Assembly: GCA_965243025.1 (NCBI GenBank)
Contig: CBDETY010000003.1
Span: forward strand, 3,456,001 to 3,520,000
Origin: Candidatus Latescibacterota bacterium
Lineage (GTDB): Bacteria > Latescibacterota > UBA2968 > UBA8231
DNA length: 64,000 bases
Reading direction: 5' to 3'
This document shows positions 1 through 64,000 of the stretch, one piece after another. Made by a program: the position numbers and the translations under genes. The notes under the pieces were generated by a model. That model worked only from the letters and a program-made list of their open reading frames with translations, was not told the origin of the DNA and did no database searches. Numbering within the stretch: position 1 is the first letter of the stretch; every line of letters starts with the position of its first letter.

Positions 1-2
1 CC

Positions 3-98
3 GTCGAGGCGCTGCCTCAGGCACTGACTTTCGCGATCCAGAAAGGGTATCTGTCCCTCGATTTCTTGAGGCCCCCAAGCAGGTCAGACGGCGCCTGA
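3..98 (+). CDS. 3' end of a possible CDS entering from the left edge (VEALPQALTFAIQKGYLSLDFLRPPSRSDGA*)
   Basis: Open frame from position 3 to TGA at 96-98; too short to assign a family. Confidence 0.3.
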   Translation, partial: VEALPQALTFAIQKGYLSLDFLRPPSRSDGA

Positions 99-280
99 GC
101 GACGTCACCGGCCCCCATTTTGGGTTGCCCTGGGCCTTGGCTTGGGCCACTGGGCTAAGTCCGGCTATCTCGGCCGAGGAACCCTACCGCGCCTGCTACG
201 CGTACTGCAGGAGGGGACTGGATAGGAGAAGGTATAGGTGCGTCAGGTATTCCCGAAACAGTAAAGAAAGGCGAAATACC

Positions 281-544
281 ATGGAGAACTTCAGGAGTCA
301 ATTCGCAAGAGCTGGAGAGCGTGGGGAGGCCGAACAGTTCGCACGTGACCATCCCAATAGAACCCTGAGAATGCTTGCCGAGACCTCTGTGAGCTGTCGG
401 CGTCGTACGGGAGATTGGCGCGAGAGGTCTGTCGATTGGACCATGGAACGTTGCAGGCGTTACGAATTGAGGCTCGGGGAGAGCAGGATTAGGACCGCAG
501 TAAACGATGCCGCCATGGAAGACGATGGCCGTCCTGGAACTTGA
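281..544 (+). CDS. small hypothetical protein
   Basis: ATG at 281 preceded by AAAGG; 87 aa; no recognisable motif. Confidence 0.3.
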   Translation: MENFRSQFARAGERGEAEQFARDHPNRTLRMLAETSVSCRRRTGDWRERSVDWTMERCRRYELRLGESRIRTAVNDAAMEDDGRPGT

Positions 545-730
545 AGGGGGAGACGATCACTCCAGTGCGTAGCTCTTCGGAGTCCAAGAGTCTGGGCAAG
601 TCGATGCCCCAGTGGGAAGGCATTGCGCAGTAACAAAAACTAAATCCCTCTGGCCGTTACATGGTCCGCGGTCCTGCTGCGCCAAGAATCACTCTTCTTC
701 GGCTAGATCTCCAAATTCGAAAGGAAAATC

Positions 731-1555
731 ATGGATTCCTACTATGAGCCCGTCGATACCGAGATGACCCCAATGCGCCATGCCGTCAGAAACCGAGAAG
801 TAGAGCTCGGCGTAGGTGCTGCCAAAGGCTGCTTTCGTTGCAAGGCATTCCACACGAGATGTAATCCGAGCATTGTGGAAGAGAACGGCGAAACCAATCC
901 CGTTAGAGGAGGTTGGACCTATGTCGGCCAACGATACGGGAAGGCAATGATCGAGGGGAAGAGGGCCAAGATTCTGTTCGTTGCCATGGAGCGACCCTTT
1001 ACCCAGGACGGAACGAACGACTACGAGGACCGATACGAGGACTTCGAAGAAACGCAATACCAGTTCCGTACCGCCTGTTATAGTCGCACGAATCCCCACA
1101 TGGGGGGCACGGACGTCGAGTTGGAATGCCTCCTCGACCCTACTGCTCCAAAGCAAAGATGTTTGCAGTTCGCATTGACGAACTCGGTCCGGTGCCGTCT
1201 GCCCTCCACGGAGTCAAAATCCACGCAGACGATGATAGACAACTGCCGGGATCATACGAAGGCAATCATTGAAACCCTTACTCCAGACATCATCGTGACA
1301 CAGGGGATTGGTTTTCCGTCCGAGGGCATCGTCGAAATGTTCGAATCGAGGATCATCTTCGAGAGTGACAATGGAAGAAGAGGTAGGTCATATCGGTATG
1401 CCGAGGTCCGTCGCGGGCAGGGTATTCTCTTCCTTCTAACCGCCCACCCAGCCCGCAACCCAGGTTTTGGCTATAAGAACGGTTATCTTCCCGATTACCT
1501 GCGCGATGCGATCAATGAGATGAGGGACCTCTATGCAGCCGACGGCAGTGGATAA
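731..1555 (+). CDS. uracil-DNA glycosylase superfamily protein (family 4-like, probable Fe-S cluster)
   Basis: AAGGA RBS; CFRC, KILFVAMERP, TNSVRCRLP, NCRDH, TPDIIVTQG and TAHPA occur in the order typical of UDG family 4/5 motifs. Confidence 0.7.
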   Translation: MDSYYEPVDTEMTPMRHAVRNREVELGVGAAKGCFRCKAFHTRCNPSIVEENGETNPVRGGWTYVGQRYGKAMIEGKRAKILFVAMERPFTQDGTNDYEDRYEDFEETQYQFRTACYSRTNPHMGGTDVELECLLDPTAPKQRCLQFALTNSVRCRLPSTESKSTQTMIDNCRDHTKAIIETLTPDIIVTQGIGFPSEGIVEMFESRIIFESDNGRRGRSYRYAEVRRGQGILFLLTAHPARNPGFGYKNGYLPDYLRDAINEMRDLYAADGSG

Positions 1556-2058
1556 TCCGTGACCTGTTAGTTGCCCCTCGCCGCCGCGCCGCTTCATAAC
1601 GGCGGCAAGGAGCGAGAAGGTTCTTGGCCGCATAGCTGTCAGCCTCCTGGTTTGCTTGGGACAACCCCCTGTTCGGGGTCTGAGGATCGCCATAGCCGTC
1701 ATTCTCAGAGTGCTGGATGGGGGATAGTCCCTTGCGGAGTCCTTGAGGCTTAGGCTTTGTCACGAAACAGATGAGCGGCCAGTCCCACCAGTGGGTACCG
1801 GCGGCCAGCTACTGCCGCGCACGGTGGCGCGGCGCATCGCCTACCTGCGCGCTGCGGTGGTCCAGCCAATGCGGACTCTTCCTGTTCGTGAGTCATCGTC
1901 CGCCGGCGCCGCCAAGTGAGACCGGAAGCCCCGAACAAGCTCGTGGGAGACGTACTGCGAGCTCGGTCGAAGGACTGCCAAACGATCCTCAGGGGAGTTG
2001 CCGGACCCTTGCGGTGCGCTCAGCGCCTTGACCTCGAGTTCAAAAAGGTGCCTCATTA

Positions 2059-2157
2059 CCTATACTTCCTATACTTCCTATACTTCCTATACTTCCTATA
2101 CTTCCTATACTTCCTATACTTCCTATACTTCCTATACTTCCTATACTTCCTATACTT
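2059..2157. repeat. perfect tandem repeat (CCTATACTT) x11
   Basis: Counted directly; the ORF track shows the resulting LYF, YTS and SIG runs. Confidence 0.97.
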
Positions 2158-2167
2158 CGGAATCCCG

Positions 2168-2956
2168 CTACAGCTCTACTTCCCTCAGCTCTTCCGACCA
2201 GTCCCGCCACATGTCCCGCGGCGGCGGCAACCCCTGCATCTCCTCGATATCGGTGCGCCGGAAGTCGTAGAGCACGGCTTGCCGGATGCGGGCCGAATAA
2301 TTGTGGCCGGCCATGTGTCCGAGGCGGTGGTGCCAGAACAGGACGTCCCCTGCCGACCCGTGGCAGTCCACGGGAGACTGCCGGTTCAGGCGCTCGCGCA
2401 ACCGCTCGTACTCGCCGGTCTTGTCCGGCATGTACCCGGTAGTGAAGGTGTGGTAGAACTCGCGGTGGCTCCCGGGCCAGACGCAGAAGGCGCCGCCGTC
2501 GGGCTCGACGTCGTCGATGTACCCCACGACCCCGAGGTGAAAGGGATGCGCGTCGCAGTGGCAGGTGTTCCCAGGGCGCGGCCGGTCTCCGTACGGCAGG
2601 GTGCAGTAGATGCCGCGGATCCCGTGCGGTATTTGCACCCGGCCGGCGCCCAGCATCTGCTCGGCCACGCCGAAGATCACCCGGTCGGCCGCCAGCATGC
2701 GGACGATCCAGCCCTCGCCGCCGATGCGGCGGTACTGCCAGCGGTATTCGCGCTTCATGTTGGCACTGTCGTCCGACCGGTCGGCCTCGGGAAGCGGCCC
2801 CACCCAGGTGGCCGGATCCTCCCGGTTGAACGACGCCGGCGGGTCGTCCCACAGCCGCTCGCGCGCCCGCGCCATCAGCTCCGGGTCCATGACGCCGCGC
2901 AGGATCAGGTACCCCTCGCGCTTGAAGAAGCGCAGCTGTTCGGTGGTCAGTTTCAC
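2168..2956 (-). CDS. phytanoyl-CoA dioxygenase (PhyH) family Fe(II)/2OG dioxygenase with canonical HxD
   Basis: GTG start; LTTEQLRFFKREGYLILRGV, CHCDAH, DGGAFCVWPGSH, AGDVLFWHHRLGHM. Confidence 0.88.
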   Translation of the reverse strand: MKLTTEQLRFFKREGYLILRGVMDPELMARARERLWDDPPASFNREDPATWVGPLPEADRSDDSANMKREYRWQYRRIGGEGWIVRMLAADRVIFGVAEQMLGAGRVQIPHGIRGIYCTLPYGDRPRPGNTCHCDAHPFHLGVVGYIDDVEPDGGAFCVWPGSHREFYHTFTTGYMPDKTGEYERLRERLNRQSPVDCHGSAGDVLFWHHRLGHMAGHNYSARIRQAVLYDFRRTDIEEMQGLPPPRDMWRDWSEELREVEL

Positions 2957-3185
2957 TTTTCGCCGCTCTCGAATCCGCAGTCGTTCAAGGGATTCCTGGG
3001 GTCGCCTTTGCAAGGTCAAACTTCGAAAACGTGAAGTGATTTTGCCAAAGTTTACGATCCCATCAGGAGCGCGGTCGGGCGCTCCTTCACCATATTCTGT
3101 CCATGAGTGGCGAGCCTGTGGGGCGGTGCCGACCGAAATCTCCCTCAGGCTGTGTCCATATCAGAAGGCAAGGAGGAAAGGACAG

Positions 3186-4064
3186 ATGACCCCTGCCTGG
3201 AAAAAATGGCATCGTGCCCTCGGATTGCTCCTCTCCCTGTCAATCCCGGCAGGCGCCCACGTCGGGGAACGCGTTTTTCCTGTGTACGAGCTGACCGACG
3301 AGATGCTGGAGGAGATTCGGCTCGACGACGGGCTGGTAGATGAGTGGATGGACCTGTTCGGCGAGCCGAGCATGACCCTGCTGGATTTCAAGGAAGAAAA
3401 CGCGCAATCGGTACGCGATCCCTCCGACCTGGATTTCCGCATCTGGTTGGCCTGGCACGACGAGCCTGCCCGGTTCTACGTAGCCTTCGTGGCCAGCGAT
3501 GACGTGTACAAGAACACCTACGACTCCGAAATCCCTGGGGGAATGTTCTGGGATGACAGCATCGAGGTGGGAATCGACGGAGACCACAGTGGGGGTGTGG
3601 GCTTTGCCCATGGGAAAACCCAGTATTACGAGGCGATTGCCCGCACCGCCAACGACCCGAACATGATCAGCTCTGCCTTCTGGGCCGCCCTGCCTCCTTA
3701 CGGGGAAGCTGGGGGTGGCGCATTCGGAGAAATGCCGACCATCAGCGCAATCGAGTTGTACGTTACGCCGCTGGACCAATTTGAGGAGCGGGACAGTCCC
3801 GAGGGCAATGTGATCAGCGATCTTGCTGCAGGACGGATCATCGGCTTTTCCATCGGAGTAAATGACCATGATCCACCTGACGAAACCTGGAAGCACTGGT
3901 TACCCGAATTCATGCATTCCAATGATCCGGAACCGGACTTCGATATCTGGGAGGGAGTAGCGGATCGTTTCTTCGACGGCTTCCTGCTTTCTTCCCAACC
4001 GGGAAACTCCGCAGTCGAGTCGGTAACCTGGGGCCGCATCAAGGCCACCCTGGAGGTGGAGTAA
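3186..4064 (+). CDS. exported CBM9/DOMON-like sugar-binding protein with C-terminal TWGRIK motif
   Basis: GGAGG upstream; signal peptide ending AGA; DG-x2-DEW, WLAWHDE..FYVAF..DD, DSIEVGIDGDHSGG and GFSIGVNDHD; ends SAVESVTWGRIKATLEVE. Confidence 0.7.
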   Translation: MTPAWKKWHRALGLLLSLSIPAGAHVGERVFPVYELTDEMLEEIRLDDGLVDEWMDLFGEPSMTLLDFKEENAQSVRDPSDLDFRIWLAWHDEPARFYVAFVASDDVYKNTYDSEIPGGMFWDDSIEVGIDGDHSGGVGFAHGKTQYYEAIARTANDPNMISSAFWAALPPYGEAGGGAFGEMPTISAIELYVTPLDQFEERDSPEGNVISDLAAGRIIGFSIGVNDHDPPDETWKHWLPEFMHSNDPEPDFDIWEGVADRFFDGFLLSSQPGNSAVESVTWGRIKATLEVE

Positions 4065-4178
4065 CCGCGATACGGCCCCCCCCGGGCCCACCCCCCTCCC
4101 AATCATTCCCTGCCGCACCCGCCGTCGACGGACTGTTGACACATCCCGGGAGTGGGCGCCAATTTCGCCGGCTCCGAG

Positions 4179-4895
4179 ATGCAATCACGACCGACGACAG
4201 CACAGGCCCGCCGCGACCTGAAAGCCCTGGCCGACGACGGGATCGCCGCGCACTCGCAGCGCTTCTTCAAGACCGGCCCGGGTGAATACGCCGAGGGAGA
4301 CCGCTTCATCGGGGTCAGGGTGCCGGCGATACGCGGCATCGCCAGACAGTACCGCGCCCTCCCGCACGCCGGGGTGCTGACGCTGCTCCGCTCCAGGATC
4401 CACGAGGAGCGCCTGCTCGCCCTGGTCATTCTCTGCGATCAGTACAAGCGCGGGGACGGTGCCGAGCGCAAGAGGATCTACGACGCCTATCTCAGCCACA
4501 CCGCCTTCATCAACAACTGGGACCTGGTCGATGCCTCGGCCCACAAGATCGTCGGGCCCCACCTGGAAGACCGCAGCCGCCGGCCCCTCGACCGCCTGGC
4601 GCGCTCGAAGAGCCTCTGGGAACGGCGGATCGCCATTGTCGCCACCTTCCATTTCATCCAGCGTGGAGAGTTCGACGACACCCTGCGGATTGCCGACCGC
4701 CTCCTCGGAGACGGCGAGGATCTCATCCACAAGGCGGTCGGCTGGATGCTGCGGGAGGTGGGCAAGCGCGACCGGAAGCGGGAGGAGGAGTTCCTGCGGG
4801 ACCGCTACGGGCGCATGCCGCGCACCATGCTCCGCTACGCCATCGAGCGCTTCCCCGAGCGCCGGCGCAAGGCCTACCTGAAAGGAGCCGTCTAA
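4179..4895 (+). CDS. DNA alkylation repair protein (AlkD-like HEAT-repeat family)
   Basis: FFKTGPGEYAEGDRFIGVRVP, INNWDLVD, LWERRIAIV, DLIHKAVGWMLREVGK, MPRTMLRYAIE. Confidence 0.88.
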   Translation: MQSRPTTAQARRDLKALADDGIAAHSQRFFKTGPGEYAEGDRFIGVRVPAIRGIARQYRALPHAGVLTLLRSRIHEERLLALVILCDQYKRGDGAERKRIYDAYLSHTAFINNWDLVDASAHKIVGPHLEDRSRRPLDRLARSKSLWERRIAIVATFHFIQRGEFDDTLRIADRLLGDGEDLIHKAVGWMLREVGKRDRKREEEFLRDRYGRMPRTMLRYAIERFPERRRKAYLKGAV

Positions 4896-4898
4896 CCG

Positions 4899-5852
4899 AT
4901 GTCGGCAGCGACCTTCCGGCGTCCGTTTCCGCCGCTGACCCCGGCGCAGCGCTACCACCTCGAGGTGTTCGGGTACGTCGTCCTCGAGAACTCAATGAGC
5001 CGCGGCGAGGTCGAGCGCCTCAAGGAAGCCCTGCTCCGCCTGTTCGCCGACCTCGAAGCCCTCGAGGACCGCGGCCTGAACGGCCCCCGCGTGCGCGGGG
5101 CGTTCCTCGGGATCGACAAGCCCTGCCACAAGTTCGCGGTCAACATCCTGGAGTCCGACCCGGCGATCACGGCGTACGCCACCCACCCGTACATGGTCTC
5201 CCTCGCCGAGGAGCTGATCGGCGGCGAGGCGCGCATCGTCGAGATGAACGCCCACATCAACTCCCGCGACCCGGACAACACCTGGGAGGAGGGGCTGGCC
5301 GGCTTTCACCGGGGCACCGACGTCCCCTACGCCGGCCACTCCCACGGCGGGCTCTTCCACTGCAACTTCGTCAAGACGCTGACCAACCTCACCGACCTCG
5401 GACCGGACGACGGCGGCACCGCCGTCATCGCGGGCAGCCACAAGATCGACGCCCCGCCGAACGAGCTGATCGCCCTGGCCGAAGAGGACCGGTCGCTCGT
5501 GCACCAGGTGGTCGCCCCGGCCGGATCGACGCTGCTGTTCTGCGAAACCCTGGTGCACGCCACCGGGCCGATCCGCTCCGACCGCGAACGGATCATCATC
5601 ATCACCGGGTACGGGTCGACGATGTTCCCCTACTGGGATTACGGCGAGCTCAGCCCCGGGTTCCGCGAGCGCATCCCCGAGCAGCTGAAGGTCCTGTTCG
5701 AGGGGAAGCAGGTGTGGACGCGCGGGGCGCGCTACCGCGACCTGGCGACGCCGGCGGACGAACGGGATTTCGCCATGGGGGAATGGGACGACCGGCCCGC
5801 CGCGAGCGACGAGGACCTGCGGCGGTTCACCTCACCGGAAGGATACCGATGA
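4899..5852 (+). CDS. PhyH family Fe/2OG oxygenase, HxG variant
   Basis: YHLEVFGYVVLEN, FHRG, DDGGTAVIAGSHK, AGSTLLFCETLVHAT. Confidence 0.85.
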   Translation: MSAATFRRPFPPLTPAQRYHLEVFGYVVLENSMSRGEVERLKEALLRLFADLEALEDRGLNGPRVRGAFLGIDKPCHKFAVNILESDPAITAYATHPYMVSLAEELIGGEARIVEMNAHINSRDPDNTWEEGLAGFHRGTDVPYAGHSHGGLFHCNFVKTLTNLTDLGPDDGGTAVIAGSHKIDAPPNELIALAEEDRSLVHQVVAPAGSTLLFCETLVHATGPIRSDRERIIIITGYGSTMFPYWDYGELSPGFRERIPEQLKVLFEGKQVWTRGARYRDLATPADERDFAMGEWDDRPAASDEDLRRFTSPEGYR

Positions 5853-6832
5853 GCAAGCTTCAGGTACTGTTCATTCCGCACGAAATGCCGGACCTCGCCG
5901 ATTGGTCGGCCGACCTTCTCCAGGCGCTCGAGGGGCGCTTCGAGATTCGCCGCTTCGACCGGGAGGCCCCGCTGCCGCCGCAGTTCGCCGGCATCGAGGC
6001 GATGGTCGACCAGGGGTCGGGTCCGACCCGGGAGATGATCGACGCCGCGGCCGACGCGGGGGTCCGCTTCCTGCAGCTGCAGACCAACGGGCTCGACCAC
6101 GTCGACCTCGACTACCTGCGCGGCAAGGGGCTGATGACGGCCCACTGCCCGGGGCATCTCAGCGCCGTGGCCCTGGCCCAGAACGCCATGATGTTCATCC
6201 TGATGCTGGCCGGGCGCTACCGCGAGGCCCAGGTCAACTTCGCGCAGGGGCCGTTCTTCATGCCGCGCGGGAGGGAGCTGGTGGGAATGACCCTCGGCAT
6301 CGTCGGACTCGGGGCCAGCGGCACCGAGCTGGCGCGCCGGGCAAAGCCGTTCGGCATGCGCATCGAGGCGATCGACGTGCGCGAGATCGACGCGGAGATC
6401 CTCGACGAGATCCGCCCCGACTTCCTCGGGGGGCCCGAGGATCTCGACGGCATGGTGGGCCGCTGCGACTTCCTCTCCTGCCACCTGCACCTCACCGACG
6501 AGACCCGGCACATCATCGACGCGCGCCGCATCGGGCTGATGAAGCCGACCGCCTGCTACATCAACGTCTGCCGCGGCGGCCTGGCGGACGAGGAGGCGCT
6601 GTATGCCGCCCTGATGGAGGGGCGCATCGGCGGCGCCGGGCTCGACGCCTTCGCCCAGGAACCCCCGGACCCGACCCTGCCGGTGTTCCAGCTGCCCAAC
6701 GTCGTCGTCCTGCCGCACACCGCCGGCGGCACCGACGGCACCTCCCGCAAGCGGGCCGCCTTCGCCGCCGGGAACCTCGCCCGCTTCGCGCGCGGAGAGG
6801 AGCCGCAGGCCCTGGTGGTGGGCGGAGCGTAG
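5849..6832 (+). CDS. D-isomer-specific 2-hydroxyacid dehydrogenase
   Basis: ATGA overlap with upstream stop; GIVGLGASG, INVCRGG, GLDAFAQEP, LPHTAG. Confidence 0.9.
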   Translation: MSKLQVLFIPHEMPDLADWSADLLQALEGRFEIRRFDREAPLPPQFAGIEAMVDQGSGPTREMIDAAADAGVRFLQLQTNGLDHVDLDYLRGKGLMTAHCPGHLSAVALAQNAMMFILMLAGRYREAQVNFAQGPFFMPRGRELVGMTLGIVGLGASGTELARRAKPFGMRIEAIDVREIDAEILDEIRPDFLGGPEDLDGMVGRCDFLSCHLHLTDETRHIIDARRIGLMKPTACYINVCRGGLADEEALYAALMEGRIGGAGLDAFAQEPPDPTLPVFQLPNVVVLPHTAGGTDGTSRKRAAFAAGNLARFARGEEPQALVVGGA

Positions 6833-6841
6833 GGGGGCGCC

Positions 6842-7639
6842 ATGTACACGCGGCAGCGGCTGGCCGGCGACTTCGCCGCTCTCGGAGTTGAGGCGGGGGA
6901 CATCCTGTTCGTCCACTCCTCCTTCAAGAGCCTCGGCCCGGTAAAGGGGAACGCCCGCACCGTGGTGGCCGCGCTCGAGGACGCCGTCGGCCCGGAGGGG
7001 CTCGTGCTGATGCCGTCGTTCCACCTGGTCTGGCGCGACCCGTCCAATCCGCCGCCCCCGGAGGTCGCCGCCGACCCCGGGCTGGCCGAGCGCTACCGGC
7101 TGCGCCAGGGCCGCGCCGAGCTCTGGGACCACGCGACCACCCCGTCGACGGTCGGCTGGCTGACCGAGTTCTTCCGGCTCATGCCCGGCACCTTCCGCTC
7201 CGACCACTATTCGCACTCGGTCGCCGCCCGCGGCAAGGGGGCGGAGTCGTTCGTCGCCGGCCACCTCGAGAACGAGGGGCTCGTGTCGGGCTGGGACTAC
7301 CCGCCCTGGGGCCGCACCTACGGCACGCACTCGCCGTTCTACCGGGCTTACGAGCGCGGCGGCAAGCTGCTGATGCTCGGCACCACCTACGACACCACGA
7401 CCTACATCCACCTCGTAGAGGTCATGCGCTGGAACCGGATGCTCGAGGAGGACCCGGAGGCCGTTTACCCGAGCATCGACCGCGAAATCCTCGGGGCCTG
7501 GTGGGACCGCCAGGGCCGGCTGCGGCGGGGGCGCGCCGGAGACTCCTACTGCCGGCTGTTTCCCGTCAGGGACTTCATCGACACCCTGGTCGCCGAGGTC
7601 GACCGCGACCCGGATGCCTACGCTCATCGCCGCAATTAG
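6842..7639 (+). CDS. AAC(3) family (aminoglycoside N3-type) N-acetyltransferase
   Basis: LGVEAGDILFVHSSFKSLG, GLVLMPSF, RSDHYSHSVAARG, TTTYIHLVE. Confidence 0.85.
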   Translation: MYTRQRLAGDFAALGVEAGDILFVHSSFKSLGPVKGNARTVVAALEDAVGPEGLVLMPSFHLVWRDPSNPPPPEVAADPGLAERYRLRQGRAELWDHATTPSTVGWLTEFFRLMPGTFRSDHYSHSVAARGKGAESFVAGHLENEGLVSGWDYPPWGRTYGTHSPFYRAYERGGKLLMLGTTYDTTTYIHLVEVMRWNRMLEEDPEAVYPSIDREILGAWWDRQGRLRRGRAGDSYCRLFPVRDFIDTLVAEVDRDPDAYAHRRN

Positions 7640-7862
7640 GCGGTGCTGGTGGCTCGGTCCGTGCCGGGATGTCTGGTGCGGCGGAGGACGGCCGCATCGC
7701 CCCGGGACGCGACGGGGGCTCCGGCCACCGAATCCGCGCCGGCCGCGGGCGGGCACCCGGGATTGTCCCTGATTCACCTGCCCTTTCCACCCGCGCCCCT
7801 GCAGGTCCGAGCGCTTTCGGACCTGAGTTTCCAGGGCGCACAAAAGCACACATGGTCTTCCC

Positions 7863-8915
7863 GTGAAAATCCTGGTAACCGGCGCCACCGGCCGGGTCGG
7901 CGCCAACCTCGTCCTGGCGCTGCTCGACGCCGGCCACGACGTGCGCAGCTTCGTCTACCCCGGGGACGCCTCGCGTGCCCACAAGCTCGACGGCTTCGAC
8001 CGCGTCGAGACCGTCACCGGCGACCTGCGCAGCTTCGACGACGTGCGCGCCGCCCTGCGGGGAGTCGACGCCGTCTACCACATCGCCGCGGCGTTCGCCG
8101 CCCCCTTCAACCACCGCGAGTATCTCGACATCAACGCCAACGGCACCCTCAACCTGCTCGAGGCGATCCGCGAAGAGCTTCCCGGCCTGCACCGCTTCGC
8201 CTACGCCTGCACCGAGGCCGTGTACTGGGAGGCGCCCTACCGGGGCCGCTACTTCGAGGAGCCGATCACCGAGGAGATGACCGCCGAGTACTGCGACATG
8301 CCCTACTTCATGACCAAGCGGATCGGGGAGGAGCTGACGATCTGCTACCAGCGCCAGTACGGGGTGCCGGCCTGCGTCTTCCGCTTCGCCAGCATCATCG
8401 AGCCGAGCGAGTTCCTCGACGAAGGGGGCAGGCCCTACCGCTTCTTCCTCAGCGACCTGTACGAGCGCTTCCGTGAGGCGGAGGGGAAAACCGCCGAAGA
8501 GCGCGGGATGTACGACCACATCCGCTCCCTGTGGCAGGGGGAAGAGAAGCTCGTGGTGATGCTCAACCCCAACGGGGTGCCGCAGAAGCAGCCCTTCGCC
8601 GACGTCCGCGACATCGCCGGCGGCCTGCTGCTCGGGCTCGAGCGCGAGGAGGCGGTCGGCGAGATCTTCAACCTCGGGGGCGCGGTCGTGTTCGACTGGG
8701 GGAAGGCGATCCCCTTCCTGGCGGATCGCTACGGGATGGAATACGTCGAGGCGAAGGTGCCGACCCCCAACTACTTCGACCTCGACCTCGGCAAGATCAA
8801 CAGGCTCCTGGGTTTCGAGCCGAAGCACGACCTGCTGAGCCTGGTCGAGACGGCCGAGGCCCTGCACCGGGGCGAGGACGCCGGGGTGATCCCGACGGGG
8901 GTGCGCTACGGGTAG
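7863..8915 (+). CDS. NAD-dependent epimerase/dehydratase (extended SDR)
   Basis: ILVTGATGRVG; YFMTK (YxxxK); FADVRDIA. Confidence 0.9.
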   Translation: MKILVTGATGRVGANLVLALLDAGHDVRSFVYPGDASRAHKLDGFDRVETVTGDLRSFDDVRAALRGVDAVYHIAAAFAAPFNHREYLDINANGTLNLLEAIREELPGLHRFAYACTEAVYWEAPYRGRYFEEPITEEMTAEYCDMPYFMTKRIGEELTICYQRQYGVPACVFRFASIIEPSEFLDEGGRPYRFFLSDLYERFREAEGKTAEERGMYDHIRSLWQGEEKLVVMLNPNGVPQKQPFADVRDIAGGLLLGLEREEAVGEIFNLGGAVVFDWGKAIPFLADRYGMEYVEAKVPTPNYFDLDLGKINRLLGFEPKHDLLSLVETAEALHRGEDAGVIPTGVRYG

Positions 8916-8939
8916 AGGGGTAGCCGGGGAGACGGATTC

Positions 8940-10043
8940 ATGAAACGCGTGTCGATCTACCTCCTAAGTGCAGCGATTGTCGTTGCCGCGATTTTCGTCT
9001 GCCTGTTCTTGCGTCCCGACATTGCATCCCGGGTCTTTTTCGGAACGGCTCCCCGACCAGTTGGGATGAAACTCAAGCAGGCTCACGACGTGCCCGCTGC
9101 AGACGAAAAGACCGCGGCCATCACAGCGGCTGCAAGGCTCTTTCTGGACTCGCTGGACGACAATCAGAGACAGGCGGCGACATATCGATTCAGCGACAAC
9201 GCACAGCGTTCGAACTGGTCGAACTTCCCCGAGGGCATGGTTCCGCGTGGCGGTGTAAAGCTCGGTGTTCTCTCCGAATCACAGCGGGCGAATCTCGACA
9301 AGCTCCTCGGGGAGCTCCTGAGTGAAGAGGGCGTCAGAAATATCACTTGGCAACTGGCCGCAGAGGACATGCTGATCCCGGGAGACCTGTCCGGCGTCAT
9401 GAAATACGGCAGTGAGTTTTTTTACGCTGCATTTCTCGGGGAACCGTCGACTGCAGAGCCCTGGATGTTTCAGTTCGGCGGGCACCACCTCGCAATAAAC
9501 GCCACAGTATTCGGAGCGAACGTTTCCTTTTCACCGATGCTGACCGGCGGCCAACCCCTGCACCTTCGCCATGACGGCGACGACATCTTCATCACGGAGA
9601 GGGAAACTGCGGCAGCGCAGGCGTTCATGAACAGCCTTGCGGACGATCAGATAGAGCAGGCCGTTCGTGCAGAGCAGCCCATCGACCTCTTGCTGGGGCC
9701 GGGAAAGTATGGCGCAACCGTTGCGCCGGAAGGCATCAGGGGCAGCGAACTTACAGTCTTGCAGAGAACGCTGCTGCTGTATGTGATCGAAGCCCGTCTG
9801 GGTTTCATGAACGATGACGACTATGCCGAAAAAATGAAGGCCGTGGAGGCCGGGATCGAGGACACATACTTTGGATGGTGGGGGCGGCAGGATGTCCCGG
9901 GCGCAGCGTATTTCCGCGTGACCGGCCCGTCCCTGGTGCTCGAATACGCGGTTCAGAACGGCGAAGGCCCCGTAGATCACGCCCACAGCATGTATCGCGA
10001 GCCTGACAACGACTACGGTTCCGCGTGGGTCGGGGCCGAATGA
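8940..10043 (+). CDS. DUF3500 family exported or membrane-anchored protein
   Basis: N-terminal hydrophobic segment; WSNFP, FGGHHLAIN, YFRVTGPSLVLEY, HAHSMYREPDNDYG. Confidence 0.75.
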   Translation: MKRVSIYLLSAAIVVAAIFVCLFLRPDIASRVFFGTAPRPVGMKLKQAHDVPAADEKTAAITAAARLFLDSLDDNQRQAATYRFSDNAQRSNWSNFPEGMVPRGGVKLGVLSESQRANLDKLLGELLSEEGVRNITWQLAAEDMLIPGDLSGVMKYGSEFFYAAFLGEPSTAEPWMFQFGGHHLAINATVFGANVSFSPMLTGGQPLHLRHDGDDIFITERETAAAQAFMNSLADDQIEQAVRAEQPIDLLLGPGKYGATVAPEGIRGSELTVLQRTLLLYVIEARLGFMNDDDYAEKMKAVEAGIEDTYFGWWGRQDVPGAAYFRVTGPSLVLEYAVQNGEGPVDHAHSMYREPDNDYGSAWVGAE

Positions 10044-10143
10044 TCGAACGAGGCCGCTCATGTCTGCGTTCAGGAAGGCCGCGCCGTTGTTTCCCTTGAA
10101 ATTTGATTCTGACGATCCCGACCACCCCAGCGAAAGCCGAGCC

Positions 10144-11382
10144 ATGAACCGGACCGAACGGAACCGCCTGCACCCCCTCGAGGGAATCGAGCGCCAGAAC
10201 GTCTCCATCACCGGCCTCGAGGTCACCCTGCTCTCCTGCGAGTACCCGCCCGAGGAGCAGCTGCTCGTCGTGCGCAACGTCTGGTGGAAGTCCGACTCCA
10301 TCATCGTCCAGATCCACACCGACCAGGGAGTGACCGGCCTCGGCGGGGCCAGCCGCTACAACGGGGGCGGGTGCTGCCTGCCGGCGAAGCAATACCTCGA
10401 GGAGGTCGTCGGCCCCAGCCTGATCGGGAAGAACCCCTTCGACCTCGACCGCTTCGCCTGGGGCGGCGCCACCAGCATCGGGCGCTGCGCCTGGGCCGGA
10501 GCCGATGCCGCCCTCTTCGACCTCATCGGCAAGCTCACCGGCCGGCCGGTGTACGACCTGCTCGCCGTCGACGCCGAGCCGGATACGCGCCTGCGCGTGT
10601 ACGCCAGCGCCGGCGTCAAGTACGCCTGGTACGACCGCCCCGAGCAGCTGGTCGAAGAAGCCGCGGCCATGAAGGAGCAGGGGTTCACCGCCTACAAGTT
10701 CCGCCCCGGAACCGAGTGGGAGTTCAGCGGCATGACCGTCGACAAGTTCATCCCCTGGCTCGAGCGGGTACGCGCCGCGGTCGGGGACGGCTTCGACCTC
10801 GCCCTCGAGCTGCGCCCCTGGTCGCTGGAGGAGGCCCTGCAGCTCGCCCCCGTCCTCGAAGAGCTGCGCTTCACCTGGTTCGAGGAGCCGATGGACCGGC
10901 GGGGAGACGACGCCTTCGACCGCTACCTGCGGCTGCAGGAGGCGCTGCCGACGGTGATGATCTCGGGGGGCGAGTCCTGCTGGAACAGCCACGAGCTCAA
11001 GGAGTGGGTCGACCGCGGGGCCATCGAGATGCCGCAGCCGGACGCCGGCCGCATCGGCCTGATGGAAGCCTGGCGGGTGGTGCGCATGGCCGCCTCGCAC
11101 GGCAGGGTGTTCTGCCCCCACAACTGGGGGGACGGCAGCTGCACCCTCGCCAACGCCGCCCTCGTGGCGGCCAGCCCGAACGCGCTGATGCTGGAGCAGT
11201 TCGAGACCTGGGATCCGCTGCGCACCGAGATCTTCACCGACCCGCTGGTGGTGGTGGACGGGTACATGGACCTGCCGGACCGGCCCGGCTTCGGCATGGA
11301 GCTGGCGCCCGATCTCGAGAAGCGGTTTCCCTACAAGCCAGGGGGGTACAGCGCCCGCCCGAACCCGGTGATCTGCGGGTAG
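10144..11382 (+). CDS. mandelate racemase/muconate lactonizing enzyme family (enolase superfamily)
   Basis: DAALFDLIGKLTGRPVYDLL, WFEEP, GGES, QPD, HNW, PDRPGFG. Confidence 0.9.
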   Translation: MNRTERNRLHPLEGIERQNVSITGLEVTLLSCEYPPEEQLLVVRNVWWKSDSIIVQIHTDQGVTGLGGASRYNGGGCCLPAKQYLEEVVGPSLIGKNPFDLDRFAWGGATSIGRCAWAGADAALFDLIGKLTGRPVYDLLAVDAEPDTRLRVYASAGVKYAWYDRPEQLVEEAAAMKEQGFTAYKFRPGTEWEFSGMTVDKFIPWLERVRAAVGDGFDLALELRPWSLEEALQLAPVLEELRFTWFEEPMDRRGDDAFDRYLRLQEALPTVMISGGESCWNSHELKEWVDRGAIEMPQPDAGRIGLMEAWRVVRMAASHGRVFCPHNWGDGSCTLANAALVAASPNALMLEQFETWDPLRTEIFTDPLVVVDGYMDLPDRPGFGMELAPDLEKRFPYKPGGYSARPNPVICG

Positions 11383-11465
11383 GCTCGGATTGTAAAGGAC
11401 TGCGGACACCCCATGTGCGGCGGAAACTCACCCTGCCGGGTCGAGCCCCGGCGCGACCCGATTCC

Positions 11466-12413
11466 ATGGCGCACCCCGTGACCCCCGCATCAACCACACC
11501 GCGCGTCCTCGTCCTCGGCGGCATCAACATGGGGCTGATCACCCGCGCCGAAACCCTGCCGGGCCCCGGCGAAACCCTGCGCGGCGAGCGCTTCTACAGC
11601 TCCCCCGGCGGCAAGGGGGCGACCCAGGCGGTGGCCGCCTCCCGCCAGGGCGCCCGCGTCAAGATGGTGGGCCGCGTCGGCGACGACCTCTTCGGCCCCG
11701 CCCTTCTCGAATCCCTGCGCTCGCACCGGGTCGACACCGCCGGCGTCGCCGTCGATCCGGAAGCTGCGTCCGGGGTCGGCGTCATCCTCGTCGACGGCAG
11801 CGGCCAGAACCGGGTCCTGGCGACCTACGGCGCCAACCTGCGCTGCGGGGAGGAGCAGTCGCTGGCGGTCGAGGCCGCCCTGCCGGAGACCGACGTCCTG
11901 CTGTTGCAGATGGAGATCCCTCTCGACCTGTCCCTGCGGGCCGCGAGAGCCGCCAGGGACCGGAACGTCCGCGTCATCCTCGACCCGGCCCCGGCTGCCG
12001 ACATCCCGGCGGACGCCTTCGCGGCGTTCGATATCATCGCGCCGAACCAGACGGAAGCGGAGTATCTTGTCGGCGTCGCCGTCGACGGGGTGGAGTCGGC
12101 CGCTCGAGTCGCCGGCCTGCTTCTCGAACGGGGGGCACCTGCCGCGGTGATAAAGATGGGGGAGCTGGGAGCCTGTTACAGGAGCGGCGGCGAGGTGGGG
12201 TTCGTCCCTCCCTTCGCGGTCGAAGCGGTCGACACCACCTCGGCGGGAGACGCCTTTCACGGCGCCCTCGCGGTGGCCCTGGCGGAAGGCAGGACCTTGA
12301 GGGAGGCCGTCACCTTCGCCGCCGCCGCCGGAGCCCTGGCGGTCACCCGGCCCGGCGTGCAGGACTCGATGCCGCGGCGCGCCGAAGTCGAGGAGCTGCT
12401 CGCCCGGGGGTAG
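11466..12413 (+). CDS. rbsK: ribokinase
   Basis: PGGKGATQAVAA, GRVGDD, PNQTEA, DTTSAGDAF (PfkB signatures). Confidence 0.85.
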   Translation: MAHPVTPASTTPRVLVLGGINMGLITRAETLPGPGETLRGERFYSSPGGKGATQAVAASRQGARVKMVGRVGDDLFGPALLESLRSHRVDTAGVAVDPEAASGVGVILVDGSGQNRVLATYGANLRCGEEQSLAVEAALPETDVLLLQMEIPLDLSLRAARAARDRNVRVILDPAPAADIPADAFAAFDIIAPNQTEAEYLVGVAVDGVESAARVAGLLLERGAPAAVIKMGELGACYRSGGEVGFVPPFAVEAVDTTSAGDAFHGALAVALAEGRTLREAVTFAAAAGALAVTRPGVQDSMPRRAEVEELLARG

Positions 12414-12600
12414 TCCCCTGCCGCCAGAATGTTCAAAGATGGTTGGCCCGGGACCGAGAGGGCGAGCGCCCCCAGGCTGCCGTTCTGCATTTGCCGCTGG
12501 CTGGGCGCGCGAGATCGACATCCGCCGCGCTGGACCCACCGGCCGCGCGGGAGGCCCCTTTGCCACGACCCAACGGAAAAATGCCGGCCGGAAGGTCAGC

Positions 12601-12711
12601 AGGCTGCCGGGGGGAGGGTCTTACGAGGCCCGACGTCCCAGGCCGGCGAGAGAATGGATCCGGCCGAAGGGAATCCGGCCGAAGGGAATCCGCCCTTCTA
12701 CCCCCGGCAGC
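12601..12711. repeat. palindromic element E1 (GCTGCCGGGGG ... CCCCCGGCAGC)
   Basis: 11-bp perfect terminal inverted repeat; contains an internal 15-bp tandem duplication ATCCGGCCGAAGGGA x2. Confidence 0.75.
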
Positions 12712-12713
12712 GA

Positions 12714-13145
12714 TCATTTCTTCGTCCCCTCTCCGGAAAATTCGACGAAGACGGGCACCTTTTTCTTCACTGACAGATCGGACGCCTCAGCGAATCCCTC
12801 CATCACTTCTTCATAGGTGGCGCCGTACTGGAGGGGAACCACCTGCGCCGAACCACTCAAAGCGGGCATGTGTCCGCAGGTGACGGTGACCGTGATTGGC
12901 GTATAAATCCCGGCAGTCAATCCGGCCACCACCTGATTGAGGAAGGAATGCCGCGTTTCGACCACTGCGACACCCCTGGGACACACCTTTTCCGCCTGGA
13001 CCACCTGCGGAGGGATCAGGCCGAATACCCAACTGTGCACCCATTGGGAATGCTTGTCGAAGGACGGGGCAAACCCGGTTTCGACCGTCGCCCGGTAGCA
13101 GCCGGCAGTCAGAAACAGGGCGGCAAGGCCAATTCTGAACCACAT
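12714..13145 (-). CDS. Bor/Iss family lipoprotein with C-terminal extension
   Basis: Lipobox LTAGC; SWVFGLIPP, CPRGVAVVETRHSFLN, LTAGIYTPITVTVTC. Confidence 0.78.
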   Translation of the reverse strand: MWFRIGLAALFLTAGCYRATVETGFAPSFDKHSQWVHSWVFGLIPPQVVQAEKVCPRGVAVVETRHSFLNQVVAGLTAGIYTPITVTVTCGHMPALSGSAQVVPLQYGATYEEVMEGFAEASDLSVKKKVPVFVEFSGEGTKK

Positions 13146-13416
13146 TGGAAGCTTTTGAGTTTGAAGGGATCCGGGAGTTCCACGAGAGGGGGGCCCGATT
13201 CTTCAGTGCCGAGGCTGGATGCCTCGGGGAACCACTCCATTACTACCGGGGATCGAAAAAAGGGGCCTGCAGCTGGTCCCTCCGCGCCACCTGGTCAGGA
13301 TCGCGGCACTTCAGGCTTTCCCCCCAGACTGCAGACCCTTCAGGCGCAGGTTTCCCGCGGAATGCGAGTCACCCGAGTAAAACCGGTTCCAGAGGAAGCA
13401 TGCATATCCTTGTTGA

Positions 13417-13521
13417 AGGCTACCGGGGGAGAGTGAACCCGTGCTATGGGCACTTGCGGAAGGTGGGGTCCACTCGGGGAAACCGAAAAGGCGGCACGTG
13501 TTTCCCTTTTTCCCCCGGTAG
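13417..13521. repeat. palindromic element E2 (CTACCGGGGGA ... TCCCCCGGTAG)
   Basis: 11-bp perfect inverted repeat at 13420-13430 and 13511-13521, with an imperfect inward extension. Confidence 0.75.
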
Positions 13522-13525
13522 GAGC

Positions 13526-13614
13526 AGGCTGCCGGGGCGTGATTCCTTGAGGACAACGGGCCGGCGGGAAAGGATTACCCATCCATCGACCTCTACCCTT
13601 CACCACCCCGGCAG
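13526..13614. repeat. palindromic element E3 (CTGCCGGGG ... CCCCGGCAG)
   Basis: 9-bp perfect inverted repeat at 13529-13537 and 13606-13614. Confidence 0.65.
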
Positions 13615-13644
13615 ATTGCGATCTTCTCTTGCAATCGGTGCAAT

Positions 13645-13944
13645 TCACGAGGGATGTCCTACTGCTTTGGTTAGTTGTGTCCCTACGGCAAACATCCCCA
13701 AGCCTGTGAAGGCAAATCCAACCAGTTTTTTAGCGCCCCCGTTCGGTTCTTCCAATCCCAACAGGTAGGCGATCACAACAAACCCGCACCAGACCCAACA
13801 AGTGATTCCGCCTGCCAAAAACCCGACTCGCCAAAACGCAGATTCTTTAAATCGAGGTCTGGTTTTCAGGTAGATCGTCAATCCGGTCAGAATGATGATT
13901 GCCGCCACGACTTGCGAAGTAACTGCGAGAACCAGAACACTCAC
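13645..13944 (-). CDS. small membrane protein, about 3 TM, hypothetical
   Basis: Probable GTG start at 13944; three hydrophobic stretches; lower GC than flanking genes. Confidence 0.55.
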   Translation of the reverse strand: MSVLVLAVTSQVVAAIIILTGLTIYLKTRPRFKESAFWRVGFLAGGITCWVWCGFVVIAYLLGLEEPNGGAKKLVGFAFTGLGMFAVGTQLTKAVGHPS

Positions 13945-13985
13945 CTGAGACAACCCCCACTCCCGTGGAAATCGAAGGCATTCGC

Positions 13986-14084
13986 AGGCTACCGGGGGGG
14001 GAGGATTTTCCCCCACCGAGGGAACCGGGGAACAGGTTGAATACCCGGTTGCCCTCGATACTTCATCCTCTCGCCCCCGGTAGC
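13986..14084. repeat. palindromic element E4 (GCTACCGGGGG ... CCCCCGGTAGC)
   Basis: 11-bp perfect inverted repeat plus inner stem CGAGGG-AACCGGG / CCCGGTT-G-CCCTCG. Confidence 0.78.
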
Positions 14085-14092
14085 GGCAAATG

Positions 14093-14185
14093 GACTGCCG
14101 GGAGGTTCTGGCCAACAGGCCGGCCGCCGACACGGAAGAAAGAACCGACCTGCAGAGCCTCGCCTCGCTTCACCCCCCGGCAGCC
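14093..14185. repeat. palindromic element E5 (CTGCCGGGAGGT ... ACCCCCCGGCAG)
   Basis: 12-bp inverted repeat with one mismatch. Confidence 0.62.
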
Positions 14186-14709
14186 AGTTGGGGATCTTCA
14201 GTCACACGGTGCTTGCACAGCCACGGGTCCCCTCCTACCGTTCGCGGCCACCACTCTCCGGGTCGGACCGGCGGGCATGCTTCCTGTTTGCCGTCCTCTT
14301 CCGGGGTCGCCGGAAACCGCGAAGGAGCAGCAGCCCGGGAGAGATCCCCGTCGGGATCCTCCGTCCGGACATGGGCGCCGTCGCCGTTCGTGAGTACAGC
14401 GGAAGTCATGGAAGTTTCGTCTCCTTGCCAGCCGCCCCACCTGCCGGTATAAACAGATCCCCGCTCCGGGGTTATACCGGACATCGGAGGGACACGCGAC
14501 CTGTGCAGATAACGACAGCAAAAAACGGGTGACAATGAAGGCCTTATCGATGATATTTCAGTGACTTTTTCGAACTTTTGGCCTGTCATGGCTCGACACG
14601 GGTATAGTGGCCCCGATTCGGGGCGAACGACTCCATCGCCCCCTGCGGCGTCCGGCCGAGCCTGACGACGGGGAAAACCCGCGAACTCGGTTCATTTCGG
14701 GGTGAGACG

Positions 14710-17067
14710 ATGACTGAAACCGACAAGCGCGATCAGGAGATATCCGAGCTGCGGGACCGCCTGTCCCGCCTGAGCGAGGCCGGCCTGCGCATCAACGAGA
14801 GCCTCGATCTGGATACGGTTTTGCAGGGGATTCTGGACAGCGCCCGGGAGCTGACCGACGCCGGCTACGGCGTGATAGCCACCTCTGACGATTCAGGGCG
14901 GGTGGAAGACTTCATTGCCTCCGGCATGACTGTCCGGGAGTCGCAGCATCTACGGGAGAAGACCCGGGAGGAGAAGTTCTGCCGCATTCCAGGACCCCGA
15001 AGAGTCCGGGACTTTGCCAGCTACACCCGGTTGCTGGGTATCCCCGAATTCCGCCCGCCAATGGAGATGGGATCATTCCTGGCGGCCCCGATTCGCCACC
15101 AGGACGAGTGGAAGGGCAACATCTACCTCGCCAAGAAGGAACCCGGAAAGAATTTCAGCCGGGAGGACGAGGGGATCCTGGCGATGTTCGCGTCTCAGGC
15201 GGCCCTGGCAATAGCCAACGCCCACCGCTACCGGGAGGAGCGCCGGGCAAAGGCCGATCTGGAAACGCTGATCGACACTTCACCGGTGGGGGTAATTGTC
15301 TTCGACGCCCGGACCGGCGTCCCGGTGTCGTACAACCGGGAAGCGGGAAGAATCGTCAACGGCCTGCGCAGTCCGAACCAGTCGAAGGAGCAGCTGCTCG
15401 AGGTGGTTACCTTCCGCCGCGCGGACGGGCGCGAGATCTCCCTTGAGGAGTTCCCCCTGGCGCAGGCGCTGAGCATCGGGGAGACGGTCCGCGCCGAGGA
15501 GATCGTCATCCAGGTCCCGGACGGCCGCTCGGTCACCACACTGATCAACGCCACACCGATCCGCTCGGAGGAGGGTGAGGTGGAGTCGGTGGTCGTGACC
15601 ATGCAGGACATGACGGCCCTGGAGGAACTGGAGCGGTTGCGGGCCGAGTTCCTCGGCATGGTCAGCCACGAGCTGCGGGTCCCGCTGACCTCGATCCGGG
15701 GCTCGGCGAGCGCCCTCCTGGACGCCTCGTCCGACCTCGACCCGGCGGAGATGCGCCAGTTTTTCCTGATCATCCTGCAGCAGGCGGACAGCATGCGGGA
15801 GCTGATCGGGGACCTTCTCGACGTTGCGCGTATCGAGACCGGCACGCTGCCGGTAACACCCGAACCCGCCGAAATCGCAGACATGGTCGACCGGGCAAGG
15901 AACACCTTCCTGAGCGGCGGGGGCAGGAACCCTCTCGACATCGACCTCCCCACGGACCTGCCGCTGGTTATGGCGGACAAGAGGCGCATCGTCCAGGTCC
16001 TGGGCAACCTGCTGTCAAACGCGGCCAGACACTCTCCGGAATCGTCCGCCATCCGCGTTACCGCCGTCAGGGAGAACCTCCACGTCGCGGTATCCGTCAC
16101 CGACCAGGGCAGGGGGATTTCCCCGGAGCGGATACCGCACCTGTTCAGAAAGTTCGTCGCCGGGGGCGGGGAGGGAGAGCGGGAGCCTGACGGGTCCGGG
16201 ATGGGCCTTGCCATCTGCAAGGGTATACTGGAAGCCCTCGGGGGCCGCATCTGGGCCGAAAGCGGCGGTCCCGGAACGGGCGCCCGGTTCACCTTCACGA
16301 TCCCGGCGGTCGAAGAGGCCGAAACCGTCCCGCCCCCATACTCCCGGCGCTCCCGGAAGAACGCGCGGGAGAGGGCGCGCATCCTCGTGGTGGACGACGA
16401 CCCGCAGACGCTCAGGTACGTGCGGAATGCGCTCTCCAGAGCGAGCTACGAACCGATAGTGAGCGCCGACCCCAAGGAGGCGCTCCTGCTCATGCAGGAG
16501 AACCGGCCTCACCTGGTCCTGCTGGACCTGGTGTTGCCCGGAACCGACGGCATCGTGTTGATGGGGGACCTCCATGCCATGGCCGACGTGCCTGTCATTT
16601 TCCTGTCGGGCTACGGAAGGGATGAAATCATCGCACAGGCCTTCGAGAAAGGGGCCGCCGACTACATCGTCAAGCCCTTCTCCCCTACGGAGCTGGTGGC
16701 CAGGGTCCGGGCTGCCCTGCGCAGGGGCGAGGTCGGCAGGGAGGCCGAACCGACCGAACCCTATGTGCTGGGCGACCTGACGGTCGACTACTCCGAGCGC
16801 CGCGTGACCGTGGCCGGCCGTACGCTGAAGCTGACCCCGGCGGAGTACGACCTGCTGTTCGAGCTTTCGGTCAACGCCGGACGGGTGGTGCCTCACCATC
16901 AACTGCTGCGAAGGATCTGGGGGCCGGGGCATTCCGGGGACATGCGTCCGGTCCGCACCCTCGTCAAGAGACTGCGCCGCAAGCTCGGCGAGGACGCCGC
17001 CAACCCCACCTACCTCTTTGCCGAACCGCGCGTGGGCTACCGCATGCCCGAGGGACAGAAACCGTGA
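14710..17067 (+). CDS. cytoplasmic hybrid sensor kinase/response regulator (GAF-PAS-HisKA-HATPase-REC-OmpR wHTH)
   Basis: VSHELRVPLT (H box), NLLSNA, DQGRGI, GSGMGLAIC, ILVVDDD, LLDLVLP, DYIVKPF, LTPAEYDLL, EPRVGYR. Confidence 0.92.
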   Translation: MTETDKRDQEISELRDRLSRLSEAGLRINESLDLDTVLQGILDSARELTDAGYGVIATSDDSGRVEDFIASGMTVRESQHLREKTREEKFCRIPGPRRVRDFASYTRLLGIPEFRPPMEMGSFLAAPIRHQDEWKGNIYLAKKEPGKNFSREDEGILAMFASQAALAIANAHRYREERRAKADLETLIDTSPVGVIVFDARTGVPVSYNREAGRIVNGLRSPNQSKEQLLEVVTFRRADGREISLEEFPLAQALSIGETVRAEEIVIQVPDGRSVTTLINATPIRSEEGEVESVVVTMQDMTALEELERLRAEFLGMVSHELRVPLTSIRGSASALLDASSDLDPAEMRQFFLIILQQADSMRELIGDLLDVARIETGTLPVTPEPAEIADMVDRARNTFLSGGGRNPLDIDLPTDLPLVMADKRRIVQVLGNLLSNAARHSPESSAIRVTAVRENLHVAVSVTDQGRGISPERIPHLFRKFVAGGGEGEREPDGSGMGLAICKGILEALGGRIWAESGGPGTGARFTFTIPAVEEAETVPPPYSRRSRKNARERARILVVDDDPQTLRYVRNALSRASYEPIVSADPKEALLLMQENRPHLVLLDLVLPGTDGIVLMGDLHAMADVPVIFLSGYGRDEIIAQAFEKGAADYIVKPFSPTELVARVRAALRRGEVGREAEPTEPYVLGDLTVDYSERRVTVAGRTLKLTPAEYDLLFELSVNAGRVVPHHQLLRRIWGPGHSGDMRPVRTLVKRLRRKLGEDAANPTYLFAEPRVGYRMPEGQKP

Positions 17068-17181
17068 CCGTGGGAAGCCGGGGCTTGCAGACGCCGCGGC
17101 GGCGGGGCTCCGGCGCGGCCGGTGTCGAACAGCCGCGCGTCCGGGTCGAGCCCCGTTTTCGGGTTTCCGCGAACCCCCGCC

Positions 17182-18501
17182 CTACCCGCCGTAGACCAGG
17201 CGGGGCAGCCACAGGGCGATGCCGGGAAAGGCCAGCACCAGGCCCAGGCCTATAAGCTGCAGAACGATGAAGGGCAGGACCCCCGCGAAGATGTCCTGCA
17301 GACTGATCCCGGGGGGCGCCACCCCTTTCAGGTAGAAGGCGGCCGGGCCGAAGGGCGGGGACAGGTAGGAGACCTGCATGTTCATGCAGAACAGCACCCC
17401 GAACCAGACCGGGTCGTACCCGAGGGCAACGACGATCGGCACGAAGATCGGCACCGTGAGCAGGAGGATGCCGACCCAGTCCATGAACAGGCCCATGACG
17501 ACGAGGATGCCCATCATGACGGCGATGACGAACACCGGGTCGAGCTCGAGCCCGGTGACCGCGGAGCGGACGAAGCGCATCCCGCCGAGGAGGTTGTACA
17601 CCCCGATCAGCGCCGTGGCCCCGAAGGTCAGCCACAGCAGCATGCCGCAGGTGTTCATCGTCTGCCGGATCGACTCGCGCACGACTTTCCAGGACAGCTC
17701 CCTGCGCACCAGGGCGGCGGCGAGGGTGCCGACGACTCCCATGCCCGCCGCCTCGCTTACCGAGGCGATGCCTGCATATATGCTGCCGAGCACCCAGGCG
17801 GCCACCGTCAGTGGCAGGACGAGGTCCTTGAAGAGGGCGAGCTTCTCCCTGACCGGCATGTCCCGCTCCTCCGGCGGGGCCGGCGGCCCGAGCCGCGGGT
17901 TGAGGTTGCAGCGCACCAGGATGTAGAACAGGTAGAGCCCGGCGAGGACGAAGGCCGGGGCGATGGTCGCCAGGAACAGGTCGCCGATGGGGACGTTGGC
18001 GGTCAGACCGTAGATGATCAGCACCACGCTCGGGGGGATCATCGTGCCGAGCGAGCCCCCGGCGCATATGGTGCCGATGGCGATGTTCTTGTTGTACCCC
18101 AGGCGCAGCATCTGCGGCAGGGCGATCATCCCGAGGAGGACGATCTCCCCCCCGATGATTCCCGTCATCGCCGCCATGATCATCGCCGCCAGCAGGGTCT
18201 GCACCGCGAGGCCTCCGCGCAGGCCCCCGGCCCACACGTGCATGGCCCGGTAGAGGTCGCGGGCGACGCCGGTGCGCTCCATGAGCGAGGCCATCAGGAT
18301 GAACATCGGCACCGCCACGAGGACGTACTCGCTCATGAAGCTGTAGATGCGGCTCGAGATCAGGCCGAGCACAACCGGGCCGAACTTCAGCAGTCCGACC
18401 GTAACCGCGACCGCCCCGGTGACGAACGCCAGGGGCAGGCCCATGACCAGCAGCGCCGCCATCGCCAGGACGATGACGAGGGTCAGCAGGCCGATGTCCA
18501 T
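17182..18501 (-). CDS. dctM: TRAP transporter large permease
   Basis: GTICAGGSLGTMIPPS, MQVSYLSPPFG; polytopic membrane protein. Confidence 0.92.
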   Translation of the reverse strand: MDIGLLTLVIVLAMAALLVMGLPLAFVTGAVAVTVGLLKFGPVVLGLISSRIYSFMSEYVLVAVPMFILMASLMERTGVARDLYRAMHVWAGGLRGGLAVQTLLAAMIMAAMTGIIGGEIVLLGMIALPQMLRLGYNKNIAIGTICAGGSLGTMIPPSVVLIIYGLTANVPIGDLFLATIAPAFVLAGLYLFYILVRCNLNPRLGPPAPPEERDMPVREKLALFKDLVLPLTVAAWVLGSIYAGIASVSEAAGMGVVGTLAAALVRRELSWKVVRESIRQTMNTCGMLLWLTFGATALIGVYNLLGGMRFVRSAVTGLELDPVFVIAVMMGILVVMGLFMDWVGILLLTVPIFVPIVVALGYDPVWFGVLFCMNMQVSYLSPPFGPAAFYLKGVAPPGISLQDIFAGVLPFIVLQLIGLGLVLAFPGIALWLPRLVYGG

Positions 18502-18989
18502 CAGCCGCCCTCCCTGTCCCGCAGGACGCGCCACAACTGCGCCAGGCCCTGGAGGATCATCAGGCCCACCCCGGCGGCGAGAAGCGTCTTCAGGGTCACC
18601 GGGATCGGCAGGTCGGAGGCGGTGCCGGTGCGCTCCATGACCGCCAGCGACTTGCCCGCCTGCACCGCGGCCCCGTACAGCAGGGCAGAGAGGAAATAGA
18701 GGGCGATCAGCAGGTTGACCACCGTCAGCAGGCGCCGTCCGCGGGCCGGCAGCATGTCGAACACGAGGCTGATGCGGATGTGGTCCTTCCGCTGCAGGGT
18801 GTAGGAGCCGGCGATGATGAAGGCCGCAGCGGTCAGGAAGATGCTGACTTCGTGCACCCAGGTGGTGGGGGCGTTGAAGAAGTAGCGCAGAATGACCTCG
18901 TAGAAGGTCAGCGCCACCGCGGCGAGGAATACCAGACTGGTCGCCTCGCCGATGCCGCGGACTGCCCGGTCCAGCCGGGGCTCGCTCAC
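18501..18989 (-). CDS. dctQ: TRAP transporter small permease
   Basis: GTG start overlapping the dctP stop; YEVILRYFFNAPTTWVHE, HIRI; 4 TM. Confidence 0.88.
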   Translation of the reverse strand: MSEPRLDRAVRGIGEATSLVFLAAVALTFYEVILRYFFNAPTTWVHEVSIFLTAAAFIIAGSYTLQRKDHIRISLVFDMLPARGRRLLTVVNLLIALYFLSALLYGAAVQAGKSLAVMERTGTASDLPIPVTLKTLLAAGVGLMILQGLAQLWRVLRDREGG

Positions 18990-20074
18990 ATCAGCCCCAG
19001 TTTTGCGAGATAGGCGAGATGGGAATCGTAGATCCGCTGCGCCATCTCGCTGCGCTCGGCGAAATCCTTGAGCACCTCGGTGGCGATGACCCGGAAGCGG
19101 AGGCGCTCCTCCCTGTTCCAGGTCACCAGCTCGACCCCCTGCTCCCTGGCCGTCTGCGCGGCGGCGGCGTCCGCCTCGGCCATCTCCTGGATCATCTGGC
19201 GCGCGAAGTCCCGCACCGCCGCCTCGAGGATCGCCTGGATGTCGGGGGGCAGCTCGTTCCAGCGGTCCATGTTGACGGCGACGTCCCCCATCGGCAGGGA
19301 GTGGAAACCCGGGTAGATCTGGTAGGGGGCGATCTTGTGGTAGCCGAGGTCGACGTTCATCCCCAGGGTCCCCCAGTCGGTGGCGTCGATGACGCCGCGG
19401 TCGAGGGAGGTGTAGACCTCGCTGCCCGGGATGTTGACCGGGGCCGCGCCGATGCGCTTGAAGATCTCCTGATTCAGCCCCTCGGGGATGCGCATCTTCA
19501 CCCCCTTGAGGTCGTCGACCGAGAGCAGCGGCTTCTTCGACGGGATCGACTCCATCCCGTGCCAGACCGAACCGACGTAGAACAGGTTGAAGCGGCCGTA
19601 GAGCTCGCGCGCAAGCTCCTTGCCGCCGCCGTACTCGAACCACATCTGCATCTGGTAGGCGTTCTCGTAGGCCCCGGGGAACTCCGACAGCATGGCGAAG
19701 CCGGCGTCCTTCCCCGCAGAGTAGCCCGGGCCGCTCTGGTGGCCGTCGAGGATGCCGGAGCCGACCGCCTCGAGGGTCTCGTTGTAGGCGACGAGGGTCC
19801 CGACCGGCACCGGGGTGATGGCGAGGCGGCCGCCCGTCAGGGCGGCGACGTTCTCGCAGAACTGCTCGAAGACGCCGTGGTTGATGGAGCCGGCCTGCCA
19901 CAGGGACTGGATCGTCCAGTCGAACTGCTGGGCGCCTGCCCTGCCGGCGATCAGGATCAGGGCCGCCGCGGCGGCGAAGCCGAGCAGGGGCGGGGTCTTG
20001 CGGGCGGGATGGAGAGCAGGGACCGCTTTGGCCCGGTCAGGGCGGTGTGCGGCCCCCTTCGTCATGGTCTTCAC
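18986..20074 (-). CDS. dctP: TRAP transporter substrate-binding protein
   Basis: Signal peptide ending AGA; DDLKGVKMRIP, EVYTSLDRGVIDA, WNELPPDIQAI. Confidence 0.9.
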   Translation of the reverse strand: MKTMTKGAAHRPDRAKAVPALHPARKTPPLLGFAAAAALILIAGRAGAQQFDWTIQSLWQAGSINHGVFEQFCENVAALTGGRLAITPVPVGTLVAYNETLEAVGSGILDGHQSGPGYSAGKDAGFAMLSEFPGAYENAYQMQMWFEYGGGKELARELYGRFNLFYVGSVWHGMESIPSKKPLLSVDDLKGVKMRIPEGLNQEIFKRIGAAPVNIPGSEVYTSLDRGVIDATDWGTLGMNVDLGYHKIAPYQIYPGFHSLPMGDVAVNMDRWNELPPDIQAILEAAVRDFARQMIQEMAEADAAAAQTAREQGVELVTWNREERLRFRVIATEVLKDFAERSEMAQRIYDSHLAYLAKLGLM

Positions 20075-20100
20075 GTGATCGCCTTTCGTCTTTTCGTCGC

Positions 20101-21108
20101 TTACTTCTGCATGAACCCGGCGATGTCGATCGGCTCTCCCCCGCGGCGCGCCGATTCCCAGCCGGCGAGCACCGGGGCCAGCGAGTAGAGGCCGTCGTGG
20201 TAGTCGTTGAGGAGGCCGCTGTCGTCGCCGCTGCGCACCGCCTCGCAGAAGCGGCGGTCGAGTTCGAACCAGGGGTTGTACTCCTCCCCCTCGAAGACGC
20301 GCTCGCCGTTCATGTCGATGTGGCTGTAGTTGTGGACGCCGACGTAGCCGCCCTCGTAGTAGAGGAGGAAGTAGGGCTCGTCGGCGGGCTTGCCGGCGGA
20401 GGCGGCGACGAAGCTCATCGTCATGGTCGCCCCGTTCGACATCGAGAAGTTGAACGACGCCGACGTCGGCACCGGGTGGCGTCCGGGGTGGTTGAAGAAG
20501 CACTGCGCGGCGGCGACGTCGAGGCCGCTCATGTAGCGGCAGTAGTCGACCGCGTGCGGGCCCCAGTCGAACCAGGAGGTCCCCCCCTTGTCGAGCTGTG
20601 CGCTCCACCCCGCCTCCTCCGAGGGCGGCACCGGCAGGCCGGAGACGCTCTGGAAGCGGATGTGGACGACCTCCCTGCCGGCGAGCAGCCGCTTCGCCTC
20701 CATGAAGATCGGCCGGTAGCGCTCGCGGAAGCAGACGGTGCTGATCACCCCGGCCTCGCGCACCGCTTCGTCGATGCGGCGGGCGACCTGCATCGTCATC
20801 GCCTGCGGTTTCTCGCTGAACAGGTGAATCCCCTTTGAGGCCGCGGTCGCCTCGATGTCGGTGCGCGTGTAAGCCGGCACGATCGACCACAGGGCGTCGA
20901 GCTGCTCCCTGTCGATCATCTGGTGCCCGTCGGTGTACACCGCGGGTATACCGAATGCCTCTGCGGTCCGGCGCGCCTTCTCCTCATCGACGTCGCAGAT
21001 GGCGGCGACCTCGACTCCCTCGATGCGCTCGAGGTTGGGAAGGTGCTGGTTGTTGGCGAAGTTGCCCGCCCCCAGCACACCGGCCCTGATTGTGCGGGAC
21101 TCGCTCAT
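20101..21108 (-). CDS. Gfo/Idh/MocA family oxidoreductase
   Basis: GVLGAGNFA, HLFSEKP, DWGPHAVD. Confidence 0.88.
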   Translation of the reverse strand: MSESRTIRAGVLGAGNFANNQHLPNLERIEGVEVAAICDVDEEKARRTAEAFGIPAVYTDGHQMIDREQLDALWSIVPAYTRTDIEATAASKGIHLFSEKPQAMTMQVARRIDEAVREAGVISTVCFRERYRPIFMEAKRLLAGREVVHIRFQSVSGLPVPPSEEAGWSAQLDKGGTSWFDWGPHAVDYCRYMSGLDVAAAQCFFNHPGRHPVPTSASFNFSMSNGATMTMSFVAASAGKPADEPYFLLYYEGGYVGVHNYSHIDMNGERVFEGEEYNPWFELDRRFCEAVRSGDDSGLLNDYHDGLYSLAPVLAGWESARRGGEPIDIAGFMQK

Positions 21109-21246
21109 CTCTCGGTTGTTCTCCCTGTCGTTTTCGTGCCTGCCTGCGCCAGTCCGATCAAATCCGCCGCCGCCTTATTTTGAGGGGCAAATCGCGGTGA
21201 ATCCCAAACCCTTCATCTGTGCGGTTTTTCCCTCAATCCCGGCCTC

Positions 21247-21717
21247 CTACGCTTGATTTCGCGCGCGGGAAACGGCGGGTCTCGTCAGCACGAACCGGTC
21301 CTCGCTGGGTCGGTAATACCCGGGGACGAACCGCCGTTCGGTGAAGCCCCACTTCTCGTACAGGGCCAGGGCCGCGTCGTTGCCCGGAGAAACCGTGAGG
21401 AACACCGGCAGGCCCATGGCGTCGATCTCCTCGAGCAGCTGGTCGAACAGCCGGCTGCCGATCCCCCGCCCGCGCAGGCCGGCCTCTACGAACACCTTGT
21501 GCAGGCAGTAGGAGCCGCTCGTGCAGGGGAAGGCGACCACCGCCCCGACGAGGCGGCCTCCGCTCTCGGCGCAGAAGACGACGGCGTGCTCGATCCAGAT
21601 GCGCCAGGCGTGCTCGCCGTCGGGGATGAACTCGGCGTTCTCTCCCTGCTTCCAGGCCTCGCGGTCGAGGGCGGCGACGGCGAGGAAATCGGCTGGCCGG
21701 GCTCTTCGTATTTGCAA
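21247..21717 (-). CDS. GNAT family N-acetyltransferase
   Basis: RGRGIGSRL (motif A), NDAALALYEKWGF. Confidence 0.85.
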   Translation of the reverse strand: MQIRRARPADFLAVAALDREAWKQGENAEFIPDGEHAWRIWIEHAVVFCAESGGRLVGAVVAFPCTSGSYCLHKVFVEAGLRGRGIGSRLFDQLLEEIDAMGLPVFLTVSPGNDAALALYEKWGFTERRFVPGYYRPSEDRFVLTRPAVSRARNQA

Positions 21718-21968
21718 ATGGCGGTCCCTTGCGGGGACTCAATTAAAGACACCGCCGGCAAACGAGGAAGGGGCCGCAAGGCCGGCGGGGTCGGCGACTT
21801 CCGGCGGGGATTGGGGGCGGCCGCGGACTCGAAGCATCATCGGCCCGGGCAGGAAGGTCTTTTCAGGGTCGGGCAATTCCGCCGGGCGGCCGACAACCGC
21901 GCCAGGATACATCGCCGGCCGGGGCCGGAAGGTCTTGTGACCGCAAGGCGATTCGCGAGCCGCCGGCT

Positions 21969-23024
21969 TCAGGCAACCCGCAGCCGCGTCCAGCGGATGC
22001 CGCAAACCCCCTCCTCCTCGCACCAGTGGGTGGCGATAAAGGTCTCATCATCGAGGCGCACCGCCGTGGGAAAACCGAAGCGGATCAGGGCGATCTGCTC
22101 CTGGCTGCTGACCTCCCCGGTCAGCTCGAGGCGGGCGCGGCCGTCGTACATGGTCCCCTCGAACTCGACCTCCCAGCGGCCGGCGGCGGCGCGCACCAGG
22201 CACATCTGCACGCTCTGCTCGCCGAAGCGGCGGTTGTAGAGCACGAGGAAGCGGTCGCCCCCCAGCCAGACCGGGGTCATGGTCTGCCCCTGGATCTCCG
22301 TCGAAAAGGGGCCGTCCCAGGTGCGGCCGCCGTCGTCGGAGAAGCTGTAGCGGTTCCTGAGGTCGGTATCCCTCTCGTAATCCTGCACCCAGGCGATCGC
22401 CAGCAGGCGCCCAGGCCCGCACTCGATCACCTTCTGTTCGAGGTAACCGATCTTCCCGCCGGGATCCTCGAACACGGTGCGCATCCGCGGCCAGGTGGCC
22501 CCCCGGTCCCTGGACTCGTGCAGGACCACGCGCTCGCCGTAGCGGCCCTTGTGGAAGGTAGCGGCCGGCGCCAGCCAGGCGCCGTCGCCGGCGACGACGA
22601 TGGAGTTGGAGATCTCGTAGGGGCCGGGCAGCTGGAAGGGGATGACCTGCGGCGCCGACCAGGTGCGGCCGCCGTCGGTCGAACGGCAAAGCACGGGGTC
22701 GCAGGGCAGGCCCTCTTTCCTTTTACCCGACTCGTCCCTCTGGTCCCGCTGTCCGTAGGCGAGGATGGCGCCGTCCGCGGTGCGGCTGAGACGCAGATGG
22801 TTGATGGTCCGCGGGTTCTCCGTCGGCTCGAGGACCGGCCCCTGGTACGACCAGGTGCGGCCCCCGTCGGTCGACCGGGAGCAGTGCGTTCCCCCCGAAA
22901 CGTGGGCTCCGCCGCCGACGCTGTATGCGCAGACCAGGTCGCCGCCGTCCAGTCTCACCACCGTGGGAAAAGCGGAGTCGCTGCGGTCTATGTGGCCGCT
23001 GTCGAGTACTTCGATTCCCGGCAT
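21969..23024 (-). CDS. sialidase-like / BNR (Asp-box) repeat protein
   Basis: Four Asp-boxes: STDGGRTW x2, SRDRGATW, SDDGGRTW; AFP and GFP motifs. Confidence 0.8.
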   Translation of the reverse strand: MPGIEVLDSGHIDRSDSAFPTVVRLDGGDLVCAYSVGGGAHVSGGTHCSRSTDGGRTWSYQGPVLEPTENPRTINHLRLSRTADGAILAYGQRDQRDESGKRKEGLPCDPVLCRSTDGGRTWSAPQVIPFQLPGPYEISNSIVVAGDGAWLAPAATFHKGRYGERVVLHESRDRGATWPRMRTVFEDPGGKIGYLEQKVIECGPGRLLAIAWVQDYERDTDLRNRYSFSDDGGRTWDGPFSTEIQGQTMTPVWLGGDRFLVLYNRRFGEQSVQMCLVRAAAGRWEVEFEGTMYDGRARLELTGEVSSQEQIALIRFGFPTAVRLDDETFIATHWCEEEGVCGIRWTRLRVA

Positions 23025-23300
23025 TGTCTGTCTCCTTTCTACTCATTGACCTGCTGGTATGGCCGAAGTCGGGATCGGCGGAGCCCGGTGGCAGCTTCTG
23101 CCCATCAGTTTCTCACCTGGAGCTCGACCTCGCGCAATTCGACCTCGGGCGTCACCCGGGGCCCTGCCGCGTCAGCCAGGCCGCCGGCGAATCCCGCCCG
23201 GGGCCCCGGCCCTCGCGAGGGCGAAGTCGCCAAGGTGCTGCCAGCGTATGGAAATCGTCCCACCTCGAGCAGGCGGCGGAGGGGTGGTGGGCGGATCCAT

Positions 23301-25445
23301 TCAATAGGCCACGGCCAGGCGCTGCAGGCGCTCGAAATCTCCCTCGCTGGTGGCGACCTTCACCCGGGCAAGGTAGAGACCCGGGGGAACCAGCCCGCCC
23401 CGGTCGTCGCGTCCGTCCCAGGATACCCAGTGACGGCCCACCTCCTGTCTTTCCAGACGCGCCGACCACACCCGGGACCCGCTCATCGTGTACACCCCCA
23501 CCACGACCTCGACCCCTTCCTGCAACCGCAGCATCGAGTAGCCGATCCGAACCTGCTCGTTGACCCCGTCCCCCTGCGGCGTGAATACCGGCGGATCCGC
23601 CGAAACCGGCCCCAGGACCTCACCCAGCGACGATGGAACCGCCACGACACGCAAGCGGTTCGTACCGACCTCGGAACTGGCGTCGCCGGCCTCCACGGCC
23701 TGGGGAAGGCCTTCTCCGCCGCGCTCGAACACCTCCCCGCCGAAGGTGCCGGAAGCCCCGTACAGGGCGCTCTCGAAACAGATGCGAAAAGCCGGTTCGC
23801 CCCGGGTCACCGGCCGCGGAAGATACAGGGTGAAACCGGACGCCTCGGCGACCACCTCCTCTGGCGCCACCGCCTGCAGCGGGTCTCCCATCTCCAGGCC
23901 GAGGAACTCCGCCGGCGAAGGAGTCAGCAGGCGCACCGCGTCGAAACCGGTCTTTTCCTCTCCGTCGAACTCGGCGCGTACTTCATACACGAAGCCGGTC
24001 GTTTCCCCGACCCGCACCCGGGTCAGGTTGCCCGCCGGGTGCAGGTCGCCGATACCGGCTATTTCCGCCACCACCCGGTCGGCCAGCAGGGGAGAGATCT
24101 CCACCGCCAGCGAGTCCAGGCGCAGGAACTCCCACAGCTTGTCGGTCCGCAGCTTCACCCGCAGCTGCAGGTAGCGGCCCGGCCGCACCCGCGGCCGGGA
24201 TCCCGATTCTGTCATGGGCGCCGACCAGAAGCTCCAGTTCTCGTGGTCGTGAGAGACAGGACCGCGAAAGCCGACCTGCCTGGGGTCGATCTCGGGCCGG
24301 TTGACCCTCAGCGATCTGTACTCCTCGGCGGTTACCTCGACATGGCCGCCGCGTTTGTTGAAGGTGAACCAGGCTACCGGATCGTCGTCAACACCGGTGC
24401 GCAACTCCACCTCGGCTCTGGCGGCGGCATCCGGAGCGTGAACCAGCGGCCCCTCCTCCTGGCGGCGCCAGGTGCTCGCCGCAATGATCACCCGGCCGGT
24501 GTTGAACTCCCCCCCCAGATCCAGCACCCGGGATTCCCACGACGCCTCGGGCACGAAACCGCGGCCGTAGATCTCCAGTTCCCCCCATCCCAACCGGCGG
24601 ATGCACGGGAAGTCGAGCCAGTCAGGCCCGAAGGCGTGGCCGTACTGCCTCCAGATCTCGTCGATATCGAGGCCGCTGGCCCTGCAGACCTCGTCTGCCT
24701 CGGGAAACGCCCGTATGCGGAAGAAACGCTGGTATTGCAACGGAAAGGTGATGTCGATGACGCCAGTAGGTTCGTAATGCTGCCTGGTCGTGAACAACAC
24801 CTTTTCCAGGGATCGATACGGCGGGATAGTGGCAGTCCCCCATTCGGGATGGATGTACCTCCCGATCCCTTCGTCCAGTACTGCCCGGGGGTCGTTGGTT
24901 GCCGACAGTTCGAAGGCGGTGGGGTTGTAAAACGGGCGGTACGGCTGATCGGTAATGTGGTCGATTCCTTCCGGAGGATAGAAGCGGAAACGCTCGGCGG
25001 GTATCCTGCCCCCCATGTCCAGTGTGTAGAATTCGTCCAGGACGACGGCAAACGCATTGGTCATCACGAATGCGGTTTGCGGATCGCCGTCGACGAGTTG
25101 CACGGGAAGCAGGTGCTGCAGGATACTGTTGATCCCCCGCCAGATGCGGGGCTGCCCTTCGCGATACTCCAGGTCCGCGGGGAACTTGTAGCCGTACCAG
25201 GGTCCCAGCTGGGTGACGATGTTCACCCCGGGATCGAGCTCGCGCGGTTGCAGCGCAGCCGGGGTGGTGAAGTCATCCATCAGGATGTTTGCCGCCGGCT
25301 CTGAGAACTCGTTCCATTCAAATCCCGAGTCACCTCCCAGTTGCCAGAGCTCGATTTCCGCCGAAGCCCGGTCGGGATGGACGAGAGGGCCGGCGGCCGC
25401 GGCAGCCATGATGCCGATGGTTCCGCTGAAGAGCATTCCTTTCAT
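23301..25445 (-). CDS. exported protein with C-terminal FlgD-Ig / CHU_C-like (T9SS CTD-like) domain
   Basis: Signal peptide; C-terminus PPVFTPQGDGVNE...VYTMSG...WDGRDDRGGLVPPGLYLARV. Confidence 0.78.
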   Translation of the reverse strand: MKGMLFSGTIGIMAAAAAGPLVHPDRASAEIELWQLGGDSGFEWNEFSEPAANILMDDFTTPAALQPRELDPGVNIVTQLGPWYGYKFPADLEYREGQPRIWRGINSILQHLLPVQLVDGDPQTAFVMTNAFAVVLDEFYTLDMGGRIPAERFRFYPPEGIDHITDQPYRPFYNPTAFELSATNDPRAVLDEGIGRYIHPEWGTATIPPYRSLEKVLFTTRQHYEPTGVIDITFPLQYQRFFRIRAFPEADEVCRASGLDIDEIWRQYGHAFGPDWLDFPCIRRLGWGELEIYGRGFVPEASWESRVLDLGGEFNTGRVIIAASTWRRQEEGPLVHAPDAAARAEVELRTGVDDDPVAWFTFNKRGGHVEVTAEEYRSLRVNRPEIDPRQVGFRGPVSHDHENWSFWSAPMTESGSRPRVRPGRYLQLRVKLRTDKLWEFLRLDSLAVEISPLLADRVVAEIAGIGDLHPAGNLTRVRVGETTGFVYEVRAEFDGEEKTGFDAVRLLTPSPAEFLGLEMGDPLQAVAPEEVVAEASGFTLYLPRPVTRGEPAFRICFESALYGASGTFGGEVFERGGEGLPQAVEAGDASSEVGTNRLRVVAVPSSLGEVLGPVSADPPVFTPQGDGVNEQVRIGYSMLRLQEGVEVVVGVYTMSGSRVWSARLERQEVGRHWVSWDGRDDRGGLVPPGLYLARVKVATSEGDFERLQRLAVAY

Positions 25446-25616
25446 GGTGACTCTCAGGCTCCCCACGCAGCGCGCGCTGCTGCCGGCGGGCTCCCAGGCC
25501 CCGCCCCTCGACATTGCCGCACCGCCGGTTCGGCGTACCTTGTCCGCTCCGGGAGCCGATGCTCGGAAGATCCCGCTCGATTCCGAAACGCGACATGCGC
25601 CGCTGCCGGGAAAGTT

Positions 25617-25652
25617 TGCAATCAATATATGCAATCCCCATATGCAATCCCC
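25617..25652. promoter_or_regulatory. three TGCAATC direct repeats at 13-bp period in a divergent intergenic region
   Basis: TGCAATC at 25617, 25630 and 25643 within an AT-rich patch. Confidence 0.45.
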
Positions 25653-25931
25653 GGCCGCAACAGGCCGGGACCGGGGACCCCGGGCGACGGGGAATGGATC
25701 TTCGAGGCAGTCGGTTTTCGTTCCGTCCAGGAGCCCTTCAGGGGATGCAAGGCGGGGGATCGGCTCCCGACTGCCGCGCCGGCAACCCGGGGGAACCGGC
25801 GCGGATGCCCTGCCTTCGTGCCGGCCCTGCCTTCGTTCCGGGCCCGCCCCGGGCGCATGTCCCTCCGTTTCCGGGGCAGTAGCGGCCGGAGCGGGATTTG
25901 ACGATCCTCTGCACGCGAAGGGACTGACCCG

Positions 25932-26711
25932 ATGACCGACGACGAGAAATACCTCTTCGACCTCACCGGCTACCTCGTCCTCAGGGACGTTGTCGATCCG
26001 GACCTCATCGCCGGCGCCAACCGCGCCATAGACCATTACTTCGACGAGCTCGAGGAGCACGAGCGGCGCTTCGAAGGGGATTCGAAGGCGCTGACCAGCG
26101 AGGTCAGGCAGAAGTGGTGCGAAGAGATGATCGCCTGGGAGAAACCCCACTGCGAGCCGTTCCGGGAGCTCATGGTCCAGCCGGCGGTCAAGCCCTACCT
26201 CAGCGAGCTGCTCGGCCCCGGTTACCGCACCTCCGGGCCGCCCCGGCTCATCGTCATGGATCCGGGGTGCGCCGGCCATTACATGCACGGAGGCCGCGTC
26301 GACCGGCAGGGCTTCGATTTCTCCTACTCGGCGAAGTTCGGCAACATCCACTGCAGCCTTCTTCTGGTCGAGTTCCCCCTCGCCGACGAGGGACCCGGGG
26401 AGGGGGGTCTGGCGGTGGTTCCGGGCGGGCACAAGGCCAACTACCCGATCCCGCAGAGCCTGAGGGACTACGAGGACCACCAGGAGGAGATCGTCGAGGT
26501 CGAGGTCAGGGCCGGGGACGCGGTGATCTTCCCCGAGACCACCATTCACGGCACCATGGTGTGGCGCGGCAGCCATCAGCGGCGCACCCTGCTGCACGGA
26601 TACAACCCCGCGTACCAGGGGGGTGAGCTTTCCCGCCTCAAGGTGTCGTACCCCGACTACATCCAGGACATGACGGAAGAGCAGCGGAGCATGCTGCGCG
26701 CTCCGGTCTGA
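25932..26711 (+). CDS. PhyH family Fe/2OG oxygenase, HxG variant
   Basis: EKYLFDLTGYLVL, MHGG, GGLAVVPGGHK, AGDAVIFPETTIHGT. Confidence 0.88.
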   Translation: MTDDEKYLFDLTGYLVLRDVVDPDLIAGANRAIDHYFDELEEHERRFEGDSKALTSEVRQKWCEEMIAWEKPHCEPFRELMVQPAVKPYLSELLGPGYRTSGPPRLIVMDPGCAGHYMHGGRVDRQGFDFSYSAKFGNIHCSLLLVEFPLADEGPGEGGLAVVPGGHKANYPIPQSLRDYEDHQEEIVEVEVRAGDAVIFPETTIHGTMVWRGSHQRRTLLHGYNPAYQGGELSRLKVSYPDYIQDMTEEQRSMLRAPV

Positions 26712-26727
26712 CAAAGGCAGGGCAGCG

Positions 26728-27507
26728 GTGAACGACGACGAAAAATTCCTCTTCGACCTGAAGGGGTACCTGGTGCTCAGGGAAGTGCTCTCCCCCGAGG
26801 AGGTGGCCCGCTGCAACGAGGCGATCGACCGCCACGCCGGCACCTTCTTCGAGACCGGGCGCAGACTCGAGGGGGATTCCCGGGTCCTCGGGGGCACTGC
26901 AAAGCAGAAGTGGATGGAGGGGATGCTGGCCTGGGAGCGCCCCTGGTGCGAGCCGTTCCGCGAGCTGCTCGTGCACCCGCGCATCACACCCCTTCTGGGG
27001 GAGCTGCTCGACAAACCCCGCCTCGACCACGGCCCCCTGCTGATCGCCATGGACAAGGGGAACGGCGGCCACTATCTCCACGGCGGTGCGGTCGAGCGCC
27101 AGGATTTCTCGCAGACCTACGAGTTCAAGTACGGCCGGATGTTCTGCGGCCTCACCGTGGTCGAGTTCCAGCTCGCCGCCGAAGGCCCGGGCGACGGCGG
27201 CCTCGCCATCGTTCCGGGGTCCCACAAGAGCCATTTCCCGATGCCGGGGAGCCTGGCGATGTACGAGCAGTACCGCGACTACGTGAAGGAGATCCACACC
27301 GAGCCGGGGGACGCCGTCATCTTCACCGAGGCGGTCACCCACGGCACCCTGGTCTGGCAGGGGGAGCACCAGCGGCGCTCGCTCATCTACAAGTACAACA
27401 CCGGTTTCCAGGCCCACGGGCCGGGGTACCACCGCTCCCAGCTGCCGGAATTCGCCCTCGACATGAGCGACGAGCAGCGAACCTTGTTCCGCGCCACCGG
27501 ACAGTAG
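26728..27507 (+). CDS. PhyH family Fe/2OG oxygenase, HxG variant
   Basis: EKFLFDLKGYLVL, LHGG, GGLAIVPGSHK, PGDAVIFTEAVTHGT. Confidence 0.88.
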   Translation: MNDDEKFLFDLKGYLVLREVLSPEEVARCNEAIDRHAGTFFETGRRLEGDSRVLGGTAKQKWMEGMLAWERPWCEPFRELLVHPRITPLLGELLDKPRLDHGPLLIAMDKGNGGHYLHGGAVERQDFSQTYEFKYGRMFCGLTVVEFQLAAEGPGDGGLAIVPGSHKSHFPMPGSLAMYEQYRDYVKEIHTEPGDAVIFTEAVTHGTLVWQGEHQRRSLIYKYNTGFQAHGPGYHRSQLPEFALDMSDEQRTLFRATGQ

Positions 27508-27520
27508 CCGAAAGAGCCCC

Positions 27521-29452
27521 ATGACCGACACCCGCATCACCGCCGACGTCCCTGTTTCCGAGCTGCCGTCATGGGCGGTCTGGGAACGCCACCTCATCGA
27601 CCTCCTCAACGACTCCGTCCACCCCTTTCTCGAGCACTTCACCCGCGACGACGGCGAGTTCATCTGGCGGGACGAATGGGGCGGCGGCAGCTGCGACGAC
27701 TACTACGAGCCGTTCTTCAGCTGGCCGGCGATCTACATGATGGGCGGGGCGGAGCACATGCTCTCCCTGGCGGAGCGGCAGTGGGAGGCGATCACCCGGC
27801 AGCTCACCCGACTCGGCGCCGTGCACAACGAGTACGGGATCAAGGAGGACAACTTCCACCAGTCGGAAAGCGACATCTTCTTCTACAACCTCTGCCTCGC
27901 CAGTCCGCGGGCGGAAAAATGGAGGGAGAGGGCCCGCCGCTTCGCCGGCTTCTACCTCAACGAGGACCCCGAGGCGGTCAGCTACGACCCGGAGCGCCGC
28001 ATCGTCATGTCCCCCCTCAACGGCAGCCGCGGCGCCTGGATCGCCCCGCCGGAATCGCGGGAAAACCGTTCCTATGCCCCTCTCGGCGGCACCATGGAGC
28101 GCTACAGCCTCCCCTTCTTCGACCTGCCCGGCATAGAGACGGTGAAGGACCTCGGCGACCCGCGGAAAGCCAGGGCCATGGGGCAGGCGATGTACGACCG
28201 CCACAGCCGCGGCGACGTCGCCTCGAACCTGTCGATCACCACCCTGGTGACCAACGCCTTCCTGGTCAGCGGCGAGGAGAAGTACCGCGACTGGGTGGTC
28301 GAGTACACCGGCGCCTGGATGCGCAGGGCCGAGGAGAACGGCGGCCTGATCCCCGACAACGTCGGCCTGTCGGGTGAGGTCGGGGAGTACTGCAACGGCA
28401 ACTGGTACGGCGGCCTCTACGGCTGGACCTGGCCGCACGGCTTCGCGACCCTGATCGCCGCGGTGTTCGACGCCGGGGCGAACGCCTTCCTGCTGACCCG
28501 CGACTCGAGCTACCTCGACCTGCCCCGCGGCCAGATCGACCGCATCCTCGAGCTCGGTGAGCTGCGCCGGGAGGACGCCCGCGACAGGCTCGGACCGGGG
28601 CAGTCGGACGGCGGTCCCTCCGGCGGCGGCGAAACCTTCATGGTTCCCCAACGCTACGGCGATGCCGGCTGGTTCGACTGGTCGCCGCCGTCCCCGGTCT
28701 GGCCGATGGCCCTGTGGAACCTGTCGATGGCGGAGGAGGACTGGAGCCGGATCGAGGAAATACGCGCCAAAAGCGGGGACGGCTGGAACAGGGTCAGCGC
28801 CTCCCACGGCAAGACCGACGCCGGCCACGAGGCCCCCTGGGTGCGGTTCCTGGCGGGGGCCAACCCCGATTATCCCGAGCGCATCCTGCACGCCACCGAG
28901 CAGATCGTGCGCCGGCGCCTGGCGCTCGTGCGGGAAGACCAGTCGGTCGGCACCCGGCACCACGTTCACCACTGGCAGTGGGCCAACCCCGTCTCCTCGG
29001 AGGCGCTGGTGCAGCTCACCCTCGGGGCGCCGCAGCAGGTCTACAACGGCGGCCTGCTGCACGCGCGCCTGCGCTACTTCGACGCGCAGCAGCGCCGCCC
29101 GGGGCTGCCGCCCGACGTCGCGGCGCTGGTGGAGAAGCTCGAGGCCGAGCGCACGGTGGTGCGCCTGGTGAACCTCGGCGGCACGGAGACGCGCGACCTC
29201 ATCCTGCAGGCCGGCGCCTTCGGCGAGCACCGGTTCGGCACGGTGAAGAGCCTCGGGCGCACCAGCGTGTGGCCGGGGGAGCTGGGCGGGTACGCCGGCC
29301 CCTCCACGCCGCCGACGGAACTGGAGGAACGCACCGCCGAGGTGAACTCGACCCACTGCGCCGTTACCCTGCCCCCGGGGATGGAGATCACCCTCGACAT
29401 GGCCACCGAGCGCTACGCGGCCTCCCCTTCCTATTCCAATGCGCCGTTCTGA
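27521..29452 (+). CDS. 643-aa protein of unknown function, possibly an alpha/alpha-toroid hydrolase or lyase
   Basis: Long ORF with strong GC3 bias; rich in W/D/E/H (DDYYEPF, DNFHQSE, IPDNVGL); no signal peptide. Confidence 0.75.
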   Translation: MTDTRITADVPVSELPSWAVWERHLIDLLNDSVHPFLEHFTRDDGEFIWRDEWGGGSCDDYYEPFFSWPAIYMMGGAEHMLSLAERQWEAITRQLTRLGAVHNEYGIKEDNFHQSESDIFFYNLCLASPRAEKWRERARRFAGFYLNEDPEAVSYDPERRIVMSPLNGSRGAWIAPPESRENRSYAPLGGTMERYSLPFFDLPGIETVKDLGDPRKARAMGQAMYDRHSRGDVASNLSITTLVTNAFLVSGEEKYRDWVVEYTGAWMRRAEENGGLIPDNVGLSGEVGEYCNGNWYGGLYGWTWPHGFATLIAAVFDAGANAFLLTRDSSYLDLPRGQIDRILELGELRREDARDRLGPGQSDGGPSGGGETFMVPQRYGDAGWFDWSPPSPVWPMALWNLSMAEEDWSRIEEIRAKSGDGWNRVSASHGKTDAGHEAPWVRFLAGANPDYPERILHATEQIVRRRLALVREDQSVGTRHHVHHWQWANPVSSEALVQLTLGAPQQVYNGGLLHARLRYFDAQQRRPGLPPDVAALVEKLEAERTVVRLVNLGGTETRDLILQAGAFGEHRFGTVKSLGRTSVWPGELGGYAGPSTPPTELEERTAEVNSTHCAVTLPPGMEITLDMATERYAASPSYSNAPF

Positions 29453-29461
29453 TCCGGAGCC

Positions 29462-30316
29462 ATGACCGCATACGAGAAATACCTGTTCGATCTCAACGGC
29501 TACATCCTCGTCCCCGGGGCCCTGACCCCGGGGCAGGTCGACGCCATGAACGAGGCGATCGATCACAACCGCGACCAGATCCACATCCGCACCCGCGAGC
29601 AGGCCCTCGACGGCAGCCTCGAGGAGCAGGGCGGGCGCGCCGCCGAAGGCCTCGTGGGGGACCACGGCCGCGGCGACTTCGGCAACTTCCTGTTCTGGGA
29701 GGAGCCCTGGTGCAGGGTGTTCCGCGAAGTCGTCACCCTCCCCGGCATCCTGCGGGCGATGGTGGAGGTGATCGGCCCCCGCTTCCGCATGGCAGGCACC
29801 GCGGGCATCAGCATGACCCGGGGCAGCGAGGGGTTCATCTTCCACGGCGGGGGCACCCCCGAGCTCGACCACATGCGCGACGTCTTCTACCACCGCTTCG
29901 AGAACGGGCGCATGAACAACGGCCTGGTGTCGGTGAGCTACTCCCTCGGCGAGGTCGGTCCTGAGGACGGGGGCTTCGCCTGCATCCCGGGGAGCCACAA
30001 GGCCAACTACCTCTGCCCCCTGGAAGTGCGCCGCCTCGAAGTCGACCTCGGGTGCATCCGCCATATCCCGATGCGGGCCGGCGACGCGGTGATCTTCACC
30101 GAGGCCCTCACCCACGGGACCCTGCCCTGGAAAGCCGCCCACGAACGGCGGCTGCTGCGCTACCTCTACTCCCCTTCGTCCCACCTCCACAGCTACAACC
30201 CCCAGTGGGAGGAGATCGAGCTGTCGGCGCTGGAGCGCGCTCTCCTCGGACCTCCGAGCCACCCTGGCGAGAACATCGAGGCGCTGCTGAACGGGCGCAC
30301 CCCCGGCCGCGCCTGA
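29462..30316 (+). CDS. PhyH family Fe/2OG oxygenase, HxG variant
   Basis: EKYLFDLNGYILV, FHGG, GGFACIPGSHK, AGDAVIFTEALTHGT. Confidence 0.88.
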   Translation: MTAYEKYLFDLNGYILVPGALTPGQVDAMNEAIDHNRDQIHIRTREQALDGSLEEQGGRAAEGLVGDHGRGDFGNFLFWEEPWCRVFREVVTLPGILRAMVEVIGPRFRMAGTAGISMTRGSEGFIFHGGGTPELDHMRDVFYHRFENGRMNNGLVSVSYSLGEVGPEDGGFACIPGSHKANYLCPLEVRRLEVDLGCIRHIPMRAGDAVIFTEALTHGTLPWKAAHERRLLRYLYSPSSHLHSYNPQWEEIELSALERALLGPPSHPGENIEALLNGRTPGRA

Positions 30317-30317
30317 T

Positions 30318-31163
30318 TCAGAACACCAGCAGCATCGACCCGGCGCCGGCCGCGGCCCCTGCGGCGGTAAGCGGGGAAACCCTTTCCCGCCAGACCGCGC
30401 GGGCGAACAGGATGTCCATGATCACCACGGCGCAGCCGGCGATCGGGAAGAACCGGGCGCTCGAGAGGCGCGCCAGGGTGATGAGAAAGATCGCCAGCGC
30501 CAGGGCGTTGAAGACGCCAATGCCCACCCCCATGCGCACCCCGTCCCAGGTCGGGGACCTGCCCGCGAACCCTAAGGCCAGAGCCCCGAGCATGCCGGCG
30601 CTGCCGGTGGTCACCAGCAGCACCTCGAGCTCATGGCCGTCGAGGCCGGCGTGATGCACCCAGCGCGCGCAGGTGTGGCTCACTCCCTGGAGCAGGCAGA
30701 CCCCTGCCGCGAGAACCGCCTGTGGCACCACCCCCCGCATGCCCAGGCCCCTTGTTCCGGCGCTCATCAGCACCAGCGAAACCATCGCCATGGAGACGCC
30801 GACGAGCTGCCGCGCCGATATCTCCTCGTTCCACAACAGCACGGAAACGGCGATCGGCACGACGATCGACAGGCGGAAGGCGGTGAGGACGACAGCGGCG
30901 TCGGAAACCTCGAGGGCCCAGGTCATCAGGAACATCGAGACCATGAAGGAAAACCCGGTTACTCCCCCGACGAGGACCACCGTGGACCCCAGCTCGATTC
31001 CGCCCCGCCACTGCAGGTACGCCGCCAGGACCGCGGCGGCGACCAGGTAGTTGACGGTGACCACCAACGGTCCGAAGCAGCCGCGGCGCTGCGACCACTT
31101 GAAGAGCTGGCCGAACAGGAAGGAGGTAACGACCGCCAGAACGAGAAGCAGGGTGGAGCTGAT
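30318..31163 (-). CDS. EamA/DMT family transporter, probable non-canonical ATC start
   Basis: About 10 hydrophobic segments, VLLWNEEIS and VWRERVS; the first TM lies upstream of the ORF-track start at 31067. Confidence 0.75.
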   Translation of the reverse strand: MSSTLLLVLAVVTSFLFGQLFKWSQRRGCFGPLVVTVNYLVAAAVLAAYLQWRGGIELGSTVVLVGGVTGFSFMVSMFLMTWALEVSDAAVVLTAFRLSIVVPIAVSVLLWNEEISARQLVGVSMAMVSLVLMSAGTRGLGMRGVVPQAVLAAGVCLLQGVSHTCARWVHHAGLDGHELEVLLVTTGSAGMLGALALGFAGRSPTWDGVRMGVGIGVFNALALAIFLITLARLSSARFFPIAGCAVVIMDILFARAVWRERVSPLTAAGAAAGAGSMLLVF

Positions 31164-31170
31164 GGGAATC

Positions 31171-32250
31171 CTACTGCGGCAGGTGGCGGAGAAAGAACTC
31201 CAGCCAGTTCAGGTGCAGGATGCGGTCGATATCGCCGTCGGAGTAGCCGCGGCTGTCGAGAATCTCCTCGACTCTGCGCAGGTCGGCGCTGGTCCGGTAA
31301 TCCACGGGCATGTGGTCGGTGGTGCCGGTGTCCGTGCCGATGGCCGCGTGGCAGGCGTTGCCGGCGAGCTGGCAGACGTGGTCGATATGGTCGACCACCT
31401 TCTCCATCCGCAGGTCCCCGGGCTCTGACTCGTAGACCACCCAGCCCGGCACCAGCATCCAGGCGTCGAAAGCGGAGCCGACGACGGCGTCCCGCTCGAT
31501 CAGCAGCTTCAGCTGCTCGTCGGAAAACTGGCGGTCTCCGGGAACCAGGGCGCGGCAGTTGGTGTGGCTGGCGATCACCGGACCGCCGAAGGAATCCAGG
31601 GACTGAAAGAAGGCCTGGTCGGCGGTGTGCGTGAGATCGAGGACCATGCCGGCCCGCTCGAACTCGCGCAGCAGCTCGAACCCTTTGCGGGTCAACGGCC
31701 CGTCGGCGCCGGTGCCCTGGGCGTAGTGACCCGGTCCGAAGTGGGCGAGGCTGACCGAGCGCACCCCGTCGGCGTACCAGTCGGCGGCCTGCGCGGGCTC
31801 GACGATGGGGTCGGCGCATTCCATCGATACGATGATGCCGACGGGCAGGTCATCCCTGGTTTCCGCCTGGCTCCAGCTCTGCCAGTGGGACCGCAACCCG
31901 GCAGCGGTTGCGATCAGGGCGACCTCACCCTGCCGCTGCAGGGCGCGGTAGTAGGCGAGCTGCCCCTGGGCCCAGGCGTATGCCATGGATTGGGTACCGA
32001 AATCGAGGTCGGTGCGCTTGTGGCCCTCGGCGGGCTGCACCTCCCTGTTGGCCCTGGCGGCGACAGTGGAGACGCAGACGGCCACGCCCCCGCGGCGCAT
32101 TTGCGGCAGGCTGGCGTTGGCGCAGCCGCGGCCGAACCCGGACATGTGGAATTCGCGCCGGTTGATCCGGGAGGTGGTCTCGGTTATGTCCCGGTTCCAG
32201 GCTAGGGCGAAGAGCGCGAGGTCGAGGTGGCCGTCGAACAGCAGCTTCAT
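31171..32250 (-). CDS. membrane dipeptidase (peptidase M19)
   Basis: FDGHLD, SMECAD, LDLTH, ASHTNCRAL, IGTD. Confidence 0.9.
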   Translation of the reverse strand: MKLLFDGHLDLALFALAWNRDITETTSRINRREFHMSGFGRGCANASLPQMRRGGVAVCVSTVAARANREVQPAEGHKRTDLDFGTQSMAYAWAQGQLAYYRALQRQGEVALIATAAGLRSHWQSWSQAETRDDLPVGIIVSMECADPIVEPAQAADWYADGVRSVSLAHFGPGHYAQGTGADGPLTRKGFELLREFERAGMVLDLTHTADQAFFQSLDSFGGPVIASHTNCRALVPGDRQFSDEQLKLLIERDAVVGSAFDAWMLVPGWVVYESEPGDLRMEKVVDHIDHVCQLAGNACHAAIGTDTGTTDHMPVDYRTSADLRRVEEILDSRGYSDGDIDRILHLNWLEFFLRHLPQ

Positions 32251-32358
32251 GGTCGCCGAATATGGCGGATCGGGGCCCCCCGTCAAATCCCTTTCTCCCG
32301 TTGCCGGACGCCCCGATCCGGCGACCGGGAGGCGACCGTTCCGGGCGCGAAGTATCCC

Positions 32359-32387
32359 TTGACGGAAGGGGCATTTCGCCCTATATC
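32359..32387 (+). promoter_or_regulatory. putative sigma70 promoter TTGACG-N17-TATATC
   Basis: Spacing and position about 25 bp upstream of the ATG at 32413; the -10 is imperfect. Confidence 0.45.
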
Positions 32388-32412
32388 ACTTGGCAGCCGG
32401 ACTGCGTTCCGC

Positions 32413-35046
32413 ATGTCGATCAATTCCCGTAACATACTGTTATTCATACAATTATCATTGGCCGCGACCATGCTCCCCAAGGTCGCGGAGGGGCAGTTTC
32501 CGCCCGCCCACCGCGAGGTGGCCGAAGTCGGCATCTACGGCCCGGAAAGCCACGCCGGAGCCATGGCTCCAACCCTCAGGAAGTGGCTTCTCCCGCAAAG
32601 CCTCTACTACGAGTACCGCTGGCGGAGCTGGGATTACTCCAATTTCGCCAACGTTCCCTACCTCAACTACGTCAGCTCCGAGATCAACGGAGCGAGGCAG
32701 TACAACCCGTTCGGAGTGTACATCTCCCGGGGCTGGCGCATTTTCGACTGGACCGAAAACAACCCGCTGCCGGCAGGCAGCAGGATCTTCAAGTCGACGG
32801 AGTACCGCTCCTGGTTCAGCAACCTCGTCGTCTCGTCGGCCCACAAGGGCCAGTTCCACACCTCCTTCACGGTCAGCGACGGCATCCGCACCACGTTGAC
32901 CCCGCTGACGTTCTCGAAGCCGGTTTTCAACGGCATGCAGTGGGATTTCCAGACCGACAAGTACGGCTTCACGGTTATCAGCTCCCGCGCCAGCGCGCCC
33001 GCCGACGCCGTCAGCAGGACCGACGTCAGCGTGCGCAACTCCACCCGGATCCTGGCGGGAAGGGGCGTCGCCCAGGTCGGCGATTTCGCGTCTCTCGGCC
33101 TCACCTACGTGAACGCCCACCACGCCGACAACGACGTCAGCCTCGACGACAACTCGCTCAAAGGAGTCCTGACCGAGTCGCAGAACACCGGCAACATCGA
33201 AACCATCGTGATCCGGATTGTCGACGATTCCCCCGAGACGCCCGAATCGGGTGCGGTCCTTTTCCTCGAGCGGGTGCTGGTCGACGGCGCCGTTCAGGAT
33301 ATCGATCCGCTGGTCGAAGGCGGGATCCGCGAGGACGGCGTCCTCAAGGCGAGGGGAACCGACGCGGTCCTGCTGACCTACGACATCCGCAACAAATTCC
33401 GGGCGACCGATGAGACCCCCAGCTTCCGCGACGCGAAAAAGCTGGAATTCGAGCTGATCATGGCCAACGACTACCGCGTCGAGGTCAGCTCCAACAAGCA
33501 GCTCGACAGACTGGGCGAGAACATCTTTCTGCCGGTATTCCAGGCCCGCGGCAACATCGTCGACGGCTCCAACCAGCGGTTCCTCCGGTTCGAGTACGGC
33601 CTGCCGACGGCCAACGAAGTGATGGGCATGGATTTCGAACTGACCAACGTGCGCGGAGTCGACCTGCGCGCCGAATACGCCCTCAACCGCCGTTTCAGCC
33701 GCTACCCGAACCAGAACTTCCGCAAACTCGATTCCATAGAAGAAAAAGGTCAGGCGGCTTACGCTACGGCCTCTTGGGCCTACTCCCCCTGGTTCGCCTA
33801 CGGGGAAGTCTTCTCCATCGATCCAGACTACAACACCTCGGCCTTCATCACCAACGCCAACGGGGGCATCGACTACAGCGCGGATACCCGCCACCGCTTC
33901 GAATTCGTCGACGACAACGACGACCAGGACCGCTTCGCCGACTGGACCCGCGCCGGTCAGTCGGGACAGACCATGTTCGTGGGCGACATCGGGGCGGTCA
34001 ACGGCACGGACTCCGAGATATTCCCCGGCCTCGACGAGAACAACGACTTCGTTTCCGACTTCAACCAGAACCGGAACCTGGAACCGGATTACGTCGAACC
34101 GTTCCTTCGTTACGGAGTCGACGCCCCTGAATTCCTGTTCGGCGTCGACATGAACAACAACACCATCGTCGACCGCTTCGAGGACGACGATCTTCCCGAC
34201 TACCCGTTCGAGCGGGACCGCAAAGGATACAACGTGTACGGCGGTCTCGCGCTGCTCAAAAACCTCAACGCCACGGTCGGACGGCTGTTTCAGGAGCAGC
34301 AGACCAGCGGGCGCCGCAACCGGACTCAATACGGGATGCTGACCGGCCGCTGGCGCTACCCCGGGTTCCAGTTCTCCCTGTTCGAGTACGCCAGGAGCGC
34401 CAGGGACAACATCGCCGAGGACCGCCTTCGCTGGACCGATCCGGAGGGCCTGTCGCGGTTCAGCGATCCCCTCGACGCTCAGGATACGTTCATCAACAAC
34501 CTGTATCTCGACGCCAGGTACCTGGGCATTCCGAGGACGAACCTTTCGACCAGGCTGAAATGGGACTTCTACCGGCAGCGCGGGGAGCAGGCCGACCTCA
34601 AGCGCAACCGCTCCTTCTTCGGCTGGGTCCACAAGGCGGACTACGAGTTCAACTGGGGCGGGAGCCTGACTTTCTATCCCAAGTGGAAAAGCACTTTCAG
34701 GCGCGAGGTGTCCAGCCGCGCCGGTCTGCCACTGAAGCGGGATATTCAGGAGACGGTTTTCCTGATAACCCGCTACTCGATACTTCCCGAGACCTGGCTC
34801 GACTTCGGCCTGGAGTTCAGCGTTTTCGAAAACCTCGAAGGAGTTCCGGAAATCCCCCAGAGCGGTGTCACCGACGACTTCCGCAGCCTGGTCCTGGCCT
34901 GCCTGTTCTCCAATTCTTCCGCCTACCTCGGATACAAGCTCACTCTCAATGCAGGGTTGCAATGGGAGCGACAGAGCTTCAAAGAGGAAACGATAAGCGA
35001 GTCGATCGCCCTGGTCCGCATCTACGCCGCCACCGGCGAGATATAG
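32413..35046 (+). CDS. large exported or outer-membrane protein of unknown function with Asp/Asn-rich Ca-binding-like loops
   Basis: Signal peptide; DDNDDQD, DENNDFVSD, DMNNNTIVD; C-terminal region with alternating hydrophobic, beta-strand-like pattern. Confidence 0.75.
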   Translation: MSINSRNILLFIQLSLAATMLPKVAEGQFPPAHREVAEVGIYGPESHAGAMAPTLRKWLLPQSLYYEYRWRSWDYSNFANVPYLNYVSSEINGARQYNPFGVYISRGWRIFDWTENNPLPAGSRIFKSTEYRSWFSNLVVSSAHKGQFHTSFTVSDGIRTTLTPLTFSKPVFNGMQWDFQTDKYGFTVISSRASAPADAVSRTDVSVRNSTRILAGRGVAQVGDFASLGLTYVNAHHADNDVSLDDNSLKGVLTESQNTGNIETIVIRIVDDSPETPESGAVLFLERVLVDGAVQDIDPLVEGGIREDGVLKARGTDAVLLTYDIRNKFRATDETPSFRDAKKLEFELIMANDYRVEVSSNKQLDRLGENIFLPVFQARGNIVDGSNQRFLRFEYGLPTANEVMGMDFELTNVRGVDLRAEYALNRRFSRYPNQNFRKLDSIEEKGQAAYATASWAYSPWFAYGEVFSIDPDYNTSAFITNANGGIDYSADTRHRFEFVDDNDDQDRFADWTRAGQSGQTMFVGDIGAVNGTDSEIFPGLDENNDFVSDFNQNRNLEPDYVEPFLRYGVDAPEFLFGVDMNNNTIVDRFEDDDLPDYPFERDRKGYNVYGGLALLKNLNATVGRLFQEQQTSGRRNRTQYGMLTGRWRYPGFQFSLFEYARSARDNIAEDRLRWTDPEGLSRFSDPLDAQDTFINNLYLDARYLGIPRTNLSTRLKWDFYRQRGEQADLKRNRSFFGWVHKADYEFNWGGSLTFYPKWKSTFRREVSSRAGLPLKRDIQETVFLITRYSILPETWLDFGLEFSVFENLEGVPEIPQSGVTDDFRSLVLACLFSNSSAYLGYKLTLNAGLQWERQSFKEETISESIALVRIYAATGEI

Positions 35047-35153
35047 CAGCGCCGGTGGGTCTCTCCTCCTGACTCACCTTGCTTCCGAACTCCACCTGGC
35101 GTGCCAATTGAGCACGCCGTTTCTGTTTCAGAAAACGGATGGAGGGTGGCCGT

Positions 35154-36278
35154 TTACCCTGCCAGGTGGTGCCTGAGCCGCCCGATGACCGTGTCGACCT
35201 CGTCTTCTATCAGGTGCGCCACGGCAACGCGGATGCGCGCACCGTACCGGCGCGTCCAGATGCCCGGGTCCTCCCCTTTCAGCGCCGCTACGACCTCGCC
35301 GGCCGTCTTCCCGAGGGCCTGCTCGTCGAGGGTCACCAGGACGCCGTTGCTGAGGCTGTTCTCCTCCACGTGGCGCGCCGCTTCGATATGGGAAACCCCG
35401 TCGAGACCGTCGATGATGCGATCCGCCCTGACCCAGTGCTCGGCGATGCGGGCTTCGTGGTCCATGGCCAACCATTCCCTGAGCGCCACGATAACCGCGA
35501 CGATTTCCTGGCGGTCGAGCTTCAGGGGACGCCCCAGAGTTTCGTAGTCGCTGGTCTCGAAGCCGATGAAACTGTGCAGGAAAGCTGCTTCGAGAAGCTC
35601 CCGGGGACCGCACAGGATGCCGGTGGAATTGGGGGCACCGATGTACTTGGCGCCGAAACCGGCGAGGCCGCCGGAGGAGGCAAGACCTCGCATGGTCTCG
35701 AGGGGGTAGACCTGGTAGGCGGCGTCGACCGTGACCGGCAGTTCCCTCGGGGCGGCCACGGAGATGATCCCCTCGAGGTCGAGAATAGAGTCGTCCTCGT
35801 CACCCGAGGCGAAGTAATGGATCGCCGCGGTGTTTCCGCTGACCGCGCCCTCCAGCTGGGCCGTCGAGGTGCCGGTTTCGTCTCCGGCGTCGACGAGCAC
35901 CCCGCCGAAGATGGTCAGGCAGCGCTGGTAGTGGTAGTGCTGCCGCGCCTGCAGCAGGAACTCGTTCGGGATGCCGGTGGTGTCGGGCAGCTGCTCCATC
36001 CGGCCGGGATTCCCGGCCGACATGCAGGCCGCCGACGCCAGGGCCAGCGCCGCCCCGCAGCCAGGGGTCACCATCGCCGCCTCACAGCCGAGCAGGCCGG
36101 CAATCTCCTCCCCGGTGCCAAGAAGCAGCCTTTCCATCTCGACGTAGTGGCGATTGGCCGCCGCCATCGCCTCCTGCACCGCCGGTGAGAGGCGCGACCC
36201 GCCGAGAACCGTCTGGTAGCCGGCGGCGTTGATAACCGGGGTTGCCCCGAGGCGGCGATAGAGTTGAGCCGGATTCAT
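35154..36278 (-). CDS. SelA-like / DgaE-family PLP-dependent enzyme
   Basis: PVINAAGYQTVLGGS, VDAA, FGAKYIGAPNSTGIL, GRPLKLDRQEI. Confidence 0.8.
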   Translation of the reverse strand: MNPAQLYRRLGATPVINAAGYQTVLGGSRLSPAVQEAMAAANRHYVEMERLLLGTGEEIAGLLGCEAAMVTPGCGAALALASAACMSAGNPGRMEQLPDTTGIPNEFLLQARQHYHYQRCLTIFGGVLVDAGDETGTSTAQLEGAVSGNTAAIHYFASGDEDDSILDLEGIISVAAPRELPVTVDAAYQVYPLETMRGLASSGGLAGFGAKYIGAPNSTGILCGPRELLEAAFLHSFIGFETSDYETLGRPLKLDRQEIVAVIVALREWLAMDHEARIAEHWVRADRIIDGLDGVSHIEAARHVEENSLSNGVLVTLDEQALGKTAGEVVAALKGEDPGIWTRRYGARIRVAVAHLIEDEVDTVIGRLRHHLAG

Positions 36279-36694
36279 CCTGATCTCCTGGTGTGTGCAG
36301 GTAGTGTGCTGTCCGGGAACCGGGTACCCGATTGGGGGGGCAGCGAACCCCGGTCTGCACGCCCCCGGGAGTCTTCCGGGAGGCGGGCAGGCGGGAAGAG
36401 GCCAACGCCCCGGGAGGAAGAGCAACGCCCGGGCAGCGGATTCCCTGCGAAACGTCGCCACTGCCCGGGAAAACGGTCAAATCGTCCCTTCGACGATAAG
36501 CCCGGAGTTTGCAATGATGGTTATCTTTGTGCCGCTCAGCGGGCAGGCTGTCCGAAGGCGGTAGCCCCCGGTTGCCGGGATCGGTCTCATGACGACGACG
36601 ATCCGAAGCCGGACACCCGCCGATCACACCCCGCTTCTTCCCGGCTTCGACTGGAAATCACTGACATGCCCCCAGCGACTGCCCCGGGCCCGGC

Positions 36695-38632
36695 ATGAGC
36701 TCGCGTGGCGCCGCCCAGGGAGCCCTGACACCCCGCTCCCTCTTTATCGGCCTGGTCCTCGCCCTCGGCTGCGGTGTTGCCGGCCCCTTTTTCACTCTCT
36801 ACATACAGGGCTCCAACACCGGGGGTGGCTTCTACACCAATCCGCTTGCCCACTTCCTGCTGTTCGTGATGGCCGGTCTCCTCAACATCCTGGTCGGCTC
36901 CGTCCGCCGCTCCTGGGCCCTCGGACGGGGGGAGCTGGTAACCATCTACATCCTGATGACCCTTGGAAACCAGGCAGTCAGCATGGGTCACTACTGGGTG
37001 CCGATCCTGTCGGGGCCCTACTACTACGCCACCCCGGAAAACAACTGGGAAGAGCTCATTCACCCGCACCTGGCCGACTGGCTCGCCCCCTACCGGATGG
37101 ATTCCCTGCGCGGCTTCTTCGAGGGCTCCAGGGGACAGGCCGCCGTGGCGCAGTGGACGGCCTGGATCCGGCCGCTCCTCCACTGGTTCCCGATGCTGCT
37201 TGCGCTCCAGGCCGCCTCACTCTGCCTGATGGTGATCCTGCGGCGGCAGTGGGTCGAGCGCGAACGCATCATATACCCGCTGGTCCACGTCTCCCAGGCG
37301 ATGATTCAGGACGACCCGCGGCGGTCGCTGGTAAAGCCGTTCTTCCGCAATCCCATGATGTGGCTGGGCTTCGCAATCCCCGCGGTCATCGGCACGCTGC
37401 AGGGTCTTCACGCCTACTTCCCGTTCTTCCCGGAAATACAGCTGCGCACCTCGGTGCAGGTGTACCACGGAGTCCACCTGCCCCTGATTCTCAGCGTCGT
37501 CGCCATCGGGTTCTTTTTCCTCATCAAGCTGGAGGTGGCCTTCAGCCTGTGGATTTTCACCCTGCTGAACATCGTCCAGGAAGGGATCTACACGAACCTC
37601 GGATTCGCCGACAGCAGGGAGCCGGCCCTCAGCGTCTGGAACTACGGGCTGCCGAGTCTGGTGCACCAGAGCATGGGGGCGATGATCCTGCTCGTCTTCG
37701 GGGGTCTGTGGGTCTCCCGCGAGCATCTGTGGAACGTCGCCCGCAAGGCGTTCGCAGGGGCTCCGGACGTCGACGACAGCGACGAGATCATCTCCTACCG
37801 AGGCGCGGTTCTCGGCCTGATCGTCAGTACAGCGGCAATGGCCTTCTGGCTGTGGCGCTCCGGCATGCCTCCACTCGGGGTCCTGTCCCTGCTGTTCTTC
37901 GCTTTCGTCGTCTACGTGGCCCTGACGCGGGTGATTGCCGAGGGGGGAGTGGCCATGCTATACGCTCCCCTCGTGCCTGTCGATGCGGCGCTGTCGGCCA
38001 TCGGCACCGCCCAGTACGGGGCATCGGGAATCGTCGGTCTGGCGGTAGCCCGCATCTGGGCCAACGACATCTTCAATTTCGCCATGCCCCACTGCGCCAA
38101 CGGGCTCAAGCTGAGCGAGGAGATCGCAGGCCGCAAGCGCCCCCTGTTCTGGAGCATGCTCGCTGCCATCCTGATCGGCCTCGTCGGCTGTTCGGCGATG
38201 GTGCTCTTTCTCGGGTATACATACGGGGCCATCAACATGAGCCGCCCGCACTTCATCTGGCTGACCAACTATGTCTACGACTTCGCCGCCGCCCGTATCG
38301 AAACACCTTCCGGTGCGGACTTGCCCGGCTGGCTGCACACCGGAGCAGGCGGCCTTGTCATGGGTCTGATGATGGCGGCGCAGCGGCTCTGGGCATGGTG
38401 GCCCCTGCACCCGATCGGCTATCCGGTCAGCTCGGTCTTTTCCTGGATGGGGTTCAACGCCTTCCTCGCCTGGCTCCTCAAGAGCCTCGTACTGAAGTAC
38501 GGCGGGCCGAATGCCTACGGAACAATCCGGCCGCTTTTCCTCGGCATGATAATCGGGCAGTTCGCCATGTACGGGCTGTTCTGGATCCTCGACCCGATCA
38601 CGGGAATGGTGGGCAACCGCCTGATGCAGTGA
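36695..38632 (+). CDS. large polytopic membrane protein (DUF6785/DUF6784-like)
   Basis: Many TM segments; LRRQWVERERIIYPL, WWPLHPIGY, KYGG..Y...RPLFLGMIIG. Confidence 0.7.
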   Translation: MSSRGAAQGALTPRSLFIGLVLALGCGVAGPFFTLYIQGSNTGGGFYTNPLAHFLLFVMAGLLNILVGSVRRSWALGRGELVTIYILMTLGNQAVSMGHYWVPILSGPYYYATPENNWEELIHPHLADWLAPYRMDSLRGFFEGSRGQAAVAQWTAWIRPLLHWFPMLLALQAASLCLMVILRRQWVERERIIYPLVHVSQAMIQDDPRRSLVKPFFRNPMMWLGFAIPAVIGTLQGLHAYFPFFPEIQLRTSVQVYHGVHLPLILSVVAIGFFFLIKLEVAFSLWIFTLLNIVQEGIYTNLGFADSREPALSVWNYGLPSLVHQSMGAMILLVFGGLWVSREHLWNVARKAFAGAPDVDDSDEIISYRGAVLGLIVSTAAMAFWLWRSGMPPLGVLSLLFFAFVVYVALTRVIAEGGVAMLYAPLVPVDAALSAIGTAQYGASGIVGLAVARIWANDIFNFAMPHCANGLKLSEEIAGRKRPLFWSMLAAILIGLVGCSAMVLFLGYTYGAINMSRPHFIWLTNYVYDFAAARIETPSGADLPGWLHTGAGGLVMGLMMAAQRLWAWWPLHPIGYPVSSVFSWMGFNAFLAWLLKSLVLKYGGPNAYGTIRPLFLGMIIGQFAMYGLFWILDPITGMVGNRLMQ

Positions 38633-38643
38633 GGGAAGCCGGC

Positions 38644-39855
38644 CTACTCGAGGCCGATGGAGCCGTCCGCCTCGACGACGACTGGCCGGTCCCAGGCCTT
38701 CGGCGGGTGATCCCCGGCGGCTTCCTCGTTGAACTCCAACCCGATGCCGGGGGCTCCCGTCATCTCGATCCATCCGCCTGTAACGCCCGGCATTCCGGAG
38801 AACAGATCCCGGTTCAGCGGGGAGCCGACATCGGTGTTCACTTCCTGGATCAGGAAGTTCGCCACCGACATGTCGATATGCGCGCAGGCGCACAGCGCCA
38901 CCGGGCTGCCGGCGTGGTGAGGGGCCAGCACCACGTGGTAGAGCTCGGCTACCGCCGCGCGTTTGACGGTCTCGAGGATGCCGCCGCATGCCGTCGGCTC
39001 GAGCTGCAGAATGTCGACGGCCCGTTTCTCGATCACCGACTTGAACAGGTCGCGGTGCACCACGCGCTCCCCGCCTGCGATCGGAATGGCGGTCTGTCCC
39101 TTGATCTGCACCAGGGAATCCGGGTTCTCGGTCAGCGCCGGCTCCTCGAGAAAGAACGGGTGGTACGGCTCGATCTCCCTGGCGAGGCGAATCGCCTCGG
39201 CGGGAGAAAAGCTGCGGCCGTGGTAGTCGAGGCAGATCTCGATGTCGTCGCCGACCGACTCCCGTACCCCGCGAACCCGGTCCACCATGGCGGCGAGCTC
39301 GCGGTGGGACGATCTCTGCTCCCCGTGGTGCCACGTCGGCCTGGGGGGATCGTAGGTGTACTCCTCTTCCTGGGGGCTGAACTTCAGCGCCGGCCATCCG
39401 GCGTCGACGACGGCCTGCACCCGTTCATGGAAGGTGCCGTAGTTCCCCGCGGGCCAGCAGCCGCCGCTTGCGTACCCGCGAACGCGGTCCCGGCTCGGTC
39501 CCCCGAGCATCTTGTAAACCGGAAGCCCGCAGTCCTTGCCGGCGATGTCCCAGAGCGCCTGCTCCACCGCGCTCAACGCCGCGAGCTCGGCAGTTCCGAG
39601 GGGGTAGCGCAAGCCGCGGTAGATCGCCTGCCAGTGGTGGAGAACCCTGGTCGGGTCTTCTCCGATCAGCCAGCGCCTGTACTTGCGCACGCACCCCTCG
39701 ATCGGCTCGTCGAGGCTGTGGAAAGCTTCGCCGACGCCCGTTATCCCGCGGTCTGTGTGGACCGTCAGGAGCACGTAGTTCGCCGTGTTTCCCAGGCCGA
39801 ACTCGACTTTGCCGCCCTTGTTGATGATATACAGCTTTACGTCCGATATCTGCAT
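38644..39855 (-). CDS. mandelate racemase/galactonate dehydratase-like enolase-superfamily enzyme
   Basis: EQALWDIAGK, PVYKMLGG, LDYHGR, FLEEP, GGER, APH. Confidence 0.9.
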   Translation of the reverse strand: MQISDVKLYIINKGGKVEFGLGNTANYVLLTVHTDRGITGVGEAFHSLDEPIEGCVRKYRRWLIGEDPTRVLHHWQAIYRGLRYPLGTAELAALSAVEQALWDIAGKDCGLPVYKMLGGPSRDRVRGYASGGCWPAGNYGTFHERVQAVVDAGWPALKFSPQEEEYTYDPPRPTWHHGEQRSSHRELAAMVDRVRGVRESVGDDIEICLDYHGRSFSPAEAIRLAREIEPYHPFFLEEPALTENPDSLVQIKGQTAIPIAGGERVVHRDLFKSVIEKRAVDILQLEPTACGGILETVKRAAVAELYHVVLAPHHAGSPVALCACAHIDMSVANFLIQEVNTDVGSPLNRDLFSGMPGVTGGWIEMTGAPGIGLEFNEEAAGDHPPKAWDRPVVVEADGSIGLE

Positions 39856-39865
39856 CTTCGGTCTG

Positions 39866-40879
39866 TCACCCCGTTTCGGTTTCCTTGCGCAATATCAATG
39901 AAGCGACGGCCCGGTCACATACGGCCATGTCCGGACCGGGGCGGCGGTCCATGCCGAAACCAAGCCGGCGGAACGCCTCCATTTTCTCCTCGTCTTCGAT
40001 GCAGACGGCCGCTTCGCTTGCCCCGGCTCCCCGTTCGCTTCCCCAGCTACAGGCCCTGTCCATGAGTTCGGGCCATCCTTCCAGGTAGAGCGGGTGGATG
40101 AATCCGTCGATCCGGCAGACACCGCCCTCCGCCATCCGGGCGCTGGCCAGGCCGACGGTGCGGCCCCGGTCGCAGCGCAGCTCGAACCAAGTTCCTCCGG
40201 TGCTCAGCAGGGACTCGTACCTGGGGTACAATCCCATTACCGAGGGCTGCACCTGGTAGCGGTTCGAATGGATGCCAACGTTGGCGTCGAGAATCTTCCA
40301 GTCATGCGGCGTGTGGATGAGCGGAATCATCGCCACCCGGACCTCCGGCGATGCCGGCCGGATCTCTCCGGGCTGCCCGCCGCGAAAGTAGTCGACGAGG
40401 TATTCCTCCGGGGATTGCCCCCGGCTCAAAGCGACCATGGCGTTCGAACCGCACAACTTGCGCCAGCCGAGGCGGTGATACACCCGCGCCGCATCCGGAT
40501 TGCCGGTTCCGAGAAAGAGGGCCTCCCCCCCGTTCTCCCTGAAATCCTGCAGGGCGCGCTCGCAGGCGGCCGCCGCCATGCCCTGGCGACGGTGGCGGGT
40601 CGCGGTGGCTACCTCTCCGAGACCACCGATTTCGGGGTCGCGGCGCGCTACCGTCACGTGCGAAGTAGCCGCGGTTTCCCCGTCTGGTGAAATGCTGTAG
40701 AACAGGTCGCTGTTGAACTTCGCCTCGGCCCCGATCAGGGTGTTTTCGAGGAAGTCGTACGAGGTTTCGAAAATACCCTCCCACAATTCGACGAACTGTT
40801 CCTTCTGGCTCTCCTCGAGAGGCGGCTCGGTCCGTTCGATCCGGTGGGGGAAGTCCGAAGAGGGCGTCGATCCGGTCAT
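39866..40879 (-). CDS. GNAT family acetyltransferase, two-domain
   Basis: EVATATRHRRQGMA, AARVYHRLGW; degenerate second domain FRRLGF. Confidence 0.78.
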   Translation of the reverse strand: MTGSTPSSDFPHRIERTEPPLEESQKEQFVELWEGIFETSYDFLENTLIGAEAKFNSDLFYSISPDGETAATSHVTVARRDPEIGGLGEVATATRHRRQGMAAAACERALQDFRENGGEALFLGTGNPDAARVYHRLGWRKLCGSNAMVALSRGQSPEEYLVDYFRGGQPGEIRPASPEVRVAMIPLIHTPHDWKILDANVGIHSNRYQVQPSVMGLYPRYESLLSTGGTWFELRCDRGRTVGLASARMAEGGVCRIDGFIHPLYLEGWPELMDRACSWGSERGAGASEAAVCIEDEEKMEAFRRLGFGMDRRPGPDMAVCDRAVASLILRKETETG

Positions 40880-40957
40880 GGCGTGTTCGGTTTCTTGAAT
40901 TGCAGAGGAGGCCTAATGTAGGTTGTTGCCGAAAAACCGGAAAAGACAGGACGACAC

Positions 40958-41899
40958 ATGATCTATCGCACCCTTGGACGCACGGACCTCGTGGTGCCCG
41001 TCATGGGAATGGGCACTGGCGGACACAATCAACTGGGGCAGAATGCCGGCGTGCCGGAAGCGGATATTCACAGGCTTCTGCACGAGGTCTTCGACCTCGG
41101 CATCCACTACTTCGACACCTCCCCTGGTTACGGCGAAAGCGAGCTGATTCTCGGACGAGCCCTCCGCCACCTGCCCCGCGATCGCCTCGTTGTATCGACC
41201 AAGGTGGCGCTTGCCGACGATGAGGGCGCCCCTTTTTCAGGTAGCGAAGTCGTTGCCTCGGTCGAAGCCAGCCTTCAGCGGCTCCAGTTCGATTTCATCG
41301 ACCTGCTGCTGGTGACCACGCGGTATCCCCAGGCTCTCGAGGCCGCGGTCGGAGAGCACCTGCCTGCTCTGGGAAAGCTGCTGGAACAGGGGAAGATCCG
41401 GTTCATCGGCTCCAGCGAGGTGACCAGGTCGGACGACGATCACGAATGGCTGCGGGCCTTCCTGCCGACAGGACTGGCTGACGCCGCAATGGTCGGCCAC
41501 AACATGCTCAACCAGTCCGCAGAAGGGTGGGTATTGCCGTACTGTATTGAGCAGGAGATCGGCACGATAAACGTATTCACCGTCCGCAACGTGTTTTCGG
41601 ACCGCAATCGACTTGGACAGGTGGTGGCGGAACTCCGCGCCGACGGCCTGCTTGCGGAGGGTTTACCCGGTCAGCCGTTCGACCACCTGCTGGCGGACGG
41701 CGGCATACAATCCCTGCCCGAGGCCGCCTATCGCTACGCGGCGTTCACCGAGGGGATCACCACGGTGATGTGCGGGAGCATTCGACTCGAGCACATTCAG
41801 CGCAACATCGCCAGCCTGGAGAAAGGTCCCCTGCCCACCGACAGGATCGCCTGGTTGCGCCGCAGCTTCGGCCACATCGCCAGGGCGATCGGGAACTGA
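40958..41899 (+). CDS. aldo/keto reductase
   Basis: YRTLGRTDL, GIHYFDTSPGYG, VSTK, SLQRLQFDFID, GKIRFIG. Confidence 0.88.
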   Translation: MIYRTLGRTDLVVPVMGMGTGGHNQLGQNAGVPEADIHRLLHEVFDLGIHYFDTSPGYGESELILGRALRHLPRDRLVVSTKVALADDEGAPFSGSEVVASVEASLQRLQFDFIDLLLVTTRYPQALEAAVGEHLPALGKLLEQGKIRFIGSSEVTRSDDDHEWLRAFLPTGLADAAMVGHNMLNQSAEGWVLPYCIEQEIGTINVFTVRNVFSDRNRLGQVVAELRADGLLAEGLPGQPFDHLLADGGIQSLPEAAYRYAAFTEGITTVMCGSIRLEHIQRNIASLEKGPLPTDRIAWLRRSFGHIARAIGN

Positions 41900-41935
41900 A
41901 CCGGACAGAAAGCCCTGGGCAACCCTTCAGTCCGG

Positions 41936-43030
41936 CTACCGAAGCTTGCCGCGGCCGAGGATCGGCCAGATGGTCTCGACGACCCCGTTGCGGACGCCGT
42001 AGAGGTGGTCGTGCAGGAACAGAGTGGCGTCTATGTACCCCAGCTGGAAGTCGAAAGCATCGCCAACCCGGACGTCGTGGTCAGGTCCGCGGAGCTTCAT
42101 CACCAGGTGTTCGGCCGATGTCGTAATCTCCTCTACATCCTCGATTCCCACTGCCACCGGCTGCCCCGGCCATGCGGGCAGCGCCTTGAAACCTGCGTCG
42201 AAGATCATCCGCTCTGGTACAGGCCGGCTCGTGACCGTCGAGCGCACGTAGATGCAGATGTCGGTCTCGACGTGGCGCAATGAATACCGGGGGTCGTTGA
42301 AGATCGCCCCACCGGCCTGGATCTCAGTGATTCCGTCCAGAAATGGCGTCACCTTGTAGGTACCGCTGCCCCCGCCGCTTACTATCGGAACCGGAAGTCC
42401 CGCGCTCCGGCACATTTCCGCGGATTCGACCAGCAGCCCGACGGACCGCTCGATGGCCTCCCGTTTCTCGCCTCGCTCGAAAAGACTCACAGCGTGTCCT
42501 TCCCAGGCCATCAGTCCCTGGTAGTCAATGCCTGCTGTTTCCGCTGCCAGTCGTGAGAGATCAACCGCGGCTTGCCCCGGGGCGGCACCGGCTCGCCCCA
42601 TGCCCGTGTCCACCTCGACCAGGACACCGACTTCCACCCCCTTTTCGACAGCCGCTTCCCCGATTGCAGAAAGGTTGTCCGGATTGTCCACGGCGACCTT
42701 GACGTCCACTTGCCGGCACAGGTTGGCGAGCCGTGCGACTTTCCGTGGCCCTACGACCTGGTTTGCCACCAGGATGTCCCGGATTCCGGCGGCCGCCATC
42801 ACCTCCGCCTCCCCAAGCTTCGCGCAGGTTACCCCGATTGCCCCGGCTGATATGGCCTGATGTGCGATGGCAGGTACTTTGATCCCCTTGGTGTGGGGGC
42901 GCCAGTCGACTCCTGCTTCGGAGAAATGCCGGGCGAGTTCGGCGATGTTCTTCTCCATCACGTCGAGGTCGACCCAGAGGAATGGCGTATCCAGCTCGTT
43001 CTTGTGTAACCCTGTCTCTCCCATATCCAT
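41936..43030 (-). CDS. DSD1 / D-threonine aldolase-like PLP enzyme (alanine racemase fold)
   Basis: WRPHTK, CAKLGEAE, EVDTGMGRAG, SGGGSGT, DAGFKA. Confidence 0.87.
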   Translation of the reverse strand: MDMGETGLHKNELDTPFLWVDLDVMEKNIAELARHFSEAGVDWRPHTKGIKVPAIAHQAISAGAIGVTCAKLGEAEVMAAAGIRDILVANQVVGPRKVARLANLCRQVDVKVAVDNPDNLSAIGEAAVEKGVEVGVLVEVDTGMGRAGAAPGQAAVDLSRLAAETAGIDYQGLMAWEGHAVSLFERGEKREAIERSVGLLVESAEMCRSAGLPVPIVSGGGSGTYKVTPFLDGITEIQAGGAIFNDPRYSLRHVETDICIYVRSTVTSRPVPERMIFDAGFKALPAWPGQPVAVGIEDVEEITTSAEHLVMKLRGPDHDVRVGDAFDFQLGYIDATLFLHDHLYGVRNGVVETIWPILGRGKLR

Positions 43031-44917
43031 TTAATCCAACTCCTCAAAGGAGCCTTCCCTGTACATATAGGCCGAATCGTCGAAAATGTAGCGCTGGTGG
43101 AACTCGGACCAACGCGCACCACCGGCTACGACGAGGCGGCCGTTGAGGTCGCTGGCCGAACCCCAGGACTGCTCCGTCGGCAGATCGGGTCCTGGAAGCC
43201 ATTGGCCCTCTGCGGGGTCGTAGCGGAAGGTGCGCTTGATGCGAACCCCTCCCATCACCCAGATCTCGCCGTTGTGGGCTGCCACTTGAGCAGCCTGCGG
43301 CATATTTTGCAGACGGGGCAGCTCTTTCCAGATGCCGGTCTTCGCGTCGTACGAGAATCCTGCTTCCTTGGAGATGCAGTAAATGATTCCGTTGAGAGTC
43401 GCTCCAGCGAACTGACGCATCGGGTGCGGAAGAGGGTTCTCCATCCTCCAGCCGGGCTCCTCCGGACCGATGCTTTCGACCGATGCCATGGGGGAGGAGT
43501 TGTCGCTGGCCCCGCCGATCGCGTAGATCCTGCCAGCGGCGGTCACGACCACTGGCTCCATGCGCGCTTCGTTGAGCGCCGGCCCCCGGCGCCAGGCCGA
43601 GGTGCGGGGGTCGAAGATCTGAACGGCACCGGTCGGTACTCTCACCTCGTCGACATTGTCGGCGCCGCCGACGACCCAGACCTCCTGTTCCAGTGCGGCG
43701 ATCCCGTTGTAGCAGAGCTCGGCCTGCAGCTTCCCGGCAACCTCCCATGCTCCGGTGGCGTCGTCGTAGGCCCACAGCTCGTCGAACCAGTGATGCTCAG
43801 CCGGGTATCCCCAGCCACTGGTTACACCTCCCGCCGTGTAGAGACGGCCACCGATCTCGACGGAGAAGATGTCGTGGTTTCCTCCCGGCATCGGATTCAG
43901 GGCTTTCCAGTGGCGTTGCCAGGCCATTTCGTCCGCTTCCCTTCGATAGAGCCCGGTTCCCACGCTGAGCCACACGTTGCCGCGCGAATCGGAAACAGCC
44001 GCCTCTACAGGGGCCGGCAGCAGTTCGAGTGTAAGGTGGGCCATTTCCGCCCTGCCTTTGCCGCTGTTGTAATCTATCTCGATAACTTCTCCAGAGGCGA
44101 AACAAACCAGGGCCCTGCCATTCGGCGAACGGGCAAGAGCCGAAACTTCACCCGGGGGCAGGCTCAGCGTCGGCGGCAGCTCCATCCAGCCTTCATCTGT
44201 GCCCGGGTCGATACGGCGCAGGCCGCTCGGCCCCGCGATCCATACAAAGCCGACGGCATCCGCAAGAATGAACCTCCAGGATCTTCCTTCCGATGGGGTG
44301 ACATCCTGCCAGTGGGTCGGGTCGCCGGCGGACAGCACGAAAACCCTTGTATCCGGACCTCCCGCAGAGGTCAGGGACCAGGAGTTCCCGAACAGATCAC
44401 GAGTCATCGGCACCAGAAAGCCCCCCCCACCCGGAATGGGAACAGGATCGAATGTTCCATCTGCTCGCCTGAGGTTGGGGCATCCCTCGACACGGATCGC
44501 ACCATCCGTGGAGCGAACAACGTTTCCATTGCCGGTCGGCGCGCCACCGAAAGCGGCGGTAACCTCGATGGCCATGACCTCCAGTCCGTCAGTGGCAGCC
44601 GTAGATTCCTCAATTGACAGACGGAGGACACGCATGGCTTCTCCTCCAGCAACGAGGTAGACCAAACCCTCCAGGGAGGCAGCTGCGGAAGCAACAGTTC
44701 CCTCGTAGACCATCCGGACACTTTCCTCCAGGACCAGGGCCAAACCTGGCCGGGGCTCTTCGAGGACGACGAAAACGCGGCCATCCGAGTCCTCAACGAG
44801 CATCCGTGCCGGGCCGGGGAGCTTGGCTACGTGGGTCATCGATGTATCTACCTCTCCCGCCCGCACTGCGGAGCAAGTGAAAACGAAGGCCGCCGCCAAC
44901 GTGTTGGACAAACTCAT
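43031..44917 (-). CDS. exported beta-propeller plus Kelch repeat protein
   Basis: Signal peptide; DSRGNVW and DAVGFVW propeller repeats; Kelch GG motifs (LYTAGG, VWVVGG, IYAIGG, IWVMGG, LVVAGG). Confidence 0.82.
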   Translation of the reverse strand: MSLSNTLAAAFVFTCSAVRAGEVDTSMTHVAKLPGPARMLVEDSDGRVFVVLEEPRPGLALVLEESVRMVYEGTVASAAASLEGLVYLVAGGEAMRVLRLSIEESTAATDGLEVMAIEVTAAFGGAPTGNGNVVRSTDGAIRVEGCPNLRRADGTFDPVPIPGGGGFLVPMTRDLFGNSWSLTSAGGPDTRVFVLSAGDPTHWQDVTPSEGRSWRFILADAVGFVWIAGPSGLRRIDPGTDEGWMELPPTLSLPPGEVSALARSPNGRALVCFASGEVIEIDYNSGKGRAEMAHLTLELLPAPVEAAVSDSRGNVWLSVGTGLYRREADEMAWQRHWKALNPMPGGNHDIFSVEIGGRLYTAGGVTSGWGYPAEHHWFDELWAYDDATGAWEVAGKLQAELCYNGIAALEQEVWVVGGADNVDEVRVPTGAVQIFDPRTSAWRRGPALNEARMEPVVVTAAGRIYAIGGASDNSSPMASVESIGPEEPGWRMENPLPHPMRQFAGATLNGIIYCISKEAGFSYDAKTGIWKELPRLQNMPQAAQVAAHNGEIWVMGGVRIKRTFRYDPAEGQWLPGPDLPTEQSWGSASDLNGRLVVAGGARWSEFHQRYIFDDSAYMYREGSFEELD

Positions 44918-45060
44918 TCGGTACCCCTCCAGAATGGGCGATCCTAACTTCGAGAATGGACCTCTGCTGTCAACGCGCTGTGCGGTTATCGTCCAGACCT
45001 TGACACACGCCGAAACCTGGTCAATGCTTGGTCCCAAGTCTCAACAGATGGAGGAATCTC

Positions 45061-45912
45061 GTGATTGTAGGATCGGCACCATACCAGTACGAGCGGGTCG
45101 AAGGCTGGGGACGCGGGCCTGATGGGCGTGTCATGGGGGTGAACTCGGGAATAGCCGTTGATTCAGCGGACCGGGTTTACGCAGTCGACCGCGAACCCGA
45201 ACCGGCCATCGTGGTGTTCGACCGGGATGGTCGCTACCTGACCTCGTGGGGTGAGGACCTGTTTTCCCTCCCACACGAAATCTGGATCTCTTCCGACGAT
45301 CGCCTTTTCATACCGGATTGCCGCGATCACAGTGTGCGAATCTGCACAACCGAGGGGGAGGTGCTTCAAACAATTGGAACCCCGGGCAACTGCGGCGCAC
45401 CGGGCGAGCCATTCAACATGCCTACAAGGGCGGTTCAGGCTCCTTCTGGAGACATTTTCGTAAGCGACGGCTACGGACAGCAGTTCGTTCACTGCTTCAG
45501 CTCTGACGGAACCTGGAAGCACTCCTGGGGCGGAAAGGGGTCCCTGCCGGGCCAATTTACGCTGCCACACAATATTTTCGTCACCCCCGACCAAAGAGTC
45601 GCCGTTGCCGATCGCGAACCAAACAACCGCCTCCAGTTCTTTGACAGTGGCGGCGGTTTTCTGGAAAAATGGCCGGGGCGCCTGTTTCCCTGTGGGCTTT
45701 TTATCGATTCCGATGGTACCGTTTTCGTCGCCGAGGGCGGCGGCGTGAGCATCTTCAGTCTAGAGGGGGGGCTGATTTCGCAGTTTGTCGTAACCGGGGG
45801 ACCGGCCGATCGACTTCATGGGGCTCATTCCCTGTGGGTTGATCGTCATGGAGACCTCTATGTTGGTGAAGTCGGCGTGGAAAACCTGGTCTTCAAATTC
45901 ACCCGCGTTTGA
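45061..45912 (+). CDS. NHL repeat protein (peptidyl-alpha-hydroxyglycine lyase-like)
   Basis: GGAGG then GTG; FSLPHEI, FNMPT, VSDGYG, GQFTLPHNI, VADRE. Confidence 0.85.
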   Translation: MIVGSAPYQYERVEGWGRGPDGRVMGVNSGIAVDSADRVYAVDREPEPAIVVFDRDGRYLTSWGEDLFSLPHEIWISSDDRLFIPDCRDHSVRICTTEGEVLQTIGTPGNCGAPGEPFNMPTRAVQAPSGDIFVSDGYGQQFVHCFSSDGTWKHSWGGKGSLPGQFTLPHNIFVTPDQRVAVADREPNNRLQFFDSGGGFLEKWPGRLFPCGLFIDSDGTVFVAEGGGVSIFSLEGGLISQFVVTGGPADRLHGAHSLWVDRHGDLYVGEVGVENLVFKFTRV

Positions 45913-45991
45913 TACCTGCGCATTCATACCGTATACCGGAAACAGAACCGACCGCACAAGGCATGGATCTTCCAGCTGCTCATCCGGACAC

Positions 45992-46030
45992 AAAAAAGCC
46001 CGGCGATCAAAAAAAAGACCGCCGGGCTTT
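45992..46030. terminator. rho-independent terminator, probably bidirectional
   Basis: AAAAAAGCCCGGCG...CGCCGGGCTTT between convergent genes; T6 tail on the minus strand. Confidence 0.8.
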
Positions 46031-46051
46031 CTATTCAGCCTGAGCTATTCC

Positions 46052-47383
46052 CTACTGGGTGTACTGAGTTACATTGGCGATGCCGCCAGGTTGGGTCAGC
46101 GCGTAAACTATCAGATTGACCCCGAACTGCAGGCCGCGCTCTCTCGCATCGGCGTTGGGGTCCCCCCAATACCAACTGATGTTCAGGTCACTGAAAACCA
46201 CCGCGACCCGACCTCGAAGTTCAAGCATTTCAAGGTCGAATACGTTTCCCCCTGGAGCCCCACCCATCGGGGGACCGTCCTCAAAATCGAAAAAGCTGTA
46301 GTAGAGATCATGGTCCTTCGGAATTTTCTGCCATTTGCTGCCATCGCTTCCGAGTACCACGGGGTCCGACATCAGCGCCTTGAATTGCCGGTCGAAAAGA
46401 GTCCCCTGAACGCCGGCATTTTTATTGTCAAGACCGGTTTCCGGATCGGCCTGACGGATCTCTTCTGCAAAAAGAAAACCGCCATTCTTCAGGTACTCAC
46501 CGAGGTTTTCCTTCTCCGTGTTGGTAAATTGAAATACCGCATTGTTACCGGTCAGATAGATAAATGGCGCTTTCATCACGGTGGGATCACTGAGCCGTAA
46601 AGTAGTACCTTCGATACGTGCATTCACACGCGAGTGGTCGCGTATATAACGCATCAATTCCTCTACGGCGGTCGGAAAGCGATCAACACTTTTGTCGGCC
46701 AGATCGTAGTCGACCACCGTCATGTTGAAAAAGCCTTTGATGTTTCGCTTGTTGTCCGGATCCTGAATGAGGATCGCTTGGAAACGACCAAAGTCGAGAT
46801 CTCCGACGTTCAGCAGTTCCTGCTTCAGGCTCATGGCTTCCTGTACTGGTGCTGCAGTTTCGGTCAACTCGATCATTTCGACCTGGTCGAAGGCGAGTTC
46901 CTCTGCTTTTGCTCCACTGAAAGCCCCCAGAACCTGAGTGCCGGGCAAAACCGCGCCAAGGAGATCGCTTCCCACTGAGCTGACATCGACGATTGCGGAA
47001 ATATCTTCAGGTGCTTGCATTGCCTGGGAGAGCAACATCTCCATCTGGACTTCAGATATTTCCGGCTGTTTCGCGAGATCGAAGTTTTTCTGCAAAATGG
47101 GAGGGGGAGCCTGGAAGTAGATCAACTTTTCTTCCTCTTCTACCACCGTAAGCTGCATGTAGTAGGCGACTCCCCAAGCTCCGGCGTGGACAATCACGGA
47201 TAGAATCAGGGCGGCATTCAGGCCCAGGCGGCGTCCCGTCGTAGCTTTCCATAGCGCCATCAGGAGTACTGCAAGGGCGGCCGCGCCCACGGCGAACGCG
47301 AACCATTTCGAGATGATGAGCAGCAGGTGAATCAGTACTGCTACCCCGAAAATCGCGTATAGCTGTTTTTTTCGTTCGTCCAA
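46052..47383 (-). CDS. DUF4159 domain protein with N-terminal TonB-like membrane anchor
   Basis: TM with SVIVH (SxxxH); C-terminal PFIYLTG, ENLGEYLKNGGFLFAE, QFGVNLIVYALT. Confidence 0.75.
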   Translation of the reverse strand: MDERKKQLYAIFGVAVLIHLLLIISKWFAFAVGAAALAVLLMALWKATTGRRLGLNAALILSVIVHAGAWGVAYYMQLTVVEEEEKLIYFQAPPPILQKNFDLAKQPEISEVQMEMLLSQAMQAPEDISAIVDVSSVGSDLLGAVLPGTQVLGAFSGAKAEELAFDQVEMIELTETAAPVQEAMSLKQELLNVGDLDFGRFQAILIQDPDNKRNIKGFFNMTVVDYDLADKSVDRFPTAVEELMRYIRDHSRVNARIEGTTLRLSDPTVMKAPFIYLTGNNAVFQFTNTEKENLGEYLKNGGFLFAEEIRQADPETGLDNKNAGVQGTLFDRQFKALMSDPVVLGSDGSKWQKIPKDHDLYYSFFDFEDGPPMGGAPGGNVFDLEMLELRGRVAVVFSDLNISWYWGDPNADARERGLQFGVNLIVYALTQPGGIANVTQYTQ

Positions 47384-47436
47384 AGTAATTCAGTCCTCAG
47401 CTCGGTGTTTGGCTCCGGTTTGCTCTACTCAGACGA

Positions 47437-47856
47437 CTATTTCCCGCGTCCTCTCTGCGGCTCCGTCGCAATCACTTGATCGACAATGCCTACCTGTCTG
47501 GCAATATCCATGATCTGAACGATCTGGCCGTGGGTAGCCCGTTCGTCACCTTGGATAATGATCAAGGTGGTGTTATCCAGCAGAGTCCTCTTGGCCTGCA
47601 GTTCCTCTTTGAGATTGGCAAATGTAACGCTCTTGTGGTTGAGCTTCATATTGCCATCCTGATCGACTACAATGAAGAGGTTTTCCTTCTCGGGAGCCTG
47701 AGACTCCTCTGCCTCCGGCAACTTGATGTCCAGACCAGGGGTGATTGCGAACACCGCCGTTACCATGAAGAAGATGAGAAGCTGGAACACCACATCGATC
47801 ATCGGTGTGAGGTCGGGCTTCTCGTCCTGACTTCCACGCTTTTGGACGGCTGCCAT
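47437..47856 (-). CDS. exbD: ExbD/TolR family biopolymer transport protein
   Basis: LTPMIDVVFQLLIFFMV; IQGDERATHGQIVQIMD. Confidence 0.92.
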   Translation of the reverse strand: MAAVQKRGSQDEKPDLTPMIDVVFQLLIFFMVTAVFAITPGLDIKLPEAEESQAPEKENLFIVVDQDGNMKLNHKSVTFANLKEELQAKRTLLDNTTLIIIQGDERATHGQIVQIMDIARQVGIVDQVIATEPQRGRGK

Positions 47857-47902
47857 CTTTCCTTGTCCCTCCCTACCTGATTATGAATGCAAGAATGCCC
47901 GC

Positions 47903-48556
47903 TCAGGCAGCTTGCGAGGACTGCCAACGACGAAGCAACGCGTCGACGAAGCCGTGTCCGTAAGCTTCGAACTGGACGTACCTGCTGTCGGCACGAGTGC
48001 TGAAGTAGGTGTAAATGGCGATCGAGGGCACGGCAATTACCAAGCCGGTAACCGTGGTGATCAGCGCTTCTGATATACCCGCTGCAACGATGGTCGGCTC
48101 ACCGAGACCCTTTTCCGCAATTCCCTCAAATGCCCGGATCATTCCGTTCACCGTTCCAAGCAATCCCAGCAGCACCACGGAGTTTGCAACGAACTGAATA
48201 ACCGACAAGTAGCGCTCCAGATAGCCAAGGGCGGCGCGCTCGACGGTACCGTTCATTTCCGCTCGCATTTCTTCCATTGTGCGCTGTTCTCTCGAAAGGT
48301 GCTCGAAGCGCTCGATACCTTCCAGGAAAACCTCACCTTCCAGCTTGCCCACCTCGCCGCAGTGCTCCCGCAACTGATCGAAACTAGTCCCCGAATCAAT
48401 TCGGGTATTCATGTCGTTGGTTGCCTCAGCCAGCTCTTCTTCGCTACGCATCCGCGAATACGTCCAAATCCTTTCAAGGAAGAACCCCACAGCCATAATC
48501 GACCAAAGGCCCAGCGGATACATGAAAGGTCCACCATCGCGAAAGAAATCTAACAT
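47903..48556 (-). CDS. exbB: MotA/TolQ/ExbB proton channel protein
   Basis: GGPFMYPL, LGLLGTVNGMIRAF, GISEALITTVTGLVIAVP. Confidence 0.9.
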   Translation of the reverse strand: MLDFFRDGGPFMYPLGLWSIMAVGFFLERIWTYSRMRSEEELAEATNDMNTRIDSGTSFDQLREHCGEVGKLEGEVFLEGIERFEHLSREQRTMEEMRAEMNGTVERAALGYLERYLSVIQFVANSVVLLGLLGTVNGMIRAFEGIAEKGLGEPTIVAAGISEALITTVTGLVIAVPSIAIYTYFSTRADSRYVQFEAYGHGFVDALLRRWQSSQAA

Positions 48557-48595
48557 GTGCTACAATCCTCCCTGTTAGAGCTGCAGGCTGGAAAG

Positions 48596-51500
48596 CTATA
48601 TGACGCGAGCTTCTTCCAGAGCTTGCAGCTGCTGCTTTGAAAAATCAACTTGAGGTGAGAATCTCGCCGCTTCGCTATACTTTTCCACCACTGTTTTGAA
48701 AACGTCCGCTGCCTTTCGATAGTCTTCCTGGGCCATGTAAGCGGCACCGATGTTGACGGCCGCGTTCACGGCTTGATCGCTTTCCGGATACTTATCCAGA
48801 ACCTGCTGGAAAATCTGGATTGCCTCAACATACTGTTCCTTGTCGAACAGCTTCTCCCCTTCCGCGTAGACGTTGTAAGCGTCGATCTCCGAGAGGTGAC
48901 CGAGAAGGACTGTTGCTTTTCGACGCAACTTCTTGTCTTCGTCCTTCTTCAGACGGTCATCGGGATAAATCTCCAGAAACCTCTGGTAACTCTCGGTCGC
49001 TTTATCGTAGACTTTCTCACTGTAGTAGAAATCGCCGAGCGTGAACTGACTTTTTGGACCGTAGTAACCGTCGGGATGTTTGTCCACGATCCGTTCGAAT
49101 ATCGGCAAGGCCTCTTCCTTTCGGCCCAAATGAATCAGAGCCCACGCCTTGTTGTAGAGGGCGTCATCCACGTATTCCGATCTCGAATACCGACTCAGGA
49201 CGCGGTCGTATTTCCCCATCGCTTCTGAAAAGATCTTGTTCTTTTCCTCCCTCATCAGACCTTGGGCCAGGTTGAAAACCGCTTCTCCTGACCGGAACAG
49301 AGCTTCCGGGGCAAAGCGGGACGTTGGATAGCTCTTGGCCAGCTGATCGAATGCAGTGCTCGCTTCACGCCATTTCCCCATGCGGTAACTCGCCCAGGCA
49401 TCGTAGTAGTGAGCGTATACCGCTTTCTCATCGTCCGGATAAGTCTGGTGGTATTTCCGGAAGGCTTCCACCATCAAAGGAAGGTACTGGACGTTGCCCC
49501 CTCCTGACAGTGAGTTATAGGCCACACCAATCTGGAACTGAGCATTCCTGGCCCAGCCAATTTGAGGATAATTGTCGATGATGGTTTGGTATGTGGCGAT
49601 CGCCTGCTCGAGGTTTCCCGAGCGGAAAAAGCTGTTTGCCTGCACGAACAGCGCATTTGAAATGCTTTCGACATCGACGGCAAGATCGATGAGCTGTTGT
49701 GATGCCTGGATGCTACGATCGTATTGCTCCAATCTGAAATACGCGCTTGCCAGACGGATCAGCACACGCACCTTGTCTTCTTCGGATTGCAGCTTCTCCA
49801 GCATGTTTTCATAGGTGCGTATCGCATCTTGCGGATCTTGTTTCTCAGCCATCGAAATCAGCTGCAGTTGAGCATTGCGCGCCAGCGTCTCATCTCCTGA
49901 ATCGATGACCTTGTTCAGCAGTTCAGTGGCTTCGTCATCCTTGCCTTGAGCAGACAACGAGAGCGCCATGGAGAACTCCACCTTCAGAACCATTGTTTCC
50001 GGAAGGTCGGATTCAAGAAGCCACATGTAGTCCGCGACTGCGTTGGTGTATCGATTGGCGTAATGATAGGCAAGGCCGCGGCCATAATGTGCATCCCGTA
50101 CGACCCCGGCTTCCGGGTATTCCTCGATTACCTTCGTGTACCTTGAAATGGCGTCGACGTAGTTTTTGTTGTTCAGGTCCAACTGGGCGATCTGGTAGTG
50201 AGCGGTGGCTTCGAGATCGCGATCTCCGCTAACTCCCGCCAACAACTCGCTCAGAAGTTCTTTGCCCTGCTCCGGCCGCCCTTCTCCGATATGGATATTT
50301 GCCGCTTCGACCAACGATGCAACGTATACTTCTCGCGCTTTCCGTCCCACCCGCGAAAAAGCTGCAATAGCTTCCTCAAGTCTCCCAGCTTGTTTATAGA
50401 GGATCCCCAAGCCATAATTCCCGTCTGCCGCATGTTTTGTGTCACCGTAGTTTTCAGCGATCGTCTCATAGGCTGAAATTGCTTCCTCAAAGCGCTGTTG
50501 CTCGGTGTTTACCCGCCCGATTCGCAACAGACATAGCGGTGCCTGATTGGATCTCGGAAAACTCTCGACGACCTCTGTATAAAGGCTCTGAGCCTCTTCA
50601 TAATCCCCCAGTTTTTCCGACGACCATCCTGCACTGTAGAGCGCCTGAGCGCGAAGCGAAGTTTCGCTGTCGGGGTAATTCTGCGTCACGAGCCGGTATT
50701 CGGTGCGAGCCTCCTCGTAACTCCCAGCGAAGTAACGCGCTTCTCCCTTCTGATACTGGGCGTTGGCTGGATAAGGGGTATCGCCATAAAGGGTGATCAC
50801 CTGGTTGTAAGTGTTCCAGGCATCGTCAAAGCGCTCCCATTCCATATAGTTATCGCCAAGGCGCATCTGCACTTTTGCCTTGTAGAACCGTTCCTCCGCT
50901 GTTTCCTGAGCGGAAATCAACTCTCTATAGGCTTCCTCGAATTCTCCCTGTTTTCGGTAGATTTCAGCAACCCGCAAGGATGACGTTTCAAACAACTGCC
51001 TGTAATTTTCAAAATCGACATTCTTGCCTTCGCGAAAAGACCCACGGAGCAATTCGTACATTCGGTCGTACAAATCACGCACCTCTCGATACGCTTCAAT
51101 CGCTTCGTTCGGCCGATCCATCTCGTCAAATGCCTGTGCTTTCAAGTATGTCGCTGAAGCAATTACAGGACTTAGCGGATAGCGGTCGAGTACAGCCTGA
51201 GCTTCGTCCACCGAGCGCTGGTACTCAGCTTTTTCATAGTAACAGGAAGCGATGCGAAACTGAGAGTCCGGGGCATACCGGTCCTCGGGATACCTCTCCA
51301 GCATGCTTGTCAGGGTAGTGATGGACTGATCATAGGACTCGAGGTTGAACTCGCTCCAACCGGCGTAGAACAGAGACTCTCCAGCCAATTTCGAGTCGGG
51401 AAACATCTCGACATAGCGCTTGTACTCATCTGCGGCCTTGTCGAATTCTTTCTGGAGGAAACGAGTTTCCGCAACACGGAATTGGACGAGCTGTCTGAAA

Positions 51501-51847
51501 TCTTCTGCTACTCCTGTCTGCTCGGTAACCTGGTGGAAGGCGTCAACAGCCTTTTCATGTGAGCCGCTTCGCATGTGAGCGTTACCGAGCTGATACCAGG
51601 CGGCTGCCAGTATCGGCAACTCCAGTTCATCTCCGAAACTTACAACTACACTGTCGGTTCGAACCGCCCGGCTGTTGAACTTGACGATCTTGCTGTACTC
51701 GATTATCGCGCCTTCGTACTCGCCGAGGGCATATAGTGATTGGCCCGCGTCGAATTTTGTTTTCAGGCTCTGAGGAACGGGTAGGAAGAGGCTAGTTCCC
51801 ACTCCGAGCCCCAAGACGATCAGTCCCAACCAAACCGTCATGACCAA
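48596..51847 (-). CDS. very long TPR protein (BamD/CpoB-like repeats) with N-terminal membrane anchor
   Basis: Many A-x-Y/F-x2-G...YP repeats across 1083 aa; N-terminal hydrophobic segment. Confidence 0.9.
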   Translation of the reverse strand: MVMTVWLGLIVLGLGVGTSLFLPVPQSLKTKFDAGQSLYALGEYEGAIIEYSKIVKFNSRAVRTDSVVVSFGDELELPILAAAWYQLGNAHMRSGSHEKAVDAFHQVTEQTGVAEDFRQLVQFRVAETRFLQKEFDKAADEYKRYVEMFPDSKLAGESLFYAGWSEFNLESYDQSITTLTSMLERYPEDRYAPDSQFRIASCYYEKAEYQRSVDEAQAVLDRYPLSPVIASATYLKAQAFDEMDRPNEAIEAYREVRDLYDRMYELLRGSFREGKNVDFENYRQLFETSSLRVAEIYRKQGEFEEAYRELISAQETAEERFYKAKVQMRLGDNYMEWERFDDAWNTYNQVITLYGDTPYPANAQYQKGEARYFAGSYEEARTEYRLVTQNYPDSETSLRAQALYSAGWSSEKLGDYEEAQSLYTEVVESFPRSNQAPLCLLRIGRVNTEQQRFEEAISAYETIAENYGDTKHAADGNYGLGILYKQAGRLEEAIAAFSRVGRKAREVYVASLVEAANIHIGEGRPEQGKELLSELLAGVSGDRDLEATAHYQIAQLDLNNKNYVDAISRYTKVIEEYPEAGVVRDAHYGRGLAYHYANRYTNAVADYMWLLESDLPETMVLKVEFSMALSLSAQGKDDEATELLNKVIDSGDETLARNAQLQLISMAEKQDPQDAIRTYENMLEKLQSEEDKVRVLIRLASAYFRLEQYDRSIQASQQLIDLAVDVESISNALFVQANSFFRSGNLEQAIATYQTIIDNYPQIGWARNAQFQIGVAYNSLSGGGNVQYLPLMVEAFRKYHQTYPDDEKAVYAHYYDAWASYRMGKWREASTAFDQLAKSYPTSRFAPEALFRSGEAVFNLAQGLMREEKNKIFSEAMGKYDRVLSRYSRSEYVDDALYNKAWALIHLGRKEEALPIFERIVDKHPDGYYGPKSQFTLGDFYYSEKVYDKATESYQRFLEIYPDDRLKKDEDKKLRRKATVLLGHLSEIDAYNVYAEGEKLFDKEQYVEAIQIFQQVLDKYPESDQAVNAAVNIGAAYMAQEDYRKAADVFKTVVEKYSEAARFSPQVDFSKQQLQALEEARVI

Positions 51848-51893
51848 AACTCCTTGCCGGTTGTTCTACGCACAGAAGAAATGGGGTTAGGGG

Positions 51894-52829
51894 TTACAGC
51901 TTGTAAGAAATGGAGAAGCGGTGCGACCCATTGGTTTCGGTCAGGTCGAGCGGGATATGGTAGCCGTAGTCGAACAGCATTTTGTTCCACTGGTACCCGA
52001 GACCGGCATTGAGATCCCCACTGACATCCTCCTCAAGAACCCGGCTACCTCCGGCTCGCAACATCAGCCCTTCAACCAGGACGGTTTCGCCGCCGAGCAC
52101 CAGGCTCCTCTCAGTTTCCCCACCCAGATCGCGCATGACCCACTGGACCGAAACCATTGAGGTTTCCGCCACTGGGGCGGCTATCCCGACGTGCACATCC
52201 ATAGGCAACTTTCCGGCATCAGGATCGCCCGGAACGGATGTCTTTGCCACGTTCGGTTGGTTCAGGTTCTTCAACAGCACCCCCAGATTCGCCCCCCGCA
52301 ACGGCGACTTCCACAGCACGCCGATATCGACGCCCGGGGCTCCATTGCTGGTGTTCGACAGCGGATCAGCTCCCATAACCGGGTCGTCTGGAATGTCCCC
52401 GACGCTCCAGAACAGGTACTTCGCGGTCAAACCCAGGGACAAATTGCGGTTCAGTTGGTAAGAAAGGCCGAAGAATGCCCCGTTCTCACTCATCAGATCG
52501 GAGCCAATACGTTCATAGCCCAGACCCAGAGCCAGCTTTTCCCCCATAGGCTGGACAAAACTGGAGATGTGCTGCCCCAGATTGTCGCCGTCAATCCCGC
52601 CGAACAGCAGAGACACGTTGGTGTAGGCCAACTGACGGCTCTCGACCTGGGTCAGCCCCGCGGGGTTGGCGAATACCGCGTCGCCGTTGTCCGCTACCGC
52701 CGCAAAAGCGTTGCCCAGCGATGCCGAGCGTGCTCCCGCGCCGATATTCTGGATGTTCACAACTGCGTGCGCTGTGGTCGCCAAGGCCGTTATGGCGCTG
52801 GCGATTGCGAAAAAACGCCCTGCCTTCAT
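51894..52829 (-). CDS. PorV/PorQ-like (T9SS-associated, FadL-fold) outer-membrane beta-barrel
   Basis: Signal peptide; GAGARSASLGNAFAAVAD..AVFANPAGL; C-terminal FDYGY...GSHRFSISYKL. Confidence 0.78.
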   Translation of the reverse strand: MKAGRFFAIASAITALATTAHAVVNIQNIGAGARSASLGNAFAAVADNGDAVFANPAGLTQVESRQLAYTNVSLLFGGIDGDNLGQHISSFVQPMGEKLALGLGYERIGSDLMSENGAFFGLSYQLNRNLSLGLTAKYLFWSVGDIPDDPVMGADPLSNTSNGAPGVDIGVLWKSPLRGANLGVLLKNLNQPNVAKTSVPGDPDAGKLPMDVHVGIAAPVAETSMVSVQWVMRDLGGETERSLVLGGETVLVEGLMLRAGGSRVLEEDVSGDLNAGLGYQWNKMLFDYGYHIPLDLTETNGSHRFSISYKL

Positions 52830-52859
52830 GAGCTCGATCCTCCTTGTGGTATTTCCCTG

Positions 52860-53639
52860 TTACTTGCTCGCAGTCTCGATTACAGGCTCGGCATCGCCGT
52901 ACCTGCGCCCGATGTCTCGTTCAAAACCGTAGGTGATATCGACCGCCTCGACCGGTTCATTCCGGTAGTCGAACCTCAGAACGCAATCGTGAACGATGAC
53001 ATTTATCTCGCGAACATCCGGGTGAAGTGCAGGAAAGATTACGAATCCTTCCTTCTCCTGTCCGCTGAAGATCTCTTCGTTCTTGAACATGGTGCGGTTC
53101 AGCAGATCCATCCGCTCCTGGTAACGGTTGTACTCATTACCGCGATACCCGATAGCATAGGCTCGGTAGTAGGTGTCCATCTGCTGTTTCCCGAGACTCC
53201 AGTACTCCCGGTTGTTCGATGCGACGAGCTGAACCCTTGCGGGATCAATCTTCACCTTCGGATAGGCGTAATTCTTGACGCTGAGGCGAAACACCGTAAA
53301 CCGGGTTCGCTCCTGCTCCCCTTCCCAGAACTTGGTATTCCCGTAGGTGTAGGGATTGGTGGACTTCGGTCCCGAATTCGAATGGGAAGCAAACTGCCGG
53401 TTGAGTTCCTCGTCGGTCATGGGGCGAAGCCTGACCTCGAGGCGATCCTGCGTGAAGGTGATACTGCCGTCGTCAGCGACACTCATCGCGCTCTGCTGGC
53501 TTTCGGCAGGTCGCAAGGGTGTGGCGTAGTGATAGTATCCACATGCCACCAAACCCACCGAAACGAGAGCAATTGCTGCGGAGTTAAGGAAGCGGGTTTT
53601 TTGCCGTGCTTTCGGTCCCAAATCCGGTCTCGCGAACAT
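52860..53639 (-). CDS. lipoprotein of unknown function
   Basis: Lipobox LVAC after a hydrophobic stretch; beta-sandwich-like FRLSVKN and EGFVIFP. Confidence 0.65.
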   Translation of the reverse strand: MFARPDLGPKARQKTRFLNSAAIALVSVGLVACGYYHYATPLRPAESQQSAMSVADDGSITFTQDRLEVRLRPMTDEELNRQFASHSNSGPKSTNPYTYGNTKFWEGEQERTRFTVFRLSVKNYAYPKVKIDPARVQLVASNNREYWSLGKQQMDTYYRAYAIGYRGNEYNRYQERMDLLNRTMFKNEEIFSGQEKEGFVIFPALHPDVREINVIVHDCVLRFDYRNEPVEAVDITYGFERDIGRRYGDAEPVIETASK

Positions 53640-53766
53640 GATCGAACGGACTCCCTAGTTGAGATCCTGTGCCTGCCCGGAGCCGATTTCCACGGTGCCC
53701 CGGGTTGTCCGAGATAAATACGAAAGAACCTTCAGCCGATGCAACTCCGCCGTAAGATAGTTCATT

Positions 53767-54687
53767 TCACGGGCGGATGGAAGCTTTTATTTGACCCCAC
53801 GACTTATCCACAATTGCGGTTTCTGCGGCCCCGCCGAGACCAACCAACTCAAGGTCGCTGAACCTCTCGGACAGCCGGAAGGCATTGTGCCCGCCACTCA
53901 GAGACCACTTGGCGTCGTAGAGTTCGGAGTGGGTGTCGAAATCGTTGAACTCCGCGTTGAATCCGAGCACCTCCCCTTCGCGTAAGTCGTGTTCCACACT
54001 GAGGAAAGAAGCTCCGACATCGATCCTGTCAAATGGGGTCAGCGCCAGTTCATAGGCGACGACCCCGGGGCTTGTCACAACCACCGCGGCCTTGGTGAAC
54101 TCCCCATCCGGTTCTGAATACCACCCCGCAGCCGAGAAATTGACGAAAAAATCGCCATCCGGGGGCGGGGGGCCGGACAGGATGAAGTGGTTTGCCTCAG
54201 TGCCGTTCAGACGCAACTGCTCCTCCTCGCTCAACTCCGAAAAATCCGCGAATTGACCGCCCGAATGATCGGCATCCAGGAAAATCTCCAGATCGTCGTC
54301 CTGGAATATCAGAGCCGGAGGGGTCCCCTCGGGACGATCAACCTGATGCACATCATCCACGACCACTGCACTTATATATAATTGATTAGAAGCGTCGTTC
54401 CAACCTACGCAGAGTGTGGTTCGGAAATCTGAGGGGTCCACCACAGCCCCGCTGACAAGATCTGTAAGCTGTTCTGTTGACACGCAAAAGTCGGAATCCA
54501 CAATTCCCCAATCCGACAGGTCGCCGTCGACCACAGGTATGAGATGGTCGGAAAAGTGAAATGCCCGCATGCTGACTCCGGGAGGTTGGTGAGCAATCGC
54601 CACCGAAACGGCTTCAGGTGTGCAGACCGCAACCGTAACCAAGGCAAGAAAACTCATCGCCGGCTTGCGGGTTTCAGCATCGACCAA
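53767..54687 (-). CDS. exported CBM9/DOMON-like protein with C-terminal SWGQIK motif
   Basis: VDGDLSDW, VGWND..NQLYI..VVDD, DDLEIFLDADHSGG; ends TAIVDKSWGQIKASIRP; paralog of 3186..4064; alternative ATG at 54657. Confidence 0.72.
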   Translation of the reverse strand: MVDAETRKPAMSFLALVTVAVCTPEAVSVAIAHQPPGVSMRAFHFSDHLIPVVDGDLSDWGIVDSDFCVSTEQLTDLVSGAVVDPSDFRTTLCVGWNDASNQLYISAVVVDDVHQVDRPEGTPPALIFQDDDLEIFLDADHSGGQFADFSELSEEEQLRLNGTEANHFILSGPPPPDGDFFVNFSAAGWYSEPDGEFTKAAVVVTSPGVVAYELALTPFDRIDVGASFLSVEHDLREGEVLGFNAEFNDFDTHSELYDAKWSLSGGHNAFRLSERFSDLELVGLGGAAETAIVDKSWGQIKASIRP

Positions 54688-54692
54688 GGACT

Positions 54693-55556
54693 CTATTCTT
54701 TCTCCTCCGTCCCGGAAACACCCTCATCCTGCATCTCGCCGCTCTCGTCGTGGAAGCGAATCAGCTTGATGTCGTGCAGTCCGATTCCGAAATCCCCGGT
54801 GCCGGACCTGCCGGAAAAGGCCGAGCCCACTCGCTTCTCGTAAATGCGGTTGGTTTCTCCGGCCAATCGCACGGTGCTGGCATCGACCGTGCCCTGGGTG
54901 GTGCGCCCGGTGCGGAATGTGACGGTCACGGTCCGGGATTCGGTTCCGGCTGCGGCCTTCGCGAAATCGAGCCGGCTTATCCTTGCCATCTCCTTTGAGC
55001 GCATTTTCAAACCCTGGAAATACTCGAACCGCCGCTTTCCGCGAAATCGGAGGTTGGAGACTTCGAAGCGTTCACCCGCCTCGTTGATGACCGTGGCCTT
55101 GAGTTCGACCTGAGGCCGGGCGGGGTCGGAGTGATGGAACAGTACGTCGCTGACCTCCGACATCAGGATCAGAAAAGGGCCGAGTTCCGTGACCCCACCA
55201 AAACGCTGCATCACGGAACCCCCGCCGAAACTGTCCTGATGAGGGGAGCTTCCGCTGCCGCCGGAAAAAACGGTGGCGTTGACCACTTCACCGGTTCGCA
55301 GGGTCACGGCAACCTGTTGCTCTTCGTCGTTCTTGTCGCCTTGCATTGTCAGCCGGTCGAGATCCTGCATTTTGAGGATGCGACGATGGTTGCCTACGTA
55401 GATCTCTATATCGTCGCCGCCCTGGTATGTGAGCCTGGAAACTTCGTGGCGGTTTCCGGCTCGATCCACGACGGTGGCTACGATGTCGGACTGTTGCGCT
55501 TCGACTGAACAAACAGCCGCCCCCGAGATTGCGATCAGTGCGGAAAGGATCTTCAT
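54693..55556 (-). CDS. exported protein with two tandem homologous domains
   Basis: Signal peptide; ATVVDRAGNRHEVSRL and ATVINEAGERFEVSNL repeats. Confidence 0.7.
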   Translation of the reverse strand: MKILSALIAISGAAVCSVEAQQSDIVATVVDRAGNRHEVSRLTYQGGDDIEIYVGNHRRILKMQDLDRLTMQGDKNDEEQQVAVTLRTGEVVNATVFSGGSGSSPHQDSFGGGSVMQRFGGVTELGPFLILMSEVSDVLFHHSDPARPQVELKATVINEAGERFEVSNLRFRGKRRFEYFQGLKMRSKEMARISRLDFAKAAAGTESRTVTVTFRTGRTTQGTVDASTVRLAGETNRIYEKRVGSAFSGRSGTGDFGIGLHDIKLIRFHDESGEMQDEGVSGTEEKE

Positions 55557-55621
55557 GGTTTATTCTCTGGCAAGTTGCGCTGATTCTGTTTCAGCATCCC
55601 CGTCATGACAATCGGTGCGGG

Positions 55622-56296
55622 CTACTCGATTCCGCCCTCCTCCTCGAGCTGCTGCGACTCGGTTTCGATGTTTATGTGAGTTATTCCGCCGTAGGTTACC
55701 TCTACCGGCCGGAACTCGTCGAGTCCGCTCGGTGAATTTTCGATACGCACCTTGTACGACCTTCCCGCCGGGACTATGAAATAACGAATCTCGGAGGAGG
55801 TCATTCCCTTGCCCAGAACAGTACGCATGTTGTAGTCCATGATGAGGAAGGGGATCTGTCGCCCCAAGTCCTCACCTCCGGTGAACCTGACAGAGAATCG
55901 CCCGAGGTTGACGGGGACATACTTCTCCTCTCCCAATCCGATTTCGACGTTCCGAATCTCCACATTGTCGTCGATGTCGGTATTGACGACGACCGTGTAG
56001 AGTCCCGGCGGAATATCGCACATCAACCGGAATTCCTGAGCACCCATCTCGTAATAAGCCGGGGAACTCGCCGAAAGACGGGGTGTATCGGAATACACCT
56101 CTTCATCGGTGTCCTGATCGATGACGTAGAAATTCAACTCGTTGATACCGCCAGCATCCAGAATAAGTCTACCCATCCCCTCCGGAATCGGTGCAGGACC
56201 ACCTCCCCCTCCGGAAGTAGTCGCACACCCGGTTGCGAGCAGGCAGCAGACGAGCAGTTGTAAAGCTATACGGTGAATTTCTCTTGATTTTGCCAC
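55622..56296 (-). CDS. lipoprotein of unknown function
   Basis: AGGAG upstream; lipobox ATGC followed by a Gly/Pro linker; PPGLYTV and PAGRSYKV beta-domain motifs. Confidence 0.68.
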   Translation of the reverse strand: MAKSREIHRIALQLLVCCLLATGCATTSGGGGGPAPIPEGMGRLILDAGGINELNFYVIDQDTDEEVYSDTPRLSASSPAYYEMGAQEFRLMCDIPPGLYTVVVNTDIDDNVEIRNVEIGLGEEKYVPVNLGRFSVRFTGGEDLGRQIPFLIMDYNMRTVLGKGMTSSEIRYFIVPAGRSYKVRIENSPSGLDEFRPVEVTYGGITHINIETESQQLEEEGGIE

Positions 56297-56737
56297 GAGA
56301 CCTTGCTCCTTCCATCTGGCTTGAAATCCGGCAGACTACCTGAGAACTTGACGAGCCGATGTATCACTGTCAACGCTGGCCTGGTCCGACCGCTTCAGAA
56401 GGATCTTCCTGACGGCGAACATGCCCTCCCGTGGGGACCGTCGGCAGGGTTGGACGACAATGCGGGTCTTCAACGTCGTCGAAGAGAGGGACGATGCTGT
56501 TGTGGTCAGATTTCGACCTCGAGCCCACCAGTTGGAGAGTTGAGGGAATGATGGACCGTCTGTTCCGGGGGGCCATACCGAGTCCCCTGTTGGGTGTGTC
56601 TTGGCGCCGGTGTTGGAGCCTCACCCTCCTACCCGACCATGTACGGATACGAAGAGGGCTGTTTCCCGCGCAAAGCCCTCGGTGTCTGCTGCCGGAAACC
56701 CCGGATCACCCTGTCGAGCACCGTCCCACGCCTGTCT

Positions 56738-56775
56738 GAGGTTCTGCACCTATTTAGAGGTTCTGCACCTATTTA
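56738..56775. repeat. perfect 19-bp tandem duplication GAGGTTCTGCACCTATTTA x2
   Basis: Copies at 56738-56756 and 56757-56775; overlaps the stop codon of 56773..57255. Confidence 0.9.
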
Positions 56776-57255
56776 ATTGAATAGGTCTTTGACCTTCCCC
56801 CAAGTGGTGACGTCGACTTCTGTACCGATCGGTGGAGTTGGGGAGAGTCGGTGAATCGTCGCCTCGAAATCATCTCCCGAGACGGTTGTTGTTCCGCCGT
56901 TCTCCTTTACCAGAAGGAGGCTGCCGCGGTGCCCGGACCGAAACCAGTCTTCTGCCAACTCTGAAACGGACTGGTCTTGCTGCAGGAAATCATCGACGGA
57001 GAATATCTCGAAACCGAGCCGACCCAGCCCCGGAGAGCGGATATCTCCCGTATCCACTACCCCGAAAACCCGGATCTCCTCGATCTCGGCGGTCGCCCGT
57101 TCCAGATCCTGTGCCCTGCGTAACTGTTCATGTGAGTCGGGATCGAACAAGAGGAATAACTGGACGAATCCCGGATTTTGGGCTTCGGCGCCTGGGATGG
57201 CCAAGCCCAAGGCAAGGGCGACCATGACAGCTTTGTGAAAACAGGTGCGTCTCAT
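56773..57255 (-). CDS. small exported protein with C-terminal TWGKVK motif
   Basis: Signal peptide ending AEA; ends GTEVDVTTWGKVKDLFN. Confidence 0.68.
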   Translation of the reverse strand: MRRTCFHKAVMVALALGLAIPGAEAQNPGFVQLFLLFDPDSHEQLRRAQDLERATAEIEEIRVFGVVDTGDIRSPGLGRLGFEIFSVDDFLQQDQSVSELAEDWFRSGHRGSLLLVKENGGTTTVSGDDFEATIHRLSPTPPIGTEVDVTTWGKVKDLFN

Positions 57256-58337
57256 TCAGCCCTGATCGTGAACGCCGGCTCGATTTCTCCCTGACCCTCC
57301 AGGATATTGACCTGTGACAGGTGGTCGTTGAGCACCTGTCCGACCTGGATCACCCCCACTCGCCTTGGCACGGCATATCCGAGGACCGCGTCGGTTTGTG
57401 GATCGCGAAGCTCGCGCCCCAGATCCCAGACCCCGAACTTGTCCCCGTTCCGGACCCCGTCCGCGGAGCCGACGTTAATATAAGCGCGGCCGGCATCGAT
57501 ATCTATGATTTTCGGCTCGGATACACTCAGCTCGGGGGCAGGGCGAACAACCGCTTCGACTCCCATGCCCAGTTGTTGCAGGCACTCGCCCACGGACTGC
57601 CCTACCAGGGTTTTGTGGAACTCCGGCGAACCCCATTCCGCTTCCCCCAGAAAGAAATACTCCCTGTCCATGGGAACATGTGCGGCCGGGTTGACGATAC
57701 CAGTGCGCTTGCTGTCGATCTGTCCCTCACATCGATACTCACCTGCAGGCTGGCCGTCGATGGCATTGTAGAAGAAGAGCTTTATCTCCGTAATTCCCTG
57801 ATAGCTCCTGTATCCACCCAGGGGAACAGTGGCGCGAAACCTTTTCATGCTGATGTCTCCGATTTCGCCGAGGACAACGACATCGGCTTCCAGCTGTCGT
57901 CCCAGATGTACGGCCTTGCCCGACTCGATTTTCCCGAGCCGCTCTTTTTTTCCGAGCCGCACGAACCCCGAATCCGGTGGAATGATTCGATAGGCATTGT
58001 AACGTCCCAGGGTATCGGCCAGTCCGCGGGCGAGCTGCCCGTAAATGTCCCAAGGCCCCTTGTATTTCGACAGATCGCGAAACGGTAGAATCAGGAGAAC
58101 CTTCTTGAGGGCATCTATGCTGTCTTTCTCAGTGACTGAGGATTTCACCGTCTCTTCGGCGGGTGCCGGCCGCGGGGAAGCGGCCGGTTCGGCCGTCGCT
58201 GATTCGGCGGCTTCCTGGTCTTGGGAAACGGTTCCACCGATCGATGCCAGATGAGAGCATCCCGTGCCGATGGCAATCAGCAAAGCCATGCCGGCAAAAG
58301 AGAGGGAACACCGCAGTTTCTGTTTCGAAATCACCAT
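57252..58337 (-). CDS. lipoprotein with CsgG/TolB-N-like domain and FlgT C-terminal-like domain
   Basis: Lipobox GTGC; VLILPFRD, LGRQLEADVVVLGEI, AYINVGSADGVRNGDKF. Confidence 0.68.
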   Translation of the reverse strand: MVISKQKLRCSLSFAGMALLIAIGTGCSHLASIGGTVSQDQEAAESATAEPAASPRPAPAEETVKSSVTEKDSIDALKKVLLILPFRDLSKYKGPWDIYGQLARGLADTLGRYNAYRIIPPDSGFVRLGKKERLGKIESGKAVHLGRQLEADVVVLGEIGDISMKRFRATVPLGGYRSYQGITEIKLFFYNAIDGQPAGEYRCEGQIDSKRTGIVNPAAHVPMDREYFFLGEAEWGSPEFHKTLVGQSVGECLQQLGMGVEAVVRPAPELSVSEPKIIDIDAGRAYINVGSADGVRNGDKFGVWDLGRELRDPQTDAVLGYAVPRRVGVIQVGQVLNDHLSQVNILEGQGEIEPAFTIRAE

Positions 58338-58371
58338 GAGATCCTCATTCCACCTGAGACATCTGGCCGTC

Positions 58372-59649
58372 TCAGCGACTCGGACTCAATCGCGGCAGCA
58401 CGTAGGGTCCTTTCGGGACTACGGCTACACGAGGCTTGCTGCCAGATTCGCGAAGAGCTCCGTCTATCCCCGCCTCCACCGATGGAACTACCTCGACCAT
58501 CGGAAAAGAGGCCTCGAAATCGCGGGCGATCTTTCGAGAATACAGTTTCACGCGTGCCTTGGCGAGCACCTTGCACAACTCCTGAAGCTGCCATTGGTCC
58601 ACGACGAAGAAATCGGGTGACTCCAATTTGCAGACGAACTCCTCGACCCTGGTTGTCTGCAGCAACAATTCGCTGAATTCCGGACTTCCCAGCCCTTCGT
58701 CGCAACTCGCCGCAATTACGATGGTTCCACCCTCGCGCAGGATCGGCAGCACCGCAGTCATGCCCTTGACAGCCTGGTAAAAGGTCAGGTCGAGGGGAAA
58801 TCCGGCGCTGGTCGTGACCACGACGTCTACAGCCTCGTCGACGGTAGCCAGGGCTGCCGCTTCGACGAAGGCCACGCCCTCGGCGTGGGCATCCTCCAGA
58901 TCGCCGCAGAATATGCCGGTGATCTGGCGCTGTTCATTCATCGCCACGTTGAGAGTGAAGTCGACCCCGACAGTTCTTGCCACTTCCAGCGCCTGCTCGT
59001 GAAACGGGTTGCCTTCGATGATCCCTTCGGCGGATCCGGGGTGTCCCATCAAGTCCGGCCCGTGCAGCACCCTTACTGTGTCGACTCCCATCAACCCGGG
59101 GCAGATCGCCTTGCGCCCTCCCGAGTATCCGGCCATCAGGTGAGGTTCGATCAAAGATGTCGCGATCTTCAGATCGGCTTCCAGGTAAAGGCGGTCAACC
59201 CAGATCGGAGCTCCTGCCGAGGTTACTCCGAGGTATGCAAGGCTGCCCCGGTCCCTGGCCCGGTGGTTCTCGATGCGGTATTCCTGCGCGATCTCCGCTC
59301 CGACGAGCTCAACCAGCTCCTCCCCCTCGTTGGGGCGGTGCAGGCCGGTGGCGATAAGGATGGTAATGGCATCGCGCCGGATTCCGGCGTTTTCCAGAGT
59401 GGCCAGAACGGGTGGGAGGATCGTGGAGTTGGGAACAGGCCTGGTGATGTCGGAGATGACGACACACGCGTCCGAGCGGCCCCGGGCAAGATCGAGGAGC
59501 GGCGGCGTTCCGGAAGGCGCCCGCAGGGATTCGCAGAGCCGCTCTTCGATGCGGTCCAAACCGGGAATTGCCGCCATCGACAGGATCTGCGCGTCGTCCG
59601 GCACCTCAGCTTCGATACCGTTGCGGCCGTAGTCGAGAGCGACTTTCAC
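58372..59649 (-). CDS. larA: nickel-pincer-dependent lactate racemase LarA family protein
   Basis: ISDITRPVP, ATGLHR, IEPHLMAGYSGGRKAICPG, DLTFYQAVKG. Confidence 0.85.
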   Translation of the reverse strand: MKVALDYGRNGIEAEVPDDAQILSMAAIPGLDRIEERLCESLRAPSGTPPLLDLARGRSDACVVISDITRPVPNSTILPPVLATLENAGIRRDAITILIATGLHRPNEGEELVELVGAEIAQEYRIENHRARDRGSLAYLGVTSAGAPIWVDRLYLEADLKIATSLIEPHLMAGYSGGRKAICPGLMGVDTVRVLHGPDLMGHPGSAEGIIEGNPFHEQALEVARTVGVDFTLNVAMNEQRQITGIFCGDLEDAHAEGVAFVEAAALATVDEAVDVVVTTSAGFPLDLTFYQAVKGMTAVLPILREGGTIVIAASCDEGLGSPEFSELLLQTTRVEEFVCKLESPDFFVVDQWQLQELCKVLAKARVKLYSRKIARDFEASFPMVEVVPSVEAGIDGALRESGSKPRVAVVPKGPYVLPRLSPSR

Positions 59650-60551
59650 GATTCGGCATCTCCGGTGCGTTGCAGGATCCTGGTTCTGAGGTAGTCGGCA
59701 AACACCGGACCGTTGTGGGGATCGGCGAGGGCAAAATCGGCAAAGGCCCGGTAGTAGGTGGTCGGACTGCCGATGTCGTACCGCCTTTCGTCCGGAAGCA
59801 GGCGCACGCACTGCACGCCTTTGCCCTCGTCGATCAGTATCTGGATGGCATCAGTCAACCAGAGTTCCCCTCCATGGCCGGTTTCGATTTTCTCTATCGC
59901 CGCGAACACGCGGCGGTCGAAGATGTAGCGGGCCGCGACCGCGAGATGGCTGGGAGCGTTTTCGGGGCGAGGCTTTTCGACGATCTCGGAAATCTCGAAA
60001 CAGTCGCCGTCGCCGGTTCCCAGGCACGGCCTCACAATTCCATAGCGCTGGACCTCTTCCGCCGGCACCTCCCAGACGGCGATAGTCGCCGCCATCTCGT
60101 TGCGCAGGTGGGCGGCGATCATGCGCCCGACAACTCCCGGTTTATGGGGGGAGTGGATGATCGTATCGCCGAATCCGACCAGGAAGGGCTCATCGCCGAC
60201 AAACCTGGCGCCAAGTCGAATCGCATCGGCGTTGCCCAGAGGCCGCCGCTGCCGGACGTAGAAGAACTCCACTCCTTCCTTCTCGTAGTCGAGCTGGGCG
60301 ACCGATTCTCCTTTTTCCCGGAGCAGACTGTCGAGTTCGGGATCGTCGTCGAAATGGTCTTCTATCGACCGCTTCTTGCGGCCGGTAACGAAGAGGAGCT
60401 TGTCGACTCCTTCCTCAACAAGCTCCTCGACAACATGCTGCACCACTGGCTTGGTGCCGACCGGAAGCATCTCCTTGGGCTGCGATTTGGTTGCCGGCAG
60501 CAGCCGGGTACCCCTTCCGGCAACCGGCAAAACCGCTTTTGAAATAGTCAC
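59646..60551 (-). CDS. galU: UTP--glucose-1-phosphate uridylyltransferase
   Basis: KAVLPVAGRGTRLLPATKSQPKEMLP, IEDHFD, VEKP, GGELWLTDAI. Confidence 0.9.
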   Translation of the reverse strand: MTISKAVLPVAGRGTRLLPATKSQPKEMLPVGTKPVVQHVVEELVEEGVDKLLFVTGRKKRSIEDHFDDDPELDSLLREKGESVAQLDYEKEGVEFFYVRQRRPLGNADAIRLGARFVGDEPFLVGFGDTIIHSPHKPGVVGRMIAAHLRNEMAATIAVWEVPAEEVQRYGIVRPCLGTGDGDCFEISEIVEKPRPENAPSHLAVAARYIFDRRVFAAIEKIETGHGGELWLTDAIQILIDEGKGVQCVRLLPDERRYDIGSPTTYYRAFADFALADPHNGPVFADYLRTRILQRTGDAES

Positions 60552-60719
60552 GATAGGGCTGAGAATCCACGGCCTGGGCAGCGGTGCGGGCTGCCGCTGT
60601 AACTGACCTAACTTGCAGTAAATTATGGTATTACCATAGATGCATCAAGCGCGGATGCTTTCTGAAAGGAGACAGCGGTTTCCCTTGACCGACCTCTCGG
60701 GAGCCCTGAATTTGGCGCT

Positions 60720-61616
60720 GTGAAACCCCATGCGGCACGGCCAGTTTTCCCAGGCAAAGAAATCGAAGTTCACGGTCTGAAGCGGTTGCCGCCGAATCGC
60801 ATCCGGCACGCGCTGTTCGATTTCGACGGAACCTTGTCGCTGCTTCGCGGCGGCTGGCAGGAGGTGATGACCGCCCAGTTCGTCACGGTGCTGGGCAGCG
60901 CCGAAACAGCGGAGACCCCGCAACAGCTCGAGCGCATCTGCGGCGAATTCATCACCAGGCTTACCGGAAAACAGACGATCTACCAGATGCTGCGGCTCGA
61001 GGAGGAGATGCGAAAACGGGGTGCGGACTGCGCCCCCGCCGCAGAGTACAAACGACAATACCTCGCTCTGCTGAACCGGCATATATCCGGGCGTCTGCAG
61101 AGCGTGCGCAGCGGCCGGCGCCCACCGGAGGCGTACATGGTCCGCGGGGCAGAACGGCTGCTGAAGAGGCTCTGCCGGGCCGGGATTGTCTGCCACCTCG
61201 CCAGCGGCACCGATCAGGAGTACGTCGTAGAAGAAGCGGAGCTGCTGGGGCTGACCCCCTGTTTCGGGAACCGCATCCACGGGGCTCGGGAAGACTACCG
61301 GTCCTTCTCCAAGAAAATCGTCATCCAGGACATTCTCAGAACCCACCTGCTGGACGGATCGCAACTCGCGTCCTTCGGGGATGGCTACGTCGAGCTGGAG
61401 AATGCGCGCGCCGCCGGGGGGGTGGCCGTCGGGGTCGCAAGCCTGGAAAACGGAGAACAGGGGTGGGATCCCTGGAAAAAGGAGCGCCTGCTCGGGGTCG
61501 GCGCACAGATTCTGGTTCCAGACTGGAGCGAGGCGGACCTCATCCTCGACTACCTGGGAGTCGCCTGCCCCGAAAGCGGCTGCAACGATCCGGTCCCCGG
61601 GGTGGAGTCGAAATGA
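60720..61616 (+). CDS. HAD family hydrolase
   Basis: FDFDGTLS, LASGTD, FSK, FGDGYVE. Confidence 0.85.
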   Translation: MKPHAARPVFPGKEIEVHGLKRLPPNRIRHALFDFDGTLSLLRGGWQEVMTAQFVTVLGSAETAETPQQLERICGEFITRLTGKQTIYQMLRLEEEMRKRGADCAPAAEYKRQYLALLNRHISGRLQSVRSGRRPPEAYMVRGAERLLKRLCRAGIVCHLASGTDQEYVVEEAELLGLTPCFGNRIHGAREDYRSFSKKIVIQDILRTHLLDGSQLASFGDGYVELENARAAGGVAVGVASLENGEQGWDPWKKERLLGVGAQILVPDWSEADLILDYLGVACPESGCNDPVPGVESK

Positions 61617-62653
61617 CGGCCAACGGCCTGCGGCGACTGCTGCGTTCCTTCCGCGAACTCACCATTGCGGTAGTCGGCGATTTCTTTCTCGACTCCTACT
61701 ACGACTGCCGGCGCGACCTGGAAGAGACGTCGCTGGAGACGGGCAAGCGGTGTTACCAGGTCGTCAACACCCGCAGGCAGCCGGGTGCCGCAGGAACGGT
61801 TGCCGCCAACCTCGCCGCCCTTGAAGTGGGCGCCGTCGAGGCGGTGGGCTACTGCGGCGACGACGGCGAGGGGTACGAACTGCGGCGGGCGATGGGAAAG
61901 CTCGGCCTTGGAACCGATGGTTTCTACACCGCGGACGATCGCTTCACCCCGACCTACGCAAAGCCCTGCTTCGTCGACTCCGGGCGCGTCCTGGAGGAGC
62001 TCGAGCGCATCGACATCAAGAACCGGCGGCCCACCCCGAGGCTCCTGCAGGAGCGGATTACCGGTTTCATCAGGGACAATGTCTCGCGCTGGGACGGCGT
62101 CATCATCGTCGATCAGGCGAACGAGGCGAACTGTGGAGTCGTCACGACGCGGGTGCGCCGCTTTCTCACCCGTCTCGCCCGGGAACGCGGGGACACGGTC
62201 TTCCTGGCCGACTCCCGCGAACGGATCGGGTTGTACCGGGACGTGATCGTCAAACCGAACGAGCGCGAGGCCGCGTCCGTTCTTGCCGAATCCCGTTCGG
62301 GCAAGGCGCGGATTCCCCTTGGGGAATCGCGAAAACGGGCGGCGCGGTTGTCGCTGCGCACGAGGCGCCCGGTCTTTCTGACCCTTCAGGAAAGGGGGAT
62401 GCTGGCTGCCGCCGGCGACCGGGTCGAGCACCTGCCCGGATTTCCCCCCTGCGGACCGGTCGATCCGGTCGGCGCCGGAGATTCCACCTCGGCCGCCATC
62501 GTCGCCTCGCTGAGCGCGGGAGCCGGCCTTTCTGAGGCTGCGTTCGTAGGAAATCTCGTCGGGTCCGTGACGGTGCAGCAGATCGGTACTACCGGGACAG
62601 CCAGCCCGGCACAGATCGTCAGGCGTTTCCGGGAGGTTGGCAGTGGCGCATGA
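61613..62653 (+). CDS. PfkB family kinase (RfaE/HldE kinase-like)
   Basis: VVGDFFLD, PGAAGTVAANL, KPNEREA, DPVGAGD. Confidence 0.85.
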   Translation: MTANGLRRLLRSFRELTIAVVGDFFLDSYYDCRRDLEETSLETGKRCYQVVNTRRQPGAAGTVAANLAALEVGAVEAVGYCGDDGEGYELRRAMGKLGLGTDGFYTADDRFTPTYAKPCFVDSGRVLEELERIDIKNRRPTPRLLQERITGFIRDNVSRWDGVIIVDQANEANCGVVTTRVRRFLTRLARERGDTVFLADSRERIGLYRDVIVKPNEREAASVLAESRSGKARIPLGESRKRAARLSLRTRRPVFLTLQERGMLAAAGDRVEHLPGFPPCGPVDPVGAGDSTSAAIVASLSAGAGLSEAAFVGNLVGSVTVQQIGTTGTASPAQIVRRFREVGSGA

Positions 62654-63749
62654 ACGAGAGGACCTGACCCGGATCAAGGTCCAGCCTCTGGCTGTCCGCC
62701 GCAGCAAACAGGCATTCGAGGCCATTCGCGTAGACCCGCGGTCTCCGCCACCCCCTGCCGGAGACCTGGCCCCGAAGATTGAGACGGTCGCCGAGCGCAT
62801 TCGCGGGGCGCGCGCATCAGGAGCCTCGGTGGTGCTGGCCTTTGGCGCCCACCTCGTGAAAAATGGCCTGGGAAGGGTGGTCGAAGAGCTGATGGCGGCC
62901 GGCTGGATCACCCATCTGGCGACCAACGGTGCGGGAGTCATCCACGACTGGGAGTACGCTTTCCTGGGTCGCTCGGAAGAGGATGTGCGCTCCCACGTCG
63001 CCGAAGGGCGCTTCGGCTGCTGGGACGAGACCGGCCGCTGCACCCTCCTCGCCGTACTTACCGGGGCGCTGGCCGGTATGGGGTACGGAGAATCGATCGG
63101 CAGGTTCGTGCTGGACGGCGGCTGCGAAATCCCGCGCCGCGAGGACTTGTGGCATGCCGTCGCCGATGCCTGTGAGACTGGAAACCCCGACCTGCTGCCG
63201 GCGCAGACGGAACTGCTGCGTTCCCTCGAACGCTTCGAGTTGCCCGAGGGATTTCTCCGCGTCGAGCACCGCAACCCGGAAAATTCACTGGCCGCGGCAG
63301 CCTGTCGTCTCGGCGTGCCGCTGACGGTCCATCCCGGGATCGGCTACGACATCGTCTACACTCACCCGATGGCAAACGGTGCGGCGATGGGACGCGCGGC
63401 AGGCATCGACTTCGCGGTTTTCGTCCGCGCCGTGAGGCAACTTCGCAAGCGAGGCGTGCTGTTGTCGGCAGGTTCGGCGGTAATGGCTCCGCAGGTGTTC
63501 GAGAAAGCCGTGTCGATAGCCAACAACCTCCGTCGCCAGGAGGGGGCCGGTCCGCTGACCCCCTTCATCGCCGTCAACGACCTGGCGGAGATCGACTGGG
63601 ACTGGTCGCGCGGGGAGCCGCCGAGCGAACATCCCGCGTACTACATCCGGTTCTGCAAGAGCTTCAGCCGCATGGGCGGGGAGATGGTCTACCTGGGCGG
63701 GGACAACCGCACTGTCCTGCAGAACATCCACAGCCTTCTGGCTCAGTGA
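62643..63749 (+). CDS. protein of unknown function with deoxyhypusine-synthase-like fold motifs
   Basis: FGAHLVKNGL, HLATNGAGVIHDWE, TVHPGIGYDI, GSAVMAPQVFEKA. Confidence 0.6.
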   Translation: MAHEREDLTRIKVQPLAVRRSKQAFEAIRVDPRSPPPPAGDLAPKIETVAERIRGARASGASVVLAFGAHLVKNGLGRVVEELMAAGWITHLATNGAGVIHDWEYAFLGRSEEDVRSHVAEGRFGCWDETGRCTLLAVLTGALAGMGYGESIGRFVLDGGCEIPRREDLWHAVADACETGNPDLLPAQTELLRSLERFELPEGFLRVEHRNPENSLAAAACRLGVPLTVHPGIGYDIVYTHPMANGAAMGRAAGIDFAVFVRAVRQLRKRGVLLSAGSAVMAPQVFEKAVSIANNLRRQEGAGPLTPFIAVNDLAEIDWDWSRGEPPSEHPAYYIRFCKSFSRMGGEMVYLGGDNRTVLQNIHSLLAQ

Positions 63750-63892
63750 TTGTTTTCAGGGGTTGGATCTCGAAGAGACCGAAGGGCAGAACGGCTCACC
63801 AGGGGCTCGGTTCCCCAGCGATACCTCGCCCTTCTTGCGCCCGTCAGCGACGCCCCGGATGCACCTGGACCGGCGCTGGAAGGGGACCAGGG

Positions 63893-64000
63893 TCAGGACA
63901 GAGCCGCGGTGATGGTCCCGGCGTACCGCTCTTCCACCGCCTTGGGGACCACCTTCTTCAGACCCCGGGTCAAGGTGCCGTCCTCCTCGCTGAGAGCCGC
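63893..64000 (-). CDS. 3' end of a probable long-chain acyl-CoA synthetase (AMP-binding), truncated by the window edge
   Basis: LSEEDGTLTRGLKKVVPKAVEERY resembles the (E)LTPTLK...EERY C-terminal tail. Confidence 0.5.
   Translation of the reverse strand, partial: AALSEEDGTLTRGLKKVVPKAVEERYAGTITAALS

Follow-up and report, generated by a model that had tools for sequence, protein, structure and literature searches.

A conserved gene cluster that may encode an envelope-spanning machine with a TonB-like arm and a DUF4159 head in an uncultured marine bacterium

What work could an ExbB/ExbD-type motor perform when its genes lie beside those of a small outer-membrane barrel, a very large TPR protein and several lipoproteins, and no TonB-dependent receptor is encoded nearby? 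This question is raised by a locus at positions 46052-58337 of a 64-kb stretch of DNA (hereafter the window). A first-pass annotation, made from the sequence alone, had described eleven co-oriented genes closed by a strong terminator and had read them as a T9SS-like system. An ORF check of the window located all eleven ORFs on the minus strand (Table 1). The terminator is also real: its hairpin, with a stem of 15-16 bp, begins 16 nt past the g11 stop codon, is followed by a U-run and has a fold energy of -31.8 kcal/mol (z -5.3), which none of 200 shuffled sequences equalled. The largest gap in the cluster separates g2 and g3 (476 bp); that between g5 and g6 measures 127 bp, and every remaining gap is of 65 bp or less.

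Table 1. Features of the cluster, in window coordinates.
Feature	Coordinates	Strand	Description
g1	57252..58337	(-)	361 aa, probable lipoprotein, CsgG/LpoB/TolB_N-like; accessory
g2	56773..57255	(-)	160 aa, secreted, C-terminal TWGKVK tail; accessory
g3	55622..56296	(-)	224-aa lipoprotein, lipobox; accessory
g4	54693..55556	(-)	287 aa, secreted, internal duplication; accessory
g5	53767..54687	(-)	306 aa, secreted, CBM9-like, C-terminal SWGQIK tail
g6	52860..53639	(-)	259-aa beta-sandwich lipoprotein, lipobox; family recurs beside DUF4159 genes
g7	51894..52829	(-)	311-aa outer-membrane barrel, PorV/PorQ/PorP superfamily, below threshold
g8	48596..51847	(-)	1083-aa TPR protein, N-terminal hydrophobic anchor; proposed periplasmic scaffold
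g9	47903..48556	(-)	ExbB/TolQ-type stator subunit; PF01618, E 5e-25
g10	47437..47856	(-)	ExbD/TolR-type stator subunit; PF02472, E 2.5e-29
g11	46052..47383	(-)	443 aa; three membrane helices, box, low-confidence linker, DUF4159 head
Intrinsic terminator	45990..46032	(-)	Hairpin and U-run, operon end

The cluster is conserved. Of 55 orthologous loci (at least 48% identity), 44 keep the TPR-ExbB-ExbD-DUF4159 genes in synteny, and ten of the eleven others are cut within 1.3 kb upstream. Among the six same-family loci that reach beyond the TPR gene, g7 was found in all six, g5 was syntenic in five, and g1 was present at 30% identity or more in two. The single eleven-gene unit of the first-pass annotation holds for its genes and terminator, but wide conservation is limited to the promoter-distal seven genes (g5-g11), which are the conserved unit, while the first four are variable. 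Paralogous versions, at least four of them in the source genome, also occur in MAGs labelled Zhuqueibacterota, Neomarinimicrobiota and others. Of 25 loci of the paralog type, spread over several labelled phyla, 18 have a TPR gene, 18 have a g6-like one, and 12 encode both ExbB and ExbD. Distant loci usually run from the barrel through a large outer-membrane protein, TPR, ExbB, ExbD and one or two DUF4159 genes to g6 and g1.

The TPR protein g8 matched TPR families with E-values down to 6e-87, and the genome encodes three paralogues of it, 1081-1133 aa long. The sequence of g10 places an Asp inside its membrane helix. In the ExbB tree, the g9 clade has a support of 99/99, and the canonical Ton ExbB of the genome (32% identity to g9) falls on a separate branch, outside both clades of DUF4159-linked ExbBs. 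As judged against this single canonical reference, which has a long branch, the window ExbB does not group with the Ton system of the genome.

The gene g11 had been taken for an anchor. Its position, membrane-helix His residues, box and linker do not fit a passive role, and it reads instead as a transducer with a DUF4159 head. It lies directly downstream of ExbB-ExbD, the place of tonB in the canonical TPR, ExbB, ExbD, ExbD, TonB cluster of the same genome. The DUF4159 match is of 97 bits (E 1.2e-27, Pfam), with a homologue in PDB entry 4i66 (E 5e-14); in Pfam searches no TonB_C was found in g11, and vWA families gave no match at E 0.1 or better. Two of the three membrane helices (TM1 and TM3) carry a His, and the SxxxH pattern is identical in the genome's own TonB. 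By regular expression, a mid-helix His is present in 72 of the 81 proteins in the non-redundant family set, compared with 276 of 922 control ORFs, and S/TxxxH in 34/81 compared with 37/922; the controls were ORFs with an N-terminal hydrophobic stretch, spurious ORFs among them. The TM3 His is replaced by Glu or Leu in 3/13 sequences of alignment A1 and 11 orthologues, with the TM1 His retained, and the membrane-helix His is missing in seven paralog-family members (L111, L113-L117 and L119).

Past the membrane helices, g11 has a box in which F90, P95, F101 and L103 are invariant in the orthologues and in two paralogues of 27-30% identity (alignment A1). A low-confidence linker of ~150 residues, which unlike that of TonB is not proline-rich, lies in a region (residues 78-261) with pLDDT below 50 in an AF2 model that is poor over the full length (mean pLDDT 49.5). 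By these sequence features g11 looks like the TonB equivalent of the cluster, a point absent from the first-pass annotation. Against this reading, DUF4159 loci exceed motors in the genome (15 versus four ExbB genes).

The lipoprotein g6 has no Pfam match and eight paralogues in the genome; its AF2 model (pLDDT 87.9) is weakly similar in fold to YcdA, YjhA and MPT63 (Z of 8.4 or less). A weak TonB_C-like stretch was present in nine of ten tested long g6-family lipoproteins adjoining DUF4159 genes, a possible tie to Ton biology that we count in favour of the transducer reading. The g5 protein matches CBM9_1 (E 7.5e-8, Pfam) and has ~95 paralogues in the genome. The 15-residue tails of g5 and g2 were preserved in 15/15 of their orthologues. 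In the vicinity of DUF4159, PorV-family or TPR loci, tail-bearing ORFs were no commoner than expected (6 observed versus 6.5 expected), which weakens the idea of g5 as a passenger.

The promoter-proximal genes g1-g4 are accessory. The annotation of g1, a probable lipoprotein, as CsgG/FlgT-like is favoured by language-model features (0.94-0.95 to CsgG clusters in the Atlas), but its FlgT side is weak (FlgT_C, E 0.0032, Pfam). In clusters resembling g1, 11-43% of the members are annotated as TolB_N or LpoB. There is one g1 paralogue in the genome, and g1-like genes come after g6-like genes in four distant loci. No Pfam or NCBIfam match was obtained for g2, whose tail is preserved in the same-genus orthologue, or for g3, which has homologues of 33-51% identity in L036, L081 and L088. 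The two halves of g4 align with each other (E 2e-11), with no credible Pfam family match.

The absences claimed for the window were largely borne out. None of the 29 Plug loci of the genome, and neither of its two TonB_C loci, lies inside it. TolB_N was detected neither in the source genome nor in five same-family genomes, while control genomes matched, so a classical Tol system may be missing. Pfam found no OmpA or Pal-type peptidoglycan-binding domain among the eleven cluster proteins.

We favour, with a probability of roughly 60%, the reading that the cluster encodes a PMF-driven, envelope-spanning, force-transducing machine of the Ton/Tol/Agl-Glt class, which acts on outer-membrane or surface proteins. 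We infer the following contacts, lipoprotein locations and kind of work. ExbB and ExbD would form the inner-membrane stator, on which one His-bearing membrane helix of g11, the force transducer, would dock as in TonB and TolA. The box and linker of g11 would span the periplasm, and its DUF4159 head would take the place of the TonB C-terminal domain in engaging the outer-membrane side. The membrane-anchored g8 could be a periplasmic scaffold comparable to GltD, and the outer-membrane module would consist of the g7 barrel with the lipoproteins g6, g3 and g1, with g5 as a likely passenger or ligand-binding partner. The motor would probably spend its work on outer-membrane or surface proteins, which it would hold, expose, move or release, and probably not on import through a plugged TonB-dependent receptor.

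The T9SS-like secretion or attachment module proposed earlier, in which ExbBD, the TPR protein and g11 replace GldLM/GldKN and power cargo handling at a PorV/PorP-type barrel, now seems unlikely. What stood is a conserved, motor-bearing envelope cluster with a barrel of the PorV/PorQ/PorP superfamily: g7 matches the PorV/PorQ family NF033709 over nearly its full length, but with 72.8 bits under the curated cut-off of 90, and its full-length match to PorP_SprF (PF11751) is exactly at the cut-off (22.3 bits). Immediately upstream of the barrel, both cluster B of the source genome and L118 encode a discoidin protein that has a FlgD_ig or CHU_C CTD, and L097 is flanked by two CTD-bearing proteins, one glycoside-hydrolase-like (GHL10) and the other with a Golvesin_C domain. 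The genome also contains SprA (598 bits summed), 99 Por_Secre_tail frames and four frames of the PorV family that exceed the cut-off, and a profile search gave no match to GldL, GldM_1st or GldM; in five other cluster-bearing genomes, SprA was over cut-off in 5/5 and GldL in 0/5. However, the GldL/GldM models matched in no genome searched (0/41 over cut-off in the phylum of G041), so that with no positive control the absence of GldL/GldM is unproven. Moreover, ~3.1 Mb separate SprA from the cluster, the window contains none of the 99 CTD frames, and g2 and g5 end in 15-residue tails, with no T9SS CTD found in them by Pfam or NCBIfam. A single T9SS core motor is an unlikely fit because the genome holds several paralogous clusters.

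Those several copies are also awkward for a Tol-Pal-like role in envelope maintenance, where the TPR protein would be CpoB-like and a TolQR-like motor, together with an arm resembling TolA, would mobilise lipoproteins of the outer membrane as cells grow or divide. The motor scores lean that way (g9, 82 bits against TolQ and 52 against ExbB, both below cut-offs; g10, 69 against TolR and 51 against ExbD), and the lack of TolB_N, the three lipoproteins and the annotations around g1 are compatible with it. Nevertheless, the Tol scores fall far short of the equivalog cut-offs (221 and 127 bits), the cluster lacks a Pal-type domain, and the orthologue is absent from 5/24 same-family genomes and from 7/14 families sampled in the phylum, which would be unexpected in a housekeeping system; we regard this role as quite improbable. 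Ton-like polymer uptake appears very doubtful as well. The CBM9-like g5 would capture a surface glycan and the motor would open a non-canonical barrel for import, as in the proposal for cellodextrin in Fibrobacter, where the proteins of FSU_2396-2403 (OmpA, TPR, TPR, ExbB, ExbD, ExbD and TonB family, likened here by gene description) are described as more abundant on cellulose (PMC6851124). The conserved synteny of g5 and the glycoside-hydrolase-like cargo beside L097 agree with uptake, but the cluster has neither a Plug domain nor a receptor with a TonB box, the barrel is small, and one canonical TonB system is already encoded in the genome, as are 29 Plug loci.

The force-transducing machine that we favour shares parts with several known systems. 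With the Ton system it has in common an ExbB/ExbD-family stator, a transducer gene directly downstream and a His/SxxxH membrane anchor, and differs in the lack of TonB_C in g11 and of a receptor in the window, and in its separate ExbB branch. With the T9SS it shares the barrel superfamily, an implied 5:2-type proton-driven motor and CTD cargo beside paralogous clusters, but the barrel is below curated cut-offs, SprA is elsewhere, the motor is of the ExbBD and not the GldLM type, and the cluster in the window has no CTD. We know of no PorV-family barrel in the Agl-Glt machinery. The Agl-Glt/Nfs systems of Myxococcus, with the core complex aglRQS-gltDEGC, are described as having a TolQR-type motor, a transducer that crosses the membrane once and has a long unstructured stretch in the periplasm, a TPR "pillar" of ~1100-1200 aa, beta-barrels and lipoproteins of the outer membrane, a surface passenger and several specialised paralogous sets per genome (PMC3169522, PMC11761067). 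In the model for these systems, the TonB-like GltG wraps around a pillar formed by the ~1200-aa TPR protein GltD (PMC11761067); by description g8 could be likened to GltD, and g7, g6 and g1 perhaps to GltA/B/H/K. The C-terminal domains of the transducers GltG and GltJ are TonB-CTD-like, and that of g11 is DUF4159. In non-gliding bacteria, including a Fibrobacter, a core set of the Agl-Glt genes also occurs and is described as being of unknown function (PMC3169522, PMC11761067).

The other close parallel is with SHLS-anchored transducers that bear a non-TonB head (vWA) and are encoded beside TPR-tolQ-tolR-tolR, with function unknown (Williams-Jones et al., Mol Biol Evol 2025, PMC12204202). Analogues with a vWA head are thus in print, and the main text of that article contains no occurrence of "DUF4159". 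In comparison with the vWA-headed systems as described there, the head of g11 is DUF4159 (PF13709), one ExbD replaces the tolR-tolR pair, the unit includes a PorV-like barrel, lipoproteins and a CBM9-like protein, and the lineage is labelled Latescibacterota or Gemmatimonadota instead of PVC or Proteobacteria. Common to both are a His-bearing transmembrane helix, a low-confidence or disordered linker, a globular head other than TonB_C, and TPR and TolQ/TolR-type motor neighbours (PMC12204202). The cluster thus appears to specify a machine, so far unstudied, in which a TonB-like arm would transmit inner-membrane energy to the outer membrane and would end in an uncharacterised domain in place of the customary TonB head.

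The gene cluster is a real, conserved and uncharacterised member of the class of motor-and-transducer envelope machines, set apart by a TonB-like arm that bears a DUF4159 head. The original observation stands, because its ORFs, its terminator, its family matches and the absences of Plug, TonB_C and TolB_N were borne out by searches. The eleven co-oriented genes reported in the first-pass annotation were recovered as minus-strand ORFs (g1 to g11; see table), with intergenic gaps of 65 bp or less except between g5 and g6 (127 bp) and between g2 and g3 (476 bp). The terminator, also reported there, is a hairpin of 15-16 bp with a U-run, located 16 nt past the last stop codon; it folds at -31.8 kcal/mol (z -5.3), and none of 200 shuffles folded equally well.

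Family searches identified g9 as ExbB (E 5e-25), g10 as ExbD (E 2.5e-29), g8 as a TPR protein of 1083 aa and g5 as CBM9_1-like (E 7.5e-8). Lipoboxes were found in g3 and g6, the two halves of g4 align with each other (E 2e-11), and g1 is CsgG-like by language-model features only (0.94-0.95). The g6 model (pLDDT 87.9) is a beta-sandwich with generic relatives only: there was no Foldseek match at E 0.001 or better, and the hits obtained via a wide fold search (Z of 8.4 or less) were generic beta-sandwich lipoproteins, without a functional lead.

Location of the cluster, its neighbours and related features. Locations are given in the window, in the genome (Mb), on genome contig C3 or within individual loci (L numbers).
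Feature	Location	Strand	Remarks
Gene cluster g1-g11	window 46052-58337	minus	reads from 58337 down to 46052
g2, tail protein	window 56773-57255	minus	carries the C-terminal tail
g5, CBM9-like tail protein	window 53767-54687	minus	carries the C-terminal tail
LarA-like gene	window 58372-59811	minus	on the strand of g1; ends 34 bp upstream of g1
Kelch protein (668 aa) and NHL beta-propeller (294 aa)	window 43031-45912	minus (Kelch), plus (NHL)	just past the terminator
Second full set	6.17-6.19 Mb		order: CBM9-like tail protein, large outer-membrane proteins, g6-like, discoidin with FlgD_ig tail, PorV-like barrel, TPR, ExbB, two ExbD, g6-like
Partial sets	near 6.11 Mb, 0.09 Mb and 0.15 Mb
Third ExbB	6.01 Mb		not in a Tol-Pal operon
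Long g6-family lipoprotein	L014:10593-11849
Long g6-family lipoprotein	L015:737-2032
Long g6-family lipoproteins			8 loci of other genomes
Barrel-like protein, ~900-1175 aa	L011:3700-6648
Barrel-like protein, ~900-1175 aa	L011:10573-13650
Barrel-like protein, ~900-1175 aa	L015:10054-16037
Barrel-like protein, ~900-1175 aa	L016:4697-8224
Barrel-like protein, ~900-1175 aa	L097:1148-3877		weak SlpA_C beta-barrel match, E 8e-9
1675-aa TPR protein and single g1 paralogue	C3:1367537-1372564 and C3:1344428-1345459 (L018, L019)		22 kb apart; the TPR protein has one of the genome's two TonB_C matches
GldK-like match	C3:6193176-6194135		inside a paralogous cluster with a discoidin CTD protein upstream of its PorV-like barrel

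The GC content of the cluster is 0.55 against 0.654 for the genome, a value in the bottom 0.7% of 12.3-kb windows, and in four of four relatives the orthologous cluster also had a lower GC than its own flanks. RNA-library contigs from close relatives (X17-X20) cover parts of most cluster genes, and 13 to 19 of 30 cluster bins at 90-99% identity, the uncovered bins being uninformative; with DNA carry-over possible, this cover is at most a weak hint of transcription.

Synteny in relatives, labelled as Candidatus Latescibacterota or Gemmatimonadota MAGs, delimits the conserved unit. Eight loci from the same family were compared, six of which extend beyond the TPR gene. The TPR-ExbB-ExbD-g11 block was present in seven of the eight; in the exception, L039, the ExbB is highly diverged and the filter used gave no match for ExbD. 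Beyond the TPR gene, the barrel was found in all six loci, g5 in five and an adjacent g6 in four, while g1, g3 and g4 were found in two of the six. A wider scan with one genome per species returned 80 loci. Among the 55 with at least 48% identity to g11, 44 have TPR, ExbB and ExbD genes upstream in the same order, ten end at a contig edge within 1.3 kb upstream, and the last one encodes a short secreted protein with similarity to the head alone. Orthologues of g11 at 60% identity or more were detected in 19/24 genomes of the same family, and 16 genomes belonging to the other families of the class had none; across the phylum, 53/121 sampled genomes, spread over 7/14 families, gave a match at E 1e-40 or better.

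DUF4159 (PF13709) is the sole Pfam match of g11 (residues 223-429; 97.2 bits, cut-off 25.9), and no TonB_C, TonB_2 or vWA family matches with an E value of 0.1 or lower. A structure is available for a homologue of the head, the uncharacterised protein of PDB entry 4i66, which was found with a profile of the g11 alignment (E 5e-14) and was the only clear Foldseek match (E 6.8e-8) of a poor model. This full-length AF2 model, built from a 13-row alignment, has a mean pLDDT of 49.5 and is too poor for fold classing, leaving room for kinship with vWA domains at the fold level.

Detailed inspection of g11 revealed three predicted helices, a conserved box, a low-pLDDT stretch and the DUF4159 domain, in that order. 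TM3 carries an S-x3-H motif and TM1 also has a mid-helix His. The box residues F90, P95, F101 and L103 are invariant, including in two paralogues of 27-30% identity. Residues 78-261 have a pLDDT below 50 in this shallow-alignment model, and contain conserved blocks and a single PPP motif, hence the region is not proline-rich. A membrane-helix His was counted in 72/81 non-redundant family members against 276/922 controls, and S/TxxxH in 34/81 against 37/922; these counts come from crude regular expressions, and the controls were ORFs with an N-terminal hydrophobic stretch, spurious ORFs included. Glu or Leu replaces the TM3 His in eleven g11 orthologues, which keep the TM1 His; this replacement marks a sub-clade. 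In one paralogous subfamily, with seven members, the membrane helix is without a His.

The g11 gene lies directly downstream of the ExbD gene, with a gap of 53 bp. The single canonical TonB of the genome shows the same SxxxH pattern and belongs to a TPR-ExbB-ExbD-ExbD-TonB cluster, in which it holds the same position relative to the motor genes as g11 does. The putative transducer family with a DUF4159 head comprises 889 representative clusters at 50% identity, and 15 DUF4159 loci were found in this genome; at least 11 of them encode proteins of ~400 aa with one His-bearing N-terminal helix, a Lys/Pro/Arg-rich segment and the same box. By its sequence, g11 is a DUF4159 protein built like TonB, and its motif is of the type through which TonB/TolA-class transducers bind the stator. 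We give a probability of about 0.6, in outline, to a mechanism in which the motor acts with a DUF4159-headed, TonB-like transducer. Its specific job is graded well below the mechanism, the most likely one being work on outer-membrane or surface proteins.

When every ORF of the genome was searched by BLAST with the eleven cluster proteins, three further TPR proteins (1081-1133 aa) and eight lipoproteins resembling g6 came up; related gene sets, one of them full, lie elsewhere in the genome (see table). Another 25 loci, at 27-36% identity to g11, include MAGs labelled Zhuqueibacterota, Neomarinimicrobiota, Handelsmanbacteria, Aminicenantes and 'Cytophagia'; a g8-like TPR protein was found in 18 of them, a g6-like protein also in 18, and ExbB with ExbD in 12. 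The genes in these loci recurrently run from a PorV-like barrel, through an outer-membrane protein of ~900-1000 aa that has no Pfam assignment, to TPR, ExbB and ExbD, after which come one or two DUF4159 proteins and then a g6-like and a g1-like protein. Proteins of ~900-1175 aa with barrel-like C-termini, for which no Pfam family was found apart from one weak match (see table), are located upstream of the TPR gene in the paralogous clusters; the window cluster is without this component.

In these loci, g6 and the DUF4159 stop codon often overlap. The long g6 forms (~400 aa), encoded right after DUF4159 genes, contain a TonB_C/TonB_2-like stretch at about residues 310-380 in 9/10 of those tested, weak (E 3e-5 to 0.07, two reaching the cut-off) and consistently placed, which puts a TonB-type head on the lipoprotein and DUF4159 on the membrane anchor. 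Co-folding of g11 (76-443) with g6 (34-259) gave scores of 0.00 and 0.16 against a mark of 0.32, which speaks neither for nor against an interaction. The 1675-aa TPR protein and the g1 paralogue listed in the table may represent another Glt-like set.

The C-termini of g2 and g5 carry a short tail of the ...TAVExxSWGRIKASL type, whose motif, W-[GAS]-x-[IVLM]-K, lies at the C-terminus of 150 ORFs genome-wide against 12 at a control position. About 95 of these ORFs are CBM9-like paralogues of ~300 aa, and the tail is kept in 15/15 orthologues of g5 and g2. No Pfam or NCBIfam sorting-signal model matches it, which makes it a candidate for a C-terminal tag, not described before, that sorts or anchors proteins. 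The idea that it marks cargo of the cluster machine was rejected: within 10 kb of marker loci tailed ORFs were not enriched, with 6 observed and 6.5 expected near DUF4159 loci, 5 and 3.8 near PorV-family loci, and 2 and 1.7 near giant TPR loci.

Three more specific functions were weighed. A Tol-like role in envelope maintenance could be read from the motor proteins, since g9 and g10 score higher on TolQ/TolR than on ExbB/ExbD models, but all of these scores are below the equivalog cut-offs (TolQ 82 bits against 221, TolR 69 against 127). The first-pass annotation had noted that TolB, a TonB C-domain and a TonB-dependent receptor were missing from the window; TolB_N was not found in the genome search, and neither of the two genomic TonB_C loci nor any of the 29 Plug loci lies inside the window. 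With no OmpA-type domain from Pfam in the cluster proteins either, membership of Tol-Pal was rejected, and a Tol-like function is considered very doubtful. Polymer uptake is rated just as poorly; a Fibrobacter succinogenes OmpA-TPR-TPR-ExbB-ExbD-ExbD-TonB set is reported as more abundant on cellulose (PMC6851124). In an ExbB tree the window protein falls within the clade of orthologues (support 99/99), and the canonical Ton ExbB is placed outside both DUF4159-linked clades, arguing against the grouping with ordinary TonB systems that the annotation had named as a refutation, with the caution due to a single canonical reference on a long branch. This tree had 30 sequences: four from this genome and, among 55 found, every fifth orthologue-type and all the paralogue-type ones. 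One sub-lineage (L039, L072-L075, L089) has retained barrel, TPR protein and DUF4159 transducer. Its ExbB and ExbD share only 24-31% identity with those of the window and branch off deeply on their own, suggesting that the motor was swapped.

The third function, coupling of the motor to type IX secretion (T9SS), is unlikely, if a little less so than the other two. It holds that, in Latescibacterota-like and allied phyla with SprA, PorV, many CTD cargo proteins and no recognisable GldLM, clusters of ExbBD, DUF4159 transducer, giant TPR protein and PorV-like barrel would couple energy to T9SS-type surface proteins. The g7 barrel belongs to the PorV/PorQ/PorP superfamily (NF033709, PorV/PorQ, 72.8 bits against 90 over nearly the full length; TIGR03519, 35.7 against 90.55; PF11751, PorP_SprF, 22.3 against 22.3), CTD-bearing proteins adjoin paralogous clusters, and the genome carries SprA, four PorV-family frames over cut-off and 99 Por_Secre_tail frames. 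As to the expected lack of porKLMN, GldL/GldM models (TIGR03513, TIGR03517, PF12081) had no match in the genome, and five other cluster-bearing genomes all have SprA and none has GldL over cut-off. However, these models were above cut-off in no genome reached, including 0/41 in the phylum of another genome (G041), so that absence is unproven. The best GldK-like match and the SprA neighbourhoods, as ORF lists, gave no evident gldKLMN-like operon; GldK-like matches are weak and of the FGE-sulfatase type. SprA is also ~3.1 Mb from the cluster, none of the 99 CTD frames is inside the window, g1-g6 contain no CTD family, g2 and g5 carry the 15-residue tail instead of a CTD, and several paralogous clusters per genome are unlike one core motor. 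A literature search found nothing linking type IX secretion with Latescibacter. If true, the T9SS link would provide a second, TonB-like power source for type IX secretion, attachment or surface-protein movement, in which every paralogous cluster would handle the cargo encoded next to it, and would explain how T9SS-type cargo is energised outside Bacteroidota.

In double-membraned bacteria, the known routes for inner-membrane energy to the outer envelope are Ton, Tol, Mot, Agl-Glt and GldLM. A DUF4159-headed transducer family would add another output to this toolkit, and DUF4159 would gain its first functional context; the family repeatedly accompanies a giant TPR protein, dedicated lipoproteins and a barrel of the PorV-like kind. 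The carriers are uncultured, sponge- and sediment-associated lineages that encode very many surface proteins, so the machine may have a part in how their cell surface is built.

No description of a DUF4159-headed machine was found in print, and a literature search for the name DUF4159 returned only the Pfam database paper. Transducers of the TonB/TolA class share with g11 a His-bearing, SHLS-type motif in the N-terminal helix and a gene position next to exbB/exbD or tolQ/tolR, but they end in TonB_C or TolA_C, where g11 has DUF4159. They also possess a largely unstructured domain II that spans the periplasm, for which residues 78-261 of g11 are a candidate counterpart. SHLS-anchored transducers of unknown function with a vWA head, encoded beside TPR-tolQ-tolR-tolR, have been described (Williams-Jones et al. 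2025, PMC12204202). The main text of that paper makes no mention of DUF4159, and g11 differs from these proteins in its DUF4159 head, which matches no vWA family in Pfam. The closest published architecture is that of Agl-Glt, with a TolQR-type motor, the TonB-like GltG and GltJ, outer-membrane barrels, an outer-membrane lipoprotein and a surface adhesin (PMC3169522, PMC11761067). According to the same sources, GltD is a TPR pillar of ~1200 aa wrapped by an unstructured segment of GltG, and a 'core complex' of motor, TPR proteins and transducer, with unknown function, is found in other bacteria including a Fibrobacter. The core transducer GltG has a TonB-CTD that g11 does not have; the locus of the Agl-Glt core complex otherwise encodes a TolQR-type motor and a TM transducer together with the TPR proteins GltD/E/C, and the possibly comparable window cluster has a motor, a TM transducer and its 1083-aa TPR protein.
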